Assembly: GCA_025363555.1 (NCBI GenBank)
Contig: JANYDQ010000157.1
Span: forward strand, 2,247 to 66,246
Source of the DNA: Bacteroidota bacterium
GTDB taxonomy: Bacteria > Bacteroidota > Bacteroidia > 2-12-FULL-35-15
Length of the DNA: 64,000 nucleotides
Direction of reading: 5' to 3'
Positions 1 to 64,000 of the stretch are shown piece after piece. The position numbers and the translations under genes were made by a program. Each line of letters opens with the position of its first letter. Within the stretch, counting starts at the first letter, position 1. Under the pieces are notes generated by a model. It was not told the origin of the DNA, did no database searches, and saw nothing but the letters and a program-made list of their open reading frames with translations.

Positions 1-290
1 TTGTACCGGGTTCGGCTGATGAATTAAATCCGGAATTAGAAAAAGCCGGCAGAGTAGCTGATTTCCTTGAGTTGGGAGAATTGATGTGCATGGATGCCTT
101 GAACAGGAATGAAAGTTGTGGAGGGCATTTCCGTGAAGAATCGCAAACGGAAGATGGTGAAGCAAAACGTGATGATGATAATTATTCTTATGTAGCAGCA
201 TGGGAAAATAAAGGAAATAATAATTATGAATTACATAAAGAAGAATTGGTTTTTGATGTTGTTCATCCGAGTCAAAGAAGTTATAAATAG
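1..290 (+). CDS. sdhA: Succinate dehydrogenase/fumarate reductase flavoprotein subunit, C-terminal fragment (5' end outside window)
   Basis: Frame continues to the window edge. The C-terminal motif '[32 protein letters not shown]' is typical of the FrdA/SdhA C-terminus. The Fe-S subunit gene follows. Confidence 0.8.
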
Positions 291-447
291 GCAATAGCGA
301 ATAGGCACTAGGCATTAGAAAAAGGAAAAAGCGAATAGCCAATAGGCAAAAGATTATAGACATTAAAAGATACTAAATGAAAAGCATAATATTACAACAT
401 GGCCCTATTTTCTATTGCCTATTGTCTATTGCCTATTCGCTATTGCC
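290..447. repeat. Heptamer-based repeat block upstream of the four-helix-bundle gene, including an 18-bp perfect inverted repeat
   Basis: GGCAATAGCGAATAGGCA at 290-307 is the exact reverse complement of TGCCTATTCGCTATTGCC at 430-447. CTATTNN units recur. Confidence 0.8.
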
Positions 448-460
448 TAATACCTAAAAG

Positions 461-850
461 ATGAGTGGCAAAATAAACACATACAAAGATTTAATTGTTT
501 GGCAAAAGTCAATAGTGCTTGTTACTGATATATATTCAATAACAAGAAATTTTCCGATGGAAGAAAAATTCGGATTGGTAAATCAATTAAATCGTGCTGT
601 TGTTTCTATTCCTACTAATATTGCTGAAGGATGGGGAAGAGAGTCTTCTAAAAACTATTTACAATTTTTAAGAATATCAAGAGGTTCGTTAATGGAAGTT
701 GAAACATTGATTCTGATTTCAAAAAACCTGAATTACATTAATGATGAACAGCACAAAATAATTACAAACGGAATTGAGGAAGTTGGTAAAATTCTACAAG
801 GACTAATTAAAAGTATACAACAAAAAATTAATATAACAGAAAACGCATAG
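461..850 (+). CDS. Four-helix-bundle protein (23S rRNA intervening-sequence protein / Avd-like family)
   Basis: 129 aa with the pattern 'YKDLIVWQKS...FP..EKFGLVNQL.RA.VSIP.NIAEG'. This matches the PF05635/TIGR02436 signature recalled from memory. The gene lies between sdhA and sdhB and is flanked by repeats. Confidence 0.8.
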   Translation: MSGKINTYKDLIVWQKSIVLVTDIYSITRNFPMEEKFGLVNQLNRAVVSIPTNIAEGWGRESSKNYLQFLRISRGSLMEVETLILISKNLNYINDEQHKIITNGIEEVGKILQGLIKSIQQKINITENA

Positions 851-864
851 CTATTTACTACTCG

Positions 865-883
865 CTATTGCCTATTCGCTATT
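865..883. repeat. 19-bp perfect direct repeat copy (CTATTGCCTATTCGCTATT), identical to 426-444
   Basis: Exact 19-mer present on both sides of the four-helix-bundle gene. Confidence 0.85.
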
Positions 884-895
884 AACTATTCGCTT

Positions 896-1648
896 ATGAA
901 CAATATGAATTTAACGCTGAAAGTCTGGCGACAAAAAAACGACAAAGCAACAGGTAAACTGGTTACTTACCCGGTAAAAGAGATTTCTCCGGATATGTCG
1001 TTCCTGGAAATGTTTGACGTTTTGAACGAACAACTAATCGTTAAAGGTGAAGAGCCGATTGCTTTTGACCACGATTGCCGTGAAGGCATTTGCGGTATGT
1101 GCAGTATGTTTATTAACGGGCAGCCGCACGGACCCAAACGAAATGTTACTACCTGCCAGTTGCACATGCGCTCGTTTAAGGATGGTGATACCATTGTAGT
1201 AGAACCTTGGAGAGCAGCTGCCTTTCCGGTGATAAAAGATTTAACTGTTGACCGTTCTGCCTTTGATAGAATTATTGCCAAAGGTGGTTTTATATCTGTA
1301 AACACAGGCAATGCACAGGATGCGAATAACATACCGATTCCGAAACCGGATGCGGATGCTTCGTTTAATGCTGCTGCCTGTATTGGTTGCGGGGCTTGTG
1401 TGGCTACCTGCAAAAATTCTTCGGCTATGTTATTTGTTGCTGCAAAAATTTCTCAATTGGCTCTTTTGCCGCAGGGGCAGGTGGAACGAATTGCCCGTGC
1501 AAAAAACATGGTGGCACAAATGGATGAAGAAGGATTTGGTAATTGTACTAATACGGGTGCCTGCGAAGTGAAATGCCCTAAGGGAATTTCATTGGAAAAT
1601 ATTGCAAGGATGAACAGGGAGTTTTATATGGCTAATATTAAGGAATAA
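896..1648 (+). CDS. sdhB: Succinate dehydrogenase/fumarate reductase iron-sulfur subunit
   Basis: Cys clusters '[16 protein letters not shown]', '[11 protein letters not shown]' and '[14 protein letters not shown]' typical of FrdB/SdhB. The start could alternatively be Met4 at 905 (MNLTLK...). Confidence 0.9.
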
Positions 1649-1693
1649 TACTCAGAGATGGTGGCGAAAACACCAACTTCGGTATAAACAAAA

Positions 1694-1723
1694 AACCAAT
1701 CTCAATTGAGATTGGTTTTTTGT
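1694..1723. terminator. Bidirectional rho-independent terminator between the convergent sdhB and T9SS adhesin genes
   Basis: AACCAATCTC-AATT-GAGATTGGTT is a perfect 10-bp stem. It is preceded by an A-run and followed by TTTTTTG. Confidence 0.75.
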
Positions 1724-1741
1724 TTAAATAAAATATAGTAA

Positions 1742-4700
1742 TTACTCCACAACAATTTTTCTGTTCACTGTTCCTTTTTCTGTTTGCAACTGCACAAAAT
1801 AAATTCCTTTTGCTTCCTTACTCAAATCAATTGTAGATTGTAAATTATTAATTTGAGATTGATAAACAACTTCTCCTAAAAGATTTACCACTTTCAGGCT
1901 TTGAACTTTAGACCTTGAACTATAAACCTGGAACTTTCCTGATGAAGGATTAGGATAAATACTAATTCCATCTTCCTCTTTATAATCTGCTACTCCTACA
2001 TTATGTGCAAGTGTATTCAAAGTGGCATTGGTTCTGACAGGAGCATTGAAATCAAAATAAATATCAGCAGTGTTTTTTATTTGTGTCAAATCAGGAAGAT
2101 TTGGTTTCAAATGTATAGTATATATTATTTCACCAACACTTGTAGGAAAAGAATACGGCAGGTTGATATTATTAAACATAAATTTAACTACTCCTGTTTC
2201 ACTTACTTCGGTGGTGAAAGCATGATTAGAATATACCGGATGAAGCGTAGCCAGGTTCAAATCACTGTCTAGTGTATCAATCAGGAATATATTCTGGGCA
2301 TTGTAATTTCCCGTATTTTGAAAGTGAATGGTATAGGTAAGTACTGAATCATTTTGAGAAATAAACCCTGCTTCTCCATCTCCTTTAGGCGAAACTTCTT
2401 TCACGTTAGGGTCCCATGAACCAACCACACTGGGATAATACGCAACAAGATTGTTCCATGGTGTATAATCTGTCAACCAGTTGGTCATTGGCGCTAAATA
2501 TACAGAAGTATCGTTATATTGAAGAGAAGTGCCTATGGGAATATTAGTTGGTACATTGTATTGAACAAAAAAATTTTGAGTACTTGCAGGTGTTAATGTA
2601 GGAAATCCGTTAATAATGCTGTACCAATCGGGGGCAAGAAGAGCATTTTGTTGAGTAAACAAACCAGATGATAAAGATGTTAATTGCAATTGTCCATCAC
2701 TTTTATAACCAAGCTGCACTGCCGATTCGGCAATAGTACCTTCATTTTTCACAATAATATTTTGCTGATAAGGATAACCGGGAACAGGCGGTGTTGGTAA
2801 ATAGGTATGGTAAATACTTATATCGTGAAGTGGATTAATTACATTGGCAATGTTATTCGTAATCACACAACCTGAACTTGCTATGGCAGATATGGAGATG
2901 GAATTGTTTTGACAAGCTGCCAGCGGATAATAATTTCCAACTATTTCGGAAAGGTTGTAATTTCCTGTTGGAGCAATAAAAGAGTAATTTCCATTTGCAT
3001 CGGTATAAGTATAACCTATTCCGGCAAGGTGTATCATTATGTTTTCTATTCCTGTTTCTCCTAAATCCAATGTACAGTTTGTATTTACATCATCGTACAC
3101 TGTTCCTGAAACGGTACAGTAACAGGAGTTATTACCGGCATTGTAGCTAACATAACAATTACTTGTTTGTGCGCAGCCAGCAGCATCGTGAACTGTTACC
3201 CAATAAGCTCCCGTTAAAAGCCCGGTGGCTGTGGCAGCGGTTGCTCCATTGCTCCAGTTATATGTATAAGGAGGAGTGCCCCCAATGGCGGTTACAGCAG
3301 CTATTCCATCGTTTGCAAAAATACAGCTTGCCGGAGTGGTACTGAAATTAAGCGATATGGGTGAAGAGGAATAGACACCTGTTTGTTTGGAAATGGAACA
3401 ACCCATATTATCGGTAATGGTACAGTTATAACTTCCCGGAACAAGACCTGAAATGGAAGCAGTGGTGGCTAATGTATTCCATGCATAAGTATAGGGTGGA
3501 GTGCCTGCGGTGATATTTATTCCTGCCATTCCATTTGGCTGCTGACATAAGGCATCGGTTTTATAAATAGTTCCGGTTATCACACTTACAGGAGGCACAT
3601 AGGTATTTCCTGTTCTTGCACACCCCGCTGCATCGGTTACATTAAAATAATAAAACCCGGGAGATAAACCGGTTGCGGTTATTCCTGTTTGAGCAGGGAA
3701 AGTATTCCACGTAATGGTGTATGGCAACGTACCACCGGCAGGTGTTAATGTGGCAGTGCCTGTTGGTGCGGTACACAAACTGGAAGTGGTGGTATAGGTT
3801 ACTGTTATGGGTGTGGTAATATTTAAATACGAATAGGAAGGATAACTGATGCAACCATTGGCATCAGTAACCGTTACAGTATAATACTGACCTCCCGAAA
3901 GATTGGAAATGGTTTGAGTGGTTTGTCCGTTGTCCCATAAATAAGAATAAGGCGGAACACCGCCTCCGCCAAAAGCAATAATGCTGCCATTGGTGGACAG
4001 GCAGGTGGCAGGAGTAACAACAGGATTAGCAGTAATGTTTATACTTTGGGACACATAGGTATATTGTGTAAAATAACATCCTTGTGCATCGGTTACTGTT
4101 AAACTATATTGCCCCATCGACAAACCGGATATGGATGAAGACGTAGCACCATTGCTCCAAAGGTAAGAATAAGGTGCAATTCCACCTGTTGGTGCTGTAG
4201 CCGTGGCAGTTCCATTGGTACAATTTGCAGGAGTTGAAGAAACTGTAAAATTAATGGGTGACTGGTAACCAACATAAATATTGAGACTATCATCAATTGA
4301 ACTGTAAGCACATCCATTAGCATCGGTTATCCAAACGGAATATTGTCCTCCCGGAACATTTGCGGGATTTCCTGCAGCGATAACGTTTGTCCCATAAGGG
4401 TCTTCCCACAGAACGGTATATGGAGGAGCCCCTCCAGCAATAACTGCTGTTGCTGTGCCTAATGCAGGACATATTGCAGGTGTTGTGTTTATGCTATATG
4501 TAAATGGAGGCTGACCAGCGAAGGAGTTAGATACACTATTAGCTCCACTGGAAGCAGTTATACCAACCATGCAACCACTATAACCAAATAAGGTGTCATT
4601 AACAGTATTTGAAGTATGAGAGAAGTATTGAGACCCTGCCGAAATCATAAAACTAATTGGTGGTGTTAGTCCGGTTGTGTGTATTTCAAGTATTCCATTA

Positions 4701-4801
4701 TGATTGCAAGGGGTTTGAAGCAAATTAAATGTCACAGTCTGTGCAGTTGCCCCCCAGCTTATTAAAGCAAGGAAGGTAATAATAGTAATTGATTTTTTCA
4801 T
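1742..4801 (-). CDS. T9SS cargo adhesin with multiple SprB repeats (C..PPY.Y.W.NG.T...I.GL..G.Y.V.VTDA.GC) and a T9SS C-terminal sorting domain
   Basis: Start chosen at the internal Met giving the signal peptide MKKSITIITFLALISWGATAQ (the ORF track extends to 4870). More than 6 SprB-type repeats are present. The C-terminus 'ISIYPNPSSGKF...GIYFVQL...KIVVE' is a T9SS sorting domain. Confidence 0.8.
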   Translation of the reverse strand: MKKSITIITFLALISWGATAQTVTFNLLQTPCNHNGILEIHTTGLTPPISFMISAGSQYFSHTSNTVNDTLFGYSGCMVGITASSGANSVSNSFAGQPPFTYSINTTPAICPALGTATAVIAGGAPPYTVLWEDPYGTNVIAAGNPANVPGGQYSVWITDANGCAYSSIDDSLNIYVGYQSPINFTVSSTPANCTNGTATATAPTGGIAPYSYLWSNGATSSSISGLSMGQYSLTVTDAQGCYFTQYTYVSQSINITANPVVTPATCLSTNGSIIAFGGGGVPPYSYLWDNGQTTQTISNLSGGQYYTVTVTDANGCISYPSYSYLNITTPITVTYTTTSSLCTAPTGTATLTPAGGTLPYTITWNTFPAQTGITATGLSPGFYYFNVTDAAGCARTGNTYVPPVSVITGTIYKTDALCQQPNGMAGINITAGTPPYTYAWNTLATTASISGLVPGSYNCTITDNMGCSISKQTGVYSSSPISLNFSTTPASCIFANDGIAAVTAIGGTPPYTYNWSNGATAATATGLLTGAYWVTVHDAAGCAQTSNCYVSYNAGNNSCYCTVSGTVYDDVNTNCTLDLGETGIENIMIHLAGIGYTYTDANGNYSFIAPTGNYNLSEIVGNYYPLAACQNNSISISAIASSGCVITNNIANVINPLHDISIYHTYLPTPPVPGYPYQQNIIVKNEGTIAESAVQLGYKSDGQLQLTSLSSGLFTQQNALLAPDWYSIINGFPTLTPASTQNFFVQYNVPTNIPIGTSLQYNDTSVYLAPMTNWLTDYTPWNNLVAYYPSVVGSWDPNVKEVSPKGDGEAGFISQNDSVLTYTIHFQNTGNYNAQNIFLIDTLDSDLNLATLHPVYSNHAFTTEVSETGVVKFMFNNINLPYSFPTSVGEIIYTIHLKPNLPDLTQIKNTADIYFDFNAPVRTNATLNTLAHNVGVADYKEEDGISIYPNPSSGKFQVYSSRSKVQSLKVVNLLGEVVYQSQINNLQSTIDLSKEAKGIYFVQLQTEKGTVNRKIVVE

Positions 4802-5001
4802 GTTGATTGATTTTAGATTGCCATGTTGAATTATTTTGATTTTTAATCTCCTCAGAAAACAAAGGCTCAATTCTGCGAGGTTAAAGTTATATATATATTA
4901 CTGTAAAAATGGAAAAGGTTGCCTGGGTTTTGAAAATAAATTTTAATTCCATTGTTTATAAATCTCTTTTTTTTTCTCTTATAATTCTTATTCAGGCTGT
5001 T

Positions 5002-7755
5002 CTACCTCTGCAAAACTACTTTTTTTGTTCTTTTTATATTTTCTCCGGTTAGTTTAATAAAATACATTCCAGCACTTTTGTCAAATAAATCAATAATGGT
5101 AGAACTAGTGACTGCTGTTGTTTTGTAAACTAATTCACCGATTAAAGAATAAACCGTTATTTCCATTTTTTCATTGGTTTTGGCAATTTCAACAGTAATA
5201 ATTCCTGTTGACAGGCTTGGATAAATTTTTATTGCATTATCATTTTCAAGAGATTCTGTATTTAAAACTAAATAGTCAGGATATAAAACAAATGGAACTT
5301 CGGTGCTGTTTGCACAATTTACAGTAACAAAAGGTGCTGTGGCATTGTTCAGCCCGAATTTATCCACCCAAACAGAATAAGTATATGGCAACAGGTTGGT
5401 AATTTGAAAACTACCATCAGCGGCAGAAATGGCTTCTGCAGCAGGGCTGCCATTGTACATAAGTATTACGCGTATGCCCGAAGTGGTTTCGGTAGTACTA
5501 ACTATTTTACCGTTTAAAGTACACGAACCTATTGTATTTACCGCATTACGAAGGTGGATTTGAGTTGAATAATTTCCGTTTGCAATAATATGAAAAGGCA
5601 CAGCATTTTGTATAACCAATGTGGAATCGGGATAAGAAGAGATTTGACCCTGGTAATTTCCTGCACAAATATTTGCTTCAAAATAATAGCTGCCGCTATC
5701 GTTGGTGTAAAACGTAAAATTTCCAAGATTATCAGTAGTTACGCTGCCAACGGTAGTAACATCTGTAGCAGTGCTGTTAAGTTGGTAAACATCCACCTCA
5801 ACACAGGATACAGTTGAATTGTTCGATTTATTTACATTGCCTTCCACTATTATAGAATTGTTATTACAACCCACAATATCTGCTGAAGTAATTCCACCAT
5901 CGGCAGCTATCCATAGTTTGCAATGATTGTCCACCATAATATTTTCCACATCACTGTTATATAATGGAGAATTAAGAGCTGTGTAAACATTCCAGACACC
6001 AGCTTTCAAAGAAGCCAAACCTTCCATTGTACAAAACCAAAGTGTACCATCAGTTGTATATAAAACACTTTCGGCACGATTGCTTGGTATGGGTGAATTT
6101 CCGGTGGTATATACCAACCAGTTTCCGTTCCAGTAGCGGGCAAATCCGCTGCGGGTTGAAAACCACATTGCATTTGAATTCCCCTGGCGGTCAATGTGAA
6201 TAATGGAATCATCAGGCAATGGAGAGTTGGAATTGTTAAATGAAGTAAAGTTTCCACTGGTATCCATCATAAACACACCAATTCCATTACCTCCAAACAT
6301 GGCATCCGTTCCGCCTGTCCATATATTTCCGGTCGAATCTATATTTAAAAATCTTGGGTAATAGCTCACTCCGGGAGCAAAGAAGTTAAAAGGACCCATG
6401 TAGTTATCAATATATTGGTCTATTTCTGACATAGCCCCAAACCAGTAATTGTGATTCTGGGAAATAGCAAATTCAGTTAGTTGATTGCTGAAAAAATTAA
6501 GGGTATCGAAATAGTTAAAAGAGGTTCCGTTTACCATTTGCGCGGCTCCGCCTTGTGTACAAAAAGTAATGGTATGAGCGGTATCCTGGCGGATGCAATT
6601 TATGTAATCGTGCACATAAACAGGAGTGCTCCAGGTTCCGTTATACTTTACCATAGCGCCCGAAGTTTCGTCTGAACCAAACCACAGATTTCCCTGGTTA
6701 TCTTTTAATGTTGCATAAAAATAATTTCCGGGTAAAGTGGCGTGAATATCTGTGAATGGAGAAATAGAAAAAACAGCTGTATTCACTACATATTGGGTTA
6801 CCAATAAATTGGCATCGGTAAATGAAATTAAGAATGTAGTGGCTGATAAATTATTTTCAAGAGTCATGGTTGCTGAACTAGCCCCTGCTGGCAGACTTGA
6901 ATAATAGTCATAAAAAATGTTTCCATCGTATTTGCAAAAAATACCATCACCACCCAGCCATATATTCCCGGTGTTGTCATAAAATATTTTTGGCGTATGA
7001 TAAGACACGCTATGATTCATTGTAGCAGGAATTATGGTGTCAATCCAGTTGCCAGTTGCACTTTTAAAGGTATGAATTACGGAATCGTTGGAATTGATAA
7101 ATGTGAAATCACTGGAAGGACTTGTGCTGTAAGCAGTCATAGAAATAATGTGATGAAAGTAAGAAGTATCATATTCCGCCCATGTTCCGCCATGAAACAC
7201 ATCTACTTTATTATATTCCCCAAAAAATATATCATCGTTGGGAGTTATAACAGTAACACCGTTGAGAGGGTATGGCAAAGTTGAATTTGACGAATCGTAA
7301 GAGGTAAGAACACTGCCATCCCATTTTTTTAACGAAGGAAAATTACTTACAGAAAAAAAAGTGCTTCCACCTTTATAAGGAACAAAATAAGTTGAAGATG
7401 TACTGAACCCCTGGTAGGTAGCAAGAGGGGCAATGGTAGTACCATCGTAACTATAAGTTGTTCCTGCACCTTCCACTAGTACCGAATATCCGGGTCCCTG
7501 TCTTATCCCTCCCATTGTACCGGAGAAATGAGGGTTGAGATACCGTATATCGGCAGGCATGGGAGTGTTGGTGATAGCGAGTGAATTTTTATCCACCTGG
7601 ATAAGTTCACCGGGAACACATGCAACCACTGATGTTCCTAAGTCAAATTGATACTGAGGCATAGCATAATAATGTTCCCAGTTTACTAAACCTTGCGAGT
7701 AACCTGCTATTGCAAGTACTGAAAGAAGTCCGAAAATTGCAATTATTTTTTTCAT
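5002..7755 (-). CDS. T9SS cargo protein with two-component-regulator-propeller-like repeats
   Basis: Signal peptide MKKIIAIFGLLSVLAIAGYSQ. Repeated 'GN(I/L)W.G.D.G' propeller motifs. C-terminus 'KIYPSLSTGIITVE...GMYFIKL...KKVVLQR' is a T9SS sorting domain. Confidence 0.7.
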   Translation of the reverse strand: MKKIIAIFGLLSVLAIAGYSQGLVNWEHYYAMPQYQFDLGTSVVACVPGELIQVDKNSLAITNTPMPADIRYLNPHFSGTMGGIRQGPGYSVLVEGAGTTYSYDGTTIAPLATYQGFSTSSTYFVPYKGGSTFFSVSNFPSLKKWDGSVLTSYDSSNSTLPYPLNGVTVITPNDDIFFGEYNKVDVFHGGTWAEYDTSYFHHIISMTAYSTSPSSDFTFINSNDSVIHTFKSATGNWIDTIIPATMNHSVSYHTPKIFYDNTGNIWLGGDGIFCKYDGNIFYDYYSSLPAGASSATMTLENNLSATTFLISFTDANLLVTQYVVNTAVFSISPFTDIHATLPGNYFYATLKDNQGNLWFGSDETSGAMVKYNGTWSTPVYVHDYINCIRQDTAHTITFCTQGGAAQMVNGTSFNYFDTLNFFSNQLTEFAISQNHNYWFGAMSEIDQYIDNYMGPFNFFAPGVSYYPRFLNIDSTGNIWTGGTDAMFGGNGIGVFMMDTSGNFTSFNNSNSPLPDDSIIHIDRQGNSNAMWFSTRSGFARYWNGNWLVYTTGNSPIPSNRAESVLYTTDGTLWFCTMEGLASLKAGVWNVYTALNSPLYNSDVENIMVDNHCKLWIAADGGITSADIVGCNNNSIIVEGNVNKSNNSTVSCVEVDVYQLNSTATDVTTVGSVTTDNLGNFTFYTNDSGSYYFEANICAGNYQGQISSYPDSTLVIQNAVPFHIIANGNYSTQIHLRNAVNTIGSCTLNGKIVSTTETTSGIRVILMYNGSPAAEAISAADGSFQITNLLPYTYSVWVDKFGLNNATAPFVTVNCANSTEVPFVLYPDYLVLNTESLENDNAIKIYPSLSTGIITVEIAKTNEKMEITVYSLIGELVYKTTAVTSSTIIDLFDKSAGMYFIKLTGENIKRTKKVVLQR

Positions 7756-7848
7756 GGTATTTTGGTTTTAATTATTTGTAAATATAAATTTAATAATTGA
7801 TAAATATTGACTATGTATTGAAAAAACATGTTGTTAATTAAATCATAT

Positions 7849-9618
7849 TTATTCTTTCACAAAACGTTTTACACTCGAATTATTTCCATCCAAAACATTG
7901 AGCAAATAAATGCCGCTTGCAAATTCTCCGATTGGAATAATAACCGAAGCATTTTTATCGGCTATTGTTTTTACCAAACTGCCCATGGCATTATATATGG
8001 TAATGGTATAGTTTTTCGAAACTGATGTATAGTTTATGGTAATGTTGTCGGATGCAGGGTTTGGGAAAATGGTGATTATTGATTGATTATTGTTGATTTC
8101 ATTAATTCCGGTTGCGCTGTTACAACCACAGAGACCAAACATCCAGTTAGGGTATGAAGGCGACCAATTGCGACCAATTAGTCCATTACTAAATTTCTGC
8201 CGAATACTATCTATCCTGTTTTTTATAATTGCTACCGATGCTAAATTACCGCCTTGCGAAGCCCTGCCATATACATAAGCAAAATCTATGGTTTGAATTT
8301 GATGAGGTTGTAATGTAAATGGTCCTGTTGAACCAATGCCCCTTATTTCCTGGGGCAATTGTCCTGATGTGGTTTCATCCCATGCTGCCTGGGGTACTAT
8401 GTTTGTTCCAAAACCTGAAGGGTCAGAACTTCCGGGAAACATGTAATTGCAAATGGTGTTGCCTGTCAGTCCGTTTCCTCCATATTTCCATGGAGTAGCA
8501 TTTTTCCAACTTCCCGATAAATATTGGTAATAATCATCTGTAGCTGTGGGATTGCCATTAACAGTACCAGTATTATTGAAACACATAAATCTTGACATTC
8601 CCAACCGTTCATCATCAGAAATTCCGTTGCCATAGTTGGTTCCATTCGGAGTTGTGGAAGCCGCATCATCAATTCCGTTTGGGTTTTTTAACGGACCTTT
8701 TAGTAAAACAACTCCTTCTGCCGGAGGATTGGCACCATAAGCAGTTGCCTGTCCTGTCCCATCAATATTATCACCATTGTATCCGAAATAAGCACCTCTG
8801 CCCACATCGCAACCCATATAATCATCGCTGTAATCTCCAATGTCCATGTCGGTCCAGTTGCCAATAAATGAAGAATCGAGTTGAAAAGAACCTTTATTTA
8901 TGATTTTATAATTGGTAAATACGGTATTGTACAAAGCACTGTCATAACTGCAACTATAGGCGTAAGCCATGCCCTGAACTTCTATCCCTATTATACTGCC
9001 TCCGGATTCAGTATGAGGTCCTCTTGCATCGTTGTAAACAAAAAATATGGCTTCATCACCTTTTATTTTTGGCACATCTCCAGCGGCAGGGTCATATTGC
9101 CCATCGCCATTATAATCATAAAAAGGAGCTAAAGGTGCTCCATACATATTAAATGCGGGCCAGTTGTTGATTGTCTCCATGGCGGCAGAGTCGTTAGCAT
9201 TTAGTAATGGATTAGGACCAATTCCACCTACTGTAATCCAATCATAATATGTTTGAATATCACATTGTTTTATTTTCCAAACTCTGTTCCATGTTGCATC
9301 GTAAGCAGCACCATAGGTACCTGTGGAATCAATTGGTCCGGGGAAAAAATCATTTCCATTCTGGCGATACGTTTGTGCTGCCATCTTTAATTGACCGCCA
9401 GAATCATAACCGCCTAACCATAATGCACTACTGTATAAAGTAGTTTTGCCGCTTCCCTTTGGCACTTGTGTTCCGCTGGTTCCATATTGGAACAAACCAC
9501 CATCGGCAGCAACGGGTGCCTTTACATTGTTAATGTCTAAATAATTTCCATTAAGGACTTGACTTTTTCCATTCATTACTATTAAAGTAAGAATGATAAT
9601 TGTAATTTGTTTTTTCAT
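7849..9618 (-). CDS. T9SS cargo protein, unknown function
   Basis: Signal peptide MKKQITIIILTLIVMNGKSQ. C-terminal domain 'IFPNPASDNITINYTS...SGIYLLNV...KRFVKE'. Confidence 0.7.
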   Translation of the reverse strand: MKKQITIIILTLIVMNGKSQVLNGNYLDINNVKAPVAADGGLFQYGTSGTQVPKGSGKTTLYSSALWLGGYDSGGQLKMAAQTYRQNGNDFFPGPIDSTGTYGAAYDATWNRVWKIKQCDIQTYYDWITVGGIGPNPLLNANDSAAMETINNWPAFNMYGAPLAPFYDYNGDGQYDPAAGDVPKIKGDEAIFFVYNDARGPHTESGGSIIGIEVQGMAYAYSCSYDSALYNTVFTNYKIINKGSFQLDSSFIGNWTDMDIGDYSDDYMGCDVGRGAYFGYNGDNIDGTGQATAYGANPPAEGVVLLKGPLKNPNGIDDAASTTPNGTNYGNGISDDERLGMSRFMCFNNTGTVNGNPTATDDYYQYLSGSWKNATPWKYGGNGLTGNTICNYMFPGSSDPSGFGTNIVPQAAWDETTSGQLPQEIRGIGSTGPFTLQPHQIQTIDFAYVYGRASQGGNLASVAIIKNRIDSIRQKFSNGLIGRNWSPSYPNWMFGLCGCNSATGINEINNNQSIITIFPNPASDNITINYTSVSKNYTITIYNAMGSLVKTIADKNASVIIPIGEFASGIYLLNVLDGNNSSVKRFVKE

Positions 9619-9655
9619 AGCATTTAGGTTTTAAAATTAATTTTAATTATTGTTA

Positions 9656-12600
9656 TTAATTCTTTATAAATCGTTTCACACTCGAATGGTTTCCATCTTT
9701 AACATTGAGCAAATAAATACCACTTGTAAATTCTCCGACAGGAATGGTAGCGGAAGCACTTTTGCAAATCATTGTTTTTACCAAACTACCCATTACATCA
9801 TAAATATTAATAGTATAGTTTTTTAAAGAAGATGTATAGTTGATGGTAATATTGTCGGATGCAGGGTTTGGATAAATGTTGAATTCCCCATTTTCCATTG
9901 CCAATTGGTTAGTTGCACTTGTTACAATCGAACGTGTAAAGGTATTAACAGAAGTATTGGTAGATACGGGTGGATTAAAATCGAAATAAATGGATGCTTT
10001 ATTTAGTATTCTTGTGCCTCCTAATAAATTTGCAATAGGTTTTATGCGATATTGGACAAAACCCTGCGACCCTGCAAAGTCGGTAGTGCTGTCGGGAAGA
10101 TTGATATTATGAAAATTAAAAGTAAGCAATCTTCCGGTAAGCGAAACCACATTGGCATGGCTATAATTTATTAATTGAAAAGTGGATAAATCAAGTTTTG
10201 CATCCAGGGTATCCAACAGGCGGATGTTCATAGCAGGTGCAGTTCCGGTGTTTTGAAAATGTACGGTGTAGGTAAAATAGTCCTGCGACCTTTCAGGCAC
10301 CTGTTCAGGATAGGTTTCTTTTAAATTAGGGTCGTACGAATTATGAACATAATAACAATAATTATAATTGTTGTTGGTGCTGTCGTTATCGCCACTTGCG
10401 GGAGATACCTGAACATTGATACAAATCACATCCCCGTTTTGAGCAAACGGATTGGTGGTAAATTGTAATCCAAAATCGGTTGTATTGTTGATGTTATCAA
10501 AATTAGAAACAGGATAAGTATATACATTATTTACTATTGTTGGAGTTAATGCTCCCGAAGCAATACCATTGTAAATAACAGGTCCCGTAACCGTTACTTT
10601 TACCTGTCCGCTCACTCCGGCTGCACAGTGCATGTGGTACCAGTGACTCATATCACCAGCTACTATCCGCACTTCATGGGCTTGTCCGGGAAAAATCAGT
10701 CCGTAAGTTACTACAGATTGAGTACCTGCATCAAACCCCGGTTTACATATTATATCAAAGTTTACATCCTGTACCAGTGAGTTGGCAGAGGTTAAAACTA
10801 CTGTTGAATCCACCCCCGGATTAGCACATTGATAGGTATAAGGCACATCGGCAGTATCAATTTTTACTGTGTACGTCCCGGTAGTATCCGGGAAATCGTA
10901 GATGCCGTTTATAGCAGTATAGGTTTGGCTCAATAAATTATTTCCACTGTCGTAACATTTCAAAGGCACATTTATATAAATATGGTCGGTCGAATCTTTC
11001 ACACAATTGGAAAGACTGTCTTTATAAACAAAGCCAAGAATACCCGAAGCACTTGCACATCCGCTTACATTGCCTGCACCGCAAAGAGGGGTGGCAAGCA
11101 TAGCCCATGTCATTGCCGGAATATAATTTGGGAAACAGGTAAATGGATTATTTGAAATATTAAAATGGCTGCTATCGGCAATTGAAAAAGGAAAAACCGG
11201 GAAGCACGAAATACTATTATTATCACACCATAAATAGCTTAATCCATTAGGCAATGTTGGAAGCCCTGTTAACTGGTCTGTTTCGCAATTTAATTCGGAT
11301 AAACCAGCAGGTAATGATGGCAGTGTAATTAAAGGATTGTTGCTGCAATATAGTTTTGATAATGAAGAGGACATTACAGAAAATGACGTTATTTGATTAT
11401 TGCTGCACCATAATTCAGAAAGCGAATTATTCATTGCCGGAAACGTTGCAATTAAATTATTAGTGCAGGATAAATAATTTAGCGAAGCCGGAAATGCCGG
11501 AAATGTAGTAAGTTGATTATTGTTGCATGATAAATAACTCAACGATGAATTAAACGAAGGGAAAGAAGTAATTGCATTATTGTCACAATATATGGTGGCA
11601 AGCGAAGTTCCCAATGCAGGCAATGTTGGCAATTGATTGTTCCGGCATGACAATGTACCAAGCGAATTGGGCAATGCAGGCAGACTTGGTAAAATATTGT
11701 TGTCACAATTCAAATCAGTAAGTGCATTTGGCAAAGCCGGAAGAGTTGGTAAATAATTTGCAGAACAATTTAAAAAATTGAGTGATGCAGGGAGTGCCGG
11801 AAGAATTGTTAAAGAATCATTACTACACGTTAAAGCGGAAAGAGAATTGTCTAATGCTGGAAGAGTACCTAATGGATTATTACTGCAATTTAAAGTAACA
11901 AGCGAATTGGGTAAAGCTGGCAAACTATCTAAGTAATTAGTTGAACAATCTAAATAATTAAGTGCAGTATCTAATGCGGGAAGTACAGGTAATTGATTGC
12001 TGTAACATCTTAAATCTGTTAACCCATTGGGCAAAGCAGGAAGTGATGTTAATTGGTTGCTACTGCAATTTAATATTAAAAGGGCACTGTCCAGTGGGGG
12101 AAGACTTGGTAATAGGTTATTATAACAAATCAAAGTTGTAAGTGAAGAATCTAAAGACACAATGGAAGTCAATTGATTTTGATAACAATTCAGAAATTTG
12201 ACCGAACCGGGTAAAGCAGGAATAATTGTAATATTATTCCGGTCGCACATTAATGTATCAAGCGAAAGGGGTAAAACAGGGAGACTGGTTAAATGATTAA
12301 ATTCACAACTGATAAAGGTAAGAGAATTGGGTAAAGGAGGAAGACTTACCAATTGATTGCTGTCGCAGGAAAAATAAGTTAAAGAACCGGGTAATGCCGG
12401 AATAGTGTGAATTAAATTATAGCCGCAATACAAATGAATAAGGTGAGTAAAATAGTTTATTCCTGTTAAATCAGAAATGGAATCGCGGGTTACATCAATA
12501 TCTGTAACAGTTGATAATGACGAACAGGTGGTGTCTAATTGATTTCCTGTGATACAAATCGGATAATGGGTTTGCAACCACAAAACAAAATGAGCATCGG

Positions 12601-12673
12601 GAATAGTAACCAATTGTGGTTTTGCAATTATACTTATCAGTAAAAGTGCAATTAATGTAATTGTTTTTTTCAT
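9656..12673 (-). CDS. Leucine-rich-repeat T9SS cargo protein (~25 x 22-aa LRRs)
   Basis: Signal peptide MKKTITLIALLLISIIAKPQ. Repeats of L.xL.C.xN.L.SLP.LP.S with 66-bp DNA periodicity across 11.3-12.4 kb. The C-terminal sorting domain is ~80% identical to that of the 7849-9618 gene. Confidence 0.8.
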   Translation of the reverse strand: MKKTITLIALLLISIIAKPQLVTIPDAHFVLWLQTHYPICITGNQLDTTCSSLSTVTDIDVTRDSISDLTGINYFTHLIHLYCGYNLIHTIPALPGSLTYFSCDSNQLVSLPPLPNSLTFISCEFNHLTSLPVLPLSLDTLMCDRNNITIIPALPGSVKFLNCYQNQLTSIVSLDSSLTTLICYNNLLPSLPPLDSALLILNCSSNQLTSLPALPNGLTDLRCYSNQLPVLPALDTALNYLDCSTNYLDSLPALPNSLVTLNCSNNPLGTLPALDNSLSALTCSNDSLTILPALPASLNFLNCSANYLPTLPALPNALTDLNCDNNILPSLPALPNSLGTLSCRNNQLPTLPALGTSLATIYCDNNAITSFPSFNSSLSYLSCNNNQLTTFPAFPASLNYLSCTNNLIATFPAMNNSLSELWCSNNQITSFSVMSSSLSKLYCSNNPLITLPSLPAGLSELNCETDQLTGLPTLPNGLSYLWCDNNSISCFPVFPFSIADSSHFNISNNPFTCFPNYIPAMTWAMLATPLCGAGNVSGCASASGILGFVYKDSLSNCVKDSTDHIYINVPLKCYDSGNNLLSQTYTAINGIYDFPDTTGTYTVKIDTADVPYTYQCANPGVDSTVVLTSANSLVQDVNFDIICKPGFDAGTQSVVTYGLIFPGQAHEVRIVAGDMSHWYHMHCAAGVSGQVKVTVTGPVIYNGIASGALTPTIVNNVYTYPVSNFDNINNTTDFGLQFTTNPFAQNGDVICINVQVSPASGDNDSTNNNYNYCYYVHNSYDPNLKETYPEQVPERSQDYFTYTVHFQNTGTAPAMNIRLLDTLDAKLDLSTFQLINYSHANVVSLTGRLLTFNFHNINLPDSTTDFAGSQGFVQYRIKPIANLLGGTRILNKASIYFDFNPPVSTNTSVNTFTRSIVTSATNQLAMENGEFNIYPNPASDNITINYTSSLKNYTINIYDVMGSLVKTMICKSASATIPVGEFTSGIYLLNVKDGNHSSVKRFIKN

Positions 12674-13019
12674 AGCATTTAGGTTTTAAGTTGATGTATA
12701 ATTATTACGCAACAAAAATATAGTAAAAAAAAATGAAATAAACTGCCAATATGGCGAATGGTAGCCTGAACTAGTGAACGAACGGTTTGGGCACTTGAAT
12801 GGTAGGTTTGGGCGGTTAAGCGGTAATCGGGCAAAAAATTGATTTTGAAACCTGATTTCCTTTCAAAGCATTGCCGTTAAATAAACACAGAAGATATGAA
12901 AATGAATTTGACGGGTTTTGGAATAAAAAGACTGACAAAACAAAAAGGGCTTTTTTCGCCTTTTTTTGAAAAACAGGATGCAAGAAAGTAGTGAAAAGGA
13001 AAATAGGCAAACAAAAAAA

Positions 13020-13049
13020 AGTCTCCCGAAAGCGGAAGACTTTTATTTG
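13020..13049 (-). terminator. Rho-independent terminator downstream of the desaturase gene
   Basis: Minus-strand reading: AGTCTTCC-GCTTTC-GGGAGACT hairpin (one G·U pair) followed by a U8 run. Confidence 0.6.
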
Positions 13050-13069
13050 AAATTTAGGTTCAGCGTTTA

Positions 13070-14188
13070 TTAACCCATGCTGTTTGCAATAGCAAAAAAG
13101 GTAACATCGTTTTTGCCTAACCTGGAAATAACGCGCATATGAGATGCAAATGCTTTCCAGAACGATTCGTTATATAAATACGGTACTCCAAACTCTTTTG
13201 CTGTTTGTTCCACAATGGGAGCAATGGCAGGATAGTGAACATGACACACACGGGGAAACAAGTGATGTATTGCTTGGAAATTTAAACCGCCTACATAATA
13301 GGTTATCAGCGGATTGTGTTTGGCAAAGTCGGCTGTTGTTTGCAACTGGTGTATCGCCCATTCGTTTTCTATATTTCCTTTCTCATCCGGTTTAGGGAAA
13401 GTTGTTTCTTCAATGACGTGTGCCAATTGAAACACCACAGATAAAATAATACCTGCAACGAGGTGTAGAGATAAAAAGCCTAAAAACACCTGCCCGAAGG
13501 ATAAGTGCAAAAGCATCATTGGCAACACAAACATATAGGTGTAATAAATAATTTTCCAGAAAAGGATAACAAGTAAGGTTTTGGTTTTCCCCCAGGTGCT
13601 TTCGCGGTTATGCCCTTCTTTTATAAACTGATAATATTGAATAAAATCTTTGGCAGTAGTCCAGTAAAGCGACATGATAGAATAAAACAAAAACACATAA
13701 AACACCTGGATGCGCTGAATTTTATTGTATTTCCCGTTAGGAGAAAACCGCATAATCACTTTGTCGTCTATATCTCTGTCGTGCCCGGAAATGTTGGTGT
13801 AGGTATGGTGAAGAATATTATGCTGGGTAATCCAGTTTTTGTTATCCCCACCCACAATAGAAAGCGACATGGACATCAGTCTGTTTGCCAGTTGGCTGGA
13901 CGAATAAGCACCGTGATTAGCATCGTGCATCACACTCATGCCTATACCGGCAAGCCCCAAACCCATGATTAACGACATCAGCCACATTACCAAATGACTG
14001 TAGCCCTGGGTCATAATGAGTGCGTAAGGAACAAAGTAAAGGGAAAGCATAACAATGGATTTGAAAACCATTTTAAAATTAGCGTGTTGGGATATTTTGT
14101 GGTCTATGAAATACTGGTCAACGCGCTCTTTTAATGTGTTAAAAAACTGTGTTTTGTCTTTATTTATAAACTTTATTTTCTGTTTCAT
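13070..14188 (-). CDS. Membrane fatty-acid desaturase (histidine-box family)
   Basis: Three His boxes are present: HDANHG, HNILHH and HHLFP..CHVHY. Several transmembrane stretches. Confidence 0.85.
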   Translation of the reverse strand: MKQKIKFINKDKTQFFNTLKERVDQYFIDHKISQHANFKMVFKSIVMLSLYFVPYALIMTQGYSHLVMWLMSLIMGLGLAGIGMSVMHDANHGAYSSSQLANRLMSMSLSIVGGDNKNWITQHNILHHTYTNISGHDRDIDDKVIMRFSPNGKYNKIQRIQVFYVFLFYSIMSLYWTTAKDFIQYYQFIKEGHNRESTWGKTKTLLVILFWKIIYYTYMFVLPMMLLHLSFGQVFLGFLSLHLVAGIILSVVFQLAHVIEETTFPKPDEKGNIENEWAIHQLQTTADFAKHNPLITYYVGGLNFQAIHHLFPRVCHVHYPAIAPIVEQTAKEFGVPYLYNESFWKAFASHMRVISRLGKNDVTFFAIANSMG

Positions 14189-14266
14189 TTTATTAAATAT
14201 ATAAAGTACAAAGGTACGTAAAAAAACGTTATCTTTAGCAAGAATTGTAGTGAAAACGCAGGGTGT

Positions 14267-14611
14267 TTATAAGTTTATGTCCATCTTTTTGTAAAAAACC
14301 ACCATGCTCGAAAGAAAGAAAATAGAAAAAACAATTCCGACAAAACTGATGTCATTAATAAGGACAAGAATAATTTCTTTTGTAAAAAAAGTGAGGATAA
14401 ACAAACTTACTCCCCACCGTTTCATGTGCCATACTCCAATGTAAGAAATGAAACTGGCAGCAACCAGTAAACCGAATAATGCCGGATACCAGTCGCCCAG
14501 CTTTTTTATGGAGGGAGAAAATACTGCCGGAAGGCTGAATACAATCCAGGTAAAACCAAGAATACAAACAACGGTAATTAATACAGGTCTTTTTTTTATT
14601 ACTGCTTCCAT
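14267..14611 (-). CDS. Small multi-pass membrane protein, hypothetical
   Basis: 114 aa with four hydrophobic segments and no recognisable motif. Confidence 0.45.
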   Translation of the reverse strand: MEAVIKKRPVLITVVCILGFTWIVFSLPAVFSPSIKKLGDWYPALFGLLVAASFISYIGVWHMKRWGVSLFILTFFTKEIILVLINDISFVGIVFSIFFLSSMVVFYKKMDINL

Positions 14612-14702
14612 CTGATAAATGGCTAAAATGTTTTATTGTTATATTGTTTAATTACGTAAAGACAAATTGACAAATGAACTAGTGAACCAATGAACAAATA
14701 AA

Positions 14703-15947
14703 CTAACTTGCTCTAATTGCTTCCACAGGGTCGAGCTGTGATGCTCCATAAGCAGGCACAAACCCGGAAACCACCCCTATTAATATGGAAATGGTGAATC
14801 CTAAAATAATGTTTGATTTGGTTAGCGTAATTTCCATACCAAACGAATCGCCTGCGGTGATGGTAATAATGTACACAATCAACAAGCCAATGATGCCGCC
14901 TATCAGCGATAAAAAAATAGATTCAAAAATAAACTGTAACAGGATAAAATAGTTTTTTGCACCCAGGGATTTTTGAATCCCGATAATGTTGGTGCGCTCC
15001 TTAACAGAAACAAACATAATATTGGCAATACCAAAACCTCCCACCAGTATAGAGAATCCCCCGATTATCCAGCCGGCAATGCCAACAATATCAAATAACT
15101 GGTCGAACTGGTTTGAAATTAAACTGGTTTGGTTCAGCGCAAAATTATCTTCTGCTTTGGGTTGTAACTTGCGGATGGAACGCATCAAACCGGTTAACTC
15201 ATCTATTAATTCAGTGTTACTCACTCCTGCTTTTGCACGCACAAGGAGTTGAGGGTCCAGGTTTTCACTTCTGATATCTATCAAGCTGCGTGCAAATTGC
15301 ACCGGCACCAATACCTGCGTATCAGGACTTCCGCCCAAAATACTTTCGCCTTCTTTTTTGAAAATACCTATTACCATTACCTTTGAACCATTCACTTTTA
15401 TCATTTGCCCTAACGGATTTTGAGTAGGGAAGAGTGCTTTTGCCAGCACATCGCCTATAACAGCTACCGGTCTGCCGGCTGATGATTCTACTTCAGTAAA
15501 ATAACGCCCATCGGCTATTTCAAAATTCTTTACTTTGTCGTATTGGTGAGATGCACAAATAATAGTAACATTTTCGATACTGTTGCTTCTGTATTTCACG
15601 GTAATGTTGGTACTGATTGCAAATGCTGCCGATTGTGCTCCATCGCATTTGCGCAGAATGGCATCCAGCTCGGTATAATCGGGCAGCGGACGATTCATAT
15701 ATTTCCACCAGGGATAATCGGGTCCGAATGTCCAGGGCCACTTTTCCACAAATACCACATCGTCACCCAGGCTTTGAACACTTTTACGAAGGTTTTGTTC
15801 CAATGAATCCACTACTGTGAACACGGTGATGATAGCGAAAATACCAATGGTGATGCCTAAAAGAGAAAGGAAAGTACGGAGCTTGTTTACCACCAGCGCA
15901 TTGATGGCAAACAAAATACTTTCGCGAAAAAGTCCTAAAAAAAGCAT
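14703..15947 (-). CDS. ABC transporter permease, FtsX/MacB-like (orphan, no adjacent ATPase)
   Basis: N-terminal TM segment, large periplasmic domain, then C-terminal FtsX-type 3-TM bundle. 414 aa. Confidence 0.85.
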   Translation of the reverse strand: MLFLGLFRESILFAINALVVNKLRTFLSLLGITIGIFAIITVFTVVDSLEQNLRKSVQSLGDDVVFVEKWPWTFGPDYPWWKYMNRPLPDYTELDAILRKCDGAQSAAFAISTNITVKYRSNSIENVTIICASHQYDKVKNFEIADGRYFTEVESSAGRPVAVIGDVLAKALFPTQNPLGQMIKVNGSKVMVIGIFKKEGESILGGSPDTQVLVPVQFARSLIDIRSENLDPQLLVRAKAGVSNTELIDELTGLMRSIRKLQPKAEDNFALNQTSLISNQFDQLFDIVGIAGWIIGGFSILVGGFGIANIMFVSVKERTNIIGIQKSLGAKNYFILLQFIFESIFLSLIGGIIGLLIVYIITITAGDSFGMEITLTKSNIILGFTISILIGVVSGFVPAYGASQLDPVEAIRAS

Positions 15948-16042
15948 ACTGTTTTTAAAGTTTTAAAGTATGCAAATGTAATATTTTTCCGCCTGTGATG
16001 GGATTTTGAAAAAGAAAGTAAATACAAAAGTGCATAAAAAAA

Positions 16043-16078
16043 CCCGCTATGGTATTTACTACCATAGCGGGAATTTTT
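16043..16078. terminator. Strong bidirectional rho-independent terminator
   Basis: CCCGCTATGGTA-TTTAC-TACCATAGCGGG is a perfect 12-bp stem, flanked by an A7 run and TTTTT. Confidence 0.8.
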
Positions 16079-16094
16079 AATAATGAACGACTAT

Positions 16095-16778
16095 TTACAT
16101 AATCATTACATTATACACCACGCTCCAGGCACCGAATTCGCCCACAGCGTTGCCCCAGCATAAGCGGAAAGACAGAATTTGCCCTGTATTTTCTTCCGCG
16201 AAGCTCATTTTGCCGTTGAACCTGGTAAAATTACCAAGAAAAGCAAATTTAAGCACACTGGGTGCCGGCTGTCCGAAAGGAACAACTATGCCGAACACCT
16301 GGTAACTTTTTACCCCGGCAGGTTTCTTTCTGCTGCTGGGCGAGTTTTCATCGCGCACATCCAACCCGATAAACAAATGCTGGTTGTTTTTTGCATTTGC
16401 ATTAACCGGTGTACTTGTTGGCTTCACCGCTTTGGTACGTGCCGAAGGAACGTTTACGCCAAGCGTTACACGGTTTCCGTCCGTCAAATTCACATTTTTG
16501 TTGATGTGATTTGCTGCAAAAAGCCGTAAACTCTTTTCGTAAGTACCTCTCGCAAGGTTCTTGTTTTTAACTTGAGTAGCCGATCTGCTACCCTTTACTG
16601 CTTTACTTCCCACTGCATAAGCATTCACCCATGTAGTTTGTTCGGTTAGTAAACCCGTTAAGTCGGCAGGTACAAGACCTAACGCAACTAACATAGTGGC
16701 TACTTCTGTCATAAAGTTCGACTGCCATCCGTCAAAGCTTTCGTCCGTTTCCGGAATGTAATTATTGGCTGTTGCCAT
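16095..16778 (-). CDS. Hypothetical protein with no signal peptide and no recognised domain
   Basis: 227-aa ORF with good coding look, terminator downstream and a palindrome upstream. No family recognised. Confidence 0.55.
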   Translation of the reverse strand: MATANNYIPETDESFDGWQSNFMTEVATMLVALGLVPADLTGLLTEQTTWVNAYAVGSKAVKGSRSATQVKNKNLARGTYEKSLRLFAANHINKNVNLTDGNRVTLGVNVPSARTKAVKPTSTPVNANAKNNQHLFIGLDVRDENSPSSRKKPAGVKSYQVFGIVVPFGQPAPSVLKFAFLGNFTRFNGKMSFAEENTGQILSFRLCWGNAVGEFGAWSVVYNVMIM

Positions 16779-16806
16779 ACTTTTTTCAAAAGGGATTTTT
16801 TATAAA

Positions 16807-16824
16807 AGCTATATCATTATAGCT
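16807..16824. promoter_or_regulatory. Palindrome AGCTATA-tcat-TATAGCT about 30 bp upstream of the 16095-16778 gene
   Basis: 7-bp perfect inverted arms with a 4-bp centre inside an AT-rich divergent region. Confidence 0.35.
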
Positions 16825-17117
16825 ATTTAGTCCCTCTACTTATAAGACGTGCATAATACATAAAAGGTTGCATGAATCCTATATATTTTTTAATTTATTT
16901 TAATAATAATTTTAATTCACTGTATTCCAATTACATAAATCACATATTTATTTATTCAAATGTTAAAATTTGCCTTGTTTTAGATATTTTTTAAAAAATA
17001 TAAATAATAATAAAAGCTTTTTTTTGATTTTATTTCCATTCATTATCCCCTGGTGCCCGAACCCAACAATCTTTAAATAAATGATAAGTAATGTAATGTG
17101 CTTATTTCGTAAGGCAT

Positions 17118-17306
17118 GCAAAAGTTTCCCATAGCAAAGGGAAAGTTTCCCATAGCAAAGGGAAAGTTTCCCATAACAAAGGGAAAGTTTTACTTAGCAA
17201 AGGGAAAGTTTTACTTAGCAAAGGGAAAGTTTCCCATAACAAATGGAAAGTTTCCCATAACAAAGGGAAGGTTTCCCATAACAAAGGGAAAGTCTCGGGT
17301 ACTAAA
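17118..17306. repeat. Tandem array of ~8.5 copies of a 21-bp unit GGGAAAGTTTCCCATA(A/G)CAAA containing the palindrome GGGAAAnTTTCCC
   Basis: Copies start at 17139, 17160, 17181, 17202, 17223, 17244 and 17265 (each 21 bp), with a degenerate copy at 17286. Copies 3-4 are the variant GGGAAAGTTTTACTTAGCAAA. The array lies in a 720-bp divergent intergenic region. Confidence 0.9.
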
Positions 17307-17492
17307 GGGTATATTTGCCTTTTGTCACGTTTGGGAGTTTGGTTTGCTTCTTTAATTTATTATTAATTAATATTTTTAACAGCCCGCTCTAAAAAGAAAA
17401 ATTTAAAGTCCCCTAATTTCTAAGATGCTAAAAAAACAACATTTTTAATTGGGCGGAATTTTTAGTTTGTGTTTTTAATCGAAATTTATTTT

Positions 17493-17500
17493 TACCTTTG
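17493..17500 (+). promoter_or_regulatory. Bacteroidota-type -7 box TACCTTTG (TAnnTTTG) abutting the start of the HYC_CC_PP-like gene
   Basis: Exact match to the TAnnTTTG consensus. The start codons GTG/ATG/ATG lie at 17500-17508, implying a leaderless or near-leaderless transcript. Confidence 0.45.
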
Positions 17501-17901
17501 TGATGATGAAGAAAATAGTTTCTGTATTTCTTGCTTTTATATTTGGCTTATCTGCTATGGGTATGGAGGTAACTATGCACCATTGCAAGGGTGAAACTTC
17601 TTATATTGTATTTGGAATTGATTTTAATAAGCATTGTAAATGCAAACACGAAAACAGAAAACACAATAAAAACTGTTGTGATAGAAAAAGTATTTTCGTA
17701 AAAACGGTTGGAGACAGTTTCTCCAATACAACTAAGGTAGTTTCGTTCAATAAAATTTGTTTGAATCCATTTTTAGTTTCTGAAGGTTTTTTAACAAAAT
17801 TTTGTAGTTATAAAAATTACAATTCTGCTTCTTACATTTCTAAAGTCCCTCCTGACAGGGGCATTCCTCTTAATACGCTCAACTGCGTTTCCCGAATATA
17901 A
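17500..17901 (+). CDS. Small secreted Cys/His-rich protein, HYC_CC_PP-like (motifs MHHC, CC, PP)
   Basis: Signal peptide MMMKKIVSVFLAFIFGLSAMG, then 'MHHCKGE', 'KNCCDRK' and 'VPPDRG'. The true start may be the ATG at 17503 or 17506. Confidence 0.6.
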   Translation: MMMKKIVSVFLAFIFGLSAMGMEVTMHHCKGETSYIVFGIDFNKHCKCKHENRKHNKNCCDRKSIFVKTVGDSFSNTTKVVSFNKICLNPFLVSEGFLTKFCSYKNYNSASYISKVPPDRGIPLNTLNCVSRI

Positions 17902-18048
17902 ATTTTTTCTATGAGCTATGTTTGTACTTTAGGGTGCTTGCATCGTTCGCCAAATTTTGGTCAAACATTACTCTTTAAATCAAAGGGTTCAATGATTTGA
18001 ATCCTAATTATCATTCACTGAAACAAATAAACAATTAAATAAAAAAAA

Positions 18049-18660
18049 ATGAAAAAAACAATAACTCTAATTTTATCTGCCGTTACTATGTTTTCGGCAA
18101 ATGCAACCATTCGCACTATTACTTGTCAGGACAGTCCTTCCCATTTTTTACCTGTTACGCTAAATGCTGCGGTTGGGGATACCATACACTGGACATGGAT
18201 TGCAGGTGATCACGTGGTGGGTCCGGTAAACTCATCTTTTATACCAACCGGTGCCGCTATGTTTAATGTACCAATTGATATGAGCAATCATTCTTTCAAT
18301 TATGTGGTAACAGTTGCGGGAAACTATCATTATGTTTGCCACCCGGCTTCTCCTCACGGGGAAGATGGTTACATTGTGGTTTCAGGTACTGCTGGAGTTG
18401 CGAATTATACCACTTTGAATACTCTTTTTTCAATTTATCCTAATCCTTCCAGCGGAAATTTTCAATTTTCAATTTCAGATTTAACGTTTACTTCAAATTG
18501 TAAAGTGGTGATTTATAACATACATGGACAAGTTATTTATACTTCGGAAATTACAAATTCACAATCGGAAATTGATTTGAGTACAGAAACAAAAGGGCTT
18601 TATTTTTTAGAATATTTTAATGGAGAATCAATTCTTACTAAAAAAATAGCGATACAATAA
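18049..18660 (+). CDS. Cupredoxin-like (plastocyanin/azurin-fold) protein with T9SS C-terminal sorting domain
   Basis: 'GDTIHWTW..GDHVV...GNYHYVCHPASPHG..G.IVV' fits the cupredoxin pattern with His/Cys/His ligands. The axial Met appears to be absent. C-terminus 'FSIYPNPSSGNFQF...GLYFLEY..KKIAIQ'. Confidence 0.65.
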   Translation: MKKTITLILSAVTMFSANATIRTITCQDSPSHFLPVTLNAAVGDTIHWTWIAGDHVVGPVNSSFIPTGAAMFNVPIDMSNHSFNYVVTVAGNYHYVCHPASPHGEDGYIVVSGTAGVANYTTLNTLFSIYPNPSSGNFQFSISDLTFTSNCKVVIYNIHGQVIYTSEITNSQSEIDLSTETKGLYFLEYFNGESILTKKIAIQ

Positions 18661-18698
18661 ATAAACAAAATCAACTAACAACTAACAATAAAACAAAA

Positions 18699-20954
18699 AT
18701 GAAAAAAACAATTACCCTTTTAACCGCTTTGATGTTCATAATAGTGATTTCCAAAGCACAAACCAATTACCTCGATTCGTATATAGGTAATTCACCTACC
18801 ATGACTGTTATTGCAACAAGTGCGAACCAGTTAAATATGCCACAGGATTTAGACTTTAAACCCGGCACCAATGAATTATGGGTTTGCCAGTATGGAGATG
18901 CAACGGGAGGATCCATGGATATTTTTTACAATGCAGGAATGAGTTCACAAACAAACCAGTTAAGGCACGATTCTCACGCTGACCATTTTTATTATTATCC
19001 AAGTGCCATCGCATTTAGTAACATAGGTGAATTAGCGAACACCAACGAAATACAAAACACCTCTTCCTCTTCTACCACTTTTATGGGTCCTGCCCTTTGG
19101 CTGGCTGATACTGCAATTTTTGCAAACATTTGGCAGGGAGGATGGTCAAATGGATACCCTTTGGGAAGTCATATTGATATGCTGCACCAAAGTCCGTTTT
19201 CAATGGGAATTGCCTGGGACAGCGCAAAAGCATATTGGGTGATGGATGGCTATAATGGTAATATCTGCAAATATGATTTTGTGAACGATCACAGTCCCGG
19301 TTATGACAATCATTCCGCAGGGAAGATATGGCGTTATTCGGATGTTACGGTTACCCGTGTGCCCCAGGTGCCAAGCCACATGGTGCTTGATAAAACAAAC
19401 GGATGGCTTTATTTTATTGATGGCGGAAGCAAAAAAGTAAAAAGAATGAATGTAAATAATGGGGTGATTTCGGGAACTCTTACCGTGCCAAGCACAGCAA
19501 ATGAAAGCCTAGCCGGATATTGGAATGTGTTGGGAAGCACCGTTCAAACATTGGATTCGTTAACTACTCAACCGTGCGGAATGGATTATTATAATGGAAG
19601 ATTGGTTGTTTCTGATTATACTAATGGAAACATTTATTTGTATAACACAGCAGGTACGTTTTCTATACTTGATACTATTGTTACCGGGCACCCCGGAATG
19701 ATGGGCGTTAAGATTGGTAACGATGGGCACATCTGGTGCGTAAATAAAACAGAAAATAAAATTTACCGGTTGGATGTTGCTTTACCTGCGCTTGATGCAG
19801 CAATTGTAAAAATTACTTCTCCTAATGTAGTACCTTTTTTAAGTAAATATTATTCTGTTATTTTTGATGTTTGCAGCGGAACTATCACCCCTTCTGTTGA
19901 TGTAAAAAACACAGGAAGTACTGCAATTACAAGTATGGAAATCCACTACTCCATTGATGGTGGCACACATACTGTTTATAGCTGGAACGGTTCGTTAGCA
20001 TCCGGCAGCACCACCTCTGTGGCTTTGCCAAATGGTGCAATAACTTATGGTGCTCATCGGTTAGATGTAATGATTATGATGGTGAACGGTATGGCTGATG
20101 ATGTGGAGATGAACAACAACATGATGGGTTCTTTCAGGGCATTTACTCCGGTTCAGAATTTGCCATTTACAGAGAATTTTAATGTTACCTCTTTCCCACC
20201 GCCAAACTGGAGTTATGTACATTTTAATACCAATGATTTTATGAGCCATTCTGCGGCAGGAGGTTTTGGAAACAGTACGGGCAGCATGATGATGAATAAT
20301 TATTCCGGAACTACTGATATTACAGGGCAAAAAGATTACCTGATGTCTCCATTGCTTAATTTCACTTCTATTTCAAGCAATACTTACCTGCACTTTGATG
20401 TTGCCTACGCTCAATATAATACTTCAAGCGTGGATGAGTTAAAAATATTAGCGTCTTCCGATTGCGGAAACAGCTGGACCCAGGTATATGACAAATCAGG
20501 TGCTGCCCTTTCTACTGCTCCTCCCGCAACAGCTGCATTCTCGCCCACTTCTTCACAATGGAGAACCGATAACAGTATAAATCTGAATTCATTTTCGGGG
20601 CAAAGCGAAGTAATGTTTATGTTTACTTCTATCAGCAATTTCGGAAATAATTTTTTTATAGATAACATTGGCATCGGAGCTTATAACTTAGGGATAAACG
20701 AAACTGACAATTCTGTTTCGTTTAGCGTATTTCCAAATCCGGCAACGGAAGAAGTTACCGTTGAATTTTCAACGTTAGCTACTTCAAAAATAATTGTTAC
20801 TGATATTTTGGGTAAAAATATTTTTTCGCAAGAAATTCCTTTTGGTCAGAAAAGTGTTCAGTTAAATACATCTTTATGGGATAACGGATTTTATTTTGTT
20901 ACCGTGAAATCAGGCATTGACACGGGCACACAAAAGTTGGTTGTTGAAAAATAA
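18699..20954 (+). CDS. T9SS cargo protein, unknown function (propeller-like N-terminal region, CARDB-like middle)
   Basis: Signal peptide MKKTITLLTALMFIIVISKAQ. C-terminus 'VFPNPATEEVTVEF...NGFYFVTV..KLVVEK'. Confidence 0.7.
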   Translation: MKKTITLLTALMFIIVISKAQTNYLDSYIGNSPTMTVIATSANQLNMPQDLDFKPGTNELWVCQYGDATGGSMDIFYNAGMSSQTNQLRHDSHADHFYYYPSAIAFSNIGELANTNEIQNTSSSSTTFMGPALWLADTAIFANIWQGGWSNGYPLGSHIDMLHQSPFSMGIAWDSAKAYWVMDGYNGNICKYDFVNDHSPGYDNHSAGKIWRYSDVTVTRVPQVPSHMVLDKTNGWLYFIDGGSKKVKRMNVNNGVISGTLTVPSTANESLAGYWNVLGSTVQTLDSLTTQPCGMDYYNGRLVVSDYTNGNIYLYNTAGTFSILDTIVTGHPGMMGVKIGNDGHIWCVNKTENKIYRLDVALPALDAAIVKITSPNVVPFLSKYYSVIFDVCSGTITPSVDVKNTGSTAITSMEIHYSIDGGTHTVYSWNGSLASGSTTSVALPNGAITYGAHRLDVMIMMVNGMADDVEMNNNMMGSFRAFTPVQNLPFTENFNVTSFPPPNWSYVHFNTNDFMSHSAAGGFGNSTGSMMMNNYSGTTDITGQKDYLMSPLLNFTSISSNTYLHFDVAYAQYNTSSVDELKILASSDCGNSWTQVYDKSGAALSTAPPATAAFSPTSSQWRTDNSINLNSFSGQSEVMFMFTSISNFGNNFFIDNIGIGAYNLGINETDNSVSFSVFPNPATEEVTVEFSTLATSKIIVTDILGKNIFSQEIPFGQKSVQLNTSLWDNGFYFVTVKSGIDTGTQKLVVEK

Positions 20955-21078
20955 TAAATGTGAGTAACAAAACATTCATTACTTCACCGAAATCCTTCTT
21001 TTAACCAGGAAGGGTTTTGGCGAAGTAATAAAATTCATTAGAAACTTTTTCAAAAAAAATGTTACAAAACATAATGCA

Positions 21079-21495
21079 ATGAAAATGCAGCTCCCTGTTC
21101 TTTTTGTGCTGGTTTTTTACCTTTTAATAAACTCTTCCTGTACTTCTAAAAAAGGTGGAATTTGTGATGCCAGCCCAAAAGGAGATGTTATCTTAAATGT
21201 GTTTATGAAACATGAGCAACATTCGGTCGGGAATTTGAAAACGTACAGGGACACTGTATATGTTAAATACAATACAACTATTTCCCCAGGCACTCATCCT
21301 TCTGATTATGATGCTGCTTTTATAGGCGAGTGGCCCGGAGATTCGGTTTACATACCTAATTTGAGCTGCGGTAATTATTTTATCTATGATGTTGGATTTG
21401 ATAATATTCATTCTCACCATGCAACCGGAGGAATGCTGCTAGTAGTAAAAGATAATGCCGGTGTGCTAAACATAACCGTTCCGGCAATTGAATAA
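21079..21495 (+). CDS. Hypothetical lipoprotein
   Basis: Signal peptide with a lipobox-like 'LINSSC' motif. 138 aa. Confidence 0.45.
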   Translation: MKMQLPVLFVLVFYLLINSSCTSKKGGICDASPKGDVILNVFMKHEQHSVGNLKTYRDTVYVKYNTTISPGTHPSDYDAAFIGEWPGDSVYIPNLSCGNYFIYDVGFDNIHSHHATGGMLLVVKDNAGVLNITVPAIE

Positions 21496-21617
21496 GGAAG
21501 CAAATAACTTTTGTTTAGCTGATGCAAAAGGGGATGAAGTCTGTAGGTTTGTGTTTAAGTTAATTTCCGGCTTCACCCGCATCGGTTAAAAAAAAACAAA
21601 TTTTTAAAAATATAACA

Positions 21618-21824
21618 ATGAAAAAAATAGTGAGTGTGTTAATTATTTCGGCAATGGTGTTTGTGTCATGCACTAATACTGATAAGCCGGAAAGGAAAAC
21701 CATAGGTGCTGCAACTGATACGGCAACGCTGTATCAATGCCCAATGCATCCTGAAGTAACAAGTACCAAACCCGATACGTGTAGTAAATGTGGCATGGAT
21801 TTGGACAAAGTGGAGAAGAAGTAA
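21618..21824 (+). CDS. Small secreted heavy-metal-binding-domain protein (YQCPMHPEV...CSKCGMDL)
   Basis: 68 aa with a signal peptide. Carries the C-P-M-H-P and CxxCGM motifs, which are the same module found at the N-termini of the adaptor at 32056 and the MCO at 38133. Confidence 0.7.
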   Translation: MKKIVSVLIISAMVFVSCTNTDKPERKTIGAATDTATLYQCPMHPEVTSTKPDTCSKCGMDLDKVEKK

Positions 21825-21846
21825 TTGTAAACTTAAAAAAAATAAA

Positions 21847-22407
21847 ATGAAAAAAATAATCATTTTAATGGGTGTAATAATAATTACAACATTAAGCGCA
21901 AATGCACAAAAAAAACACGAACATAAAAGTAAGGCAGAAACAAGTGTTGTGCCGGTGTTTGATAAACCAAATGCAGATGTACAAACACAAATTAATAATT
22001 TACTAATAGTGTATTATAAAATGAAAGATGCCCTTGTTGCAGACAAAGATGCAGATGCAATGGCTGCTGCTAAAGAATTTAGGAAAGCACTTGAAAAGGT
22101 GGATATGAATAAAATGACGAGCGCGGAACATACTTACTATATGGATTTGCAAACCAAACTGGATTATGATGCGGAGCATATAAGCGGAGCGCCAAACATT
22201 GAGCATATCAGGGAGCATTTTGAAACCCTCTCTGTTAATATGTTTGCTCTTGTGAAAGCATTTAAAGCGAATGACGGAAAGGCGGTTTACTATGATTATT
22301 GCCCGATGAAAAAGGCAAGCTGGATAAGCAATGGGGAGGAAATAAAAAATCCATACTATGGTAAAAAGATGATGGACTGCGGGAGTGTGAAGGATAGTAT
22401 AAAATAA
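21847..22407 (+). CDS. DUF3347-like secreted protein (C-terminal 'YYDYCPMKKASWIS...KNPYYG..M..CG')
   Basis: Start taken at the MKKIIILMGVIIITTLSANAQ signal peptide (the ORF track starts earlier, at 21790). The C-terminal CPM motif and His-rich N-terminus match DUF3347 as recalled. Confidence 0.65.
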   Translation: MKKIIILMGVIIITTLSANAQKKHEHKSKAETSVVPVFDKPNADVQTQINNLLIVYYKMKDALVADKDADAMAAAKEFRKALEKVDMNKMTSAEHTYYMDLQTKLDYDAEHISGAPNIEHIREHFETLSVNMFALVKAFKANDGKAVYYDYCPMKKASWISNGEEIKNPYYGKKMMDCGSVKDSIK

Positions 22408-22634
22408 ATTTAATTGAAAGGTATTGACATAATAAAAACGTGTGAATAATGGAAGTTGTTTTATAAGTTGTGTAACTTTTAATGCTTTAAAAATATTGAC
22501 TTTTGTATTCAGTGAAAAGTAAGGTGTCTTACTGGAAAACAGAAATATGATAAATATCATAGTATGAATTGACAGAAATCATATTTTATGATTGGAAAAC
22601 AAATAATTTTGTGATGAAATTTTAATTTAATAAT

Positions 22635-22667
22635 CGGGCGACAGAGAAACTGAAGAACGGGTGACAG
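22635..22667. promoter_or_regulatory. Direct repeat CGGGCGACAG / CGGGTGACAG (23 bp apart) about 35 bp upstream of the Met-rich gene
   Basis: GC-rich 10-mers in an otherwise AT-rich intergenic region. The spacing is about two helical turns. Confidence 0.35.
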
Positions 22668-22700
22668 CGTTACTGAAAAAAAATAAAAATAATAATTATT

Positions 22701-23051
22701 ATGAAAAACAAAAAATCAATTTCAGCAATTTTAGCTACAATGCTAATGCTGGTAGTATGCTTTACAGCAAGTAATTCTTTTGCACAAACGAAAACTGCAC
22801 CTGCAACAATGAAAGATTGTTGTATGATGAAGGACGGAAAAATGATGCAAATGAAAGATGGAAAAATGATGCCGATGGACAAAGAAATGACAATGAAAAA
22901 TGGAACGAAGTGTATGGTTAATGGTGAATGTATTATGAAAGACGGAAAAAAAATGAAGATGAAAGAAGGTGATTGTATGGATATGGATGGCAAAATGGAC
23001 AAATGTTCAATGATGAACAAAGACGCTAAAGGTTCAACAGAAAAGAAATAG
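22701..23051 (+). CDS. Secreted methionine-rich repeat protein (MKDGKMM repeats plus Cys), putative Cu(I)-binding periplasmic protein
   Basis: Signal peptide MKNKKSISAILATMLMLVVCFTASNSFAQ. The mature region of ~85 aa has more than 20 Met arranged in MxM/MM motifs and 6 Cys. An internal DNA repeat is present. Confidence 0.65.
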   Translation: MKNKKSISAILATMLMLVVCFTASNSFAQTKTAPATMKDCCMMKDGKMMQMKDGKMMPMDKEMTMKNGTKCMVNGECIMKDGKKMKMKEGDCMDMDGKMDKCSMMNKDAKGSTEKK

Positions 23052-23113
23052 CGAAAGTAAGAGTATAATAAGGATTCTGTAATTTTATTGAAAGTTGCAG
23101 AATCCTTTTATCT

Positions 23114-23602
23114 TTGAATAAAATGAAAACAAAATCTAAAAGTATCTTCATTGCATCAACGCCTGAAAAAGTGTTTCAGCAGATGGATGATTTTTCTAAA
23201 ACCGGAATGCATATGACTGAAAGTTCGATGATGATGGGAAGTAAATTGAAGTTGGAACAACTTTCTGCGAATGCAAGCGGTGTAGGTCCTAAATACAGGT
23301 GGTATGGTAAAATGATGGGTATGGTAATGGATTTCAGCGAAACGGTTATGAAGTGGCAACCTCCTGTAATTAAGGAATGGGAGATAGTGGGGGAGGCAAA
23401 AATTATTATAATGTCGTGGTACAGGATGTGGTTTGAAATTTCTCCTGATGAAAATGGAACGGTTGCAAAAATTTCTATCAGTTATTTGCCTCCAAAGGAA
23501 TGGTATTATAAAATTCTTTCTTTCTTTTTTGCAAACTGGTATTGTAACTGGTGTTTGAATAATATGCTAAGTGATACAAAAAGTGCACTGGAAAATAAAT
23601 GA
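23114..23602 (+). CDS. SRPBCC (START/Bet v 1-like) domain protein, hypothetical
   Basis: 162 aa with no signal peptide. Its stop overlaps the next gene's start (ATGA at 23599-23602). Confidence 0.45.
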   Translation: MNKMKTKSKSIFIASTPEKVFQQMDDFSKTGMHMTESSMMMGSKLKLEQLSANASGVGPKYRWYGKMMGMVMDFSETVMKWQPPVIKEWEIVGEAKIIIMSWYRMWFEISPDENGTVAKISISYLPPKEWYYKILSFFFANWYCNWCLNNMLSDTKSALENK

Positions 23603-26346
23603 TAAGCAGAATTCGGCAAATGCAATTTTATAGCCAACCTATTGATTCCATTATTGAGTACTTTAAAAGTGATTCCAAGGAAGGGCTTTCTTATCAGGAC
23701 ATTGAATTTAACAGAAAAAAGTGGGGAAATAATGTCTTAAAGGAATCAAATAAAAGGAGTATTTGGGTAACTCTGTACGGGCAATTTACTGATTTGCTTG
23801 TTGTCATTTTCATTTGCGCGGGGGTGCTCGATTTCTATTTGGGACAAACCAGGGATGGTACTGTGTTAATTGCTATTGTTGTTTCTAATGCATTGATTGG
23901 GTTTTACCAGGAACTGAAAGCAGAAAATATTCTTGCATCGTTGAAAAAATTAGTTGTTGAAAAATGTAAAGTTTTAAGAGATGGAAAAACAGTTGAAATA
24001 TTGGTTGAAGATATTGTGGCGGGAGATGTAGTGAAATTATTTGAAGGGGATGGTGTTCCTGCGGATATTCGCCTTATTAAGTCAAATGGATTTTCAGCTA
24101 ATGAATTTATTCTAACTGGCGAATCGTTGCCTTCTGAAAAGGATTATGATTTTATTACTGATAAAACACTTCCTGTTTCGGAAATTAAGAATTGTGCATT
24201 TATGGGAACTACTGTTGCAAGAGGTGAAGCAACTGGAATTGTGTATGCAACGGGAATGCAAACGGAAATAGGCAAGATAAGTGCCACTTCAAAGAAAATT
24301 AAAACAGATTTAACTCCTGTGCAGGTTGAAGCGGCAGATGTAGCAAAAAAAGTAATGTGGGGTACGATAATAATTGCTGTTCCGCTTTTCGCAACACGAA
24401 TGATTTTGCACGATTCGATATTAGTAGCAGTTATTTTTACTATTGGTGTTGCCGCGGCAATGGTACCAGAAGGACTTCCTGCCCAAATATCAACCGCATT
24501 GGCATTAGGTGTGAGACGACTTGCGAAAAATAATGCGATTGTAAAAAGAATCTCGGCAGTAGAAACACTTGGTTCTGCAACAGTAATAGCTTCGGACAAA
24601 ACAGGAACAATTACAAGAAACGAAATGACGATAACCAATTGTTATTTTAATGGCAGTGAATATAGTGTTTCGGGGCTTGGATATGCTCCTTTCGGAGAGA
24701 TTGTATCAAAGGATAGGAGGCATCTTAATAAATCTGATATAGAAGAAGTGAAAGTCTTTTTTCTTTCAGGTTATCTTTCTTCAACGGGAAAAATTAATCC
24801 GCCTGACAAATACCACCCAACCTGGCATTGCATTGGAGACCCTACCGAATCATCGTTTGCAACACTTGCTATGAAAGCTGGTTTTACTTTGGAGGAAATT
24901 AATAATGAATATTCGATTGTTAAATCATTTGGATTTGATTCAATAAGAAAAAGGGCTTCAATTATCAGGAAACATAATGGCAAAACTATATCTTTTGTAA
25001 AAGGAGCAATTGAATCAATACTTGATGTATGTGATAAAATAATAATTAATGGTGAAATAAATGTGTTGGGCGAAGCAGAAAAAAAACAATTGCTTTCTAA
25101 TTCTACAGCGTACGCAATGAATTCGTTGCGAATAATTGCACTTGCTCATAAAGAACTTCAGGAAAAAGAATTTAATATTGATGATGCTGAACGTAACTTA
25201 ACTTTTGCTGGTTTTGTAACAATGCTCGACCCGCCTCACGAGGAGGTGAAAAGTGCAATAGAATCTGTATTCAAAGCACATATAAAAGTGTTTATGATTA
25301 CAGGTGATAATGAAATTACCGCCAATGCTATTGCTAAAAACATAGGGTTAATGAATGAGAACAATGAGTTTCCGAAAGTGATTAATAGTACATCATTAGC
25401 CGCAATGAGTGATGAACATTTAAAAGAAGTTTTCAAAAAAAGGGCGGTTGTATTTTCAAGAGTATCGCCTGATGATAAATTCAGGATAGTAGATTTATTG
25501 AAAAAGCAAGGTGAAATAGTTGCAGTAACTGGTGACGGTGTAAATGATACACTGAGTTTAAAGAGAGCAGACATTGGTGTGGCAATGGGTTTGAACGGCT
25601 CTAAAGTTGCGCAGGAAGCCGCCACCATAATTTTATTGGATGATAATTTCTCCACCATCGCACTTGCGGTTAAAGAAGGAAGAATTATTTTCAGGAATAT
25701 TGAAAAGACAGTAATAACAAATTTATCTTCTAATATTGCGGAGTTGATTTGCGTACTTGCAGGATTTGTCGGGGCTTTTTTCGGTATTGCCACCCCATTG
25801 TTAGTAATACAGATATTGGCAATGGATATGCTCGGTGAAATGTTTCCGCTGATGATGCTGACTTACGACCCGCCTGAAGAAACAATTATGGAAGACGCAC
25901 CGAGAAACCCAAAAGATAAAATACTTTCTAAGCAAGTGCTGAAAGGAATTATAGTAAGGGGTGCAGTGATGGGCTTTGCGGCTTATGGAGCGTTCCTTGC
26001 AGAATATTTTCATAATCATCATTTATCTAATCATTATGAAAAGGCCACCACTGTAACTTATGTTTCAATTCTTTTTGGACAAATTGCAAATATTCTTTCA
26101 AGAAGAACAAAAGGAAGTGTGTGGAGTAAATATTTATTTTCCAATCTTTATTTATGGGGTGCAATAGCATTGTCAATGGTTTTTATGTTGTTGATAGTTT
26201 ATGTTCCATTTTTGAATTTGTATTTTCATACCTCCTCATTATATTTGGTGGATTGGTTATTTCCAATCGCAGTATTTACGATATGTTTAATATCGTATGA
26301 ATATATGAAGAAATTTAATAGCAAGAAAAAAATAACATTGTTATAA
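23599..26346 (+). CDS. P-type cation-transporting ATPase, P2-type (Ca2+/Mg2+ family; PEGLPA motif, no CPx)
   Basis: DKTGTIT phosphorylation site, TGDGVNDTLSLKRADIGVAMG, the N-terminal 'Cation_ATPase_N'-like region, and 'MVPEGLPA' in TM4. Confidence 0.85.
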   Translation: MISRIRQMQFYSQPIDSIIEYFKSDSKEGLSYQDIEFNRKKWGNNVLKESNKRSIWVTLYGQFTDLLVVIFICAGVLDFYLGQTRDGTVLIAIVVSNALIGFYQELKAENILASLKKLVVEKCKVLRDGKTVEILVEDIVAGDVVKLFEGDGVPADIRLIKSNGFSANEFILTGESLPSEKDYDFITDKTLPVSEIKNCAFMGTTVARGEATGIVYATGMQTEIGKISATSKKIKTDLTPVQVEAADVAKKVMWGTIIIAVPLFATRMILHDSILVAVIFTIGVAAAMVPEGLPAQISTALALGVRRLAKNNAIVKRISAVETLGSATVIASDKTGTITRNEMTITNCYFNGSEYSVSGLGYAPFGEIVSKDRRHLNKSDIEEVKVFFLSGYLSSTGKINPPDKYHPTWHCIGDPTESSFATLAMKAGFTLEEINNEYSIVKSFGFDSIRKRASIIRKHNGKTISFVKGAIESILDVCDKIIINGEINVLGEAEKKQLLSNSTAYAMNSLRIIALAHKELQEKEFNIDDAERNLTFAGFVTMLDPPHEEVKSAIESVFKAHIKVFMITGDNEITANAIAKNIGLMNENNEFPKVINSTSLAAMSDEHLKEVFKKRAVVFSRVSPDDKFRIVDLLKKQGEIVAVTGDGVNDTLSLKRADIGVAMGLNGSKVAQEAATIILLDDNFSTIALAVKEGRIIFRNIEKTVITNLSSNIAELICVLAGFVGAFFGIATPLLVIQILAMDMLGEMFPLMMLTYDPPEETIMEDAPRNPKDKILSKQVLKGIIVRGAVMGFAAYGAFLAEYFHNHHLSNHYEKATTVTYVSILFGQIANILSRRTKGSVWSKYLFSNLYLWGAIALSMVFMLLIVYVPFLNLYFHTSSLYLVDWLFPIAVFTICLISYEYMKKFNSKKKITLL

Positions 26347-26358
26347 AGAAAAACAAAA

Positions 26359-27636
26359 ATGGTAAAGAAACTAATCGAAATAGCATTACGTAACAGGTTT
26401 ATAGTACTTGTGGTAGCGGCAGGATTGTTCGGATGGGGTATTTATAGTGTAAAAAATAATCCTGTAGATGCTATTCCTGACTTGTCGGAAAATCAGGTTA
26501 TCGTATTTACTGAATGGATGGGTCGCAGTCCGCAGATAATTGAAGACCAAATAACTTATCCGCTTGTAAGTAATTTGCAGGGGATTCCAAAAATAAAAAA
26601 TATACGAGGTACATCAATGTTCGGGATGAGCTTTGTATATGTAATTTTTGAAGATAATGTTGATATATATTGGGCAAGGACTCGCGTAACTGAACGGTTG
26701 AACTTTGCTCAACGGTTGTTGCCGCAAGGTGTTGTACCTTCACTGGGACCTGATGGAACCGGAGTAGGTCACGTTTTTTGGTACACACTGGATGCACCAA
26801 AAATGGATTTGGGCGAACAACGTGCTTTGCAGGATTGGTACATTAAGTTCGGCTTGCAAACTGTAAACGGTGTTGCGGAAGTTGCATCATTCGGTGGTTT
26901 TGAAAAACAGTACCAATTGGTTATTGACCCTTTGAAATTGCAATATTATAAATTATCAATGATGGATGTGATGCACGCTGTGCAGGATAATAATAATGAT
27001 GTAGGCGGAAGAAAATTTGAGATGAGCGATATGGCTTATATTATACGTGGACTTGGTTATATAAAAACAAAAGAAGATTTGGAAGGGATTGCGGTGATTA
27101 ATAATAATGGCATTCCAGTAAGAGTAAAAGATATTGCATCTGTGCAAATGGGTGGTGATTTGAGACTTGGTATTTTTGATGAAAATGGCGGGGGAGAAAA
27201 AGTAGGTGGAATAGTGGTTATGCGGTATGGAGAAAATGCAGACAGGGTAATAAATGCAGTAAAGGAAAAGATGAAAGATTTAGTAAAGGGACTACCGGAG
27301 GGGGTGAAATTCCATACTGCTTATGACAGGAGCAAATTGATTGAAGAAGCAATCGGTTCGGTAAAAGAAACATTGATTGAAGTATTAATTACAGTTTCAT
27401 TAGTAGTGATAATATTTCTATTTCATTGGCGAAGCGCATTAATAATTTTGATTCAACTGCCAATATCTGTAGCGGTAAGTTTTATTTTCCTTCAGGCATT
27501 CGGACTTTCATCTAATATAATGTCGTTAACAGGTATAGCACTGGCAATAGGTGTGGTGGTAGATGATGGTATAGTAATGGTGGAAAATGCGTATCGGCAT
27601 CTATCTGAAGAACAATTAAAAAGAAAGGAAAAATGA
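26359..27636 (+). CDS. CusA/CzcA-family heavy-metal RND efflux pump, N-terminal portion (TM1, periplasmic loop 1, TM2-4) of a split gene
   Basis: 'MVKKLIEIALRNRFIVLVVAAGLFGWGIYS' and '...VVVDDGIVMVENAYRHL' are CusA hallmarks. The ORF ends with an ATGA overlap into the next ORF. Confidence 0.8.
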   Translation: MVKKLIEIALRNRFIVLVVAAGLFGWGIYSVKNNPVDAIPDLSENQVIVFTEWMGRSPQIIEDQITYPLVSNLQGIPKIKNIRGTSMFGMSFVYVIFEDNVDIYWARTRVTERLNFAQRLLPQGVVPSLGPDGTGVGHVFWYTLDAPKMDLGEQRALQDWYIKFGLQTVNGVAEVASFGGFEKQYQLVIDPLKLQYYKLSMMDVMHAVQDNNNDVGGRKFEMSDMAYIIRGLGYIKTKEDLEGIAVINNNGIPVRVKDIASVQMGGDLRLGIFDENGGGEKVGGIVVMRYGENADRVINAVKEKMKDLVKGLPEGVKFHTAYDRSKLIEEAIGSVKETLIEVLITVSLVVIIFLFHWRSALIILIQLPISVAVSFIFLQAFGLSSNIMSLTGIALAIGVVVDDGIVMVENAYRHLSEEQLKRKEK

Positions 27637-29549
27637 GTAATTGGTTTAAAAGAAAACCCGACCTTCTTTCTTCCGAAGAAAGACTAACAATAATTGAAAA
27701 GGCAGCGAAACAAGTTGGCCCGGGAGTGTTTTTTTCAAATATTGTTGTAATAATATCTTTTTTACCTGTTTTCTTACTTACGGGGATGGAAGGGAAATTA
27801 TTCAGTCCTTTGGCGTGGACAAAAACATTTATTCTGTTGGTTGATGCGTTTCTTGCTGTTACTCTTGCTCCTGTTTTGATTTCATTTTTTCTGAAAGGTA
27901 ATTTGAAACCCGAAGGAGCAAACCCAATAGTAAGGGGGTTGGAAAAAGTTTATAAACCTGTTCTGAAATTATGTTTGAACTGGAGAAAGACAACTATTGT
28001 TGTAAATATAATTGCTCTCGTGTTTGCTATCTTTATATTTTCACGATTGGGGTCTGAATTTATGCCACCGCTTGATGAAGGCTCTATTTTATTTATGCCT
28101 GTAACATTACCTGATATTTCAAACTCAGAAGCAAAAAGGCTTTTGCAAGTGCAGGATAAAATTATTAAATCTCTACCCGAAGTTGAAAATGTTTTGGGTA
28201 AGGCAGGGAGAGCGAACACCGCTACTGACAATTCACCCATAAGTATGATTGAAACTGTAATACTTTTGAAACCAAAAACTGAATGGCGAAAAGGTTTTAC
28301 AAAAGACAGCATTATTAATGAATTAAATACTAAGCTTCAAATTCCCGGAATAACAAACGGGTGGACACAACCGATTATTAACCGTATTAATATGCTTTCG
28401 ACAGGAATAAGGACTGATGTAGGAGTTAAAGTTTATGGACAAAACCTTGATACTATATTTTCTTTTTCACAAAAGCTTAAAAAAAGTATAGAAGATATTG
28501 CGGGCATCCAGGATTTATATGTAGAGCCTATTACAGGAGGAAGGTATATTGATATTGTAATTAAAAGAGAAGAAATTGGACGTTACGGGCTTACGGTAAA
28601 TGATGTTAATTCAGTTATAGAAACTGCATTGGGTGGAATGAAACTGACTACTACGATTGAAGGCAGGCAGCGGTTTTCAATTAATGCGCGTTATGGGGAG
28701 GACTTTAGAAACAACCTGACTGCATTAAATCAACTACAAGTTCAGACTATGAATTACGGCCCCATTCCACTCTCTGCTGTTGCGGATATTAAATTATGGG
28801 AAGGACCGCCAATGATAAATTCGGAAAATGCTTTATTGAGAGGAACAATATTATTTAATGTAAGAGGAAGAGATTTAGGCAGCACTGTAACTGAGGCACA
28901 GAAAAAATTAAGTATGATGATTAATAAAATGCCAAAAGGATATTTTATAGAATGGAGTGGGCAATGGGAAAACCAGTTAAGGGCAAATAAAACATTAAAA
29001 CTTATTATGCCTGTTGTTCTTATTTTTATATTCTTTGTTCTCTATTTCACTTATCATTCGGCTAAAGAAGCTATTCTTACAATGATAACTGTTCCATTTG
29101 GATTGATAGGAGGGGTTGTAATGGTTTATTTGTATGACATAAATCTTTCTGTTGCAGTTGCTGTTGGTTTTATTGCTTTATTTGGTATGGCTGTGGAGCT
29201 TGCTATGTTGATGACCATATATCTTAATGAAGCGATGCAAAAATTGGTAAACGATAAAGGAAATTCCAGAGAAACTATATCTACTGATGATTTAAGAGAG
29301 TATATAATAATTGGTGCAACTAAAAGGCTTCGCCCTGTTATTATGACTGTTTCGGTTTCCTTGTTTGGTCTAATTCCTATTTTGTGGGCAACAGGAGTTG
29401 GGAGCGATGTAATGCGCCCGATTACAATTCCTCTTTTGGGAGGGACTATTAGTACAATAGTATTTGTAATGTTCGTAACACCAATAGTACTTGAAATGAC
29501 AAAGGAAAGGGAACTAAAACGCAATGGTAAAATCACTTTAATAGAATGA
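27633..29549 (+). CDS. CusA/CzcA-family heavy-metal RND efflux pump, C-terminal portion (TM5-12, periplasmic loop 2)
   Basis: Continues the CusA alignment ('IIEKAAKQVGPGVFFSNIVVIISFLPVFLLTGMEGKLF'). The two ORFs sum to 1063 aa, about one full CusA. Confidence 0.8.
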   Translation: MSNWFKRKPDLLSSEERLTIIEKAAKQVGPGVFFSNIVVIISFLPVFLLTGMEGKLFSPLAWTKTFILLVDAFLAVTLAPVLISFFLKGNLKPEGANPIVRGLEKVYKPVLKLCLNWRKTTIVVNIIALVFAIFIFSRLGSEFMPPLDEGSILFMPVTLPDISNSEAKRLLQVQDKIIKSLPEVENVLGKAGRANTATDNSPISMIETVILLKPKTEWRKGFTKDSIINELNTKLQIPGITNGWTQPIINRINMLSTGIRTDVGVKVYGQNLDTIFSFSQKLKKSIEDIAGIQDLYVEPITGGRYIDIVIKREEIGRYGLTVNDVNSVIETALGGMKLTTTIEGRQRFSINARYGEDFRNNLTALNQLQVQTMNYGPIPLSAVADIKLWEGPPMINSENALLRGTILFNVRGRDLGSTVTEAQKKLSMMINKMPKGYFIEWSGQWENQLRANKTLKLIMPVVLIFIFFVLYFTYHSAKEAILTMITVPFGLIGGVVMVYLYDINLSVAVAVGFIALFGMAVELAMLMTIYLNEAMQKLVNDKGNSRETISTDDLREYIIIGATKRLRPVIMTVSVSLFGLIPILWATGVGSDVMRPITIPLLGGTISTIVFVMFVTPIVLEMTKERELKRNGKITLIE

Positions 29550-30808
29550 GGAAAACAATATTGACATTTGTATTTGTATTTGTATTCTCTTTATTTTATG
29601 TCAAGGCGCAACGAATGAATATTGATTCTATTCTTTCTGCCATTGACAAACAACATCCTTCAGTAAAAATGTTTGATGCAGATATTGCATCTATGAACGC
29701 TGCTGCCAAAGGAGCGCGAAGCTGGATGCCTCCCGAAGTGGGAGCGGGTTTCTGGATGACACCCTATAACCCGATGATGTGGAAAGCGGATGCAGAAAAT
29801 AATTACAGTGGTATGGGGTCGTTTATGGTTTCGGCTCAACAAATGTTTCCAAATAGAAAACAACAGGATGCTAATTCTGCTTATATGAGTGCAATGTCGT
29901 CAGTGGAAGTGCAAAATAAAAATACTACGCTGAATGATTTATATGCAGAGGCAAGGAAAAATTATTTTGAGTGGGTGGTGTTGAAAAAGAAATCAGCAAT
30001 TATAGAACAGGATTCTGTATTGCTTACCTATATGATTGCTGATGCGGAATTGCGGTTTAAAAATAATATGGAAAAACTTAGTGCTTATTATAAAGCAAAA
30101 GCAGCACTTGGTAATTTGCAAAATATGAAACTGATGGTGCTGAATGAAATGAAGCAAAAACAAATTGCATTAAATACTTTGATGAATAGAAAGGTTACTA
30201 CTTCATTTGATATTGATAGTACTTATCATTTAAAAGATTATTCTGTTTATCATTTTGACAGTACTTTGTTTTCAACAAACCGAACTGATATTATTGCGAT
30301 AGACAAAAATATTACTCTTAACCAACTTCACCTGAAACTGGAGAAAGCGAATTTAAAGCCACAGTTCGGGGTGCGTTATGATAATATGTTTGCGTTTGGG
30401 ACACAGCCTTACCAGTTCTCTTTAATGGGAATGGTGAAAATTCCTATTGCTCCCTGGTCGTCAAAAATGAGCAAAGCAACTATTGAAAGTTTGAAATTAA
30501 AAAATGAGGCATTGCAAAGTGAAAAACAAATGATGATTAATGAATCGAATGGTATGGCAAGTTCGATGTTGAATATGATTGAAACAAAAAAGAAACAAAT
30601 TAAATTATATGAAACTAATATTATTCCTGCTTTAAAAAACAATTACAAAACTATGGAGTTGGGTTATGAGCAAAATACAGAAGAGTTGTTTATGTTGTAT
30701 GATGCGTGGGAATCATTAAATATGACACAACTTGATTATTTAGACCAGTTGCAACAATTATTAACAATGCAAACAGAACTGGATAAAATTCTCCAATTGA
30801 AAAAATGA
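29546..30808 (+). CDS. TolC-family outer membrane efflux protein (CusC-like)
   Basis: Signal peptide present. 420 aa with coiled-coil heptads typical of the outer membrane efflux protein family. Both ends have ATGA overlaps with neighbouring genes. Confidence 0.75.
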   Translation: MRKTILTFVFVFVFSLFYVKAQRMNIDSILSAIDKQHPSVKMFDADIASMNAAAKGARSWMPPEVGAGFWMTPYNPMMWKADAENNYSGMGSFMVSAQQMFPNRKQQDANSAYMSAMSSVEVQNKNTTLNDLYAEARKNYFEWVVLKKKSAIIEQDSVLLTYMIADAELRFKNNMEKLSAYYKAKAALGNLQNMKLMVLNEMKQKQIALNTLMNRKVTTSFDIDSTYHLKDYSVYHFDSTLFSTNRTDIIAIDKNITLNQLHLKLEKANLKPQFGVRYDNMFAFGTQPYQFSLMGMVKIPIAPWSSKMSKATIESLKLKNEALQSEKQMMINESNGMASSMLNMIETKKKQIKLYETNIIPALKNNYKTMELGYEQNTEELFMLYDAWESLNMTQLDYLDQLQQLLTMQTELDKILQLKK

Positions 30809-32052
30809 AAACAATAAAAGAAATATTGAATTCATTTTTTGTTTTGTTTTTTGCAATGCAACTGATTTCCTGTGGGCAAAATGAAAAGTCTTCAAGGCAA
30901 GATACTATAAATGATATGCAGGGTATGGATATGGGTGATAAAAAAACAAAGCAAGATACAATGCCAGATATGGATATGGGAGATAAAAAAGAAAAGAGTG
31001 AACTTGTAAACCGTCCGTCTGCAACTATTTCATTGAATGATGTGATTAAACCAACAAATAAATTTGTGCTTACTTCTTTACCACTTACAACATTACAACA
31101 ACTAACAAATAAAGTTGATTTGCAATTTTATGGAATTGTAAATTATAATGAAAAAGATGCAGAAATAATTTCTTCGCGTGTGTCGGGAAGGATTGATAAG
31201 CTATATTTAAAATATCGTTTTGAAAGTATTTCAAAAGGAGAAAAGTTAATGGAAATATACAGTCCCGAATTGGTAACAGCACAACAGGATTTACTTTTTA
31301 TTTTAAATAATGATGCCGGAAATAATTCGCTTATTGAATCAGCAAAACAAAAACTACTGTTACTTGGAATGAATGAAATGCAGTTAAATGAGCTTATACA
31401 TAAGAAAACCATTAAGAATACGATTACTATTTACAGTAATTACTATGGACATATTCACGAATCGGGAGAAAAGGCTTCAATGAATAATATGGAACCTGTA
31501 ATGAATACTGCTAGCGAAATTACACAACCTCTTTCATTAAAAGAAGGAATGTATGTTACCAAAGGACAGCAGTTATTTATGATTTACAACCCTGACAATG
31601 CGTGGATTCTTGCAAACGTATTTCCTGAACAACAACCTTATGTTCATAAAGGAGATGTTGTATATGTGAGTTCGGGTACTGATTCCTCCAATCTATTTTC
31701 AGGGAAGATTGATTTTATAGAGCCTCAATATAGGGATGGAAACAAAACATTAACTGTGAGAATTAATTTTGATAATGCTTCTTTAAAATTTCCGATTGGC
31801 GGCAGGGTGAAAGTAGAAGAAAAAAATATAGCTATAAGTGGTGCGTGGCTTGCTACTTCCAGCATTCTTTCTCTTGGAAAAGATAAGGTGGTTTTTGTGA
31901 AATCAGGGAATGGTTTTGTTGCAAGAAAAATTAATGTGAACTATTCAACTTTGGAAAAATCTCTTGTGAATGGTGATTTTTCTTCAAAAGATTCAGTTGT
32001 TCTTAATGCTCAATATTTAATTGACAGTGAAAGTTTCATTAAAGTAAAATAA
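30805..32052 (+). CDS. Efflux RND periplasmic adaptor (CusB-like) with lipoprotein signal and Met-rich tandem N-terminal repeat
   Basis: 'LISCGQ' lipobox, a 'DMQGMDMGDKK...MPDMDMGDKK' repeat, and a biotinyl-lipoyl plus beta-barrel adaptor core. Confidence 0.8.
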   Translation: MKTIKEILNSFFVLFFAMQLISCGQNEKSSRQDTINDMQGMDMGDKKTKQDTMPDMDMGDKKEKSELVNRPSATISLNDVIKPTNKFVLTSLPLTTLQQLTNKVDLQFYGIVNYNEKDAEIISSRVSGRIDKLYLKYRFESISKGEKLMEIYSPELVTAQQDLLFILNNDAGNNSLIESAKQKLLLLGMNEMQLNELIHKKTIKNTITIYSNYYGHIHESGEKASMNNMEPVMNTASEITQPLSLKEGMYVTKGQQLFMIYNPDNAWILANVFPEQQPYVHKGDVVYVSSGTDSSNLFSGKIDFIEPQYRDGNKTLTVRINFDNASLKFPIGGRVKVEEKNIAISGAWLATSSILSLGKDKVVFVKSGNGFVARKINVNYSTLEKSLVNGDFSSKDSVVLNAQYLIDSESFIKVK

Positions 32053-32055
32053 AAA

Positions 32056-33240
32056 ATGCTGCGTTATCTTTTCCTAATTTCATTTTTGTTTTTTGTTGGT
32101 TGCAAACCTAAAAACATTAAACAGGTAACTGAAAATAAAGTTTATTATACCTGTTCAATGCACCCACAGGTGAGGAAAGACAAGCCAGGGAAATGCCCTA
32201 TTTGTGGAATGGAATTGCATCCTGTAAGTATTCAGAAAAATATTTTATCAGATGAAATTTATTTGAATGAACAACAAATTCTGTTGGGAAATATTAAAGC
32301 AGACACACTTCATACTGAAAATATTGGTGAAGCTACTACTCTTGTTGCGACAGTAAATACGAATACTGATAATACAAGTTCTATAAGTTCGAGGGTGATG
32401 GGAAAAATTGAAAAACTTTATTTCAAGACCAAAGGTGATTATATTAATAAAGGTGATAAACTTTATGACATTAACAGCGAAGACTTAAATATAGCGAAAC
32501 AGCAATATTTACTTGCCTTGGAGAAAACAAAACAACCGCACAATGATTTTGTTGATGCAAAGCAATTAATTGAATCTGCAAAAAACAAATTGCTTTTGTA
32601 TGGAATTAGTGAGGAACAATTAAAAGATATTTCATCGTTTCCTGTAACAACTATATCAAGTTTGGCAAGCGGATATATTATAGAGTTGGCAACTAAAGAA
32701 GGTGATTATATTATGCAGGGTGCTGTTGTTTTTAAAATTGCAAACCTTACTACTTTATGGGTGGAAGCACAGGTTTACCCAACACAATTGAAAGACATTT
32801 ATAAAAATGCAGAAGCTATTGTTACATTTCCTGATTTTTCTGACAAATCATTTACAGGCAAAATTGATTTTATAAATCCTGAATTAAACAGCGGAACGCA
32901 ACTTGATTTAATTCGTGTGGAAATTCCAAACAAAGATTTATTGATAAAACCCGGAATGGCTGCAATAGTGAATTTAAAACATCATCTTCACAAAGCATTT
33001 GCTTTGCCTGTTGATGCTGTTATTCGTGATAGTAAAGGGGCAATTGTATGGGTACAAACTTCATCAAATACATTCAAAAGCCGAATGATAAAAACAGGAA
33101 TTGAATCGGGAGATAAGATTGAAATCATTTCTGGAATAATGGAAGGTGATGTAATTGTAACAAGCGGAGCATACTTACTTAATAGCGAATATATATTCAA
33201 GAAAGGTAAAAACAGTAGTATGGAAGGAATGAAAATGTAA
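32056..33240 (+). CDS. Efflux RND periplasmic adaptor (CusB-like) with N-terminal CxxC heavy-metal-binding domain
   Basis: 'YYTCSMHPQVRKDKPGKCPICGMEL' N-terminal module followed by an adaptor core. Confidence 0.8.
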   Translation: MLRYLFLISFLFFVGCKPKNIKQVTENKVYYTCSMHPQVRKDKPGKCPICGMELHPVSIQKNILSDEIYLNEQQILLGNIKADTLHTENIGEATTLVATVNTNTDNTSSISSRVMGKIEKLYFKTKGDYINKGDKLYDINSEDLNIAKQQYLLALEKTKQPHNDFVDAKQLIESAKNKLLLYGISEEQLKDISSFPVTTISSLASGYIIELATKEGDYIMQGAVVFKIANLTTLWVEAQVYPTQLKDIYKNAEAIVTFPDFSDKSFTGKIDFINPELNSGTQLDLIRVEIPNKDLLIKPGMAAIVNLKHHLHKAFALPVDAVIRDSKGAIVWVQTSSNTFKSRMIKTGIESGDKIEIISGIMEGDVIVTSGAYLLNSEYIFKKGKNSSMEGMKM

Positions 33241-33265
33241 ATTATTTGAAAGATTAAAATTAAAA

Positions 33266-35284
33266 ATGGAACACGAACATACACACAATCATTCACAACA
33301 TAGTATGAATGCGCCAATGGGAATGGCGGGGCATAATCATCATAAAATGATGGTTGATGATTTTAAGAAAAGGTTTTATATAACCCTTATTATAACTGTG
33401 CCTGTAATGCTGCTTTCGCCAATGATTCAGCTATGGTTTCATTTTTCAATTGCGTTTAAAGGTTCCGCTTATTTATTGTTGTCACTTTCTACAGTTGTTT
33501 TCTTTTATGGTGGAATGCCTTTCCTGAAAGGTTTGGCGGATGAATTAAAGCAAAGGGCATTAGGAATGATGACTTTGATTGCTGTTGCTATTACTGCTGC
33601 TTATGCTTATAGTGTGGCTACTGTGTTTGGTTTGGCAGGGATGGATTTCTTTTGGGAGCTGTGTACATTGATTTTAATAATGTTGCTTGGTCACTGGATA
33701 GAAATGAAATCGGTGGCGGGTGCGTCAAGGGAACTGGAATTGCTTGTTCAGTTGATGCCTTCGGATGCACATATGATAATGGGAGAAATGATTCACGAAG
33801 TAAAAACAGATTCGTTAAAAGAAGGTGATTTGATTTTGATAAAGTCGGGAGAAAAGGTTGCTGCTGATGGAATAATTTTGGAAGGTGAAAGTTATTTGAA
33901 TGAATCAATGTTAACAGGGGAATCCGTGCCTGTAAAAAAAATTAAAGATGATAAAATAATTGCAGGTTCTATTAATGGTAGTGGCTCGCTGAAAGTAACG
34001 GTTACTCATTCTTCAAAAGATTCTTATTTATCAAGGGTTATTAAGTTGGTGGATGATGCTCAAAAAACAAAATCAAAAACTCAATTGCTTGCTGATAAAG
34101 CTGCGAAAATTCTAACTATTGTTGCTTTGGTGGCAGGTTTTTCTACTTTCTTTTTCTGGTGGTTAGTGGCAAAGGAACCAATAGTATTTGCATTGGAAAG
34201 AATGGTAACAGTGATTGTGATTTGTTGTCCTCACGCTTTGGGATTGGCTGTGCCGTTGGTGGTTGCCATCTCAACTTCTCTTTCTGCAAAGAATGGTTTG
34301 CTGATAAAAAACAGGACTGCCTTTGAGAACGCAAGAAAAATCACTACAATTATTTTTGATAAAACCGGAACGCTGACTTATGGGAAATTTGAAGTGGCAA
34401 GAATAGTGAGCCTTACTGCTAACATTGATGAAAAAGAAATTGTTCGCATTGCATCGGCATTGGAACAAAACTCTGAACATCCTATTGCAACGGGTATTAT
34501 TGCAAAAGCAAAAGAATTTTCTGTTGCGATTCCTTCTGTAAGTAGTTTTAATTCCCTGACAGGTAAAGGAATTGAAGCTGTGGTGGAAGGAAAAAATATT
34601 AAAGTTGTAAGCCCGGGTTATCTGAAAGAAAATAAAATTGCGTTACCTGAAAATTATTCAGGTACGAATGCTGAAACAATTGTGTTTGTGATTATCAATG
34701 ATGAATTGGCGGGTTATATTGCATTGGCTGATAAAATTAGAAGTGAATCTGCGGAAGCAATCAGAACACTTCACGAAAATAATATTAAATCACTATTGCT
34801 AACGGGAGATAATGCGATGGTGGCAAAGAGTGTAAGCGATGAATTAAAGATGGATGGATTCTTTGCCGAAGTGTTGCCACATCAGAAGTTGGAAAAAATA
34901 AAGGAGTTGCAAAATAAAGGTGAATTTGTGGCAATGACGGGAGATGGTGTGAATGATGCACCTGCCCTGGCGCAAGCCGATATTGGTATTGCGGTTGGGA
35001 GTGGTAGCGACATTGCAGCAGAAACCGCAGGAATAGTTTTGGTAAATAGTAATCCGCAGGATATAGCAAGTTTAATTTTGTTTGGTAAAGCAACTTATAA
35101 AAAGATGATTCAGAATTTAATTTGGGCAACAGGATATAATGTAATTGCTTTGCCCCTTGCGGCTGGTGTACTTTATAAATGGAACATAATGTTAAGCCCT
35201 GCAATGGGTGCTGTACTTATGAGTTTAAGCACTATTGTGGTTGCTATAAATGCAAAAATGCTGAAAGTAAAATCGGTTAAATAA
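33266..35284 (+). CDS. Heavy-metal (copper) translocating P1B-type ATPase, CopB-like (His-rich N-terminus, CPH motif)
   Basis: N-terminus 'MEHEHTHNHSQHSMNAPMGMAGHNHHKMM'. Also 'CCPHALGLAVP', DKTGTLT and GDGVNDAPALAQADIGIAVG. Confidence 0.9.
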   Translation: MEHEHTHNHSQHSMNAPMGMAGHNHHKMMVDDFKKRFYITLIITVPVMLLSPMIQLWFHFSIAFKGSAYLLLSLSTVVFFYGGMPFLKGLADELKQRALGMMTLIAVAITAAYAYSVATVFGLAGMDFFWELCTLILIMLLGHWIEMKSVAGASRELELLVQLMPSDAHMIMGEMIHEVKTDSLKEGDLILIKSGEKVAADGIILEGESYLNESMLTGESVPVKKIKDDKIIAGSINGSGSLKVTVTHSSKDSYLSRVIKLVDDAQKTKSKTQLLADKAAKILTIVALVAGFSTFFFWWLVAKEPIVFALERMVTVIVICCPHALGLAVPLVVAISTSLSAKNGLLIKNRTAFENARKITTIIFDKTGTLTYGKFEVARIVSLTANIDEKEIVRIASALEQNSEHPIATGIIAKAKEFSVAIPSVSSFNSLTGKGIEAVVEGKNIKVVSPGYLKENKIALPENYSGTNAETIVFVIINDELAGYIALADKIRSESAEAIRTLHENNIKSLLLTGDNAMVAKSVSDELKMDGFFAEVLPHQKLEKIKELQNKGEFVAMTGDGVNDAPALAQADIGIAVGSGSDIAAETAGIVLVNSNPQDIASLILFGKATYKKMIQNLIWATGYNVIALPLAAGVLYKWNIMLSPAMGAVLMSLSTIVVAINAKMLKVKSVK

Positions 35285-35330
35285 ATCTCCAAAGGAGGAA
35301 ATAGTTTTTTCTTATTAAATAAAAAATAAT

Positions 35331-35338
35331 TACCTTTG
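35331..35338 (+). promoter_or_regulatory. -7 box TACCTTTG abutting the second HYC_CC_PP-like gene
   Basis: Same octamer as at 17493-17500. A probable GTG start lies at 35348. Confidence 0.4.
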
Positions 35339-35758
35339 TTGCGTAAAGTGAAAATTAAAAAGATCATATCAAAAAACATTAGCTGCTTATTACTTGTTGT
35401 AATGACATATATGCACATTTGTTCTGCTTTTTGTGCAACGGGAGTCGATTTTTGTTGCAGCGAAGGTGATGAAGGCAACAATTGTGAAAAATCCTGTTCC
35501 GCACAAGAAGAAAAATCTGCCAACCCAAAACCTGACTGCCAGGACCTTCATTTTTCATTTTTCAATGCAACCGGACAATACGCATTTGCAAAAAGTATTG
35601 ATACTGTAAAAGTGTTTTTTACAATTGTTCAAATTGTAACTCCTATATTAAATATACTTCCCGTTTCGCATAGAGAAGATATTTTTGCTTTTAATGGTTT
35701 TCATCCCCCACCCCCAAAATCCGATATAAGAATTTTTATCAATAGTTTCCTGATTTGA
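35336..35758 (+). CDS. Small Cys-rich protein, HYC_CC_PP-like (MHIC, CC, PPPP)
   Basis: 'LLLVVMTYMHICSAFC...DFCCSE...GFHPPPPKSD' is a paralog of the 17500 gene. The ORF-track start is TTG at 35336. The start is more likely GTG at 35348 (MKIKKIISKN...). Confidence 0.45.
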   Translation: MLRKVKIKKIISKNISCLLLVVMTYMHICSAFCATGVDFCCSEGDEGNNCEKSCSAQEEKSANPKPDCQDLHFSFFNATGQYAFAKSIDTVKVFFTIVQIVTPILNILPVSHREDIFAFNGFHPPPPKSDIRIFINSFLI

Positions 35759-35779
35759 TTTTTTTAATATTTTAATTCA

Positions 35780-35804
35780 CACGGCAGAATATTTTCTGAC
35801 CGTG
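35780..35804 (+). terminator. Weak hairpin downstream of the HYC_CC_PP-like gene
   Basis: CACGGCAG...CTGACCGTG imperfect inverted repeat with a T-run 8 nt later. Confidence 0.3.
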
Positions 35805-35874
35805 CAGGACTTTTTATTGTCAATTCAATAAAAATAAATAAAAATAAATTCTTATTATAAAATTAAATCAAACA

Positions 35875-37062
35875 ATGAAAAAACAAATTACTTTGATGGC
35901 AGTACTTTTAGTAGTACTTAATTCTCTCCTTTTTGGACAAGTAGGTTGGACACAAAAGGCAAATTTCCCTGGGGCAGCACGTTATCACGCTGTAAGTTTT
36001 ACAATTGGAAACAAGTTGTATGTTGGCACAGGTTGGAATAATAGTGTTTACTACAACGATTTTTATGAGTATGACCCTTCAACAGATACCTGGACTGCAA
36101 AAGCAAACTTCCCAGGTGTGGCACGTTATGCAGCATCTGCATTCAGTATTGGTAGCAAAGGGTATGTAGGATGTGGAAGAGTGGGAAGTACTTATTACAA
36201 TGATTTTTATGAATACGACCCCAGCACCGATACGTGGGCAATAAAAGCAAATTTTATTGGTACATCAAGGCATCACCCTATTGGGTTTTCCATTGGTACA
36301 AAAGGATATATGGGGATAGGACAGAATAGTAGTTTACTAAACGATATGTATGAATATGACCCTGTAGCGAATAGCTGGACACAGAAATCAAACTATGGCG
36401 GCACTGCACGACACGCTGCTGTTGCTTTTGTGATTGACAGTAATGCGTATGTTGGTTGTGGTTATATAGGTACTGGTTATACAAATGATTTTTGGAAATA
36501 TAATCCTATAACGGATGTTTGGACACAAATTGCAAATTATGCAGGCAATGGCAGAGAACACGATATTGGTTTTGCAATTGGTGGTTTGGGTTATGTAGGT
36601 AATGGATATGCTACAACTGGCGATACAAAAGATTTTTATGAATATGACCCAATAGGGAATGTGTGGACACAAAAAGCGGATTTTGGAGGTACGGTGCGTG
36701 AAGGCGCTGTAGGTTTGAGTATTGGTACAAATGGATATGTAGCTACTGGTTGGGATGGCACTAATAGAAAAGATTTGTGGGAGTATTCAACCGTTTCTGG
36801 TATTCCTGAAATATTAAATTCATCATCAATAAATGTTTTTCCTAATCCTTCAAATGGTGAATTCAATGTTGAGTTGCCTTCTGCAAATACATTACCTTCC
36901 GAAATTATTATTACAGATATATTAGGTAAAAAATTACAGTCAATTAATTGGAATGGAAAGGATGAAACAATGAAGCTAAAAACTAATCTTAATTCGGGAA
37001 TTTATTTTTTGAAAATAAAAAATAAGGAGCAAATTATAACTAAAAAAGTAATTATAAACTAA
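35875..37062 (+). CDS. Kelch-repeat beta-propeller protein with T9SS C-terminal sorting domain
   Basis: Six or more 'Y.G.G......ND...YDP..D.W' Kelch blades. C-terminus 'VFPNPSNGEFNVEL...GIYFLKI..KKVIIN'. Confidence 0.75.
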   Translation: MKKQITLMAVLLVVLNSLLFGQVGWTQKANFPGAARYHAVSFTIGNKLYVGTGWNNSVYYNDFYEYDPSTDTWTAKANFPGVARYAASAFSIGSKGYVGCGRVGSTYYNDFYEYDPSTDTWAIKANFIGTSRHHPIGFSIGTKGYMGIGQNSSLLNDMYEYDPVANSWTQKSNYGGTARHAAVAFVIDSNAYVGCGYIGTGYTNDFWKYNPITDVWTQIANYAGNGREHDIGFAIGGLGYVGNGYATTGDTKDFYEYDPIGNVWTQKADFGGTVREGAVGLSIGTNGYVATGWDGTNRKDLWEYSTVSGIPEILNSSSINVFPNPSNGEFNVELPSANTLPSEIIITDILGKKLQSINWNGKDETMKLKTNLNSGIYFLKIKNKEQIITKKVIIN

Positions 37063-37068
37063 ATCAAA

Positions 37069-38106
37069 ATGAAAAAAATAATCATCGTTACATTGGTGTT
37101 GCTGATTACAGCAACTACACAAACGACTTATGCACACAATCATCATCCTACAATGAAAATGACAGCATCTGATTCGCTGATGCAAAAGGAAATGGCAGAA
37201 CATCAGCAAATGGAAGCTGTTACTGATTTTCCGAATTATCATCCGTTGATAGTTCATTTCCCGATTGTGTTATTATTAATGTCAGTTGCATTTCAGTTGC
37301 TGTCATTCTTTTTTTTCAAAAGGGAATTCAGCATCGTTACACTTATTCTTTTGGCACTCGGTGTAATCACAGCGTGGCTTGCATCCAATACATTTCATGC
37401 AATGCCAGGTACATTAACTGGAAGTGCAAAAGAAATTTTTGCCATTCACGAACAAATGGCATCGCTTACTTGGTGGTTTTCTCTTATTGCTTTGTTGATA
37501 AAAATTCCTTCACATTTCTACTTCTTAAGAAAATGGTGGATAGAAGGTTTGGTAGCACTATTGCTGATTGCATCAGCAGTTACTGTTTCCATTGCAGGAC
37601 ATCACGGTGCAATGCTTGTTTATTTGCAGGGAATAGGACCACAAGGCAAATATTTAGGTGAGTATAAATTTACTGAAAAAGGTGCTGAAACCGCTACGCA
37701 ACCGATGAATATGGAAAAATCGGAAAATGAAAAAAAAGCAAACAAAGGAGGGGAACAGGAGGAAAACCATCATGTGGGTGAACTTGGCAAAGGACCGCAT
37801 GAAGGAACTATTGAAGAGGCAGACCCTTACCATATTGAAATTGTTGCTGATAACAACGACCTCATTTTTTATTTGTTAGATGGTGATGCAAAACCGATTG
37901 ATATGAAAAATGTAACTGGTAACGTGAAGATGCTATACGAAAATAAGAAAAGTAAAACCATTGAACTTATGGAAATGGACAGCAAACAAACAGCGATGCA
38001 AGCTCTCAACGGACAATTATTTACGGCAACTTGCACTTTGACTAAAAACGGAAAATCGTATTCTGCATCTTTTGATAGTAAAAAAGATTTGTTTGAAAAG
38101 AAATAA
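37069..38106 (+). CDS. Membrane protein with DUF2231-like N-terminal domain (HPLIVHFPIVLL) and soluble His-containing C-terminal domain
   Basis: Signal peptide, four TM helices with an HP..VHFPI motif, then a ~150-aa hydrophilic domain. Confidence 0.5.
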   Translation: MKKIIIVTLVLLITATTQTTYAHNHHPTMKMTASDSLMQKEMAEHQQMEAVTDFPNYHPLIVHFPIVLLLMSVAFQLLSFFFFKREFSIVTLILLALGVITAWLASNTFHAMPGTLTGSAKEIFAIHEQMASLTWWFSLIALLIKIPSHFYFLRKWWIEGLVALLLIASAVTVSIAGHHGAMLVYLQGIGPQGKYLGEYKFTEKGAETATQPMNMEKSENEKKANKGGEQEENHHVGELGKGPHEGTIEEADPYHIEIVADNNDLIFYLLDGDAKPIDMKNVTGNVKMLYENKKSKTIELMEMDSKQTAMQALNGQLFTATCTLTKNGKSYSASFDSKKDLFEKK

Positions 38107-38132
38107 TTCGCAAATAAATAAAACAATTCAAA

Positions 38133-40727
38133 ATGAAAAAACATATTTCAATAACACTCTTCCTTATCATTTATTCCGGAGCATCTGCACAGGATATGAA
38201 GATGAAAGAAATAAAGGAACAACAGCAGCCTGTAACCTACACCTGTCTAATGCATCCTGAAATACACGCTGCAAAACCAGGCAAATGCCCTAAATGCGGG
38301 ATGACTTTGGTAAAGGAAAAAACAAAGGCAGTAAAACAACCTGCCAAAGAAAACCCCAACGATGGTGTAATGAAAGCACCAGCAAAGGATTCTGTAAAAA
38401 AAACAGAAAATAAAATGGGCGAAATGAATATGGACGATATGGGAAATAGGCAAATGAAGGATATGGAAAAGCCAAAAGCTGAACCTATGAAAACAATAGT
38501 AAATAAAACGCCTCTGCATAGCGTTCGTTACGATTTATACATAAGGGATACCACGGTAAATTTTTCCGGCAAAACAAAAAGAGCTATTGCTGTGAACGGA
38601 CAAATACCTATGCCAACCCTTACTTTTACGGAAGGCGATACAGCAGAAATATATGTACACAATCAATTAAAGGAAGAAACAGCGATGCACTGGCACGGTA
38701 TATTTTTACCCAATCAATACGATGGTGTGCCTAACCTTACCCAAATGCCAATAAAACCGCATACCACGCATTTGTATAAATTTCCAATTATACAGCACGG
38801 CACGCATTGGTATCACAGTCATTCGGGCTTGCAGGAACAAATAGGTATGTATGGTTCCTTTATAATGAATAAAAGGGAAGAACTGGCTATACCTACAATT
38901 CCAATTATTTTAAGTGAATGGACGGATATGAATCCAAAAAATGTACACCGTATGCTGCATAATGCCACCGATTGGTTCGCTATTAAAAAAGGAACAACAC
39001 AAAGTTATGCCGAGGCAATAAAAAAAGGTTATTTGAAAACCAAATTAACCAACGAATGGAAACGAATGAATGCAATGGATGTAAGCGATGTGTTTTATGA
39101 TAAATTTTTAATCAATGGTAAAAATCAAAACGAACAACCACAATTTAAAGCTGGCGATAAGGTAAGGTTACGAATAGCAAACGGTGGTGCATCAGATTAT
39201 TTCTGGCTTACGTATGCCGGCAGCAAAATTACAGTAGTAGCAAGTGACGGCAATGATGTGGAGCCGGTGGATGTGGATAGATTACTGATTGCGGTTTCCG
39301 AAACGTATGATGTAATAGTTACCATTCCTGAAAATATGAGTTATGAATTTTTGGTTACGCCTGAAGACCGCACCAAATCAGCTTCGCTATGGCTGGGGAG
39401 CGGAATGAAAATGCGGGCAACTCCCTTACCCAAATTAAAATATTTTGAAGGTATGAAAATGATGAACAGTATGATGAAGATGAACGGAGATTTGGATGAT
39501 ATGGGAATGCAAATGAGCCTGAACAAAATGGATATGAACTCCGTGATGTACCCTGAAATAACAGGTGAGGAACAACCCGGAAAGAAAAGTAAGGATGGCA
39601 ATATGAATATGGGTGATATGAAAATGCAGGATATGAAAATGAATGTGAGGGATACCAATCATTATGCTAAAGAAGGCGATCAGCACGAACTTGTTACTTT
39701 GAATTACGGAATGCTGAAATCGCCTGCTAAAACAAACCTGCCGAAAGACGCGCCTGTAAAGGAAATAAGTTTTGAACTTACCGGGAATATGAACCGATAT
39801 GTGTGGAGCATGGATAATAAAGTAATTTCAGAAGCAGATAAAATTTTAATTAAGAAAGGGGAAAATGTACGTATCATCCTTCATAATAACTCTATGATGC
39901 GCCACCCAATGCATCTGCACGGGCACGATTTCCGTTTGTTAAACGGGGAAGGAGATTATGCACCATTGAAAAACATTGTGGATATTATGCCTATGGAAAC
40001 AGACACCCTGGAATTTAATGCCAATGTATATGGCGATTGGTTTTTTCATTGCCACATTCTTTACCATATGATGAGCGGAATGGGCAGGGTATTTACTTAT
40101 GAAAACCAACCTGCCAATCCTGAAATACCCAACCCGAAATTAGCACAACGAAAACTATTTGCAGATGATAGAAAATTTCATTTTATGACAAAGGTTGGTA
40201 TTGAAACTAATGGCAGCGATGGTGAAGCTATGTTTGCTCAAACCCGCTGGAAAGTTAGCACGCTATGGCATTTGGGATATCACGATGAACACGGATACGA
40301 AAGTGAAACAATGATAGGGAGGTACTTTGGAAAAATGCAATGGCTGTATCCTTATGTTGGTTTTGATTATCATTATAAACGAGTAACCGGCCCACACGAA
40401 GTTCAGAACATTTTCCGGGGCGAGCAGACCAACTGGTTAGGTCAAACGAGCAATAAAAATAACCGTCATACGGCAGTGGTGGGCGTGGTCTATATACTGC
40501 CTATGCTGTTTGTAATAGATGGCAGGATGGACGGGGACGGAAAGTTCAGGTTACAATTAAGCCGCGAAGATATACCTGTTACCAAACGCCTGCGTTTCGG
40601 GGTTATGATAAATACAGACAAAGAATATATGGCTGGTTTCAGGTACATTGCTACACAATACCTGAGTTTAGGAACCCACTATGACAGTGATATGGGATGG
40701 GGCGGTGGTGTAACTTTTACTTACTAA
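38133..40727 (+). CDS. Multicopper oxidase (CopA-like) with N-terminal CxxC metal-binding domain, Met-rich inserts and C-terminal beta-barrel-like (PcoB/CopB-like) extension
   Basis: 'TYTCLMHPEIHAAKPGKCPKCGMTL' module. MCO motifs HWHG, WYHSH, HPMHLHGH and HCHILYHMMSGM. Met-rich tracts 'MKMMNSMMKMNGDLDDMGMQM...NMNMGDMKMQDMKMN'. About 210 extra C-terminal residues end in '...GGGVTFTY'. Confidence 0.85.
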   Translation: MKKHISITLFLIIYSGASAQDMKMKEIKEQQQPVTYTCLMHPEIHAAKPGKCPKCGMTLVKEKTKAVKQPAKENPNDGVMKAPAKDSVKKTENKMGEMNMDDMGNRQMKDMEKPKAEPMKTIVNKTPLHSVRYDLYIRDTTVNFSGKTKRAIAVNGQIPMPTLTFTEGDTAEIYVHNQLKEETAMHWHGIFLPNQYDGVPNLTQMPIKPHTTHLYKFPIIQHGTHWYHSHSGLQEQIGMYGSFIMNKREELAIPTIPIILSEWTDMNPKNVHRMLHNATDWFAIKKGTTQSYAEAIKKGYLKTKLTNEWKRMNAMDVSDVFYDKFLINGKNQNEQPQFKAGDKVRLRIANGGASDYFWLTYAGSKITVVASDGNDVEPVDVDRLLIAVSETYDVIVTIPENMSYEFLVTPEDRTKSASLWLGSGMKMRATPLPKLKYFEGMKMMNSMMKMNGDLDDMGMQMSLNKMDMNSVMYPEITGEEQPGKKSKDGNMNMGDMKMQDMKMNVRDTNHYAKEGDQHELVTLNYGMLKSPAKTNLPKDAPVKEISFELTGNMNRYVWSMDNKVISEADKILIKKGENVRIILHNNSMMRHPMHLHGHDFRLLNGEGDYAPLKNIVDIMPMETDTLEFNANVYGDWFFHCHILYHMMSGMGRVFTYENQPANPEIPNPKLAQRKLFADDRKFHFMTKVGIETNGSDGEAMFAQTRWKVSTLWHLGYHDEHGYESETMIGRYFGKMQWLYPYVGFDYHYKRVTGPHEVQNIFRGEQTNWLGQTSNKNNRHTAVVGVVYILPMLFVIDGRMDGDGKFRLQLSREDIPVTKRLRFGVMINTDKEYMAGFRYIATQYLSLGTHYDSDMGWGGGVTFTY

Positions 40728-41120
40728 GTTTGAAATTTAAATTAATATTAGGTGAAAATTTAGAATACTGGCGCTTGGATATGAATTTAGTTGGCGTTAC
40801 ATTTTGATAAAACGTTTATCTGTTTGGGCAAGTTACAATTCTCGCTTTGGTGGCTGGTTCACTTTTTCTTATTAGGATTGACACTGTTTGTAATATCATT
40901 TAAAAGTAAAATAAGATTGATTTACATCGTTTAGCCGAACAAACTCCTTTCTCCGTAAATAGTTTGGTCGAAAGTTTTTTGCTTTTTTGCCTAACCATCC
41001 CCATGCCTCAAAACCAATTTGTCCTTTATTAGCTTTCAAAAAACATTTATTAACAATTGAAGTTTACCGCCATTGCCTTGTAAAAATTCCTACTTTTGTG
41101 AGGGAAATTTTAAAAAATAA

Positions 41121-42674
41121 ATGAGCGATTTAAAAAAGATTAAAAATGCACTGATATCAGTGTATTACAAGGATAATTTGGAAGTGGTGGTACGTCAGTT
41201 GAATTTGCTGGGGGTGAAAATATACAGTACCGGGGGAACGCAGGAATTTATTGAAAAGCTGGGTGTTGCCGTAATTCCTGTGGAATCCTTAACTTCTTAT
41301 CCTTCTATTTTGGGAGGAAGAGTAAAAACTCTGCACCCTAAAGTTTTTGGTGGAATATTGAGCAGACGGGAATTACAGATCGATATTGACCAGATGGAAG
41401 AATACGAAATTCCTGAAATAGATTTAGTAATAGTGGACTTATATCCTTTTGAAGAAACTGTTAAATCAGGGGCATCCGAACAATCTATTATTGAGAAAAT
41501 TGATATTGGGGGAATTTCGTTGATTCGTGCCGCAGCCAAAAATTTCAATGATGTAGTAATTATTCCCTCTAAAAACGAATACAAATTTCTGCACGATACC
41601 ATTTTAGTGGATCAAAAAGGTTCATCGACCGCTGAAGACAGGAAAAAGTTGGCGGGAAAAGCATTTAATGTTTCTTCGCATTACGATACTGCCATTTTTA
41701 ATTACTTTAACGGTAACGATTCTGTTGCTTTCAAACACAGTATTCAAAATGCAAGTGTATTGCGTTATGGAGAAAATCCTCATCAAAAGGGGGTTTTTTA
41801 TGGTAACCTGGAAGAAATGTTTACCAAGATAAGCGGAAAGGAATTGTCGTATAATAACCTGCTGGATGTGGATGCAGCAGTAAGCCTGATAGCTGAATTC
41901 TCTCCTGCTCTGGGGGGTAAGACCGGAGAGGGGTTCACCTTTGCCATTCTTAAACATAACAACGCATGTGGAATTGCAACTCGACCCACACTGGTGGATG
42001 CATGGAAAGGCGCATTGGCAGGAGACCCCACCAGTGCATTCGGGGGAGTATTAATTGTCAATACCACGGTGGACGAAGCAACTGCAACAGAAATAAATAA
42101 ATTATTTTTCGAAGTTATTATTGCTCCTGCCTATCAAGAAAAGGCTTTGAAAATATTGAAAACAAAACCAAACAGAATTATTCTAATTCAAAAGAAAGTT
42201 AAACTTACGCCTAAATCTTTCCGAACTTTATTGAATGGTGTAATTGAGCAGGAGAAAGATTCGAAAACGGAAACAGATGCCGATATGCAAACGGTTACCA
42301 AAACTTCTCCAACTGCTGATGAGAAGCGAGATTTGGAGTTTGCAAACAAAATTGTGAAACACACCAAATCAAATACCATTGTACTTGCAAAAAACAACCA
42401 GTTACTTGCAAGCGGTGTAGGGCAAACATCAAGGGTAGATGCACTGGAACAAGCAGTTGCGAAGGCAAAGAAATTCGGATTCGACCTGCAAGGCTCAGTA
42501 ATGGCTTCTGATGCATTTTTTCCATTCCCGGATTGTGTAGAAATAGCCCATAATGCAGGGATTACGGCTGTAATTCAACCGGGAGGTTCCATTAAAGATA
42601 AAGATTCTGTTGCCTATTGTGATGCAAACGGAATATCAATGGTAATGACCGGAACCAGGCATTTTAAACATTAA
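41121..42674 (+). CDS. purH: Bifunctional AICAR transformylase / IMP cyclohydrolase
   Basis: N-terminal MGS-like domain 'ALISVYYKDNL...GVKIYSTGGT' and the AICARFT domain. Confidence 0.95.
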   Translation: MSDLKKIKNALISVYYKDNLEVVVRQLNLLGVKIYSTGGTQEFIEKLGVAVIPVESLTSYPSILGGRVKTLHPKVFGGILSRRELQIDIDQMEEYEIPEIDLVIVDLYPFEETVKSGASEQSIIEKIDIGGISLIRAAAKNFNDVVIIPSKNEYKFLHDTILVDQKGSSTAEDRKKLAGKAFNVSSHYDTAIFNYFNGNDSVAFKHSIQNASVLRYGENPHQKGVFYGNLEEMFTKISGKELSYNNLLDVDAAVSLIAEFSPALGGKTGEGFTFAILKHNNACGIATRPTLVDAWKGALAGDPTSAFGGVLIVNTTVDEATATEINKLFFEVIIAPAYQEKALKILKTKPNRIILIQKKVKLTPKSFRTLLNGVIEQEKDSKTETDADMQTVTKTSPTADEKRDLEFANKIVKHTKSNTIVLAKNNQLLASGVGQTSRVDALEQAVAKAKKFGFDLQGSVMASDAFFPFPDCVEIAHNAGITAVIQPGGSIKDKDSVAYCDANGISMVMTGTRHFKH

Positions 42675-42734
42675 TGATAAGTTAATAGAAAGAACGAATT
42701 TACGAATAACAAATTAGATATTAGAACTTAAAGT

Positions 42735-43757
42735 ATGGGATTATTTAGTTTTTTAACACAGGAAATTGCGATTGACTTAGGAACAGCCAATACGCTGATT
42801 ATATATAATGACAAAGTAGTGGTGGATGAACCTTCTATTGTGGCAGTGGATAGAACCACCGGCAAGATTATAGCTGTAGGCAAACAAGCACAGCAAATGC
42901 ATGGAAAAACGCACGAAAACATAAAAACCATTCGTCCGCTGAAAGATGGTGTAATTGCCGATTTTAGCGCTGCCGAACACATGATACGCGGAATGATAAA
43001 AATGATAAACCCCGGAAGACGTTTGTTTACGCCTTCTTTAAAGGTTGTTATTTGTATCCCATCCGGAATAACGGAAGTGGAGAAACGTGCGGTAAGAGAT
43101 AGTGCTGAACGTGCAGGTGGCAAAGAAGTATATTTGATTCATGAACCAATGGCTGCTGCAATTGGCATCGGCATCGATGTGGAAGAACCGATGGGCAATA
43201 TGATTATTGACATTGGAGGTGGAACCAGCGAAATTGCAGTAATTGCACTTGGCGGTATCGTATGTGATAAATCAATCCGTATTGCGGGAGATGAATTTAC
43301 TTCAAACATTGAAGAATACATGCGCAGACAGCATAACATCCTGATTGGTGAGCGTTCGGCTGAACGTGTAAAGATTGAAGTAGGTGCTGCAATGACAGAA
43401 ATAGACAATCCCCCGCCTGATTATGCGGTGCATGGAAGGGATTTGATGACCGGGATTCCAAAAGAAATTTATGTGTCGTACACCGAAATTGCTCATGCGC
43501 TGGATAAATCCATATCAAAAGTGGAAGAAGCTATTTTAAATGCGCTGGAAATGACTCCTCCCGAACTTTCCGCAGATATTTTCCGTACAGGCATTTATCT
43601 AGCCGGAGGAGGTTCAATGCTTCGAGGATTAGATAAACGCATTTCTTTAAAAACAAAATTACCTGTACACATTGCTGAAGACCCGCTTCGTGCTGTTGCT
43701 CGCGGAACCGGTATTGCCCTTAAAAATGTTGGAAAATTCCCTTTCCTGATGAGATAA
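42735..43757 (+). CDS. mreB: Rod shape-determining protein MreB
   Basis: 'IAIDLGTANTLIY' actin-fold N-terminus. 340 aa. Confidence 0.95.
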   Translation: MGLFSFLTQEIAIDLGTANTLIIYNDKVVVDEPSIVAVDRTTGKIIAVGKQAQQMHGKTHENIKTIRPLKDGVIADFSAAEHMIRGMIKMINPGRRLFTPSLKVVICIPSGITEVEKRAVRDSAERAGGKEVYLIHEPMAAAIGIGIDVEEPMGNMIIDIGGGTSEIAVIALGGIVCDKSIRIAGDEFTSNIEEYMRRQHNILIGERSAERVKIEVGAAMTEIDNPPPDYAVHGRDLMTGIPKEIYVSYTEIAHALDKSISKVEEAILNALEMTPPELSADIFRTGIYLAGGGSMLRGLDKRISLKTKLPVHIAEDPLRAVARGTGIALKNVGKFPFLMR

Positions 43758-43903
43758 TCTAAATTAAGAAATTAGAGAAATGGAGAAATAGAGCTTGATT
43801 ACGATGAGGGATAGGTGGGATTATTTTTTTCAGCAACCAGTTTACACATGAATAACTCAACGATTCTTAGGCTCTCCAACTCACCAACTCACTAATTGTA
43901 AAA

Positions 43904-44749
43904 ATGCGCAGCCTTTTTTTATTTATTTTGAGAAATTATTTTTTATTTCTCTTTCTATTATTGGAAGCTTTTTGCATTTATTTAGTTGTTCAAAACAACT
44001 ATTATCAACGTGCAAATTTTATTAATTCCTCCAATGGCATTTCTGCTAATATTTTAGCAGCAAGCCATGATGTTAATCAATACTTTTTATTGAAAGATGC
44101 TAACGAAAAACTGTTAAAAGAGAATGCCGAATTGCGGGGAAAAACACTTGCTTCGTTTTCTGTTTTAGTGAATGATGAATACACGGTAAAGGATACTACT
44201 TATCACCAAAAATATACTTTTACAAGTGCTAAGGTGGTAAAAAACTCAACAAATCTGCGCAATAATTATCTTACGCTTGACAAAGGTTCAAAACAGGGAA
44301 TTAAAAACAATATGTCGGTTATCACAAGTTCCGGAGTAGTAGGACAGGTGAAAGATGTCTCTGCCAACTTCTGTACGGTAATGTCGTTGCTTAACAGTAA
44401 AACCACAATCAGTTCGAAGATAAAAAAAGATGGCTCTTACGGACCTTTGATGTGGGATGTGAGTGATGATTACAGTATTGCAACACTTCATGATATTCCC
44501 ACTCATGTGAGGCTCATTACCGGAGATACAATTGTAACGTCTGCATATTCAACCACTTTTCCCGAAAATATAATGATTGGAACAGTAGAAAGTTTTGTTC
44601 AAAAAACAGGCGAATTTTTTTATACAGTAAAAGTAAAATTATCAACGGATTTCAAAAAACTTTCTCATGTTTATATCGTTAATAATATTCTGAAAGAGGA
44701 ACAGGAAGAGTTGGAAAAAAAATCAGAATCGGATACTAAAAATAAATAA
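43904..44749 (+). CDS. mreC: Rod shape-determining protein MreC
   Basis: N-terminal TM segment and coiled coil, then beta domain. Position between mreB and mreD. Confidence 0.85.
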   Translation: MRSLFLFILRNYFLFLFLLLEAFCIYLVVQNNYYQRANFINSSNGISANILAASHDVNQYFLLKDANEKLLKENAELRGKTLASFSVLVNDEYTVKDTTYHQKYTFTSAKVVKNSTNLRNNYLTLDKGSKQGIKNNMSVITSSGVVGQVKDVSANFCTVMSLLNSKTTISSKIKKDGSYGPLMWDVSDDYSIATLHDIPTHVRLITGDTIVTSAYSTTFPENIMIGTVESFVQKTGEFFYTVKVKLSTDFKKLSHVYIVNNILKEEQEELEKKSESDTKNK

Positions 44750-44755
44750 TAAATA

Positions 44756-45274
44756 GTGCTAACTACCCTTATAAAAAATTTTATTCGTTTTATTGTACTT
44801 GTTTTGGTGCAGGTGCTGATAATTAAAAACATTGAATTAGGAAGGTTTATCAATCCTTTTTTATATGTACTTTTTATTATTGTATTGCCTTTTGAAACTC
44901 CAAAATGGGTATTAATTTTAAGCGGATTTATTTTGGGTATTACAGTAGATATGTTTTATGATACCATGGGAATGCATGCAGCAGCAGCAGTATTTATGGC
45001 TTACATCAGACCAAGTATATTGAATTTGTTTTCGCCAAGGGAAGGATACGAATTCGGAACTCAGCCAACCATACAGTATTTAGGAGTACCCTGGTTTATT
45101 TCTTATTCAGGAATATTAATTGTATTGCACCATTTTGTTTTGTTTTACCTGGAAGTATTTCGTTTTTCCGAATTCTTTTATACTCTGTTAAGAGTTCTTC
45201 TTAGTTCTGTTTTTACACTCCTTTTAGTAGTGATAACCCAGTATCTTTTTCACAATAAAAAAGAGACAGAATGA
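44756..45274 (+). CDS. mreD: Rod shape-determining protein MreD
   Basis: 172-aa polytopic membrane protein immediately after mreC. Its stop overlaps the mrdA start (ATGA). Confidence 0.75.
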   Translation: MLTTLIKNFIRFIVLVLVQVLIIKNIELGRFINPFLYVLFIIVLPFETPKWVLILSGFILGITVDMFYDTMGMHAAAAVFMAYIRPSILNLFSPREGYEFGTQPTIQYLGVPWFISYSGILIVLHHFVLFYLEVFRFSEFFYTLLRVLLSSVFTLLLVVITQYLFHNKKETE

Positions 45275-47133
45275 ATCCATTATCCGAAAGAAGATTTATT
45301 ATTATAGGCGTATTTGTTCTGGTCGGATTAGTATTCATTGCTCGCTTATTTTATATCCAGGTAATTGATGATACCTATAAACTTGATGCCCGTAACCAGG
45401 CTTTTCGCTATACAACAGAGTTTCCCGTTCGCGGATATATATTTGACCGGAAACATAAATTGCTTGTTTATAATGAAGCCGCTTATGATTTAATGGTTAC
45501 TCCCAAAGAAGTAAAAGAGCTGGACACAACTGATTTTTGTAAATTACTTGACATTACTAAAGATGAATTTTTAAAGAAAATGAAAAAAGCAGTTCAGGCG
45601 CCCAATTCTCCAAGAAAGCCTTCTGTGTTTGAAAAACAATTATCACCCCAGGATTATGCTGCGTTGCAGGAACGTTTATATAGATTTCATGGTTTTTTTG
45701 TTCAATCAAGAACGTTGAGAAAATATCCAATGAAGATTGCCGCTAATATGTTAGGGTATATTGGCGAAGCGGATAAGGACATGACCGAAAGAGACCCTTA
45801 TTATAATGAAGGTGATTATCTCGGAGTTAGCGGTGTGGAAAAAACATACGAAAAAGTGTTGCGAGGAAAAAAAGGGATGCATATATTAATGGTGGACGTT
45901 AATAATAGTCCCAAAGGAAGTTATATGAATGGATTGTACGATACTGCTGCCAAACCTGGTTTATCGTTAGAATCCACTCTTGATGCGGATTTGCAACTAT
46001 ATGGTGAACAACTGATGCAAAACAAGGTTGGGAGTATAGTTGCCATTGAACCTCAAACAGGTGAGATACTCGCATTGGTAACAAGCCCTTCTTATGACCC
46101 TAATTTATTAGTTGGGAGAGCGCGAAATAAAAATTTCTCTAAACTTTATTTAGATACCATCCGTGTTCCTTTATTTAATCGTGCTACGATGGCATCCTAT
46201 CCTCCCGGTTCTACTTTCAAATTAGTGGAATCATTAATCGGACAGCAGGAAGGTGTGTTAACTCCTGAAACCAGGTACCCATGTTCTGCAGGTTATGCCC
46301 CACTTGGAGGACATCCTAAATGTGAAGTTCATCCTTCTCCGTTAGCTTTGTACGATGCAATTGGTTATTCCTGCAACTCCTATTTTTCCTATGTGTTTAA
46401 AAGCATTATTGAAAACAAAAAATATCACGATACCTATGTAGCGTTTGAAGCATGGAGAAACATTGCGTTGAGTTTTAATATCGGGAGAAAAACTAACTCC
46501 GATTTAGCCAATGAATTAAGAGGAAATATTCCTTCCATAAAATATTACGACAGGATATTTGGCAAAGGTGTATGGAAAGCATCTACTGTGATTTCCTTAG
46601 GAATAGGACAAGCGGAAATGGGTATTACGCCTTTGCAAAATGCCAACGTGGCTACTATTATTTCTAACAAGGGCTGGTATTATACTCCCCATATAGTAAA
46701 AGCAATAAATGATAATCCTAATGATACCATTTTGAATCGTTTTAAAGTAAAGCATTATACTGCGATTAATGACACGTTAATTTATAATAATGTGATTGAA
46801 GGAATGAGTCATGTAACAGAAAGCGGAACGGCACACTTGCTGAAAATTGAAGGGGTAGAATATTGCGCTAAAACAGGAACTGCTCAAAACCCGCATGGGC
46901 ATGACCATTCTGTATTTGTTGCCTTCGCACCCAAAAACAATCCGAAAATTGCCATTGCTGTATTGGTTGAAAATGCAGGGTGGGGTGCTTCCTGGGCAGG
47001 ACCCATTGCCACCTTAATGATGGAAAAATATTTGAATGGAAAAGTAGTGCGAAAAGAATTGGAGAAAACGATGATGGACGCTAACTTAATTGATAATAAT
47101 AAAACAACAGAGGTTAAAAAGAAGAAAAAGTAA
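45271..47133 (+). CDS. mrdA: Penicillin-binding protein 2 (peptidoglycan D,D-transpeptidase)
   Basis: PBP dimerisation plus transpeptidase domains with STFK, SCN and KTGT motifs. Confidence 0.9.
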   Translation: MNPLSERRFIIIGVFVLVGLVFIARLFYIQVIDDTYKLDARNQAFRYTTEFPVRGYIFDRKHKLLVYNEAAYDLMVTPKEVKELDTTDFCKLLDITKDEFLKKMKKAVQAPNSPRKPSVFEKQLSPQDYAALQERLYRFHGFFVQSRTLRKYPMKIAANMLGYIGEADKDMTERDPYYNEGDYLGVSGVEKTYEKVLRGKKGMHILMVDVNNSPKGSYMNGLYDTAAKPGLSLESTLDADLQLYGEQLMQNKVGSIVAIEPQTGEILALVTSPSYDPNLLVGRARNKNFSKLYLDTIRVPLFNRATMASYPPGSTFKLVESLIGQQEGVLTPETRYPCSAGYAPLGGHPKCEVHPSPLALYDAIGYSCNSYFSYVFKSIIENKKYHDTYVAFEAWRNIALSFNIGRKTNSDLANELRGNIPSIKYYDRIFGKGVWKASTVISLGIGQAEMGITPLQNANVATIISNKGWYYTPHIVKAINDNPNDTILNRFKVKHYTAINDTLIYNNVIEGMSHVTESGTAHLLKIEGVEYCAKTGTAQNPHGHDHSVFVAFAPKNNPKIAIAVLVENAGWGASWAGPIATLMMEKYLNGKVVRKELEKTMMDANLIDNNKTTEVKKKKK

Positions 47134-47142
47134 AACATACCA

Positions 47143-48414
47143 TTGGAAAGAAAACAAAGCAATAATATTTTTAGTGATGTAGATTGGGTAACCGTATTGC
47201 TATACCTTCTATTGATAACAATGGGCTGGTTAAATATTTATTCGGCAGTGTATAACGAGGACCACCATGTAATTACCGATATGACGCAAAAATATGGTAA
47301 ACAAATGCTCTGGATAGGCACTTCGTTATTAATTGCTTTAATTATTTTAATTATTGATGAGAAATTTTACACTGCATTTGCTTATCTGATATACGGAATT
47401 TTTCTTATTGCCTGCATCGCTGTTCCTTTTCTGGGAAGGGAAGTAAAAGGAAGTCGCTCTTGGTTCAGGTTTGGCGATTTCGGAATCCAACCTGCAGAGT
47501 TTATGAAGTTCGCTGCTAATTTAGCCATTGCAAAATTTTTAAGTAACCAACATATTAAAATTGCTGATTACAGGAATACAATTATCACACTTATGATTAT
47601 AGGCGTTCCGCTCCTAGTCATAAAAATACTACAGGACGAAACAGGATTAGCCATTGTCTTCGTTGCTTTTATTTTTACATTATACAGGGAAGGGCTATCT
47701 GTAAACTATTTGTTATTGGGTTTTTTGGCAATCGTTTTATTTATTTTAGCATTACTGGTGAACAATATTTATTTATTTTTAATCATCCTTTCATTATGTG
47801 TTGTCGCTACTTTATTTATCAGACGCACCCGTAAAAATTTATTTGCTATTGCTTTAGTAGGGTTGATTGCATGCGGAATGGTAAAAGGAACAAGCACTGT
47901 GTACGAACACATGGAAGCCCATCAAAAAATACGTATTGACGTATTACTGGGGAGAGGAACTGTCAATTTAAAAAAAGAAGGGTATAATGTAAATCAGGCA
48001 AAAATTGCAATTGGTTCAGGGGGTTTTGCAGGTAAGGGTTATTTAAACGGAACACAAACCAAATATGATTTTGTTCCGGAACAGGATACTGATTTCATTT
48101 TTTGTACTGTGGGTGAAGAGTGGGGATTTATAGGTAGCTCGGTTGTAATCCTTTTGGAACTTGCTTTAATTTTAAAAGTAATATTTATGGGAGAACGACA
48201 ACGTTCTGCATTCAGCCGTATTTATGGATATGGAGTAGCTTCTGTTTTGTTTTTCCATTTAACAGTAAATGTTGGTATGACAATCGGGTTAGCTCCTGTT
48301 ATTGGTATTCCCTTACCATTCTTTAGTTATGGCGGTTCTTCACTTTGGTCGTTTACTATTTTACTATTCATCTTTATTAAACTCGATTCGCACCGTTTGT
48401 CAATATTGAGATAG
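47143..48414 (+). CDS. rodA: Rod shape-determining protein RodA (SEDS family)
   Basis: FtsW/RodA/SpoVE family polytopic membrane protein, following mrdA. Confidence 0.9.
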   Translation: MERKQSNNIFSDVDWVTVLLYLLLITMGWLNIYSAVYNEDHHVITDMTQKYGKQMLWIGTSLLIALIILIIDEKFYTAFAYLIYGIFLIACIAVPFLGREVKGSRSWFRFGDFGIQPAEFMKFAANLAIAKFLSNQHIKIADYRNTIITLMIIGVPLLVIKILQDETGLAIVFVAFIFTLYREGLSVNYLLLGFLAIVLFILALLVNNIYLFLIILSLCVVATLFIRRTRKNLFAIALVGLIACGMVKGTSTVYEHMEAHQKIRIDVLLGRGTVNLKKEGYNVNQAKIAIGSGGFAGKGYLNGTQTKYDFVPEQDTDFIFCTVGEEWGFIGSSVVILLELALILKVIFMGERQRSAFSRIYGYGVASVLFFHLTVNVGMTIGLAPVIGIPLPFFSYGGSSLWSFTILLFIFIKLDSHRLSILR

Positions 48415-48452
48415 ATTATGTTAATCATGAGTAATTCAATAAATCAATATCT

Positions 48453-50072
48453 TTGACTTCAATGAAAACCTATCATTTATATTTATTATCTATACTAAGT
48501 GGTTTATTGCTTGCTTATGGGTGGTTCCCCGATGGCATGGCTCCGTTGCTTTTTTTCGCCTTTGTTCCATTACTTATTGTTGAACAAACTTTATTTAACC
48601 AGGAGATTAAATATAAATCGCTCACTCTTTTTGGTTGCAGTTTCCTTGCCTTTTTCATTTGGAATGTTATTACTACTTATTGGGTAAAAAATGCCTCATT
48701 GGGGGGAGGTGTAATGGCAATGGGTGCAAATACTTTATTAATGACTTTTGTCTTTATGTTATTTCATAAAGTAAAAAAACGTGTTGGACAAAAATGGGGA
48801 AGTGTTATTTTTATTTGTTTCTGGATAACGTTCGAATTCATGCACCTTCGCTGGGATTTATCATGGCCCTGGCTTACTCTCGGAAATGGATTTGCAAATA
48901 ACAATAGTTGGATTCAATGGTATGAATATACGGGAGTATTTGGTGGGAGTATATGGATACTTCTTACAAATTGTTTAATCTCATCTTTCTTTACAAGTCA
49001 GGAATCGGGAAAAAGAAACAGAACAATCATTTCTATTATTTCTCTTCTTGTTCTTCCAATTATTATTTCATTACTAATAAAAGTAAAATATGAAAGTGCT
49101 GATTTATTAACTGATAAAAATGCGTACCAAAAAGTGGTGGCAGTACAGCCTAATATTGATCCGTATAATGAAAAGTTTACTGGTTCCTACACCGACCAAT
49201 TATATACAATGCTTCGATTAGCTGAAGAAAAAACAGATTCTACAACTGATTATTTATTATTTCCGGAAACAGCTTTACAGGAAAATATATGGGAAGATAA
49301 ATTATCCCAAAGCCAAAGTTTAAGTGTACTAAAACAATTTTTAAAACAGTTTCCTAAACTTAAAATTATTATAGGAGCTGCTACAGCCAAATTGTATAAA
49401 CAAGGCGAAACGCCTTCAATCACTGCACGTAAATATATTGATAAGGTTTCTTATTATGATGATTTTAATACCGCATTCCAGTTGGATAGCAGTAAACGAA
49501 TTCAAATTTATCATAAATCTAAGTTGGTGCCTGGCGTAGAGAAAATGCCATTTCCATTCCTGTTTAAGTACGTTGAAAACTTTGCAATTGAATTAGGAGG
49601 AACAGCAGGAAGTTTAGGTGTTCAGGATGAACGAACCGTTTTTACTTCTCCTGATAATTCTTCGAAAACAGCACCTGTAGTTTGTTATGAAAGTATATAT
49701 GGAGAATATGTTGGTGAGTACATTACCAATGGTGCTCAATTTATTTCCATCATTACCAATGACGGTTGGTGGGGCGATACTCCTGGCTATAAGCAACATT
49801 TAAAATACGGAGCATTGCGGGCAATTGAAACCAGGAGATGGATTGCAAGGTCGGCTAATACGGGTATTTCCTGTTTTATAAATCCATTAGGGGAAATTCA
49901 GCAACCGACAGATTGGTGGGTACCGGCAGTAATTTCCGGGAAAATTCAATTGAAAAGTGAAATTACTTTTTATTCACGTTTTGGAGATTACATTGCCCGT
50001 GCGGCAATGTATATTTCTTTATTATTGGTTATTTATTCGTGGCTGATACGCTTTAGAATAGTTAAAAAATAA
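48453..50072 (+). CDS. lnt: Apolipoprotein N-acyltransferase
   Basis: Multi-TM N-terminal region plus a C-terminal carbon-nitrogen hydrolase domain. 539 aa. Confidence 0.85.
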   Translation: MTSMKTYHLYLLSILSGLLLAYGWFPDGMAPLLFFAFVPLLIVEQTLFNQEIKYKSLTLFGCSFLAFFIWNVITTYWVKNASLGGGVMAMGANTLLMTFVFMLFHKVKKRVGQKWGSVIFICFWITFEFMHLRWDLSWPWLTLGNGFANNNSWIQWYEYTGVFGGSIWILLTNCLISSFFTSQESGKRNRTIISIISLLVLPIIISLLIKVKYESADLLTDKNAYQKVVAVQPNIDPYNEKFTGSYTDQLYTMLRLAEEKTDSTTDYLLFPETALQENIWEDKLSQSQSLSVLKQFLKQFPKLKIIIGAATAKLYKQGETPSITARKYIDKVSYYDDFNTAFQLDSSKRIQIYHKSKLVPGVEKMPFPFLFKYVENFAIELGGTAGSLGVQDERTVFTSPDNSSKTAPVVCYESIYGEYVGEYITNGAQFISIITNDGWWGDTPGYKQHLKYGALRAIETRRWIARSANTGISCFINPLGEIQQPTDWWVPAVISGKIQLKSEITFYSRFGDYIARAAMYISLLLVIYSWLIRFRIVKK

Positions 50073-50109
50073 GTAGTTTTGCAATCATTGAAATCTTAAA
50101 TCTATTATT

Positions 50110-51513
50110 ATGGAAAAATTTGATGTTACCATTATTGGTTCCGGTCCTGGCGGATATGTTGCTGCCATTCGCTGTGCACAGTTAGGAATGAAAACCGCTA
50201 TCATTGAGCGTTACAATACTCTTGGCGGAACGTGCTTAAATGTGGGATGTATTCCTTCAAAAGCATTGCTCGATTCCTCAGAACATTTTCATAATGCTAC
50301 TCATGCTTTTACAGAGCATGGCATTGATGTGAAGGATGTGAAAGTAAATTTGAAACAAATGATTAAACGTAAAAGTGATGTAGTGAAACAAACATGCGAT
50401 GGTATTAATTTCCTTATGAAGAAAAATAAAATCACTGTTTACAACGGGCATGGTTCATTTGTAAATGCAACTACTATTGAGATTGCAGGAAGTGATGGAA
50501 AGAAAACACAAATTGAATCTTCCAAAATAATTATTGCTACCGGTTCAAAACCTTCTTCCTTACCCGGAATTTCAATTGATAAAAAAAGAATAATTACTTC
50601 TACCGAAGCATTGGAATTGACTGAAGTTCCCAAGCATATGATAATAATTGGCGGAGGAGTAATTGGTTTGGAATTAGGGTCTGTATATGCTCGTTTGGGT
50701 GCAAAGATATCTGTAGTGGAATTTACGGGAGGAATAATAAGTACAATGGATGGCTCATTAGGAAAGGAATTGCAGAAATGTTTGAAGAAACTTGGATTCG
50801 AATTTTATTTCAATCATAAAGTAACCGGTGCAACAGCTAAAGGAAAAGAAGTTACCGTAACTGCTGAAAATGATAAAGGAGAAAAGGTTGAATTCAAAGG
50901 AGATTATTGTTTGGTTTCGGTTGGAAGAAAACCATACACCGATAATTTAGGTCTGGACAAAGCAGGGGTAAAGCTTGATAACAGGGGACGAATAGAAACT
51001 AACGAACATTTACAAACTAATATTTCTAATATTTATGCAATAGGTGATGTGGTGAAAGGAGCTATGTTAGCTCATAAAGCAGAGGAAGAAGGAGTATTTG
51101 TTGCCGAAACGATGATGGGGCAAAAACCACATATTAATTATAATTTAATTCCGGGGGTGGTTTATACATGGCCCGAAGTAGCTGCTGTTGGCTTCACCGA
51201 AGAACAATTAAAAGAACAGGAGAAAAAATACAGAGTTGGAAACTTCCCTTTCAAAGCAAGTGGTCGTGCGCGTGCTTCCATGGATACGGATGGATTTGTA
51301 AAAGTATTGGCTGATGAAACTACAGATGAAATTCTTGGTGTACACATGATTGGACCCCGGGCTGCGGATATGATTGCAGAAGCAGTTGTTGCTATGGAAT
51401 ACCGCGCAAGTGCAGAAGACATTTCGCGAATTAGTCATGCTCACCCTACATTTACAGAAGCTATGAAAGAAGCTTGCCTGGATGCAACAGGTAAGAGAGC
51501 GTTGCATATATAA
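50110..51513 (+). CDS. lpdA: Dihydrolipoyl dehydrogenase
   Basis: 'GSGPGGY', redox-active 'GGTCLNVGCIPSK' and a C-terminal dimerisation domain. Confidence 0.9.
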   Translation: MEKFDVTIIGSGPGGYVAAIRCAQLGMKTAIIERYNTLGGTCLNVGCIPSKALLDSSEHFHNATHAFTEHGIDVKDVKVNLKQMIKRKSDVVKQTCDGINFLMKKNKITVYNGHGSFVNATTIEIAGSDGKKTQIESSKIIIATGSKPSSLPGISIDKKRIITSTEALELTEVPKHMIIIGGGVIGLELGSVYARLGAKISVVEFTGGIISTMDGSLGKELQKCLKKLGFEFYFNHKVTGATAKGKEVTVTAENDKGEKVEFKGDYCLVSVGRKPYTDNLGLDKAGVKLDNRGRIETNEHLQTNISNIYAIGDVVKGAMLAHKAEEEGVFVAETMMGQKPHINYNLIPGVVYTWPEVAAVGFTEEQLKEQEKKYRVGNFPFKASGRARASMDTDGFVKVLADETTDEILGVHMIGPRAADMIAEAVVAMEYRASAEDISRISHAHPTFTEAMKEACLDATGKRALHI

Positions 51514-51603
51514 TTGTCGAATTAGAAAAATAGAAGAGGAAGGAATTAAAATTTTATTACTCCCGAATTTTCCATTTACTAAATCACTAAATCATTAATT
51601 TTT

Positions 51604-52620
51604 ATGAAAACAGGCGTACTGCTTATCAATCTAGGAACTCCGGATAGTCCGAAGACTTCGGATGTAAGAAAATATTTAACACAATTTCTGAACGACAAAC
51701 GAGTGATTGACATACATCCTGTTGCCCGTTTTATTCTAGTAAATGGCGTTATCGTTCCATTTCGTTCTTCTAAATCCGCCAAACTGTATCAGCATATCTG
51801 GACAAAAGAAGGCTCTCCTCTTTTAATCAACAGCACTAAAATGAAAACCCTTTTGCAAAAAGAATTAGGAGACTCTTGTGTAGTTGAATTAGGTATGCGC
51901 TATCAAAGCCCAAGTCTTGAATCTGCGTTAGATAAATTGCGAATGGTTCAAGTGGATAAAATAATTATTATTCCTTTGTATCCGCAATATGCTTCCTCCA
52001 GCACGGGTTCGTCCATAGAAGAAGCCATAAGAGTAATTCAGAAATGGGAAATTATTCCGTCGGTAAAAATCATTTCCAGGTTTTATGATAACCCTGATTT
52101 TATTGCTGCCTGTAAATCGGTTGCAAAAAAATTTGTTATTGAGGATTACGACTATGTTATTTTTTCTTATCACGGTTTGCCGGTAAGGCATATTATTAAA
52201 GGTTCGGTACATTATGGCGCCAATACCTGCACAATGGGCAGTTGTTGTGATTCAATAAATAATAACAATAAGTATTGTTATCGTGCCAATTGTTTTGAAA
52301 CCAGTCGCCAACTGGTAAAGCAATTACAAATCCCCGAAGGGAAATATGAAACCACTTTTCAATCCCGGCTGGACGATAAGTGGATAAAGCCATACAGCGA
52401 TAAAGTAATTGAAAAAAAAGCAAAGGAAGGGATAAAGAAAATACTTATTTTTTCTCCTGCATTTGTTGCGGACTGTTTAGAAACTCTTTATGAAATAGGA
52501 ACTGAATACAATGAGTTATTTAAAAAACACGGAGGAGAAAAAATTCAGCTGGTAGAAAGTTTAAATGATAATTCTGAATGGATAGAGGCTTTAAAGAAAA
52601 TGGTTTTATCCCATTCATAG
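51604..52620 (+). CDS. hemH: Ferrochelatase
   Basis: 'LLINLGTPDSP' N-terminus and the ferrochelatase fold. 338 aa. Confidence 0.9.
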   Translation: MKTGVLLINLGTPDSPKTSDVRKYLTQFLNDKRVIDIHPVARFILVNGVIVPFRSSKSAKLYQHIWTKEGSPLLINSTKMKTLLQKELGDSCVVELGMRYQSPSLESALDKLRMVQVDKIIIIPLYPQYASSSTGSSIEEAIRVIQKWEIIPSVKIISRFYDNPDFIAACKSVAKKFVIEDYDYVIFSYHGLPVRHIIKGSVHYGANTCTMGSCCDSINNNNKYCYRANCFETSRQLVKQLQIPEGKYETTFQSRLDDKWIKPYSDKVIEKKAKEGIKKILIFSPAFVADCLETLYEIGTEYNELFKKHGGEKIQLVESLNDNSEWIEALKKMVLSHS

Positions 52621-52622
52621 TT

Positions 52623-54893
52623 TTATTGCTTCACTAATTTCACACTATAGATTTTTGCATTTGTTGCCATCCTTATAAAATATAACCCATTGGAAAACTT
52701 ACTTAAATTAATTGTGTGTTTTCTTTTTCCCCTCACATTTTCTATGCGTTCGCTATACACCAGTTTTCCCTGGGCATCCAGTATTTTTAATAACGAAGGC
52801 GCATCATCATAAACCTGATAAAAAATATCTGTGGAATTGTTTGCAGGATTGGGAACCACACTGAATGCATTACTTTCATCAGCAATTGTAACAGGCACCA
52901 CATTCGAATATTGAAACATTCCGTTAAAATCTGTTTGCTTTAAGCGGTAATAATAAGTACCTGTTTTTACATTTGCATCATTTAAAAAATAGGAAAGCAG
53001 AGTAGTACTATTACCTCCAGGCGCGCTGCTTGGAACCAACCCAATCAAGGAATAATTTATTCCATCAGTAGTTCGTTCAATCGTAAAATAATTATTATTG
53101 GTTTCCGTTGCTGTGCTCCATTTTGTATCCACCGATTTACCATTATACAAAGCATCGAAATTTAATAACTCAATTGGCAGCGGGCAGTCAGCAATGGTAA
53201 AAGTAAAAGTAGCCGTTTGAGCAACTCCGCAGGCATCAGTAACTGTACTGGTATAACTATAAGTTCCGTTCGAACTTTGGTTTACAGTCAGGGTATTGGT
53301 GGTAGCACTTCCGGGAGACCAGAAATAAGTGTATGCAGGAACTCCATACAATGCAGCAGGGTTTAGCGTACTGTTGATGCTGCAACTTCCTGTTATGGAG
53401 GAGGAGCCACTGCCCGAACTATTTCCGAGTACCTCCAAAGTATGGCCCTGAACACTTACTGTCCATGTGCTGTTGGTAATAAAAAAATTAGTGGTTGAAC
53501 AGGCAGCAGAGCCATACCCGCAATCAATTGTTTTAATTTGAAATGGAACTACAGTGGCTGCACAGCTCGGATTTAAACAGGTTACCAACCACGGGGCATT
53601 GAACCCTGAACCGATACAGTCTCCCGAAGTATTGACATTACAGGAATACCAGTTGTCCATACTTACGGGGTCCTCTCCGCACGGACCCACCATTCTGAAT
53701 CCACCAAATCTTCTTTGCCTTCCTGCGTTTGCGTGATAACTTGCCCCCCAGATAGCATTGGTTGCGGTGCATTGTCCAGGTAAGGTTACATTTAAAGCAC
53801 CACCCACACAAGGTGTAGTGGAACTGCCACAAAATCCGTCCCCTGCTGTATAGGCGGTAAACCCTATATTTCCTGCATTCCAGGTTGCATTGCCACTCAC
53901 CAGCGGGTCTACGGTAACTGGATAAACTCTTGATGAATCCAGCAGCCAACTTACATCTACAAGGGTTCGAATAGTATATACGTTTCCGTTTTTAATTAAC
54001 TGGTAAGCACCGTCAGAATATTCGGGACTGCTTTGGTTATTATCAAACACCGTTATCGGGTTCCACCTTGCCACCTCTCCGCTAGCCAATTTTACCACCA
54101 CTAACGAACCTCTAAAACATCCTTCTATTCCCGCTGCCCCCACACTATCCTTTATTATGGTGTATTCGTTAGGGAGTGTTACCTCATCGCAAAATGCTAA
54201 CCACCCGCTGAAAGAAGGCAAAGAAGGACGTCTAGTTAAAATAAAATTTGTTTCAATAGAATTAACATCAAAAAGAATTTCCCTGTCTATTCCATGCCAG
54301 GCATCTGAAGTAAAACTCCCGTTAGTTCCAGCGGAGCTATTTGATAAATTGCTATTTCCAAACAGATGAATAACAGTATTATCTACCAGTTGAGAAACGG
54401 AGGTATGTAAATTAAAAACCAGTTTTAAATCGGGAAGCTCTATAGAAGTGCTTCCGGTATTCATGTTGAGGGTTTTTGGTTCTGCCAAGTTTTTAGTTTC
54501 ATATACTCCCGGCAAGGACGAAGCTTTTAAATCAGGGTTCATTGCTCTCATCCAACCTTTTTCATCTTTATAATTAAGATTTTCATAACCAGCCTGACAG
54601 AAAAATTCTTTTCCGTTCGAGCCATTTTTTACATAATATCGGGACTTCAACGTCCTTTTTTCGAGCAGTTCTATGCAATCCGAGCATGGTGAATCTTCGG
54701 GCAGTATTCCAAAATCAGGATGTTCGCGAAAGGCGGAAGCGGTGAGTTGAATTAATTCAGGGGTAATATTTTTAGTGCCGGGAGCAGAAAAGGAGCTTAC
54801 ATTTCTTGTTACGCCTTTCATTTGACCACCGCCCTGGGAAAAACAAACCAACGAAAAACAATAAAAAACAGCTAACCCGACTGACCTTTTCAT
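52623..54893 (-). CDS. T9SS cargo protein, unknown function
   Basis: Signal peptide MKRSVGLAVFYCFSLVCFSQ. C-terminus 'VVPNPANNSTDIFY...GLYFIRM...KLVKQ'. Convergent with hemH with a 2-bp gap. Confidence 0.7.
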   Translation of the reverse strand: MKRSVGLAVFYCFSLVCFSQGGGQMKGVTRNVSSFSAPGTKNITPELIQLTASAFREHPDFGILPEDSPCSDCIELLEKRTLKSRYYVKNGSNGKEFFCQAGYENLNYKDEKGWMRAMNPDLKASSLPGVYETKNLAEPKTLNMNTGSTSIELPDLKLVFNLHTSVSQLVDNTVIHLFGNSNLSNSSAGTNGSFTSDAWHGIDREILFDVNSIETNFILTRRPSLPSFSGWLAFCDEVTLPNEYTIIKDSVGAAGIEGCFRGSLVVVKLASGEVARWNPITVFDNNQSSPEYSDGAYQLIKNGNVYTIRTLVDVSWLLDSSRVYPVTVDPLVSGNATWNAGNIGFTAYTAGDGFCGSSTTPCVGGALNVTLPGQCTATNAIWGASYHANAGRQRRFGGFRMVGPCGEDPVSMDNWYSCNVNTSGDCIGSGFNAPWLVTCLNPSCAATVVPFQIKTIDCGYGSAACSTTNFFITNSTWTVSVQGHTLEVLGNSSGSGSSSITGSCSINSTLNPAALYGVPAYTYFWSPGSATTNTLTVNQSSNGTYSYTSTVTDACGVAQTATFTFTIADCPLPIELLNFDALYNGKSVDTKWSTATETNNNYFTIERTTDGINYSLIGLVPSSAPGGNSTTLLSYFLNDANVKTGTYYYRLKQTDFNGMFQYSNVVPVTIADESNAFSVVPNPANNSTDIFYQVYDDAPSLLKILDAQGKLVYSERIENVRGKRKHTINLSKFSNGLYFIRMATNAKIYSVKLVKQ

Positions 54894-55163
54894 GTGGTTC
54901 TTTTTTGTTTGTTATTTGTTTTGTTAAATGAAAGAAGCGAACCGTAATCGTTAATTTCAATTTTAGTTTATACAAAGTTAAGAAATATTATTTAATAAAA
55001 ACGGAAGGAAATAAAAGAGAGAACTAAACAGTCAGCAAGGTTTTGCTGTAAAAATGTGCCCTGAATTCACAAATTTACTATCGGAAAGCAAATTTTAAGG
55101 GTTCGCAAATATTTGTATGGTAATTAATTGTAACTTTGTATTGAATTTCAAGTTGATAACAAA

Positions 55164-55970
55164 ATGAAAACATTTTTATTATTCTCACTCCTTTTTTTGT
55201 TTTCCGTGAATGCCGCTTGGGCAGGCACTTTGGTGCTGGAAGGCAAATATCAAAACCAGAATTTATATGTGATAAATGGTGTGATGGACAATGGTGTCGG
55301 CTTTTGTACATATCAAGTTTCTATTAACGGCAGGGTTTCTACAGATGAGGTAAATTCGAGTTCATTTGAAATTGATTTTTCGCAGTTTGATATTAAACCG
55401 GGTTCCCACGTGGTGGTAAAAATAGAGCACAAGGATGATTGTAGTCCTAAAGTGATTAATCCGGAGGTGTTGCAGCCACATGCTACTTTTGAGGTGGTGG
55501 ATATTAATATTGACCGTGTTGGGATTTTAAACTGGACTACTAAGAATGAAATGGGTTCTCTCCCTTATATTGTGGAGCAATATAGGTGGCACAAATGGAT
55601 TGAAATTGGGGAGGTGAACGGAAAAGGGAATATGGGAAAAAATGTGTATTTGTATAAAGCAGTGATGCATTCTGGAGAAAACAAATTTCGTGTTCGGCAG
55701 ATAGGTTATGGTGATGTTTCAAAAAAATCGAGTACGGTTTCTGTTATTTCCAGTATTCCTGAACCTACTTATGTGATGGGTAAAGACACGAGAAACATTA
55801 TTTTTTCGGCTGAAACACTTTATGAGGTGTATGATGCTTACGGAAAAGTGTTGAAGCGGGGATATGGAAAAAATGTGGTTATTTCTAATCTGGTAAGAGG
55901 AAATTATTATTTGTGTTATGATAACGTGATAACGGAATTTAAGAAAAAAAGCAAGCCTTTTTGCGATTAA
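55164..55970 (+). CDS. Secreted hypothetical protein
   Basis: Signal peptide MKTFLLFSLLFLFSVNAAWA. 268 aa, no recognised domain. Confidence 0.5.
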   Translation: MKTFLLFSLLFLFSVNAAWAGTLVLEGKYQNQNLYVINGVMDNGVGFCTYQVSINGRVSTDEVNSSSFEIDFSQFDIKPGSHVVVKIEHKDDCSPKVINPEVLQPHATFEVVDINIDRVGILNWTTKNEMGSLPYIVEQYRWHKWIEIGEVNGKGNMGKNVYLYKAVMHSGENKFRVRQIGYGDVSKKSSTVSVISSIPEPTYVMGKDTRNIIFSAETLYEVYDAYGKVLKRGYGKNVVISNLVRGNYYLCYDNVITEFKKKSKPFCD

Positions 55971-56013
55971 ACTCGGGAAACTAAAATCTAAAGCACTTTA
56001 TAAAAAGGAAATA

Positions 56014-57240
56014 CTACTTAATTCTGCCGGGATAAACTTTGAGGGCATTTTCTAAACAGACCATTGCTTTTTGTAAAGATTCTTTGTTTAAAACATACGC
56101 CAGGCGTACTTCATTTAATCCGGACCCGGGTGTTGAATAAAAGCCGGTAGCGGGAGCTAACATTACTGTTTCCCCATTAAAATCAAAAGATTCTAACAGC
56201 CATTGACAAAATTTATCGGAGTTGTCTATAGGTAAGCGAGCGATGCAGTAAAACGCTCCGCTTGGCTTAGGACAAAATACACCTTCCATTTTATTTAATG
56301 TTTGAATCACAAAATTTCTGCGTTCTACGTATTCTTTTTGGACTTTATCAAAATATTCTTTGGGGGTATCGAGGGCAGCTTCTGCGCCTATTTGCCCGAA
56401 AGTAGGAGGACTTAAGCGCGCCTGTGCAAATTTTAATGCAGTAATCATCACTTCTTTGTTTTTGGAAATTAATGCCCCGATTCGTGCACCACAGGCGCTG
56501 TACCGTTTGGAGATGGAATCTAAAAGAATAATATTGTTATCAATATCTTTCAGGTGCATTACGGAAACATATTCTTTACCGTCATAACAAAACTCACGGT
56601 ATACTTCATCACTCAATAAAAACAAATCATACTTTAAAACGAGTTGTTTCAGCAGTTCCAGTTCCTGGCGCGAATAAAGATAACCGGTGGGATTTCCGGG
56701 ATTACAAATCATAATGCCTTTTGTTTTTGGGGTAATTAATTTTTCGAACTCCTGAATAGGTGGTAATGAAAAACCTGTTTCAATAGTAGATTTCACGGGT
56801 TTAACAATAACATCGGCAGCACACGAAAAACCATTGTAATTAGCATAAAATGGTTCGGGAATAATAATTTCATCACCTGCATTAAAGCATGTCATCATTG
56901 CAATTTCAATTGCTTCGGAACCACCTGTGGTTATCATTATATCTGTCCAGTCAATATTTATGTGAAAGCCATTATAATATTTCGCCAGTTTTTTGCGGTA
57001 TGATTCAATTCCTGCCGAATGAGAATATTCCAATATTTTGATGTTTGAATTTTTTACGGCATCGAGCAAAGTGGAAGGGGTTTCTATATCCGGTTGACCA
57101 ATATTAAGATGGTATATTTTTTTTCCTTCTTTTTTGGCGGTTTCTGCAAAAGGCACCAGTTTGCGTATTGGCGATGCAGGCATTGTTTTTCCTTTGATAG
57201 ATACTAGTGGCATTGTATTTATTTTTTTAAAAGTGTGCAA
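56014..57240 (-). CDS. Class I/II pyridoxal-phosphate-dependent aminotransferase (aspartate/aromatic type)
   Basis: 'SKRYSACGARIG' PLP-lysine region. 408 aa. Confidence 0.85.
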   Translation of the reverse strand: MHTFKKINTMPLVSIKGKTMPASPIRKLVPFAETAKKEGKKIYHLNIGQPDIETPSTLLDAVKNSNIKILEYSHSAGIESYRKKLAKYYNGFHINIDWTDIMITTGGSEAIEIAMMTCFNAGDEIIIPEPFYANYNGFSCAADVIVKPVKSTIETGFSLPPIQEFEKLITPKTKGIMICNPGNPTGYLYSRQELELLKQLVLKYDLFLLSDEVYREFCYDGKEYVSVMHLKDIDNNIILLDSISKRYSACGARIGALISKNKEVMITALKFAQARLSPPTFGQIGAEAALDTPKEYFDKVQKEYVERRNFVIQTLNKMEGVFCPKPSGAFYCIARLPIDNSDKFCQWLLESFDFNGETVMLAPATGFYSTPGSGLNEVRLAYVLNKESLQKAMVCLENALKVYPGRIK

Positions 57241-57467
57241 AGTTAGTATTTAGTGGCGACAGAAGTTTCTTTTAAATAAATAAAAGTTGTAAAACGTCCA
57301 ATGGGACTAGCTATTTATAAAATAATTCCCAATCACTCCTCAAAATCATACAAGGATTAATATACAAAATTATTATAGGGCTTCGTACACCTTTGTTTAT
57401 GAACCCCTTGAATAAATGAACGAATGAACCAAAGGAATGAACCAATTTTATTTCTACATTTGCGTCC

Positions 57468-58910
57468 ATGCAAAACCCAAAAATAGTTCTGCTTTCTTTT
57501 TTCGTTTCTCTTTTTGTATTCCGTGTACCTGCGCAACAGGCGGCTGGTGGCAAAACCTGGTTACTGGAAGAGTGTATTGATTACGCAATAAAAAATAATA
57601 TTTCCGTAAAGCAGTCGGAGTTAAACACTGATTTGGCACAGGTAAATTTGACCCAAAGCGAAGCTAATTTGCTTCCCAATTTGAATGGAAATGGTTCCCA
57701 TAGTTATAATTACGGACGAACGATTGACCGATTTACCAACCAGTTTGCCACCCAGCAGGTGCTATCCCAAAACCTTTCTTTGAGCAGTGATATTAACTTG
57801 TTTAGCGGTTTGCAAAACCTGAATACAATTAAGGAATATAAATATAGTTTTCTGGCAGGAAAGTACGATATTGATAAGATGAAAAACGATATTTCGCTGA
57901 ATGTGGCGAGTGATTATTTGCAGATTTTATATAACATGGAAGCGCTTGAAAATTCGATGAACCAAAAAAAAATAACCGAAGCGCAGGCAGACAGAACAAA
58001 AATGCTGGTGGATGCCGGTTCGGCTGCAAGGGGCACGCTGCTGGACATACAGGCGCAGCTTGCTTCGGAAGAACTGAACGTAACCACAGCACAAAACAAT
58101 CTGGACATTTCTTATTTAACACTTGCCCAACTGCTCAACCTGCAGTCGGCAGAGGGGTTTGTAATTGTGAAACCCGAACTGTCAGTGGCTAATGAAGCAT
58201 TACTTACTACCACCCCGGCACAAATTTATAATTCGGCAGTTACTAATTTGCCGGAAATAAAAAGTGCTGATAATAAAGTAAAAAGTGCGGATAAGGCGGT
58301 GGATGTGGCATGGGGTGGGTTGAGCCCTAAGTTGTCGTTCAGCGCATCATACGGAACCGGGTATTCTGGGGCAGCACTACAGGCGGTGGGTGCGCCTGTT
58401 TTCAACGGGTTTACGCCCATCGGTTTTACTTCCCTGGGCGATACAGTCTATTCTCCGTCTTATTCCAGCCCCAAATATGAAAAGGTTCCCCTCTCAGACC
58501 AGTATAAAAATAATGTGAATAAGTCGTTTGGGTTTTATTTAACGGTTCCTATCTTTAATCGTTTTCAAACCAAAACGGCTATTGACCGCGCCAAAATTCA
58601 AAAACAAAGTGCTGAACTTACTGTTGAATTAACAAAGCTAACGATTCAGAAAAATATTCAGCAGGCTTATTCTGATGCAAATGCTGCATTAAAAAAATAT
58701 GCTTCATCCCAAAAAGCTTTGGAAGCGGTGCAGGAATCTTTTAAATATACTGAGCAGAAATTTAATGTGGGCATGGTAAATACCAATGATTTTAATACAG
58801 CAAAAAATAAATTGATTACCACACAAAGCCAGGTGTTGCAGGCAAAGTATGAGTTTGTGTTTAAAACCAAGGTGCTTGATTTTTACCAAGGAAAACCATT
58901 GAAATTGTAA
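57468..58910 (+). CDS. TolC-family outer membrane efflux protein
   Basis: Signal peptide. Two tandem outer membrane efflux protein repeat halves with coiled-coil heptads. Confidence 0.8.
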   Translation: MQNPKIVLLSFFVSLFVFRVPAQQAAGGKTWLLEECIDYAIKNNISVKQSELNTDLAQVNLTQSEANLLPNLNGNGSHSYNYGRTIDRFTNQFATQQVLSQNLSLSSDINLFSGLQNLNTIKEYKYSFLAGKYDIDKMKNDISLNVASDYLQILYNMEALENSMNQKKITEAQADRTKMLVDAGSAARGTLLDIQAQLASEELNVTTAQNNLDISYLTLAQLLNLQSAEGFVIVKPELSVANEALLTTTPAQIYNSAVTNLPEIKSADNKVKSADKAVDVAWGGLSPKLSFSASYGTGYSGAALQAVGAPVFNGFTPIGFTSLGDTVYSPSYSSPKYEKVPLSDQYKNNVNKSFGFYLTVPIFNRFQTKTAIDRAKIQKQSAELTVELTKLTIQKNIQQAYSDANAALKKYASSQKALEAVQESFKYTEQKFNVGMVNTNDFNTAKNKLITTQSQVLQAKYEFVFKTKVLDFYQGKPLKL

Positions 58911-58912
58911 AT

Positions 58913-59057
58913 CACCTCACCCCTTAATCCCCTGACCTGGGAGCGGGAACTATAGGTGAGTTAGAGAAAAAATAAAGAATTGAATAATATATAAATAAAT
59001 AAAGTGCTTCCGGCTCCGTCCCTCTTCTCCTTCGAAGAGGGACCGGGGGGTGAGGTG
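58913..59057. repeat. 145-bp GC-rich element bounded by an 11-bp perfect inverted repeat (CACCTCACCCC...GGGGTGAGGTG), with an internal 10-bp-stem hairpin
   Basis: Outer inverted repeat at 58913-58923 and 59047-59057. Inner hairpin GTCCCTCTTC-tccttc-GAAGAGGGAC at 59018-59043. AT-rich core (ataaataaataaa). Lies between the co-oriented TolC and adaptor genes. Confidence 0.6.
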
Positions 59058-59068
59058 TTACACTAATC

Positions 59069-60439
59069 ATGAAAAAAATAATTTGGATAATCATTGCAGG
59101 AGTTGGAGTATTGGTAGCAGTTATAATGCTTAAAAACTGTTCCGGAAGCAAAGCACTTTCTGTTACTACTGAAAAAATTCAGAAAAGAAATATTATTGAA
59201 ACGGTTTCTGCCAACGGGAAAATTCAGCCGGAAGTGGAGGTAAAAATAAGTTCGGATGTATCAGGCGAGATAGTAGAGTTATATGTAAAAGAAGGCGATC
59301 AGGTTAAAAAAGGAGATTTGTTATGCAGAATTAATCCGTTGATTTACGAATCGTCTTTAAACCGGATGCAGGCAACACTCAATGGCGCAAAAGCAAGCCT
59401 GGCAAATTCAAAAGCACGAACAGAACAGATAAAAGCATCGTTTGCCAATATTGAGTCCACTTACGAACGCAACAAAAAACTATTTGACCAGAAAGCCATT
59501 TCTCAATCGGATTTTGATGCTGCCAAAGCTGCCTACGAAGGAGCCAAAGCAGATGTGAAAGGCTCGGAAGACAATGTGGATGCTTCGGATTATAATGTAA
59601 AAAGCACGGAAGCCTCCTTGAAAGAAGCAACGGATAACCTTGCTAAAACAAACATATATTCCCCGGTAAACGGAACGGTTTCCAAATTAAATAAAGAAAA
59701 AGGAGAACGGGTGGTAGGTACGGCACAGATGGAAGGAACGGAAATTATGCGCCTTGCCAACCTGAATGAAATGGAAGTGAATGTAGATGTAAATGAAAAT
59801 GATATAGTAAGAGTTCACAATGGCGATACATCATTAATAGAAGTAGATGCTTACCTCGACAGAAAATTTAAAGGCATTGTTACAGAAATTGCAAACTCTG
59901 CAAACACAACAGGGGTAACGGCTGAACAGGTAACTAACTTTACAGTTAAGATTAGAATTTTGCAGGAATCATATATGGATTTATTTAATGCTGAAAAAAC
60001 AAATGCGCCTTTCCGTCCGGGCATGAGTGCTACAGTGGATGTGCAAACTAAAAAAGCAAGCAATGTTCTTACAGTTCCTATCCAGGCAGTAACTACACGC
60101 TCTGACAGTTCGGGATTTAAAAAGAAAGACATGGATAAGAAAGAAGAAAACGAACCGGATGGAATAGTGATAAGAGATGAAAAAAATAAAAATAAGGATA
60201 ATAGTAAAGACGTAATAAAAGTGGATGAGTGTGTGTTTTTATATGTGGATGGAAAAGCAAAACTGATAAAGGTGAAAGCAGGTATCCAGGATAATAACTA
60301 CATAGAAATAAAAGAAGGAGTGAAAGAAGGTGATGAAATAATTTCGGGTCCTTATGGAGCAGTATCAAAGGTATTGAAAGAAGGAAACGAAGTAAAAAAG
60401 GTGGATAAATCGGAGCTGTTTTCCGCTTCTAAAAAATAG
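59069..60439 (+). CDS. Efflux transporter periplasmic adaptor subunit (MacA/HlyD-like)
   Basis: N-terminal TM anchor, long coiled-coil hairpin, and beta-barrel/MP domains. 456 aa. Confidence 0.8.
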   Translation: MKKIIWIIIAGVGVLVAVIMLKNCSGSKALSVTTEKIQKRNIIETVSANGKIQPEVEVKISSDVSGEIVELYVKEGDQVKKGDLLCRINPLIYESSLNRMQATLNGAKASLANSKARTEQIKASFANIESTYERNKKLFDQKAISQSDFDAAKAAYEGAKADVKGSEDNVDASDYNVKSTEASLKEATDNLAKTNIYSPVNGTVSKLNKEKGERVVGTAQMEGTEIMRLANLNEMEVNVDVNENDIVRVHNGDTSLIEVDAYLDRKFKGIVTEIANSANTTGVTAEQVTNFTVKIRILQESYMDLFNAEKTNAPFRPGMSATVDVQTKKASNVLTVPIQAVTTRSDSSGFKKKDMDKKEENEPDGIVIRDEKNKNKDNSKDVIKVDECVFLYVDGKAKLIKVKAGIQDNNYIEIKEGVKEGDEIISGPYGAVSKVLKEGNEVKKVDKSELFSASKK

Positions 60440-60442
60440 AGA

Positions 60443-61144
60443 ATGCCACTCATACTTAACCTTGAAACAGCAACCACCGCATGTAGTGTTTCATTATCAA
60501 AAGATGGCGAACTGTTAGGTTTAAAAGAAATTAATGGCGATTATTCTCATGCCGAAAACCTTACTGTGTTTATTGAAGATGTTTTTAAGCAAGCAAATTT
60601 AAAGCTGCAAGATGTGGATGCAATAGCCGTAAGCCAAGGTCCCGGCTCTTATACCGGATTACGAATTGGAGTCAGCACCGCCAAGGGTTTATGTTATTCG
60701 TTAGACAAACCATTGATTGCAGTAGATACCTTACAACATATCGCTCTTTCTGTAATAACAAATCTCAAATCCCAAATCTTAAATCTCAATACTCTATTTT
60801 GTCCGATGCTGGATGCAAGAAGAATGGAAGTATATTGTGCAATATATGATATTAATATTAATTGTGTAATGCAAACTTCTGCATTAATTATTGATGAAAA
60901 TTCTTTTGCTGATACTCTAAAAGAAAACACTATTTATTTATTTGGCGATGGTGCCGCAAAATGCAGGGAAGTTTTATCTGCCAATAAAAATGTATTCTTC
61001 ATGGACGATATCTTCCCTTCTGCAAAAAACATGATTACCCTTTCTGAAAAGGCTTATAATAATAAGCAATTTGAGGATGTAGCCTATTTCGAACCCTTTT
61101 ACCTGAAAGATTTTCTGATTGGAAAAAAGAAAGCAGAAAAATAA
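60443..61144 (+). CDS. tsaB: tRNA threonylcarbamoyladenosine biosynthesis protein TsaB
   Basis: YeaZ-type 'AVSQGPGSYTGLRIG' motif. 233 aa. Confidence 0.85.
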   Translation: MPLILNLETATTACSVSLSKDGELLGLKEINGDYSHAENLTVFIEDVFKQANLKLQDVDAIAVSQGPGSYTGLRIGVSTAKGLCYSLDKPLIAVDTLQHIALSVITNLKSQILNLNTLFCPMLDARRMEVYCAIYDININCVMQTSALIIDENSFADTLKENTIYLFGDGAAKCREVLSANKNVFFMDDIFPSAKNMITLSEKAYNNKQFEDVAYFEPFYLKDFLIGKKKAEK

Positions 61145-61205
61145 AAATGGGTGAGAGAAAGGCATGCTTTCTTCTCACCCATTTATCTTTAAAGGTTGCT
61201 AATCC

Positions 61206-61661
61206 TTATTGTTTCTTGTCAATGTGCTCCAAAATCTGCACTATCAGTTTGTTTTGATTTTCCAGGTGCATTAAAATGGTTTCAATCTCATTTTCCGCTT
61301 TTGTATTTACATCAAAATCTGCTTCGGCTCGCGCTTCAGAATGGCTTGATTGCAGATTTTGCCCAATCATAATTAAAGGCATTAGGAAAATTTGAATCAT
61401 ATTGGATAAAAATAACCAAAGCACAAAAGCAGGGAAAGGATCGAATCGCAAGGACGGAGGAGAAAGGGCATTCCATCCCAGCCAGCAAACGGTCCAGATA
61501 AAAATAATGATAAAAAAACCCATGGTGCCAACATGGTTGGTTATCCATAAAGCTAACTTATCCAGTTTTTTTAATTTTTGTTTCCGCTCTATATTAACAT
61601 TTCGAAGCGGTTTGCGAAGTTTCTTTATCTCTTCTAAAGACAGCGGTTGGTGTTTTTGCAT
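61206..61661 (-). CDS. DUF1003-like small membrane protein
   Basis: Two TM helices with an 'FDPFPAFVLWLFLS' motif and a C-terminal coiled coil. Confidence 0.45.
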   Translation of the reverse strand: MQKHQPLSLEEIKKLRKPLRNVNIERKQKLKKLDKLALWITNHVGTMGFFIIIFIWTVCWLGWNALSPPSLRFDPFPAFVLWLFLSNMIQIFLMPLIMIGQNLQSSHSEARAEADFDVNTKAENEIETILMHLENQNKLIVQILEHIDKKQ

Positions 61662-61898
61662 ATAAATTGTGTTTTAAAATTGGTGCAAGGTAAGACTTAA
61701 AATGGAAGTATAAAAAGAGAATTTTGGTAAATATTAATTGTTTTATTCTATATTTGCACCCCCAAATTAAAAAAGGGGAGATTTTAGAAATGAAGAATTA
61801 GTGATTTGGAGAATTGGAAAAATAGTAAGTAATTCAATTCTTTATTTCTCCAATCAACAAATCAACAATTTTATAACAACAATTTAATTTAAAAATCA

Positions 61899-64000
61899 TG
61901 CAAAACAAAGGTGCTATCAGGTTATTTGCCATTTTACTGACTATAGCTTGTGCTTATTATTTAATGTTTACTTATGTTGCCAATAACATAGTAAAAGATG
62001 CGGATGTGTATGCAACTGATTACATTAACACTTCCAAGGTACAAACCGCAGCAGCTAAATCTTCTACCAATGCGGCAGAAAAAAACACTTGGCTGGATTC
62101 TGTTCTTAATTACAGGAAAAACTGTTACCTCGATTCTTTAAAAAAGAAAGTAGTTTATAATTTATTCATCACCGATTATACGTATGATGATGTGAAAAAA
62201 CGCCAGTTAAATCTCGGACTGGATTTAAAAGGTGGTATGAACGTAACGCTGGAAGTGTCGGTGGGTGAAATTATCCGCGGACTTTCTAACAACAGTAACG
62301 ACCCTACCTTTATACAGGCAATTGATAAAGCTAATGAAGATATTAAAACTTCGAATAAAGATTATGTAACTCTTTTTGGGGAAGAGTTTCATAAAATAAA
62401 TCCAAATGCAAAACTGGCCATTAACTTTTTGACTATTGAATTGAAAGGTAAAATAGACATGACTTCTACAGACGAAGAGGTGTTAAAATTTATTCGTGAA
62501 AGAGTAGAGGATGCTATTTCTACTTCTGAAAATACGTTACGTGCCCGTATTGATAAATTTGGAGTTACTCAACCTAACATTCAGCGCCTAGCTTCTTCGG
62601 GTCGTATATTAATTGAATTGCCGGGGGTTACCGATAAAAATCGTATCCGTAAATTATTACAGGGAACCGCTAATCTTGAATTCTGGGAAACGTATGATAA
62701 CAAAGAAATTTACCCGATTCTGGAAAAAGCAAATACCCGCTTAAAAGAAATTTTGACTCCAAACGATACTGCTGCGAAAAAAGATACTGCTGTGGTTGCA
62801 AAAGTGGAAGACAAAAAAACGGATGCTAAAACAGATAAGAAAAAAATAAAAAAAGGCGATAAGGATAAAAAGGAATTAGCAAAAACAGATTCTCTTAAAA
62901 CTAAATCGGATTCTGCTAAGTCGTTAGACAAACAATTAGGTTTAGGAAAAACAGATACTGCCAAAAAAGCGAAAGGAACCAAGGCAGATACTATTGCAAA
63001 ATTAAGAAGAGAAAATCCTTTGTTTGCCGTATTAACACCTTCTACCAATCGTAATGCTCAAAATCAGCAGGAATTGGGCCAAGGTCCTGTTATTGGTTAC
63101 ACTGCTATAAAAGATACAGGTTTGGTAAATCAGTATTTGCGCATGGCAAAAATAAGAGGGTTGTTTACCAACATCAAATTTTTATGGACATTCAAAGCCA
63201 TTGACAAAGAAGAAACTACTTTGCAACTGGTTGCTATACATGTTACCCGTAAGGACGGCAAATCTCCTCTTTATGGCGATATCATTACCGAAGCTCGTGT
63301 GGTATATGAGCAGGCAGGTGGCGGTACTCCTCAAATATCAATGAACATGACTTCTGATGCTTCTTTGGTTTGGAAACATTTAACTAAAGATAATATCGGA
63401 AAATCCATTGCCATTGTTTTAGATAACAGTGTGTATTCTTTCCCAACTGTTCAAAACGAAATCTCCGGGGGAAGCTCTTCTATTACCGGAAACTTTACAC
63501 AGGATGAGGCAAAAGATTTAGTAAACATATTAAAAGCAGGTAAATTACCTGCAACTGCCCGTATCGTTCAGGAAGTAGTGGTAGGAGCTACATTAGGAGC
63601 TGAAGCAGTTCACAAAGGATTGTTCTCAACCGTTATAGCATTAATATTAGTGCTTTTGTTCATGGGCTTTTATTATAACAAAGCAGGCTGGGTGGCAGAT
63701 TTTGCCATGATTATCAATAATTTTTTTGTAATCGGTATTCTCGCCTCGTTCTCTGCCGTATTAACATTGCCGGGTATTGCAGGTATCGTACTAACCATTG
63801 CCATGTCGGTGGATGCAAATATTCTTATTTTTGAGCGGGTAAGGGAAGAACTCGCCATGGGCAAAGCAACCGGACTGGCAATTAAAGAAGGTTATCGCAA
63901 TGCAATGTCATCCGTAATCGACTCTCACGTTACCGGTTTATTATTAGGTATTATATTATATGTGTTCGGTACAGGTCCTATCCAGGGTTTTGCCACTACT
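61899..64000 (+). CDS. secDF: Protein translocase subunit SecDF (fused), 3' end outside window
   Basis: ATG at 61899, open to the window edge. 'LGLDLKGGMNVTLEV' SecD motif and a Lys-rich low-complexity insert. Not in the ORF track because there is no stop in the window. Confidence 0.9.

Follow-up and report, generated by a model that had tools for sequence, protein, structure and literature searches.

A PF05635 gene between inverted heptamer arrays at the sdhA-sdhB junction of a Bacteroidota bacterium: a candidate IVS-type cassette in an mRNA operon

The founding members of the protein family PF05635 are ORFs that lie within 23S rRNA intervening sequences (IVSs). The IVS of Coxiella codes for a protein of this family, its termini form a 28-bp stem that is cut by RNase III, and just 5′ of the ATG it carries two or three GACAGAT heptamers, variable between strains, with the 5′ cut falling at the first repeat (PMC4990558). 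A PF05635 gene has also been reported between cas genes (PMC3936711). Tandem heptamers are known from the cyanobacterial STRRs, whose 7-bp units give rise to hairpins between the genes of an operon, for example between hupS and hupL, where a transcript-stabilising role has been proposed; in general, STRRs are regarded as non-coding, with a function that is unknown (PMC2670836). Across 7,006 surveyed genomes, no periodic repeat of prokaryotic intergenic DNA was more abundant than tandem heptamers, for whose role the survey had ‘no clear clue’ (10.1101/309039). A further point of comparison is Avd, a pentameric protein of diversity-generating retroelements (DGRs) for which binding to an RNA stem-loop has been described (10.1101/2023.10.23.563531).

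Here we describe a PF05635 gene between sdhA and sdhB in a 64-kb stretch of DNA (henceforth referred to as the window). The sdh cassette shares with the ORF-carrying 23S rRNA IVSs of Coxiella burnetii and Leptospira (S23p ORF) the PF05635 protein, the placement of the ORF between complementary termini (with a possible stem of 20-28 bp), tandem purine-rich heptamers just 5′ of the ATG whose copy number varies between strains, insertion into a conserved and highly expressed transcription unit that is left intact, and short gene-less versions at comparable sites. Unlike the rRNA IVSs, however, its host is an mRNA operon (sdhCAB) and not an rRNA helix, its arms are long arrays of many heptamers, and an additional array in the window's strain alters the predicted fold; moreover, the Coxiella IVS ORF is decaying whereas the ORF of the sdh cassette is under purifying selection, and cutting by RNase III, known for the 23S rRNA IVS, is putative for the sdh cassette. 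Because it lies outside rRNA (no rRNA match was found at the insert, whose neighbours are sdhA and sdhB), the cassette does not belong to the strict rRNA-IVS class. With the STRRs the locus shares tandem 7-nt units in inverted arrays and hairpins between genes of one operon, and the gene-less sdhA-sdhB hairpins of Pedobacter and Flavobacterium described below have an STRR-like look. Unlike STRR1-3, the sdh locus has AATAG/CTATT units and a Bacteroidota host rather than a cyanobacterial one, and none of the searchable papers presents STRRs as bracketing one particular gene family. The PF05635 protein and Avd are homologous four-helix bundles, and the solved relatives are pentameric; unlike Avd, the sdh gene is found without a reverse transcriptase (RT), TR or VR. 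REPIN/RAYT and MITE/transposase systems likewise consist of hairpin repeats of genome-specific sequence, with or without a small gene, and provide an analogy only, as the cassette arms are tandem arrays, not unique inverted repeats, and no target duplication was found.

Layout of the insert and its gene product

The features of the locus are listed in Table 1. The stop codon of sdhA falls within the first AATAG unit of array A, and the tandem 7-nt units form inverted arrays between sdhA and sdhB. The two copies of the 19-mer CTATTGCCTATTCGCTATT are exact, as the earlier note on this DNA had it, and far above chance; when up to 3 mismatches were allowed, 8 matches were found against 0.01 expected, all at the sdhA-sdhB locus. 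Similarly, the description of the arms as CTATTNN heptamers held, as CTATTNNCTATTNNCTATT with up to 2 mismatches gave 17 matches against 0.35 expected, all within 286-897, and TRF detected arrays of period 7/14 at 404-449 and 850-894. The inverted copy further upstream is real and perfect, although its length is 20 bp (288-307 against 430-449) and not 18, and it sits in 42-nt arms that are 83% complementary (288-329 and 408-449). Neither a further CTATT array outside the sdhA-sdhB locus nor a second PF05635 gene was found in the 64-kb window.

Table 1. Features of the sdhA-sdhB locus, with positions in the window.
Feature	Position	Strand	Remarks
sdhA/frdA flavoprotein gene, 3′ end	1..290	+	PF02910 E 7.9e-24; stop TAG 288-290
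Array A, 5′ arm: ~10 degenerate purine-rich AATAGNN heptamers	286..359	+	Overlaps sdhA stop
Predicted A:B RNA hairpin	288..450	+	20 perfect bp plus more pairs
44-nt loop separating arrays A and B	360..403	+	Window's strain only
Array B: ~7 CTATTNN heptamers, complementary to A	404..451	+	Carries first 19-mer (426-444)
129-aa four-helix-bundle gene, PF05635 / TIGR02436 (‘23S rRNA intervening sequence protein’)	461..850	+	Profile matches
Array C: ~6 CTATTNN heptamers, 3′ arm complementary to A	851..897	+	Second 19-mer (865-883); reaches sdhB ATG
sdhB/frdB iron-sulfur subunit gene	896..1648	+	PF13085, PF13183

No intrinsic terminator was predicted inside the insert, in line with the earlier suggestion that the insert is transcriptionally tolerated, and a sigma-70 promoter scan, which does not model Bacteroidota promoters, gave nothing above background within it. 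Since no terminator is predicted and no promoter-like signal stands out, the insert is most likely co-transcribed with the operon. No Rfam family matched the insert above threshold, and the sub-threshold matches were to generic hairpins (miRNA precursors) only. The sdhB relatives and the Por_Secre_tail neighbours place the host context in Bacteroidota.

That the insert carries a four-helix-bundle gene was confirmed by profile searches, in which the ORF matched PF05635 with an E-value of 2.3e-39 (134 bits, cut-off 33.8), TIGR02436 with 127 bits (cut-off 24) and NF008911 with 145 bits (cut-off 137). The AF2 model of the 129-aa protein (pLDDT 97) has four helices, and a Foldseek search with this model retrieved 2GSC (XCC0516; rmsd 0.6 Å, TM 0.86/0.94), which phmmer also matched with an E-value of 2.5e-21, and 2RLD (BT_0352); both structures have 5 chains. 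The fold also matches, more distantly, that of the DGR protein Avd (4DWL, 8UBE; TM 0.75/0.90, 12% identity). In the alignment, R45, S49, N53, E56 and G57 are invariant or nearly so and correspond to the RxxxSxxxNxxE(G) motif described for PF05635 proteins (PMC3936711). The ratio dN/dS for the gene in the window and in its relatives L004, L007 and L009 was 0.05-0.12, with dS from 0.56 to saturation, and sdhB gave 0.03-0.08 over the same pairs. These values indicate that the PF05635 protein is under purifying selection, functional and old in the clade, and the sequence comparisons further indicate that the cassette is vertically inherited within the window's clade of uncultured Bacteroidota.

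Close relatives and predicted RNA folding

The relatives compared were the contigs with an identical protein and five close homologues (97, 92, 91, 81 and 77% identity). Wherever both flanks were on the contig, the gene always lay between sdhA and sdhB; the contigs of L003 and L173 end upstream of the gene and have sdhB downstream of it. The layout of the orthologues consists of an AATAG-type array, the gene and a complementary CTATT-type array, with a homologue of array A in all of them (3-8 units) and array C conserved. The inverted arrays around the gene are, as judged from this comparison, a conserved architecture, of which array C represents the ancestral 3′ arm. In the closest relative, L172 (protein 97% identical), only 20 nt with three AATAG units separate the sdhA stop from the ATG, neither the loop nor array B is present, and the 19-mer occurs once, as the array C copy. 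Array B is likewise absent in the orthologues at 77-91% identity, and the 44-nt loop is absent in L172, L004, L007 and L009; a search for the source of the loop gave no match in the rest of the window or in 181 loci, and blastn matches came only from L001/L002. In L002, which is a second sample of the window's strain, array B is two heptamers shorter, and array length among the close relatives ranges from 3 to 10 units, as against a 2-unit difference within the strain. Array B and the 44-nt loop are, on the sequences compared, a recent novelty of the window's strain lineage, and the 19-bp direct repeat appears as a by-product of this extra array: the 19-mer is found in both B and C because both are built from alternating CTATTGC/CTATTCG units, and long exact matches are expected between two stretches of the same alternating heptamers. 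We considered whether the loop and array B could be the relic of a duplicated 3′ end of the gene together with array C, and rejected this possibility since the similarity in the alignment was confined to the arrays; as the sequence before B bears no resemblance to the gene's 3′ end, there is no support for the cassette having been duplicated in tandem.

The stem-loop proposed in the earlier note is strongly predicted, albeit with a size of ~160 nt and not ~120 nt. The A:B hairpin has a predicted energy of -58.3 kcal/mol (z -7.1; about -7 to -9 over the predictions made), the A:B duplex has -58.8 kcal/mol, which none of 300 shuffles matched, and the A:C duplex in the window has -36.5 kcal/mol (z -4.9). 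In every orthologue the upstream and downstream spacers are predicted to form a duplex of about -27 to -37 kcal/mol (z -3.9 to -6.5; 0/300 shuffles as good), and in L004 a 21-bp stem around the whole ORF is present in both the MFE and the centroid structure. In the window, the MFE structure shows A:B and the centroid keeps A:C; since A:B outcompetes A:C in these predictions, a stem around the ORF is unlikely there. The mismatches between the arms comprised 37 that are compatible with G.U pairs in the sense strand versus 48 in the antisense strand (p = 0.28), together with 92 transversions, and given this lack of a sense-strand G.U bias they do not demonstrate selection on an RNA stem. Furthermore, some arrays in L092 and L127 differ from their partner arm at one fixed position in every unit, which points to homogenisation within each array and not to co-evolution driven by pairing.

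Heptamer arrays across sdhA-sdhB junctions and around PF05635 genes

A scan for SdhB, with one genome per species, yielded 80 loci, 78 of which had both sdhA and sdhB. Spacers of less than 50 nt, some with TAATG overlaps, were found at 38 of the 78 junctions, and most Bacteroidota junctions are empty sites, which agrees with the view that the gene is an insert relative to most relatives. A PF05635 gene occupied 7 junctions, a gene-less hairpin of inverted 7/8-nt arrays at least 14 (the criteria being strict) and another hairpin 6, and the other 13 had spacers of 50 nt or more. The gene-less heptamer hairpins were found in Pedobacter, Flavobacterium, Mucilaginibacter and Tenacibaculum, and their units differ by lineage (GACTTTC in Flavobacterium, CTCAATA or CTTGATA in Pedobacter, GATTCTT in Mucilaginibacter). 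The PF05635 occupants belong to two clades that are 31-43% identical and scattered over genera, neither of which tracks host relationships, and the unit is peculiar to each occupant, the upstream arm being purine-rich and the downstream arm its complement in every case. In two Capnocytophaga, SdhB is 99% identical and the flanking DNA ~90%, and yet the PF05635 proteins are 61% identical and the arrays unrelated. In one genome (L050), the cassette is at the sdhC-sdhA junction instead. Since the occupants are divergent and each has its own unit, the junction appears to have gained or replaced them repeatedly. The insertion idea of the earlier note thus stands to this extent: the junction is, on the evidence of these sequences, a hotspot of gain or replacement and not a case of simple vertical descent, although the 19-mers are not the boundaries of the cassette.

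To place these observations in the context of the family, which has 22,943 clusters at 50% identity with E ≤ 1e-3, we fetched 80 metagenomic loci with members 39-59% identical to the window protein, in which 59 genes had both flanks, and used 106 other genes from the same loci as controls; the sample was drawn with one peptide pattern, ranked by similarity to the window protein, and covers part of the family only. A 7- or 8-nt periodic array within 100 nt was found on at least one side of 45 of the 59 PF05635 genes (76%) compared with 7.5% of the controls, and on both sides of 20 (34%) compared with 0.9%. A flank complementarity score above 9, which is the 95th percentile of mismatched flank pairs, was obtained for 64% of the PF05635 genes and 3.8% of the controls. 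The upstream arm was purine-rich in 33 of 38 cases, and the units vary widely among loci (GGCAAGA, GGGGTCA, GTGAGTG, GTTACAA and others). PF05635 genes and heptamer arrays thus co-occur far above chance. No paper linking PF05635 genes generally to flanking heptamer arrays was found in full-text searches, paywalled work being outside their reach, and this strong link is apparently undescribed.

Of 56 gene-less arrays elsewhere in a locus, 25 had the unit of the arrays that flank PF05635 in that locus, compared with 1.2% across loci. On Nostoc plasmids, genes annotated as ‘four helix bundle protein’ or ‘S23 ribosomal protein’ lie between classic STRR-type arrays (CAGGAGT, TAGGGAG) whose copy number varies between homologous plasmids, and in homologous plasmid operons the PF05635 gene lies at different junctions with different units. 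Comparison of filled and empty Nostoc junctions revealed that the cassette exactly replaces a 3-4 nt spacer, with no target-site duplication; one Nostoc copy lies antisense within nrdB-nrdA. On viral contigs, arrays were found at 22 of 30 PF05635 copies, and copies also occur on conjugative plasmids. In some copies from Bacteroidota or phages, the stretch from the 5′ array to the ATG contains a promoter-like TAnnTTTG box of the Bacteroidota type; as the box lies 3′ of the array, the mRNA made from these copies themselves would lack the 5′ arm. A strict embedding of PF05635 genes in operons was considered and rejected because their co-orientation with neighbours is merely ordinary (80% upstream, 67% downstream). 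Among the 15 metagenomic loci without coding neighbours no rRNA-embedded copy was found, and one copy lies between tRNA genes. We also considered whether the heptamers could act as a three-frame stop (7 mod 3 = 1); the 50 nt upstream held 2.98 stop triplets versus 2.99 in shuffled sequences, and the idea was rejected, all three frames being closed upstream of 32% of PF05635 genes versus 23% after shuffling.

Readings of the sdh cassette

On balance, we favour the reading that the sdh insert represents a PF05635 cassette of the IVS type that has lodged in an mRNA operon, for which RNase III processing and the mode of movement are what we infer. According to this reading, each cassette would consist of a PF05635 gene bracketed by mutually complementary degenerate heptamer arrays, purine-rich upstream and pyrimidine-rich downstream, and would belong to a very large class in which the ORF-carrying 23S rRNA IVSs have the identical layout. 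In this Bacteroidota clade, the cassette exactly fills the space from the stop of sdhA to the start of sdhB. Judging from the homologous rRNA IVSs, the arrays may pair in the operon transcript, in the relatives as a predicted stem of ~20 bp between A and C that would enclose the ORF, and RNase III may cut the stem and so divide the transcript into an sdhA and an sdhB segment. The Avd-like, putatively pentameric protein may, like Avd, bind structured nucleic acid, possibly the array stems, and the arrays probably grow and shrink by slippage. In the window's strain, array B and the 44-nt loop arose beside A, which yields a local A:B hairpin of greater predicted strength and, as a by-product, the 19-bp repeat shared with C, and the Bacteroidota junction has been occupied repeatedly by unrelated cassette versions or gene-less heptamer hairpins. 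The layout of the rRNA IVSs recurs in protein-coding operons, tRNA clusters and plasmids. If this conservative reading alone is true, the locus represents a well-characterised case of a selfish or regulatory insert, IVS-like in kind, that an essential respiratory operon tolerates. A purely RNA-level version of this reading is weakened by the lack of a G.U bias, the homogenisation of each arm, the TAnnTTTG boxes and the ordinary orientation of the genes, and these same observations make a DNA-level role of the arrays a serious rival.

In that rival, the arrays act as DNA, namely as ends or binding sites of a mobile or self-propagating element for which the PF05635 pentamer is the dedicated factor, the RNA stem is a side-effect, and gene cassettes relate to gene-less hairpins as autonomous to non-autonomous elements, as in RAYT/REPIN or transposon/MITE systems. 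We consider this possible, if on the unlikely side. It is in agreement with the filling of one junction by two PF05635 clades in scattered genera, with the divergent proteins and units behind the near-identical SdhB of the Capnocytophaga pair, with the different junctions, different units and exact spacer replacement in the Nostoc operons, with the unit that gene-less and PF05635-flanking arrays have in common, and with the lack of a G.U bias and the copies on viral contigs and conjugative plasmids. However, the protein has no catalytic domain (nuclease or transposase chemistry is not known for PF05635), no transposase or recombinase is adjacent, neither a target-site duplication nor a second copy in the 64-kb window was found, and inheritance of the gene has been stably vertical in the window's clade; common descent or local slippage, moreover, could simply explain why units are shared within one genome.

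A broader proposal, which we put forward tentatively and hold to be rather improbable, is that PF05635 is the missing protein partner of the STRR-type heptamers, which would bind the arrays and create, maintain or spread them in the manner of RAYT and REPIN, such that 23S rRNA IVSs, STRRs and sdhAB-type cassettes would form one class of elements. Under this proposal, the gene would typically lie inside an inverted-array hairpin, with a unit that is genome-specific and common to nearby gene-less arrays. Two old puzzles come together at the locus, the large PF05635 family and the abundant intergenic heptamers of prokaryotes, and the wider value of the locus lies in tying a protein family of unknown function to ubiquitous heptamer repeats, beyond the sdh copy itself.

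Ordinary host regulation, in which an STRR-like mRNA stabiliser or decoupler sets the SdhA:SdhB ratio and the gene is a domesticated member of the operon, would accommodate the gene-less hairpins in Pedobacter, Flavobacterium, Mucilaginibacter and Tenacibaculum, the role proposed for the hupS-hupL STRR hairpins as transcript stabilisers (PMC2670836) and the conservation of the gene with its low dN/dS, but we judge it improbable: half of the junctions are almost spacerless, some with overlapping TAATG, so that an element of this kind is dispensable, even close relatives differ in unit and occupant as a result of rapid turnover, and this type of cassette also occurs in tRNA clusters and in nrd, cas, rRNA and plasmid operons.

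The earlier note had instead read the insert as a non-autonomous insertion cassette bounded by the 19-bp direct repeats, which would be recombination sites or a target duplication. The exact 19-mers are what speaks for this reading, which is nevertheless very improbable: it is contradicted by the closest relatives (L172/L173), whose gene has the downstream 19-mer copy only, by the two-unit variation of array B within the strain and by the sequence before B, which is unlike the 3′ end of the gene. The repeats fail as bounds of the cassette, as array B is missing from L172 and from the orthologues at 77-91% identity; related genomes carry the gene at the same junction without direct-repeat bounds, which in part undoes the claim, and ‘non-autonomous’ is unsupported, the ORF being intact and under purifying selection. 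The connection to Avd and DGRs survives as distant homology; that the gene is itself the Avd accessory gene of a DGR can be dismissed, for despite the fold similarity to 4DWL and weak matches to bAvd PF22296 (40.5 bits, cut-off 40) and phrog_3206, it borders directly on sdhA and sdhB and no RT lies beside it, the NCBIfam Avd equivalog NF033474 reaches 41 bits against a cut-off of 80, and PADLOC gave no defence-system match for the cassette. A practical point for annotation, which calls for caution, is that PF05635 genes split sdh, nrd and cas operons with no functional membership in them.

PF05635 cassettes at succinate dehydrogenase junctions

Some junctions between sdh genes in other genomes also carry genes of the PF05635 (four-helix-bundle) family with heptamer arrays (see table). 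At locus L050 the gene lies at the other junction of the same operon as that of the window, where GTAGAAA-type units precede it and CTTTCTA units adjoin the sdhA start codon, and the sdhA-sdhB spacer of this operon measures just 13 nt. The upstream array of L049 is exceptionally long, comprising ~14 GTGAACA/GTAAACG units with a super-period of 28 nt. The two Capnocytophaga loci, L081 and L091, encode SdhB proteins that are 99% identical and share ~90% identity in flanking DNA, whereas the PF05635 proteins encoded between their sdh genes share just 61% identity and their arrays are built from unrelated heptamers (AATAGAA versus GTGATTA), a pattern that suggests cassette replacement. The insert at the sdhA-sdhB junction of L060 contains three ORFs and no PF05635 gene; here a CTGTGAA/CCGTTAA array lies immediately downstream of sdhB.

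Coordinates of the features, within each locus
Locus	Positions	Feature	Source
L050	3440-4011	PF05635 gene, sdhC-sdhA junction	Uncultured Bacteroidetes, CAADHD010000029.1
L049	5414-5514	Array upstream of PF05635 gene, sdhA-sdhB junction	Flavobacteriales MAG
L081	5494-6001	PF05635 cassette	Capnocytophaga
L091	250-701	PF05635 cassette	Capnocytophaga
L060	4375-6000	1.6-kb insert, sdhA-sdhB junction	Flavobacterium sp. 3HN19-14
L060	6966-6994	Heptamer array	Flavobacterium sp. 3HN19-14
L176	259376-259744	PF05635 gene, antisense	Nostoc edaphicum plasmid pNe_5
L100	187-906	PF05635 cassette between two tRNA genes	
Window	17121-17293	Tandem array, 21-nt unit	
Window	60758-60789	Heptamer run	

Cassettes at other sites and their 5' arrays

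Outside sdh, the Nostoc gene, with TAGGGAG/CTCCCTA arrays, is positioned between the genes for the beta and alpha subunits of ribonucleotide reductase, and the cassette of L100 has AGTCGTT/AACGACT arrays. On five viral contigs (L183, L195, L206, L211 and L213) a TAnnTTTG-like box, similar to the Bacteroidota -7 promoter element, occurs 30-60 nt upstream of the PF05635 ATG (for example TATCTTTGCG and TATTTTTGCA). This promoter-like box follows the 5' heptamer array and precedes the start codon; transcription of these copies may begin inside the cassette. Five representative family proteins (P0138, P0152, P0210, P0214 and P0221) were called with 35-85 extra N-terminal residues ahead of the PF05635 domain, and these extensions may reflect gene callers running through stop-free upstream heptamer arrays.

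Other repeats in the window

A run of 4-5 heptamer units (CAAATCT/CAAATCC/TAAATCT) is located inside ORF 60443-61144, a TsaB/TsaD-family gene (PF00814), within which it is translated as ...ITNLKSQILNLNT... Elsewhere, eight copies of the 21-nt unit AAAGTTTCCCATAACAAAGGG (91% matches), every one of which contains the near-palindrome GGGAAAGTTTCCC, form a non-coding array upstream of ORF 17500-17901, for which no Pfam match was found. This array looks like a set of regulator binding sites.

Follow-up and report, generated by a model that had tools for sequence, protein, structure and literature searches.

The region analysed here lies in a 64,000-nucleotide stretch of Bacteroidota DNA, hereafter the window, between two divergently oriented genes arranged as the preliminary description of this DNA had reported. 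The left-hand gene is a 227-aa ORF on the minus strand (16095-16778) and the right-hand gene, which begins at 17500/17503 on the plus strand, is HYC_CC_PP (NCBIfam NF047658, E 1e-9). A large Cu/heavy-metal efflux cluster is found downstream of the array described below. The intergenic region has a GC content of 28%, against 36.7% for the whole window. The features of the locus are the following:

16043..16071, minus strand: strong terminator-like hairpin of 12 pairs followed by a T-run, directly 3' of the 227-aa gene (hairpin prediction)
16095..16778, minus strand: 227-aa gene, whose large unnamed family has proteins of about 220 aa (protein search, AF2 and fold matches)
16779..17117, no strand: AT-rich spacer between the start of the family gene and the proximal edge of the array (sequence comparison)
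17102..17284, minus strand: 60-aa ORF, (ETFPLLW)n, oriented like the family gene; mechanical, its in-frame differences from locus L043 being all non-synonymous
17116..17355, plus strand: 79-aa ORF spanning the array, (K-G-K-F-P-I-A/T)n (ORF list and comparison with L043)
17118..17306, no strand: tandem 21-bp array of nine in-register units (TRF, unit register and lag-21 local identity)
17139..17235, no strand: stretch with three perfect 13-bp palindromes GGGAAAGTTTCCC (17139-17151, 17160-17172 and 17223-17235)
17181..17222, no strand: two adjacent identical variant units GGGAAAGTTTTACTTAGCAAA (starts 17181 and 17202), without the right palindrome arm
17310..17317, plus strand: TATATTTG, a perfect Bacteroidota -7 motif (TAnnTTTG) directed toward HYC_CC_PP, a putative promoter

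Array structure and variation among strains

The TRF program called an array at 17121-17293 with a period of 21, 8.2 copies, 91% matches, 0% indels and a score of 262, and this was the only array in the 64-kb window that scored above 100. The exact 21-bp phasing and the nearly perfect copies seen in the preliminary description are therefore real. Read in register from 17118, the array comprises nine 21-bp units without indels, a copy number that comes, for the window, from one assembly, and its lag-21 local identity reaches 0.91. The unit consensus is GGGAAAGTTTCCCATA(A/G)CAAA on the plus strand, which corresponds to TTTG(C/T)TATGGGAAACTTTCCC in the orientation of the 227-aa gene. The units at the array edges, including the last one (17286), are degenerate. 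The two identical variant units at 17181 and 17202, which like the degenerate terminal copy had been recorded before, mark a recent local duplication.

The palindrome had been described as present in each unit, which was not sustained, and it is not supported as the key feature of the array. The perfect form GGGAAAGTTTCCC occurs in only three units (17139, 17160 and 17223), two further units have it with one mismatch, and the right arm is missing from the two variant units; the palindrome also degenerates in strain variants, and most of the related arrays presented below lack it, L046 and L049 among them. An alternative inverted repeat of the 6-N8-6 type, TTTCCC-N8-GGGAAA, is contained in the same stretch (17139..17235). 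At up to two mismatches, the palindrome motif gave 14 matches where 1.5 were expected, all but one of them inside the array, and the chance that a random 21-mer tandem unit contains a palindrome with 6-bp arms is about 2.7%. The exact unit had no match in 185,579 species-representative genomes. A pattern of two palindromes retrieved 30 loci from metagenomes and viral contigs, nearly all of them unrelated two-copy sites in mixed GC backgrounds, and none of the 30 encodes a protein of the 227-aa family. Our searches agree with the earlier statement that no described Bacteroidota operator was known with this consensus, as no known operator, RNA family, plasmid or phage was matched.

Contigs of three other samples or assemblies (L031/L032, L033 and L034), which belong to near-identical strains, enter the array from either side and break inside it. 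Since these contigs also carry the array, it is not an artefact of one assembly, a possibility that the preliminary description had raised against itself. Unit order and point variants differ between these contigs and the window, L033 has one extra unit, and its second copy of the variant unit has diverged to GTTCTACTTAAC; the contigs all come from short-read assemblies, and L033 was compared over the overlapping part. It had been suggested that the array is a slippage-prone contingency locus. The strain differences, including the extra unit of L033, make some instability of the array between strains plausible, and the near-identity of the units in this genome can be attributed to recent expansion or gene conversion, which would also make copy number unstable among strains. 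Classic contingency switching, on the other hand, is not supported, because a unit of 21 bp allows copy number to change while both the reading frame and the helical phase are preserved, and because the array lies outside any -33/-7 promoter spacer.

Such variation is also what would be expected of a neutral minisatellite or VNTR without a sequence-specific role, generated and maintained in a long AT-rich spacer through slippage and unequal recombination, which could affect expression only through changes of its length. The near-identical units, the identity of the two adjacent variant units, the degenerate edges, the differing unit content and extra unit among strains, and the absence of the exact unit from the species-representative genomes all agree with this explanation, and palindromic units favour slippage. 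It fails, however, on three results of the comparison among lineages given in the next section: the 21-bp period found at five of five loci with DNA and in six further members of the family, against a background of about 3%; the register that degenerate arrays keep without indels; and the 17 of 21 unit positions shared, in the same orientation, by the window and the high-GC locus L043. We therefore consider a purely neutral origin distinctly improbable.

Linkage of 21-bp arrays to the 227-aa gene family

The 227-aa protein belongs to a family with 1189 cluster representatives at E<=1e-3. It had no match in Pfam, NCBIfam, PHROG or PADLOC, and no membership in a defence system was found. The AF2 model of the protein has a pLDDT of 94 and predicts an N-terminal helical bundle followed by a C-terminal FN3-like sandwich; the C-terminal domain matched FN3, and the bundle at the N-terminus is of a generic kind. 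The terminator-like hairpin at 16043..16071 suggests that the gene is monocistronic. Family proteins were not found in viral sequence by single-protein scans, and tblastn of four family members against plasmids and phages gave no match.

Family loci for which DNA is available have a 21-bp-period array upstream of the gene in all cases (five of five: the window, L043, L046, L047 and L049), with proteins of 23-40% identity and GC contents of 37-65%. In each of the five, the upstream autocorrelation peaks at lag 21 and the units are visible by eye. A mononucleotide-shuffle null is lenient here, since with codon periodicity 32 of 139 upstream regions come out as "significant" at one lag or another; linkage is thus judged on the top lag itself, which was 21, 42 or 63 in about 4 of 133 other upstream regions (~3%), against five of five family loci. 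Six further family members show the 21-bp period indirectly: of nine members with N-terminal read-through extensions, these six have a periodicity of 7 or 14 residues there. Gene calls with such heptad-repeat extensions are probable read-through artefacts, which should be taken as a warning for annotation. The array is tied to the 227-aa gene family and not to the HYC_CC_PP genes, and the linkage holds across distant lineages. The word-index search for homologues of the left-hand gene gave only two matches for synteny, one of them without DNA, and the alignment-based search for further family loci found no stretch conserved enough.

What is conserved among these arrays is the period and not the unit sequence. 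The window array lies 340-528 bp upstream of the gene at 16095-16778, inside the limit of about 550 bp that defines the class, as do the arrays of L043, L046, L047 and L049, and the exact 21-bp period over at least 8 units without indels holds in the loci with DNA, where an indel-free register is kept over 8-16 degenerate units whose conserved columns form contiguous blocks. A common unit motif was sought across the five arrays and found only between the window and the high-GC L043, which agree at 17 of 21 positions and in which the orientation of the array relative to the family gene is kept. The proteins of these two loci align over their full length (E 6e-14) with 23% identity. The spacer measures 337 bp up to the ATG at 17116 in the window and 336 bp in L043, and its sequence is itself unconserved. 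The arrays of L046, L047 and L049 reach to between -30 and -100 of the start codon, and in the two Bacteroidota-type loci the likely promoter region is preceded by the array.

The preliminary description had implied a link between the array and HYC_CC_PP with its metal island, and the array might accordingly be read as an operator or enhancer at which a dimeric metal-responsive regulator would control the copper/heavy-metal island led by HYC_CC_PP. The -7 motif TATATTTG is perfect, points at the island, lies 4 bp past the end of the array and is unchanged in the contigs of the other strains; the unit is palindromic and the large efflux cluster follows downstream. Against this, five orthologous HYC_CC_PP loci, including those with 66%, 64% and 44% identity, have no upstream array, the orthologues are mostly within operons and their conserved promoter-like box adjoins the ATG. 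No regulator gene was found in the island, and the motif has no other copy in the 64 kb, the other promoters of the island included. An operator of the metal island is consequently highly improbable, and the implied link was not upheld.

Possible functions of the array

The period of the arrays equals seven codons in every locus, which raises the possibility that the 79-aa ORF at 17116-17355 encodes a small, fast-evolving heptad-repeat protein, (KGKFPIA)n with a hydrophobic tail, divergent to the family gene. The preliminary description had dismissed both ORFs over the array as artefacts. This is probably right, and the plus-strand ORF is probably mechanical, but among all frames only this one has any support for coding from comparison. 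A protein search retrieved its 86-aa counterpart in L043 (P0007), and in both loci the ORF begins with an ATG at the edge of the array, at a distance from the family gene of 337 bp in the window and 336 bp in L043. The consensus units of the window and L043 differ only at unit positions 4, 10, 13 and 16, and the four differences are all synonymous third positions (GGA/GGG, TTT/TTC, CCC/CCG and ATA/ATT; p ~0.01-0.04). Antisense frames are open in four of the five loci.

Several observations oppose coding. By construction, the unit has no stop in five of its six frames, and mismatches between units are lowest, not highest, at codon position 3 of the plus-strand frame. Six-frame tests of the arrays detected no coding signature, despite the purely synonymous differences between the window and L043 units in the one frame, and an open frame with a coding-like order of mismatches is absent from every locus. 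In L046 the corresponding frame contains four stops and none of the six frames is free of them, while the open frames of L047 and L049 are on opposite strands, that of L049 being open only on the other strand. Differences among strains within the ORF are 1 synonymous to 4 non-synonymous, the C-terminal tails of the window and L043 ORFs are unrelated, and the heptads are wholly different between loci. We regard a translated heptad protein as doubtful and, on balance, unlikely.

The array could also be transcribed as a long repetitive leader or non-coding RNA of the family gene, whose UUUCCC-N8-GGGAAA hairpins would bind a factor or control translation or stability. The predicted fold is strong (z -6.2), the units of L047 form hairpins of 10-11 bp, three of the arrays come as close to the start codon as stated above, and the orientation to the gene is shared by the window and L043. 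The z-score is a trivial consequence of repeated palindromes, however, and units without palindromes (L046 and L049), a fixed 21-nt period without obvious meaning for RNA, and the distance of 340 nt between the window array and the gene all argue against a function as RNA; on the minus strand distal to the array there is also no TAnnTTTG to drive such a transcript. The Rfam 15 scan of the window gave no gathering-score match, matches at E<=1 on the array regions of the five loci were at chance level only, and no tRNA or known RNA was found in the window. A role as RNA is thus decidedly unlikely.

An iteron-type initiator had been named among the possible binders of the array, and under this reading an integrated or former plasmid, phage or ICE would have supplied the units, either as iterons or as its partition centromere. 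The array does consist of helically phased tandem repeats within the 17-22 bp range (nine units, period 21) that adjoin very AT-rich DNA, and a similar unit is present in L027 beside a gene resembling replication initiator O. The adjacent winged-helix Rep expected of iterons is absent, its place being taken by the helical bundle + FN3 protein, and the window as a whole yielded no Rep. Within +/-15 kb there are no rep, par, integrase or transfer genes, the intergenic region has no DnaA boxes and no skew inflection, housekeeping genes place the region in a chromosomal context, and the other family loci are chromosomal as well. Nothing similar was found in 72,556 plasmids or 50,697 phages, in DNA or protein. 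We conclude that a replication or partition origin is extremely improbable.

L027 itself resembles a plasmid/phage iteron set, and the resemblance is one of analogy only. Three classes were rejected on features of their own. A chromosomal oriC does not agree with a GC skew that is positive on both sides, a cumulative skew without a turn and DnaA boxes at chance level; a partition centromere does not agree with the lack of ParA/ParM/ParB/ParR-like genes and with a linked gene that is apparently monocistronic with a terminator; and a CRISPR array does not agree with units that run head to tail without spacers and with the absence of detected cas genes.

Our preferred explanation, held with slightly less than even confidence, is that the array is a recently homogenised local case of a conserved, non-coding, 21-bp-period class upstream of the ~220-aa family, which acts as a helically phased multi-site element. 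The array would work at the DNA level as a multi-site platform, in which one site per two helical turns would place all sites on one face of the helix. A sequence-specific oligomerising factor may load on it and set transcription of the family gene, and in this genome the array may incidentally influence the adjoining promoter-like motif on the metal side. A phased protein-binding platform had been proposed before, and this part of the preliminary description remains the best mechanistic guess, the 21-bp phasing being real and the palindrome not its key.

The linked family protein is the only consistent candidate for the array-binding factor, although a DNA-binding fold was sought in its predicted structure and not found. 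Unit motif and protein tree disagree, as the motif of the window is shared with the 23%-identical L043 protein and not with the 40%-identical P0008, which is awkward for cognate co-evolution. Other observations sit less easily with a reading at the DNA level: a period of exactly 21 in every locus is also one of seven codons, the four unit differences between the window and L043 are the synonymous ones given above, with an ATG at the array edge in both ORFs, and 10.5-bp AT/GC phasing was seen in only two of the five arrays.

More broadly, we see an about even chance that these loci represent a two-part module distributed across phyla, from Bacteroidota to Planctomycetota and including high-GC lineages, in which a cytoplasmic protein of ~220 aa, made up of a helical bundle + FN3, is paired with an obligatory array upstream that has 8-16 units and a strict 21-bp period. 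If this is true, the unit sequence of the module is free to change while its period is fixed, and the module would be either a new phased nucleoprotein/cis-regulatory system or a new class of heptad micro-genes, without counterpart in Pfam, NCBIfam, Rfam, PADLOC, plasmid or phage biology. Without the comparative result, the array would be one more intergenic minisatellite; with it, an unnamed family of more than 1000 clusters at 50% identity appears to carry a cis-element that is conserved only in its 21-bp period. The linkage offers a concrete, testable way into what a large family of "hypothetical proteins" does, and a natural system for asking how spacing is selected independently of sequence, by helical or by codon phasing. 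It also cautions annotators not to attribute an array of this kind to whichever neighbour looks more interesting, here a metal-resistance island.

Comparison with known systems

Iterons typically have units of 17-22 bp with a spacing of about 22 bp. Initiator-binding repeats are described for iteron plasmids and for Vibrio cholerae chrII (PMC4980987, PMC3401445). Like iterons, the window array consists of tandem direct repeats at about two helical turns beside AT-rich DNA, and the arrays are linked to one particular gene while the repeat sequence is lineage-specific. Unlike in iterons, the linked protein is a helical bundle + FN3 protein and not a winged-helix Rep, the context is chromosomal without replicon functions or DnaA boxes, and the period is exactly 21 in all loci.

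The parC site of pSK41, a type II partition centromere, has 20-bp repeats. That of R1 contains two sets of five repeats bound by ParR (PMC2241845). Type II centromeres resemble the present arrays in having about 8-10 phased repeats directly upstream of a linked gene, and in centromeres it is the protein of the linked gene that uses the repeats. They thus offer a model for a nucleoprotein superstructure on one face of the DNA, in which array binding by the linked 227-aa protein is putative. They differ in that our locus has no ParM/ParA motor gene and no ribbon-helix-helix protein and is not on a plasmid.

LytTR-type sites (AgrA, ComE, PlnC) consist of 9-bp direct repeats with 12-bp spacers, which gives a period of 21 bp, and LytTR regulators are common in Bacteroidota. 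The arrays are similar to these sites in their direct repeats, in the 21-bp centre-to-centre spacing and in their position upstream of promoters. The known LytTR sites are pairs, whereas the arrays have 8-16 units and the whole 21 bp is conserved, not a 9-mer alone; no LytTR gene was found near the array.

At the ctxAB promoter, TTTTGAT heptad repeats recruit regulators (bioRxiv 10.1101/2021.05.14.444153). Like such promoter-proximal repeat tracts, which tune expression, and the related contingency loci and VNTRs, the window array has near-identical tandem units upstream of a promoter and a copy number that may differ between strains. It departs from them in its 21-bp unit, with which copy changes keep the helical phase and leave the promoter spacing unaltered, and in its relatives, since the degenerate arrays seen in other lineages are not slippage-prone.

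Structure and strain variability of the array

The AT-rich intergenic region at 16779-17499 (GC 28% versus 36.7% for the window) carries nine head-to-tail 21-bp units, GGGAAAGTTTCCCATA(A/G)CAAA, at 17118-17306, a count that rests on one assembly. Tandem Repeats Finder placed the array at 17121-17293 (period 21, 8.2 copies, 91% matches, no indels, score 262), the only one in the 64 kb with a score above 100, and its motif was not found elsewhere in the window. Our analysis confirms the array of the preliminary description. As stated there, two neighbouring units (17181 and 17202) share the variant GTTTTACTTAG, and degeneration is seen in the last unit. The palindrome, described there for each unit, is not present in all of them: the perfect 13-bp form GGGAAAGTTTCCC occurs in only three units, and two more have it with one mismatch. 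At random, a 21-mer tandem unit would contain an inverted repeat with 6-bp arms in about 2.7% of cases. A second repeat with a 21-bp period, unrelated in sequence (AACTATCTAAATAATTAAGTG, 2.5 copies), lies at 11923-11974 within the 5' part of a T9SS LRR protein ORF (9656-12673).

Four short-read contigs of near-identical strains from other samples (L031, L032, L033 and L034), with identical flanking proteins, enter the array from both sides and end inside it. Since contigs from other samples reach it from both sides, the array did not arise as an artefact of one assembly. In the part where L033 overlaps the window, this short-read contig has one additional unit. Point changes in the strains disrupt the palindrome (e.g. 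TTTCCG and GGGAAGGATTCC), and the importance given to it is not supported. The recent homogenisation and strain variability seen in the window's genome give partial support to the instability proposed earlier and partly fit a VNTR, and a neutral VNTR is kept as an unlikely rival explanation. Pairs of GGGAAA(N)TTTCCC palindromes separated by 6-10 bp turn up repeatedly in metagenome contigs that are unrelated and mostly of high GC (L003/L008/L021; L004/L013/L016; L018/L019; L007/L009; L020/L024), and several of the pairs are the same element from different samples; such pairs may represent a widespread operator type.

Association with the family of the 227-aa protein

Our main result is that the array, judged by sequence comparison, appears to belong to the gene family of the divergent 227-aa protein. 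As a test of coding, the 79-aa ORF spanning the array was compared with the protein database. The single match, P0007, is an ORF over another 21-bp-period array, in the high-GC contig L043, whose units (e.g. GCAAAGGGAAAGTTCCCGATG) and the window unit agree in 17 of their 21 positions. A divergent 220-aa gene has this array 336 bp upstream, compared with 337 bp in the window, and its product is a full-length homologue of the 227-aa protein (23% identity, E 6e-14). When unit motifs were compared as profiles, in all cyclic shifts and both orientations with 300 shuffles, only the window and L043 had a motif in common (0/300 shuffles reach the score), and its orientation to the gene is the same in both; all other array pairs were at chance level. 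The gene-array spacers of these two loci show no sequence conservation overall. Both do have a short element in common, TGTGC(T/G)T(A/T)ATT(T)CG, in this otherwise unrelated spacer, just gene-proximal of the array (17097-17112; ~3277-3290 in L043).

In three further family members the gene has a degenerate array upstream, 11-16 units long and exactly 21 bp in period, that stops 30-100 bp before the start codon:

P0008 (L045/L046), 40% identical, low GC, chromosomal Bacteroidota-like context
P0012 (L047), 58% GC
P0018 (L049), 47% GC

In the 720 bp upstream of the gene at each of the five family loci, autocorrelation peaked at lag 21, above every shuffle, a null made lenient by the codon periodicity seen in a control of other upstream regions from the same sequences; in that control the top lag was 21, 42 or 63 in only about 4 of 133. 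Additionally, 9 of the 151 family proteins examined are extended at the N-terminus by 28 aa or more, and a 7- or 14-residue periodicity runs through six of these extensions, such as (QLIRALG)x7 in P0095 and (NAKLVGT)x5 in P0133. These periodic extensions appear to be arrays read through in frame by gene callers, and the start codons annotated in public protein sets for P0095, P0104, P0116, P0133, P0144 and P0154 are likely mis-called.

Taken together, the sequences indicate that an upstream array with a 21-bp period is a family-wide trait, in which the gene-array linkage and the period are conserved and the unit sequence is not; the family protein tree is not mirrored in the unit motifs. The old, degenerate arrays keep an indel-free register. 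Phasing of AT/GC at 10.5 bp was found only in the window and L043 among the five arrays compared, and intrinsic curvature therefore cannot explain the arrays in general.

The geometry put forward in the preliminary description is partly supported. The array would be a DNA-level platform offering one site per two helical turns, all on the same helix face, on which a sequence-specific oligomerising factor might load to control the family gene. The family protein is the only consistently co-located candidate for this factor, and no recognisable nucleic-acid-binding fold was found in it. Action at the RNA level is kept as an unlikely rival to this platform. The window gave no Rfam or tRNA match.

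Coding potential

As the 21-bp period corresponds to seven codons, coding was put to a direct test. That the window/L043 type of array encodes a real micro-gene seems unlikely to us. The two consensus units differ at positions 4, 10, 13 and 16, all four of them synonymous third positions in the plus-strand frame K-G-K-F-P-I-A, and both ORFs start at an ATG at the array edge. Against this, stops are absent by construction from five of the unit's six frames, and in the K-G-K-F-P-I-A frame the unit-to-unit mismatches are lowest at position 3 (0.39 versus 0.46-0.47). Of the six frames compared, no locus has one that lacks stops and also shows a coding-like order of mismatches; L047 and L049 have their open frames on opposite strands, and L046 has stops in all six. 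Between near-identical strains the array ORF shows one synonymous and four non-synonymous changes, diverging as fast as the adjacent non-coding DNA. We regard the arrays as probably non-coding; the preliminary description treated the two ORFs over the window array as translation artefacts.

Genomic context and comparison with known systems

The genes around the array are arranged as follows:

Left side, minus strand: T9SS surface proteins; fatty-acid desaturase; MacB/FtsX permease; 227-aa ORF (16095-16778)
16043-16071, strong terminator hairpin after the 227-aa ORF
17503-17901, plus strand, HYC_CC_PP/DUF8199, first of the right-side genes
Next, plus strand: cupredoxin-like T9SS protein; DUF3347; HMBD protein; DUF6799
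Next, plus strand: two P-type ATPases; split CusA and its OEP; two CusB-type proteins; multicopper oxidase
Beyond the metal island, plus strand: housekeeping purH, mreBCD, PBP2, rodA, lnt, lpdA, hemH

The window is chromosomal. Compared with its flanks, the core of the metal-efflux island (~22000-36000) is lower in GC (0.32-0.36) and its GC skew is much stronger (0.15-0.33), consistent with horizontal acquisition. Its CusA-type RND transporter is split into ORFs 26359-27636 and 27633-29549 (4-nt overlap; ACR_tran profile positions 2-422 and 418-1016), which could reflect a frameshift or pseudogene, a programmed shift or an assembly error. Elsewhere, ORF 461-850, a 23S-rRNA-intervening-sequence/bAvd-like four-helix-bundle protein (PF05635, E 2e-39), is another small gene bracketed by short tandem repeats, at 281-456 and 809-894 (CCTATTG/CCTATTC x6.6, 404-449; GCTATTC-type x6.4, 850-894; 34-bp x2).

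The link to the metal island was rejected: no tandem array lies upstream of the HYC_CC_PP homologues in L039 (66% identity), L036/L040 (64%) or L037, L041 and L042 (44%), most of which sit within operons after short spacers. No regulator gene was found in the island, and neither the HYC_CC_PP loci nor the palindrome-pattern loci encode a family member. A metal operator is kept as a very unlikely rival. A perfect TAnnTTTG motif (TATATTTG) at 17310-17317 (plus strand), 4 bp past the last unit, is a putative promoter; counting both strands, no other such motif lies wholly inside the 720 bp between the genes, and it is identical across the strain contigs. The window and the HYC_CC_PP orthologues (64%, 44%) also have a Bacteroidota -7-like box, TAC(C/A)TTT(G/A), 5-6 nt before the ATG (17493-17500; L036 ~3521-3528; L037 ~55-62), which suggests that the mRNA is leaderless or has a very short leader.

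An oriC was ruled out by a GC skew that is positive on both sides of the array and by DnaA boxes, at chance level in the window and absent from the intergenic region. Contig L027 has four 22-bp units (GGGAAAGTTTCCCCATATTACC) together with three 13-bp units (TTATCTTAATTGT) in an AT-rich stretch (3190-3345). An HTH_36 gene that resembles replication initiator O lies ~0.9 kb away, next to an XRE-type HTH gene, and the repeats probably make up the iteron origin of a small phage or plasmid. For the window array, iterons are kept as a very unlikely rival, and the proposed iteron or ICE origin was not borne out: no similarity to plasmid or phage records was found. By its geometry and its link to a single gene, the array is like iterons and parC-type centromeres, and it shares its 21-bp spacing with LytTR sites; it differs from iterons in lacking a Rep and a replicon context, from parC-type centromeres in lacking par genes, from LytTR sites in lacking a LytTR regulator, and, unlike a CRISPR array, it has neither spacers nor cas genes. 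We file it as a kind of phased tandem-repeat cis-element, and the gene-array module stands an even chance of being something not yet described.

Follow-up and report, generated by a model that had tools for sequence, protein, structure and literature searches.

A short open reading frame in a Bacteroidota contig, coding for a strikingly methionine-rich product and preceded by two GC-rich direct repeats, raises three questions: is it a real gene, what does its product do, and what are the repeats? An earlier reading of this DNA, referred to here as the original prediction, took the product for a secreted copper sponge or chaperone and the repeats for a regulator-binding site. We analyzed the whole stretch of 64,000 nucleotides (the window) together with homologous and motif-containing loci from other genomes. 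The results lead us to a reading that we consider reasonably probable, namely that the protein binds Cu(I)/Ag(I) in the periplasm and that its mRNA contains a cis-regulatory RNA of a copper regulon. What is new here is the conserved 23-nt element, which is absent from Rfam 15, while the protein family was already recorded in Pfam as DUF6799.

The Met-rich gene and its product

The gene and its parts are as follows, with all positions given in window coordinates.

22701..23051, + strand: Met/Cys-rich DUF6799-family gene, 116 aa, stop included (PF20606 match, 585 homologues, third-position substitution bias)
22701..22784, + strand: predicted Sec/SPase I signal peptide, aa 1-28, with SFA before the cut and Q after it (Q29 invariance, Q-rule, predicted helix at aa 5-27)
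22812..22997, + strand: DUF6799 domain, aa 38-99, a predicted beta-hairpin meander (hmmscan coordinates and AlphaFold core)
23070..23107, + strand: terminator-like hairpin 3' of the gene (17-pair stem, then T-rich tail)

The ORF at 22701-23051 (+) is a real gene, and both its extent of 116 aa and the protein sequence quoted for it in the original prediction are exact. A search for homologues, as had been proposed, found 585 of them at 60-82% identity, so that a non-conserved, low-complexity artefact is not borne out. Substitutions relative to these homologues concentrate at codon position 3 of the + frame (e.g., 14/8/42 against locus L003). An antisense ORF lies over the gene at 22670-23020 and had rightly been dismissed as an artefact, as the differences fall on the third codon positions of the + strand frame.

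The predicted signal peptide follows the Bacteroidetes Q-rule for Sec/SPase I substrates, according to which an A-x-A-type site exposes Gln at +1 (PMC5837995, PMC10653852). Here SFA is followed by Gln29, which is invariant in 23 of 23 aligned sequences. From the alignment and the Q-rule we count the export signal as established and read the protein as exported. Cleavage as a lipoprotein at the conserved Cys20 was considered and is unlikely, as position -1 is Val; this reading is also contradicted by two homologues (P0092 and P0116) that have Ser in place of Cys20, while Q29 is invariant.

The mature part comprises 88 aa, close to the ~85 first suggested, and contains 20 Met, 20 Lys and 6 Cys. 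Its Met content of 22.7% should be compared with 2.9% in the long ORFs of the window. The protein had been described as an (M-K-D-G-K-M-M)n array, but it instead contains a single conserved 63-residue DUF6799 domain built from [KN][DNE]G beta-turns, and its AlphaFold model is all beta, with a core pLDDT of 80-88. Repetition at the DNA level is real but modest, with a 24-bp unit present 1.9 times at 22827-22872 and a third copy, of 83% identity, at 22929.

Family membership and copper context

The match to PF20606 (DUF6799; E 2.4e-26, 91.7 bits, gathering cut-off 26.8) spans the full model, positions 1-63 of 63, and DUF6799 was the only family returned by whole-library Pfam and NCBIfam scans of the protein. 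Besides the invariant Q29, the homologue alignment contains conserved Met, Gly, Lys and Cys columns. Generic members of the family are likewise secreted and contain one to seven copies of the same 63-residue domain; however, they carry ordinary hydrophobics (V/L/I/Y/F) at the positions where the Met-rich subfamily has Met, have few Cys and not those of the subfamily, and have no HMBD. Judged by sequence, the protein is a member of a Met/Cys-enriched, copper-island subfamily of DUF6799. The six Cys vanish together in tandem-domain DUF6799 forms. The 80 genome loci examined are all of Bacteroidota, save one labelled Bifidobacteriaceae that is probably mis-binned. Pedobacter fastidiosus, Pedobacter sp. 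UYP30 and Flavitalea flava (loci L041, L077 and L083) are cultivable carriers.

An HMBD, scored as a C-terminal PF19335 match with YxCPMH...CPxCGM, is fused in 97 of the 120 closest homologues, making DUF6799 with a C-terminal HMBD the commonest predicted architecture of the subfamily and the standalone form a minority. The protein studied here is without HMBD, ending at aa 116, and an HMBD is encoded apart at 21618-21824. A remnant of the domain was sought 3' of the stop codon and is absent, the terminator-like hairpin being found there instead. The description of an uncharacterised, standalone secreted protein thus holds in that no mention of DUF6799 or PF20606 was found in the literature searched, but not in that the family is recorded and standalone members are the exception.

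The surroundings of the gene form a copper island:

21618..21824, + strand: separate HMBD lipoprotein gene (PF19335, E 2.9e-12)
26359..33240, + strand: CusCBA-like heavy-metal RND system (Pfam and NCBIfam matches)
33266..35284, + strand: CopB-type copper P1B ATPase with CPH motif and His-rich N-terminus (TIGR01511, 584 bits)
38133..40727, + strand: multicopper oxidase with N-terminal HMBD (Cu-oxidase domains and PF19335, TIGR01480-like)

The CusCBA-like system consists of a split RND pump, an outer-membrane factor and two membrane-fusion proteins, one with an HMBD. Elsewhere, orthologues of the CopB-type ATPase stand directly 3' of DUF6799-HMBD genes, and the gene right after a homologue of the Met-rich gene can be that of a CopB-type Cu ATPase or of a multicopper oxidase. 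The suggested check for co-occurrence with cus/cop loci gave a Cu ATPase, multicopper oxidase or RND gene in 39 of 60 homologue loci of at least 8 kb, and a P1B ATPase starts directly downstream of the homologue in 12 of 67 loci. HMA, Csp, HMBD, multicopper oxidase and P1B ATPase genes are all present in the Pfam-annotated neighbourhoods. Gene context links the protein to copper, and its original description as exported, Met-rich and copper-linked is supported by the cus/cop-type island, by the frequent HMBD fusion and by the Cu ATPase and oxidase neighbours. Pfam and NCBIfam scans detected no CusF homologue in the copper island of the window, and no regulator gene was found there. In one related locus (L086), an AraC-type gene adjoins a copper ATPase.

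The upstream element

The region before the start codon contains the following features.

22604..22611, + strand: possible Bacteroidetes-type -7 promoter box TAATTTTG, tentative (read from sequence)
22635..22657, + strand: putative RNA motif unit 1, CGGGCGACAGAGAAACTGAAGAA (PWM score 32.2 bits)
22658..22680, + strand: putative RNA motif unit 2, CGGGTGACAGCGTTACTGAAAAA (PWM score 31.5 bits)
22681..22700, + strand: A-rich 20-nt linker from the last unit to the start codon (distance comparison across loci)

The two GC-rich 10-mers noticed originally, CGGGCGACAG (22635-22644) and CGGGTGACAG (22658-22667), were located exactly, 23 nt apart, with the second ending 33 nt before the ATG. They do not, however, form a 10-mer dyad, being instead the 5' ends of two abutting 23-nt units with the consensus CGGGYAACAGCGNAACTGAAGAA. 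They are the sole exact copies of the 10-mer in the window, where matches with one mismatch (3 found, 1.5 expected) are not above chance and where, beyond the two units, no further copy of the element scores 5 bits or more. Across other genomes, 76 of the 80 loci have conserved 23-nt units ahead of the homologous gene, which places the repeats far from chance. Unit length is 21-23 nt, with 1-3 tandem copies per locus, and whichever gene family follows the motif, 17-26 nt (most often 19) separate the last unit from the ATG. The units lie on the gene strand in 193 of 195 cases, a reversed-sequence control yielded 0 matches, and 39 of 107 motif clusters begin no more than 40 nt from an upstream co-directional ORF.

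Besides Met-rich DUF6799 genes, the units precede Csp/DUF326, CopZ, HMBD, SHOCT and DUF305 genes. A motif-first metagenome scan found 36 Csp-like, 27 Met-rich DUF6799 and 5 CopZ genes 3' of the motif, as well as HMBD, SHOCT and DUF305 genes. The element stands before copper-binding protein genes in hundreds of loci, and the genes that follow it are almost exclusively copper-related (1.07 Mb of homologue-anchored loci and window, 0.70 Mb of motif-anchored loci). The doubt that the repeats might precede no other metal gene is therefore removed by the Csp, CopZ and HMBD genes, and because this whole range of genes, DUF305 and SHOCT included, shares the element, we read it as a candidate common cis-regulatory RNA of the Bacteroidota copper regulon. 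Rfam 15 covariance models gave no relevant match at E up to 10 in window positions 22380-23150, and five canonical loci, scanned at E up to 1, gave no match. Nothing relevant on copper riboswitches or Csp leader motifs was found in the literature searched.

The box TAATTTTG matches TAnnTTTG, which we take to be the Bacteroidetes -7 box. Boxes of this kind show no enrichment ahead of the motif (9 of 135 loci, versus 5.5±2.3 in shuffles), and no transcription start is therefore claimed. The units themselves were also inspected as promoters and these readings were rejected: for an ECF-type promoter (AAC-N17-CG) the '-35' positions 14-15 vary, for a sigma-54 promoter (GG-N10-GC) the spacing is unsuitable, and single-unit loci are without the second half. 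The ECF, sigma-54 and sigma-70-like readings all leave the Watson-Crick/G·U covariation described below unexplained.

Proposed RNA structure and covariation

An unbiased mutual-information analysis of the element revealed Watson-Crick/G·U covariation at pairs 1:12, 2:11, 5:21 and 10:16. The top pairs are all of Watson-Crick/G·U types and above the permutation null, and mutual information between units is ~0. Pairing cells amount to 96.8%, compared with 90.6±0.5 in shuffles, and double-change cells to 53, compared with 13.2±2.9, with 0 of 500 shuffles reaching either value. In an independent set of 63 units, taken from the motif-first metagenome scan, these four pairs again come out on top; there 2:11 and 1:12 exceed the 95% null, and 10:16 and 5:21 do not.

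On these grounds, each unit most likely fits a mini H-type pseudoknot, a model whose source data are of the kind also used to test it, and which was replicated on the independent set. The candidate fold is tiny, with ~6 pairs of which stem 1 provides only two, and the thermodynamic signal for it is nil (z -0.57). Unit 1 of the window retains the proposed pairs 1:12, 5:21 and 8-10:16-18, with a G·A mismatch at 2:11, and unit 2 retains every proposed pair, including a compensated U5:A21. The nested, between-unit fold preferred by RNAalifold was rejected, as it has no covariation and is also broken in a locus (L024) where the within-unit CAU/AUG pair is retained. The leader 3' of the element is A-rich and unstructured, and no expression platform or alternative pairing with the start region was found. 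Covariation, sense orientation and functionally related downstream genes together mark the element as a candidate structured cis-regulatory leader RNA.

Discussion

In the reading that we favour, signal peptidase I would cut before Gln29, and the new N-terminus would probably become pyroglutamate. The mature protein would be a single DUF6799 beta-hairpin meander with Met at nearly all hydrophobic positions and six added Cys. Its Met thioethers, perhaps along with Cys thiolates, would bind Cu(I)/Ag(I), and the protein would buffer periplasmic copper or shuttle it between the Cu-exporting CopB-type ATPase and the CusCBA pump, the multicopper oxidase and the HMBD proteins. In the mRNA, each 23-nt unit would fold by pairing of positions 1-2 with 11-12 (stem 1) and of 5 and 8-10 with 16-18 and 21 (stem 2), around an A6A7/A19A20 internal loop, and the folded element, ~20 nt before the AUG, would act on translation initiation or mRNA stability. 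We infer the binding of metal, the folding of the RNA in vivo and its responsiveness to copper, as well as the signal, which may be a metal ion or a protein. A weak point to be considered is that the six Cys might merely form disulfides that stabilise the small domain.

It could be argued that the protein binds no metal, and is instead a scaffold or adaptor, stabilised by disulfides, for displaying HMBD or pairing with it, or a Met-rich periplasmic oxidant sink. Generic DUF6799 members, which are neither Met-rich nor metal-linked and form arrays of 2-7 domains, would suit such a role, as would the even number of Cys and their joint loss in tandem-domain forms. Yet the near-total replacement of hydrophobics by Met is found only in the HMBD-fused, copper-island subfamily, which argues for selection of thioether ligands, and the similarity to CopK (see below) covers Met positions that we take to be the Cu(I) ligands of that protein. 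We therefore regard a protein without metal as unlikely. As for the element, the units might act as DNA operators for a copper-responsive regulator that binds direct repeats (e.g., of the OmpR/PhoB-, AraC- or LytTR-type), the covariation then reflecting dyad-symmetric half-sites. Direct repeats in 1-3 copies near the gene start are what such a regulator would use, CAG/CTG and CG/CG pairs would equally be palindromic in DNA, L086 has an AraC-type gene next to a copper ATPase, and a sigma-70-like GTGACA-N18-AAAAAT overlaps unit 2. Nonetheless, G·U-type combinations exceed C·A by ~3:1 (49 vs 17, both unit sets), a bias that makes sense only in + strand RNA; the two dyad centres (near position 6.5 for stem 1, near 13 for stem 2) overlap, as expected of a pseudoknot but hardly of a dimeric protein's site; the ATG stands at a fixed distance, whereas upstream content varies, often with a stop codon 5-12 nt away; and the window's island has no regulator gene. 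An operator thus seems doubtful to us. As the covariation is Watson-Crick plus G·U, strand-specific and arranged about two overlapping dyad centres, it points to a structured leader RNA, and of the regulator site first proposed, what stands is the conservation of the repeats and their position before other metal genes.

The element may, on the other hand, be RNA that senses nothing, i.e., a constitutive module (enhancing translation, offering the ribosome a standby site, or serving to stabilise or process the mRNA) that boosts small, abundantly needed proteins within long operons. The downstream genes do nearly all encode small products of ~40-220 aa, in many cases the element separates co-directional genes in an operon-like array, it is followed by an A-rich, unstructured leader, and no alternative pairing that could serve as an expression platform was found. 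A general enhancer should, however, also precede other highly expressed genes, whereas the element is found almost only before copper-related ones and has no other copy of at least 5 bits in the 64-kb window, and we consider such a module quite improbable.

A conserved leader RNA common to copper storage, chaperone and periplasmic binding genes would provide a testable handle on regulation, whether through a sensor RNA or an RNA-binding protein. Genome analysis of Bizionia argentinensis (Bacteroidetes) found no regulator with a conserved copper-binding site, canonical CueR and CopY sites being lacking (PMC11213822). Cytoplasmic copper sensing in this species, and maybe in the phylum more widely, is thus still to be explained. 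A bolder proposal, which we rate as a long shot, is that the tandem 23-nt mini-pseudoknot is a riboswitch sensor for Cu(I)/Ag(I) or a copper-thiol complex, through which Bacteroidota would turn on the translation of proteins that buffer copper (DUF6799-Met, Csp, CopZ, HMBD); if true, this would be the first copper-sensing RNA. For the DUF6799 subfamily, which is widespread in environmental Bacteroidota, the favoured reading offers a working function: its members would bind Cu(I)/Ag(I) in the periplasm through Met thioethers, may stand in for CusF or CopK, and may cooperate with HMBD, a domain that is just as uncharacterised. This bears on how communities in soil, freshwater and wastewater resist copper and silver.

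Comparison with known systems

CopK (PF11525) of Cupriavidus metallidurans CH34 is, like the protein described here, small, all-beta, Met-rich and periplasmic, and belongs to a copper-resistance cluster. It is described as binding Cu(I) in a tetrathioether site (PMC4335983). CopK is the only characterised protein for which we found sequence similarity, and this is marginal: a local match (KDGKM..GK.M.MP..M..DGTK; 2k0q_A, E 0.062), with the generic DUF6799 model being the second-best Pfam family for CopK (E 9e-4, below Pfam's threshold). The CopK HMM does not match the Met-rich protein even at E up to 10, hhalign assigns the pair a probability of 15%, and a Foldseek search with the protein model retrieved neither CopK nor any other PDB fold. 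The protein differs from CopK in its six Cys, its much higher Met content, its Bacteroidota origin and the usual fusion of its relatives to HMBD. CusF, PcoC/CopC, PcoE/SilE and CopM are periplasmic copper chaperones or buffers that bind Cu(I)/Ag(I) through Met and hand it to CusCBA-type pumps or oxidases (PMC4335983). They share with the Met-rich protein a role that for the latter is only proposed, and they differ in fold; none of these families, CusF, CopC/PcoC and PcoE/SilE among them, matched it in Pfam and NCBIfam scans.

For the element, the relevant comparison is with small regulatory RNAs. Metal riboswitches (Mg, Mn yybP-ykoY, NiCo/czcD, Na, Li and fluoride) are leader RNAs that turn metal-homeostasis genes on under excess metal, and no copper-responsive RNA is among the known metalloriboswitches (PMC11672702). 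None of those listed senses copper or silver, and none is like the candidate element. Two other RNAs also invite comparison, the Guanidine-II (mini-ykkC) riboswitch, with two tandem mini-units just upstream of the start codon, and preQ1-I, in which a pseudoknot of ~30 nt is the complete aptamer. The element differs from both in having units of 21-23 nt in 1-3 copies, without sequence or model similarity (Rfam 15), and resembles both in its small size and its place before the start codon.

The Met-rich gene and its family

The Met-rich ORF (22701-23051, + strand) and its 116-aa translation agree exactly with the original prediction. The N-terminus before Gln29 is hydrophobic, while the 88 residues from Gln29 on comprise 20 Met, 20 Lys, 10 Asp, 8 Gly and 6 Cys, with only five apolar residues besides Met; Met accounts for 22.7% of this part, as compared to 2.9% in the window's long ORFs. 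Repetition at the DNA level is likewise present, as a 24-bp unit in 1.9 copies (22827-22872) and a third copy, 83% identical, at 22929. When the gene was compared by codon with nine homologous genes, differences were mostly found at third positions (for the locus L003, 14, 8 and 42 differences by codon position, with 27 synonymous and 22 non-synonymous codon changes). The + frame is thus under purifying selection, and the mirror ORF at 22670-23020 is an artefact, as had been proposed. SFA followed by an invariant Gln fits the Bacteroidetes 'Q-rule', which concerns signal peptidase I substrates (PMC5837995, PMC10653852), and the product is presumably periplasmic or in any case extracytoplasmic. 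That the gene is real, belongs to this family and carries an export signal we regard as established.

Residues 38-99 match all 63 positions of the Pfam model DUF6799 (PF20606; hmmscan, E 2.4e-26). An NCBIfam scan added nothing beyond this, and no mention of DUF6799 or PF20606 was found in the literature searched. A search of 5.8 billion proteins yielded 585 homologues, the best 120 of which share 60-82% identity over nearly the full length, with a median of 18.7% Met and 6.5% Cys. In the alignment of homologues, the six Cys (40, 41, 71, 77, 92 and 102) are at least 90% conserved, and Q29 and several Met, Gly, Lys, Asn and Thr columns do not vary. For the family as a whole, 1.84 billion cluster representatives were searched exhaustively with HMMER, which gave 1293 members, many with 2-7 tandem domains and up to 626 aa. 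Generic members carry V, L, I, Y or F at alternating hydrophobic positions and rarely contain Cys; in the window's subfamily, nearly all of these positions are Met, and six Cys are added. Because generic arrays (P0121, P0122, P0126, P0170 and P0252; 5-7 domains, 416-626 aa) carry ordinary hydrophobic residues, the base function of the family is probably not metal binding.

A C-terminal HMBD (PF19335, YxCPMH...CPxCGM) is found in 97 of the 120 closest homologues, and the window protein is a minority short form without it. The description of the protein as standalone and uncharacterised thus holds for the family, which is uncharacterised, but the family had already been named and the short form is uncommon. 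In Flavitalea flava (L083, 10001-10459), a 117-aa DUF6799 gene is followed 10 nt on by a separate 31-codon HMBD ORF, apparently the usual fusion in split form.

The copper island and its conservation

The features of the island, by window position, are:
21618-21824, HMBD lipoprotein, ~900 nt upstream of the Met-rich gene
22701-23051 (+), Met-rich DUF6799 gene, with a DUF3347 protein nearby
23070-23107, terminator-like hairpin 3' of the Met-rich gene
23123-23602, weak SRPBCC-like ORF, overlapping the start of the following gene
23599-26346, type-II-like P-type ATPase (Cation_ATPase_N/C), 915 aa
26359-27636 and 27633-29549, split CusA/CzcA-type RND pump, 425 aa and 638 aa, overlapping at ATGA; an outer-membrane factor and two CusB-like adaptors, one with HMBD, belong with it
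32056-33240, the one of these two CusB-like adaptors that carries HMBD, at its N-terminus
33266-35284, CopB-like P1B ATPase (P1B-3), 584 bits on the copper-ATPase model
38133-40727, multicopper oxidase with N-terminal HMBD

In the P1B ATPase, the transmembrane CPH motif reads IVICCPHALGLA and the N-terminus is rich in His (MEHEHTHNHSQHS...GHNHH); an HMA domain is absent. The 915-aa ATPase scored under every NCBIfam equivalog cut-off, and its pairing with the SRPBCC-like ORF directly 3' of the Met-rich gene is conserved in two other loci (L005, L009). As the RND split point recurs, with stop codons, in L016, L043, L048 and L055, the pump seems to be a heavy-metal transporter that is split by nature and conserved in this form, and not the product of a frameshift error. 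The little-studied HMBD occurs three times in the island (lipoprotein, adaptor and oxidase), which suggests that it may be a common periplasmic copper hand-off module. Elsewhere in the window (1742-12673, 18049-20954, 35875-37062 and 52623-54893), large proteins with a C-terminal sorting domain for type IX secretion are numerous (SprB repeats, LRR, Kelch), which places the window in Bacteroidota.

Scanning one genome per species gave 80 loci from Chitinophagales, Sphingobacteriales, Flavobacteriales, Cytophagales and Bacteroidales, all Bacteroidota except for one contig, which is probably mis-binned. The synteny counts should be read as lower bounds, the probes being the window's own proteins only. 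The suggested co-occurrence with copper loci was borne out, with a Cu ATPase, oxidase or RND component in at least 39 of the 60 loci of at least 8 kb. In at least 12 of 67 loci, the DUF6799 gene is immediately followed by the start of a P1B ATPase ~84% identical to that of the window, and in at least 3 of 67 by a multicopper oxidase; orthologues of this ATPase also come immediately 3' of DUF6799-HMBD genes at many loci. In the Pfam-annotated neighbourhoods there are, in addition, CopZ-type HMA, Csp/DUF326 copper-storage-like and SHOCT proteins and further ATPases. The HMBD fusion and the synteny with CopB-type ATPase, oxidase and CusCBA genes tie the Met/Cys-substituted subfamily to copper handling. 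In L084 (13238-15401), a copper island with a DUF6799-HMBD gene is bordered by genes for a tyrosine integrase and an HTH_17 (excisionase-like) protein; together with protein identities of 60-80% across different orders, this is consistent with mobile islands.

Copper binding by the Met-rich protein is thus plausible, given its gene context, and we consider it fairly likely that the mature protein binds Cu(I)/Ag(I) directly. The ion would be held by Met thioethers, with or without Cys, and the protein would buffer or relay periplasmic copper.

A tandem 23-nt element upstream of copper genes

The two GC-rich 10-mers noticed upstream, CGGGCGACAG (22635) and CGGGTGACAG (22658), occur exactly as given and nowhere else in the window without mismatch, although they are statistically unremarkable within the window alone. 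When the 130 nt before each homologous gene were compared, they proved to be the 5' ends of a 23-nt unit, CGGGYAACAGCGNAACTGAAGAA, whose copies abut head to tail. With up to 6 mismatches to this consensus, 139 units precede the DUF6799 gene in 76 of 80 loci. A weight matrix derived from them and run over 1.07 Mb (88 loci and the window) picked out 195 units, of which 193 share the strand of the gene; none came from the reversed-sequence control. At a cut-off of 5 bits, the window contains just two units, 22635-22657 and 22658-22680.

The units form 107 clusters in this homologue-anchored set (86 of two units, 20 of one and 1 of three), with 17-26 nt, mode 19, from the end of the last unit to the ATG. 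In 39 clusters, the first unit lies less than 40 nt, usually 5-12 nt, past the stop codon of an upstream co-directional gene, for example that of an HMBD protein or P1B ATPase. The genes that follow include 83 Met-rich DUF6799, 10 Cys-rich four-helix (Csp/DUF326) and 5 CopZ genes. A motif-first scan of metagenome contigs, which removes the DUF6799 bias, yielded 120 loci with 222 units in 131 clusters, followed by 36 Csp-like, 27 Met-rich DUF6799 and 5 CopZ genes, as well as by genes for secreted tandem-HMBD, small membrane SHOCT, beta-flower, DUF305 (CopM family) and HMBD-ATPase proteins, all at the same spacing of ~19-21 nt; Pfam confirmed the family assignments. The repeats do therefore occur before other metal genes (Csp, CopZ, HMBD), and a conserved, strand-specific, covarying tandem element precedes genes of several unrelated copper-binding proteins.

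The motif also precedes families for which a copper role is not established: a 152-158-aa secreted beta-flower protein (PF21785; L091, L123, L158, L166, L176), small membrane SHOCT proteins starting MHMYDGYHFWGMH (L117, L127, L143, L159, L162, L175, L207), a DUF305 protein (L121) and a Met-rich lipoprotein with no Pfam match (L186). This makes them candidate additions to a copper regulon.

RNA motif or DNA operator

Mutual information was calculated over all 253 position pairs of 141 distinct units, complementarity not being assumed. The three strongest pairs, 5:21 (CG 88, UA 23, UG 16, AU 7, CA 4), 2:11 (GC 119, AU 12) and 1:12 (CG 101, UA 18, UG 12, CA 3), all exceeded the maximum of 200 column shuffles; pair 10:16 was GC in 138 units and UA in 2. 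In two-unit leaders, mutual information was 0.32 and 0.53 within units and 0.003-0.03 between them, and as the covariation stays within units, shared ancestry alone does not explain it. These four pairs came out as the top four again in 63 new, unconstrained units of the metagenome scan, where 2:11 and 1:12 exceeded the 95% null of that set and 10:16 and 5:21 did not. For a structure with stem 1 at 1-2/11-12 and stem 2 at 5, 8-10/16-18, 21, a 60-sequence alignment had 96.8% of cells paired (shuffles, 90.6±0.5%) and 53 double-change cells (13.2±2.9); none of 500 shuffles reached either value, and slid controls all paired 43% of cells or fewer.

The units could instead be regulator-binding sites on DNA, as in the original prediction of a dyad. 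Several observations count against an RNA: the fold, being too small, has no thermodynamic support (z -0.57), stem 1 has only two pairs, and RNAalifold prefers a nested inter-unit fold, which we rejected as it shows no covariation and is broken in L024. The Bacteroidetes -7 box is also not enriched upstream of the motif (9/135 vs 5.5±2.3), and so TAATTTTG at 22604-22611 is only a candidate promoter. Three features, however, favour + strand RNA over a DNA operator: G·U-type combinations are in excess (~49, vs 17 C·A, in the 141 and 63 units summed), the symmetry centres of the stems overlap and differ, as in an H-type pseudoknot, and the element keeps its place with respect to the start codon, not to upstream sequence. 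The pseudoknot geometry is consistent (L1, G3G4; L3, N13 A14 A15; internal loop A6A7/A19A20), and with zero nucleotides between the stems, stacking is possible. It is thus quite likely that the element acts as + strand RNA, and a conserved 23-nt leader RNA motif in two copies is a better description than a dyad. That the element couples expression to copper status has about an even chance, in our judgement, while the RNA itself is unlikely to be the sensor.

Comparison with known systems

CopK of Cupriavidus metallidurans is described as copper-induced and periplasmic, with Cu(I) in a tetrathioether site (references in PMC4335983). When the family profile was searched against all PDB sequences, its HMBD part matched the N-terminus of Legionella CopA (8ovl_A, E 1.5e-4; also 3rfu_A) and its DUF6799 part matched CopK (2k0q_A, E 0.062), aligning MMKDGKM-MVMKDGKTMPME--KDMTMKNGTKCMTNGECIM of the family with VFKDGKMGMENKFGKSMNMPEGKVMETRDGTKIIMKGNEIF. 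In the reverse Pfam search, in which the full-length CopK sequence used matched PF11525 from end to end with 129 bits, DUF6799 came second after CopK (E 9e-4), with 19.4 bits, under the gathering score of 26.8. Three of the Cu(I) ligands of CopK, which we take to be Met28, 38, 44 and 54, would align with conserved or invariant Met of the family. As the reverse match falls below the gathering score and hhalign gives a probability of only 15%, we regard CopK as the nearest analogue in function and perhaps a remote relative of the Met-rich protein, but we do not assign the protein to the CopK family. CusF, CopC/PcoC and PcoE/SilE models gave no match to it in the Pfam and NCBIfam scans.

The element has no match among Rfam 15 families. 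In a 2024 review of metal sensing, the riboswitches listed are those for Mg, Mn/Ca, Ni/Co/Fe, fluoride, Na, B12 and Moco, with none for copper (PMC11672702), and copper is not mentioned in a paper on 224 candidate RNA motifs. In a genome analysis of Bizionia argentinensis, also of the Bacteroidetes, MerR- and CopY-like proteins were without the known copper sites and copper ATPase genes were not adjacent to a regulator (PMC11213822), which leaves room for an unconventional control mechanism. The Met-rich protein adds a member to a family that is known but uncharacterised, and the 23-nt leader RNA motif, undescribed in Rfam 15 or the literature searched, represents a new class in a kind of system already known.

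Follow-up and report, generated by a model that had tools for sequence, protein, structure and literature searches.

The question that this locus raises is whether one polypeptide can unite a copper oxidase with an outer-membrane barrel, and what such a union would mean for the handling of copper at the outer membrane. The window, i.e., the whole 64-kb stretch of DNA that was analysed, contains on the + strand an 864-aa ORF running from ATG to stop at 38133..40727. A Pfam scan of the 864-aa protein returned four modules, HMBD, Cu-oxidase_3, Cu-oxidase and Cu-oxidase_2, and ~205 residues extend beyond the last oxidase domain up to the protein end ...GGGVTFTY. The initial annotation had assigned a four-module anatomy to this gene, and this was correct with respect to the Pfam domains, the copper motifs, the Met-rich tracts and the C-terminal tail. 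The features of the gene are the following:

38133..38189, + strand, Sec-type signal peptide, residues 1-19 (MKKHISITLFLIIYSGASA, cleavage before Q20 as read from the sequence)
38238..38315, + strand, heavy-metal-binding module HMBD, residues 36-61 (Pfam PF19335; YTCLMHPE...KPGKCPKCGM)
38322..38522, + strand, Lys/Met-rich linker, probably disordered, residues 64-130 (composition, pLDDT and conservation)
38544..38879, + strand, cupredoxin domain 1, residues 138-249 (Pfam PF07732, Cu-oxidase_3, E 1.6e-42; HWHG and WYHSH)
39045..39350, + strand, cupredoxin domain 2, residues 305-406 (Pfam PF00394, Cu-oxidase, E 1e-18)
39405..39692, + strand, Met-rich insert between oxidase domains 2 and 3, residues 425-520 (21% Met)
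39759..40109, + strand, cupredoxin domain 3, residues 543-659 (Pfam PF07731, Cu-oxidase_2, E 2.2e-28; HPMHLHG and HCHILYHMMSGM)
40110..40178, + strand, linker and short helix, residues 660-682 (helix at ~668-680 in the AF2 tail model)
40179..40724, + strand, modelled 12-stranded outer-membrane beta-barrel, residues 683-864 (AF2, Foldseek and CopB profiles)

Judged by its sequence, the oxidase part is a three-domain multicopper oxidase of the CopA/PcoA type, for which cuprous oxidase activity is predicted. The three cupredoxin domains PF07732, PF00394 and PF07731 score 145, 68 and 99 bits, respectively, with cutoffs of ~21 bits. All four copper-ligand motifs, searched with the patterns HxHG, HxH, HxxHxH and HCHxxxHxxxxM, are present, namely HWHG at 186, WYHSH at 226, HPMHLHG at 591 and HCHILYHMMSGM at 639, the latter two being the source of T1 and trinuclear copper ligands. 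The best NCBIfam match is TIGR01480 (copper_res_A), which covers residues 125-654 end to end in one stretch with a score of 385.5 bits, under the curated cutoff of 478.95, and the Met-rich insert falls within this single alignment. Residues 425-520 contain 21% methionine and residues 64-130 contain 12%, compared to 3% in residues 131-424, which comprise oxidase domains 1 and 2. An alignment with PcoA that spans 98% of the oxidase part shows 35% identity.

The HMBD preceding the oxidase was detected with an E-value of 3.6e-11 and 43.2 bits at a cutoff of 23.6. The module is of the zinc-ribbon type, with the ligand pattern C38-x-M-H41...C52-x-x-C55 and invariant columns in alignment A2. Among related loci the number of HMBD copies per orthologue varies from 0 to 4, the window protein having one. 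The following segment, residues 64-130, is weakly conserved in the same alignment and shows a pLDDT of <50 within a full-length AlphaFold2 model whose overall pLDDT is 48 with a pTM of 0.29, which makes this model unusable for the question of domain orientation or of a helix plug. The N-terminus reads MKKHISITLFLIIYSGASA followed by QD, with neither a lipobox Cys nor a twin arginine; the cleavage site was placed by reading and not by a predictor. A twin arginine (RR) within the first 35 residues was found in none of 73 full-length fused orthologues and in none of 120 protein clusters, as in the window protein, and it is present in all three unfused oxidases checked, i.e., E. coli PcoA and two sphingomonad CopA proteins. 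The fused oxidase is thus predicted to be exported by Sec and not by Tat, and the missing twin arginine is consistent with the barrel needing to reach BAM unfolded.

What the C-terminal tail is cannot be read from family assignments, as Pfam and NCBIfam scans of the window protein's tail gave no match to any family, which would be expected as well if the tail were an additional soluble domain or a disordered extension. An AlphaFold2 model of the tail, however, shows a short helix (tail-model residues 15-27, pLDDT 67-77) followed by 12 strands at a mean pLDDT of 85.8, and each of the nine PDB entries that Foldseek matches at E<=1e-3 is a natural or designed outer-membrane barrel. In all 12 strands hydrophobic and polar faces alternate. 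The C-terminus fits a beta-signal with G at -5 and aromatics at -2 and 0; in the end G206-V-T-F209-T-Y211 (tail numbering) G206 is invariant and the terminal Y is found in at least 90% of the sequences of the close-homologue alignment A1, while more distant relatives end in F, W, L or I. In addition, the generic Pfam model OMP_b-brl matches 6 of 26 diverse relatives below threshold with a best E-value of 0.0019. A soluble or disordered tail is therefore extremely improbable. The reading of this region as a beta-barrel in the initial annotation, which had proposed an AlphaFold model as a check and a further cupredoxin or disorder as the alternatives, is borne out by the model and by the barrel-only fold matches. 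Both also speak against a fourth cupredoxin domain, which was rejected as the identity of the tail. A T9SS C-terminal sorting domain was considered too; the Por_Secre_tail model matches three other proteins of the window and not the oxidase. The model confidently places ~180 residues of the tail in a transmembrane beta-barrel of 12 strands, both ends of which would lie in the periplasm because the strand number is even, and the presumed extracellular loops of the barrel are short like those described for PcoB. The tail sequence is highly conserved: 667 relatives were retrieved from the database at E<=1e-3, and an alignment of 41 sequences with 63-77% identity contains 45 invariant columns. Invariant Asp, Glu, His and Arg residues line the modelled lumen, and further invariant columns are found at the extracellular rim (HYDSDM and NTDKEY).

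The initial annotation had further likened the tail to PcoB/CopB, and this resemblance holds for fold and for relatives but not for the Pfam assignment of the window protein itself, in which PF05275 (CopB; gathering threshold 27 bits) has no match. The best Foldseek match in the PDB is PcoB (7pge) with an E-value of 1.2e-4, a TM score of 0.43-0.45 and an rmsd of 6.6 A, barely better than the following KdgM/NanC porins (4fqe, E 2e-4; 2wjq, E 9e-4). PF05275 was found below threshold in 6 of the 26 diverse relatives (18-23 bits where scores are listed) and is the commonest non-oxidase Pfam match among them, level with OMP_b-brl, although its best E-value of 1.9e-5 is far better. Comparing a diverse tail alignment with a CopB/PcoB alignment, hhalign gave a colinear match over 101 columns (Prob 62%, E 7.6e-5), in which the near-invariant Glu of an 'SRED' motif aligns with E207 of PcoB, which together with D97 forms a Cu(II)-binding constriction. 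For D97 and for the E130-E223 pair of PcoB no counterparts were recovered in this alignment. Narrower profiles gave little: the profile built from close homologues (A1) yielded among PDB sequences no more than a chance match (E 1.3) and reached a Prob of 0.2% in hhalign against the single PcoB sequence. An earlier hhalign comparison with a narrow CopB alignment had returned a 10% match that was out of register, probably as a result of hairpin-repeat similarity, and was set aside. Directly before the barrel, where CopB/PcoB carry a His/Met-rich disordered region, the window protein has no such region; there, oxidase domain 3 is followed by a linker of ~25 residues. At the sequence level the link to CopB/PcoB is weak, though several lines converge on it. 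Common ancestry of the tail with CopB is probable, not proven, because the fold similarity is modest and barely above that to KdgM/NanC porins. Likewise, as the window protein reaches no PF05275 threshold, the label 'CopB domain' for its tail is one that we infer from relatives, profiles and fold.

A long ORF of this kind could also arise artificially. The proteobacterial genes copA and copB overlap by 4 nt at the stop of the former and the start of the latter, so that a single indel, introduced as a frameshift by sequencing or assembly, could join the two adjacent genes. For the window gene the likelihood of this is practically negligible, since the same unbroken ORF occurs in 73 full-length loci of independent genomes, i.e., of different species genomes, the four-module layout is repeated in 120 protein clusters, and the junction sequence HCHILYHMMSGM-GRVFTYEN... 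is conserved among relatives. On these sequence comparisons we regard an origin of the 864-aa ORF from a frameshift or assembly artefact as refuted. The tail is encoded in at least 579 species genomes, and it shares an ORF with oxidase sequence in 80 of the 80 loci examined, one of these being a 227-aa ORF that keeps the last oxidase residues only. A search with the CopB profile detected a separate copB within +/-6 kb at none of the 80 loci. The initial annotation had proposed a look for a separate copB/pcoB gene in orthologues; none appeared in these 80 related loci, and the next gene downstream in the window is purH. As judged from the genomes compared, the oxidase-barrel fusion is the norm in Bacteroidota, native and selected.

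The arrangement had initially been taken as undescribed, a claim that is overturned by the occurrence of the fused architecture in at least 579 species genomes and by a report of 2024, in which residues 611-809 of the Bizionia argentinensis oxidase G2EDV6 are called a 'porin-like region ... with some similarity to PcoB' (PMC11213822). The G2EDV6 junction HCHILYHMMSGMARVVSYDT matches the fused oxidase-barrel family. In a TCDB survey, Bacteroidetes members of the CopB family (1.B.76) measure 424 +/- 265 aa, a spread that would fit long and possibly fused proteins among them. In the searchable literature no experimental study of fused oxidase-barrel proteins was found. With its single-chain PcoA-PcoB-like architecture, the window gene represents an ordinary case of a known design.

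The oxidase gene closes a metal island made up of a Cus-type RND system and a P1B ATPase, and the upstream genes are the following:

26359..33240, + strand, CusCBA-type RND efflux cluster as a whole (Pfam ACR_tran, OEP, HlyD_D23 and HMBD)
26359-27636 and 27633-29549, + strand, CusA as two ORFs (Pfam ACR_tran)
29546-30808, + strand, outer-membrane factor (Pfam OEP)
30805-32052 and 32056-33240, + strand, two CusB-like adaptors (Pfam HlyD_D23), the second carrying an HMBD
33266..35284, + strand, heavy-metal P-type (P1B) ATPase with a His-rich N-terminus (Pfam E1-E2_ATPase and Hydrolase; sequence)
37069..38106, + strand, DUF2231 membrane protein with His-rich segments (Pfam PF09990, E 3.6e-8)

Between the DUF2231 gene and the oxidase gene lie 26 nt. 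The window ORFs examined (18-43 kb) included no recognisable pcoC or pcoD. On Bacteroidota plasmids, homologues of the oxidase gene adjoin CusA and P-type ATPase genes. A stand-alone homologue of the barrel, P0139, adjoins MsrAB and an MFS transporter and not copper genes. Around the oxidase gene a sigma-70 promoter scan was run alongside a terminator scan; the promoters were no better than those in shuffles, the model being one that does not cover Bacteroidota promoters.

Taken as a single chain, the gene is probably the equivalent of the proteobacterial pair PcoA/CopA and PcoB/CopB, working by the following pathway. The precursor would pass unfolded through Sec, given its signal peptide and the lack of a Tat motif. 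BAM would then insert the C-terminal ~180 residues as a 12-stranded barrel with both ends on the periplasmic side, the fold being taken from the model and the topology deduced from it. The oxidase would fold and acquire copper in the periplasm, tethered beneath the outer membrane via the ~25-residue linker and the helix. Here, the HMBD and the Met-rich tracts may catch Cu(I) supplied by the neighbouring P1B ATPase and the Cus-type pump, and the captured Cu(I) would be passed to the T1 site and oxidised to Cu(II), as the biochemistry of CueO, PcoA and CopA suggests. By analogy with PcoB, the charged lumen could constitute a Cu(II)-selective route across the outer membrane beside the oxidase, and flux through the barrel may run in either direction, as is debated for PcoB.

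The last of these steps is the one that would fall away if the barrel only anchored the oxidase to the periplasmic side of the outer membrane, or helped to load it into vesicles, and its lumen were closed by a non-conducting network of salt bridges. The barrel is small, with ~180 residues and short strands, and many invariant Arg residues besides Asp and Glu are found in the lumen and could pair mutually; moreover, the homology to the pore residues of PcoB is partial, the E207 equivalent alone having been recovered, and the setting of P0139 beside MsrAB/MFS genes implies that such a barrel need not be a copper pore. However, 45 invariant columns, many of them facing the lumen or situated at the rim, are far above what a passive anchor needs, and PcoB as the closest structure was shown to conduct Cu(II) in liposomes (PMC9210255). 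We consider a non-conducting anchor unlikely, although it deserves more weight than any of the other alternatives discussed here.

In formal terms the layout is that of an autotransporter, in that a passenger is followed by a helix and a 12-stranded barrel at the C-terminus and export is of the Sec type, and the intimin and AIDA-I barrels do appear low in the fold list. The barrel and the preceding helix might then act as a type Va-like translocator that displays the oxidase at the cell surface, so that external Cu(I) or other substrates would be oxidised there. This is very improbable for several reasons. PF03797 matches none of 26 diverse tails at E<=1, a single YadA_anchor match among the 26 tails has an E-value of 0.056, and AIDA-I is a weak match (prob 0.25, E 0.017) in a list that is headed by PcoB and KdgM-type porins. 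Autotransporter beta-domains are much longer than a barrel of ~180 residues, and a three-domain enzyme with four coppers is an unlikely passenger. Furthermore, surface proteins of this genome use T9SS sorting domains, of which the oxidase has none.

Beyond the probable equivalence to the proteobacterial pair, the fusion may, as a more tentative proposal, be a natural 'Rosetta stone', in which a PcoA-type oxidase and a PcoB-type barrel form one physical unit, so that Cu(I) would be oxidised right at the pore entrance and Cu(II) passed on directly through the outer membrane; a barrel that exports the oxidase to the surface is a more extreme and less likely variant. The role of PcoB/CopB is disputed between import (PMC9210255) and efflux (PMC12509749), and a covalent fusion found throughout a phylum is independent evolutionary evidence that oxidase and barrel cooperate at the outer membrane, and it is of some use as Rosetta-stone evidence for a coupling of PcoA and PcoB. 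If the 'Rosetta stone' reading is true, the switch from Tat to Sec would mean that the oxidase is folded and metallated wholly in the periplasm, and the fusion would offer a tractable single-gene system for the direction and mechanism of PcoB transport. A one-gene construct suits tests of localisation, of copper loading after Sec export and of flux. Thousands of Bacteroidota entries are named only 'multicopper oxidase domain-containing protein', an annotation that leaves out their outer-membrane barrel domain, and this domain merits a profile model of its own.

Among known systems, the E. coli periplasmic cuprous oxidase CueO shares with the window protein the three cupredoxin domains, the copper-ligand motifs and a Met-rich segment tied to Cu(I) delivery; however, CueO is soluble, exported by Tat and devoid of a barrel, and the NCBIfam CueO model scores 113 bits on the window protein at a cutoff of 525. 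The 12-stranded porins KdgM/NanC resemble the barrel in size and strand number, but these are sugar-acid channels with no link to copper, and they give no sequence-profile signal with the window tail; the likeness probably reflects what small 12-stranded barrels have in common. Much closer is WP_264563272.1 from a Flavobacterium plasmid, a RefSeq 'multicopper oxidase domain-containing protein' that shows 62% identity over 751 aligned residues including the barrel; it lacks the N-terminal HMBD segment, the alignment starting at window residue 131. The systems to which the window gene is best compared are PcoA and PcoB from an E. coli plasmid, CopA and CopB from Pseudomonas syringae and PcoAB from Caulobacter vibrioides, with which it shares a three-domain oxidase with a Met-rich region. 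PcoB is a 12-stranded barrel with periplasmic termini (PMC9210255; structure 7PGE), and its short loops and acidic interior have their counterparts, here modelled, in the window barrel. In Caulobacter, the N-terminal region of PcoB was reported to stabilise PcoA, and the same study, which favours the efflux role, proposed that PcoB docks PcoA directly, a contact proposed and not demonstrated (PMC12509749). Unlike PcoA/CopA, the window protein is of the Sec and not of the Tat type and has an N-terminal HMBD added, and unlike CopB/PcoB its barrel lies below the PF05275 threshold. As for PcoA/PcoB, oxidase and barrel are always co-encoded, yet what is divided between PcoA and PcoB is held by the window gene in one polypeptide.

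The oxidase-barrel gene of the window is a single unbroken ORF of 864 codons on the + strand (38133-40727), and the encoded protein contains the following Pfam modules:

residues 36-61, + strand: HMBD heavy-metal-binding module
residues 138-249, + strand: Cu-oxidase_3
residues 305-406, + strand: Cu-oxidase
residues 543-659, + strand: Cu-oxidase_2

The top NCBIfam model, TIGR01480 ("copper resistance system multicopper oxidase"), aligns to residues 125-654 as a single stretch with a score of 385 bits, which is below its curated cutoff of 479. The four copper-ligand motifs lie at residues 186, 226, 591 and 639, and methionine makes up 12% of residues 64-130 and 21% of residues 425-520. The protein starts with a plain Sec-type signal peptide, and the oxidase part is followed by a tail of approximately 205 residues ending in GGGVTFTY. 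ORF, Pfam matches and motifs agree in all details with the initial annotation, which had described the reading frame, four modules, copper motifs, Met-rich tracts and C-terminal extension.

The tail has no Pfam or NCBIfam match when the 864-aa protein is scanned against both. At E<=1e-3, 667 relatives were found, and nearly all whose length permits a judgement also possess the last oxidase domain; on sequence grounds, the tail is a conserved domain. The alignment of 41 tails (63-77% identity) shows 45 invariant columns, and with this input AlphaFold2 confidently predicted 12 beta-strands that are preceded by a short helix and mostly connected by very short turns (mean pLDDT 85.8, pTM 0.75). 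The significant Foldseek matches of this model in the PDB are transmembrane beta-barrels only, natural or designed, the best being the copper protein PcoB (7pge; E 1.2e-4, TM 0.43-0.45), followed by the 12-stranded porins KdgM, VhGalP and NanC. PcoB was shown to be a barrel with short loops and periplasmic termini and with 12 strands, the same number as in the tail model (PMC9210255). In all 12 modelled strands hydrophobicity is unequal between alternate faces, and most invariant residues sit on the polar face (E72, D92, H94, D143, R145, D147, R153, Q155, R168, N174, R184, H196 and D198 in tail numbering), while the invariant motifs NTDKEY and HYDSDM lie in short loops on what would be the extracellular side. 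Furthermore, the C-terminus conforms to the beta-signal of outer-membrane proteins: the Gly at -5 is invariant, and positions -2 and 0 are aromatic. As barrel model, barrel-only fold matches, amphipathic strands and beta-signal point the same way, the tail is predicted to form an outer-membrane barrel, as first proposed, and not a soluble cupredoxin domain or a disordered region.

At the sequence level, the relation of this barrel to CopB/PcoB is visible only among divergent relatives. PF05275 did not match the window protein in the Pfam scan, and formal membership of its tail in this family is not established as an above-threshold match is absent; the narrow tail profile found nothing, neither among PDB sequences nor against PcoB alone. 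When 1.84 billion representative proteins were searched exhaustively with a profile, 321 relatives were obtained at E<=1e-3, including far more divergent fused proteins. Of ten relatives scanned, three show sub-threshold PF05275 matches with E between 7e-5 and 2e-3, and these are colinear with the family model. When 26 diverse tails (mean column identity 34%) were scanned singly against Pfam, CopB was hit by six of them (best E 1.9e-5) and the generic OMP_b-brl model likewise by six. Using hhalign, the alignment of these tails was found to be colinear over 101 columns (Prob 62%, E 7.6e-5) with a CopB alignment of E. coli PcoB, 113 Pseudomonas/enterobacterial and three alpha-/beta-proteobacterial CopB sequences. 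Here, the near-invariant Glu of the tail motif SRED aligns with PcoB E207, and in the following hairpin the motifs T-D-x-E and R-Y are also in register. E207 forms one half of the D97-E207 constriction in PcoB, and D97K lowers Cu(II) binding and flux (PMC9210255). Because fold, Pfam matches in relatives and profile-profile alignment, each weak by itself, concur, we regard a shared ancestry of tail and CopB/PcoB as probable.

The oxidase-barrel gene is the last gene of a metal-resistance block and is associated with copper and silver efflux genes; preceding it are:

DUF3347 protein
P-type ATPase
26359-29549, + strand: CusA as two ORFs
outer-membrane factor
two CusB-like adaptors, one carrying an HMBD
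His-rich P1B ATPase
35336-35758: small Cys-rich protein
35875-37062: Kelch/T9SS protein
37069-38106: DUF2231 membrane protein

Downstream, housekeeping genes follow, purH and then, judged by sequence, apparently mreBCD and a PBP2. Between positions 22000 and 42000 GC skew is steadily positive (0.10-0.33) and all ORFs of at least 120 aa with a family match lie on the + strand, the metal island being wholly co-oriented. The two ORFs of the CusA/CzcA-type RND pump (425 aa, ACR_tran positions 2-422; 638 aa, positions 418-1016) share a 4-nt overlap (ATGA) within an A-rich run, AAAAGAAAGGAAAAATGAG, which could reflect a natural split, a homopolymer frameshift or a sequencing error. The 140-aa Cys-rich protein, encoded between the P1B ATPase and Kelch genes, has no match in the Pfam scan and contains the Cys-rich stretch CSAFCATGVDFCCSEGDEGNNCEKSC; it may bind metal. 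The Kelch-repeat beta-propeller bears a T9SS C-terminal sorting domain, and two further Por_Secre_tail proteins are encoded upstream (18049-18660 and 18699-20954); why a secreted Kelch protein is present inside a copper island is not obvious. In the DUF2231 protein, the N-terminus is rich in His (HNHHPTMKM) and several His residues are also found in the soluble domain at the C-terminus; its gene ends 26 nt before that of the oxidase, and the two may share a transcript.

Scanning one genome per GTDB species, the tail was found to be encoded in at least 579 species genomes. Among the matches listed, named records are mostly Bacteroidota (Chitinophagaceae, Sphingobacteriaceae, Saprospiraceae), and a few MAGs carry the labels Ignavibacteriae, Chlorobiaceae or Pseudomonadota. 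The fusion is obligatory across genomes: at all 80 loci kept, tail and oxidase sequence share one ORF, which is full-length at 73 (747-1027 aa), the remaining ORFs being shorter, mostly at contig ends, and one of 227 aa retaining the last oxidase residues only. A CopB profile search detected no separate copB within +/-6 kb of the 80 loci. The same four-module layout occurs in 120 protein clusters (65-77% identity), and for the window protein itself there is an NCBI entry with 100% identity. Homologues are plasmid-borne in Flavobacterium, Ornithobacterium, Pontibacter and Hymenobacter; the Flavobacterium one (62% identity over 751 residues including the barrel) adjoins P-type ATPase and CusA genes. 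Orthologues carry zero to four N-terminal HMBD copies (fused ORFs including loci L053, L054, L065 and L033), and some clusters of about 1100 aa have additional zinc-ribbon-like Pfam matches (PF03119, PF13878, PF24292), which points to a metal-capture arm that expands and contracts fast.

In one MAG (locus L047, 1320-2003), a separate 227-aa ORF was called for the barrel; it starts with MMSGMGRVF inside the last oxidase motif, and the contig extends 1.3 kb further upstream. Rather than a true stand-alone gene, this ORF probably represents a copy that was frameshifted or became a pseudogene, and a number of short "hypothetical proteins" at NCBI look similar, such as a 217-aa protein of Puia sp. 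P3. At least one stand-alone homologue has its own signal peptide (locus L086, 5001-5654, GCA_021201335.1 contig JAJQFD010000033.1; 217 aa), and the barrel domain is therefore an autonomous module. Its gene has no adjoining oxidase and is flanked by genes for an MFS transporter and for a methionine sulfoxide reductase in which MsrB and MsrA are fused, which suggests that the barrel family is used for more than copper.

A twin arginine is absent from the first 35 residues of all 73 full-length fused proteins and all 120 clusters, whereas the three unfused proteins checked, E. coli PcoA and two sphingomonad CopA, possess one. Tat exports proteins already folded, while the barrel has to arrive at BAM unfolded, so a Sec signal is expected of a genuine oxidase-barrel fusion; the oxidase of the window would therefore fold and be metallated in the periplasm. 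In Proteobacteria, copA stop and copB start overlap by 4 nt, which offers an easy genetic path to fusion. An autotransporter-like barrel displaying the oxidase on the cell surface is formally consistent with Sec export and with a C-terminal barrel of helix and 12 strands, but profile support is nil and surface proteins in Bacteroidota carry T9SS sorting domains, and we consider it highly improbable. In the preferred arrangement, the barrel would sit in the outer membrane, its two ends periplasmic and the oxidase suspended beneath it; HMBD and Met-rich tracts would gather Cu(I) and pass it to the T1 site, and Cu(II) would travel through the acidic barrel lumen. That the barrel only anchors the oxidase is the main alternative, which appears rather unlikely. 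As for PcoB, for which both import (PMC9210255) and efflux (PMC12509749) were argued, flux through the fused barrel of Bacteroidota could run in either direction.

The arrangement had initially been thought undescribed, but a porin-like region somewhat similar to PcoB was already reported in 2024 at the C-terminus of the Bizionia argentinensis multicopper oxidase G2EDV6, and in the supplementary alignment the junction HCHILYHMMSGMARVVSYDT, the same as in the window family, runs on where PcoA stops (PMC11213822). For CopB family proteins of Bacteroidetes, a TCDB survey gives 424 +/- 265 aa as the size, a spread that would fit long, possibly fused members. In RefSeq, the fused proteins are only named "multicopper oxidase domain-containing protein". 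As the arrangement is described and no experimental work on any member of the fused family was found in the literature, the window gene adds a new and unstudied member to a known architecture. It is chiefly of value for the evolutionary support it lends to the coupling of PcoA and PcoB, and as a handy test system.
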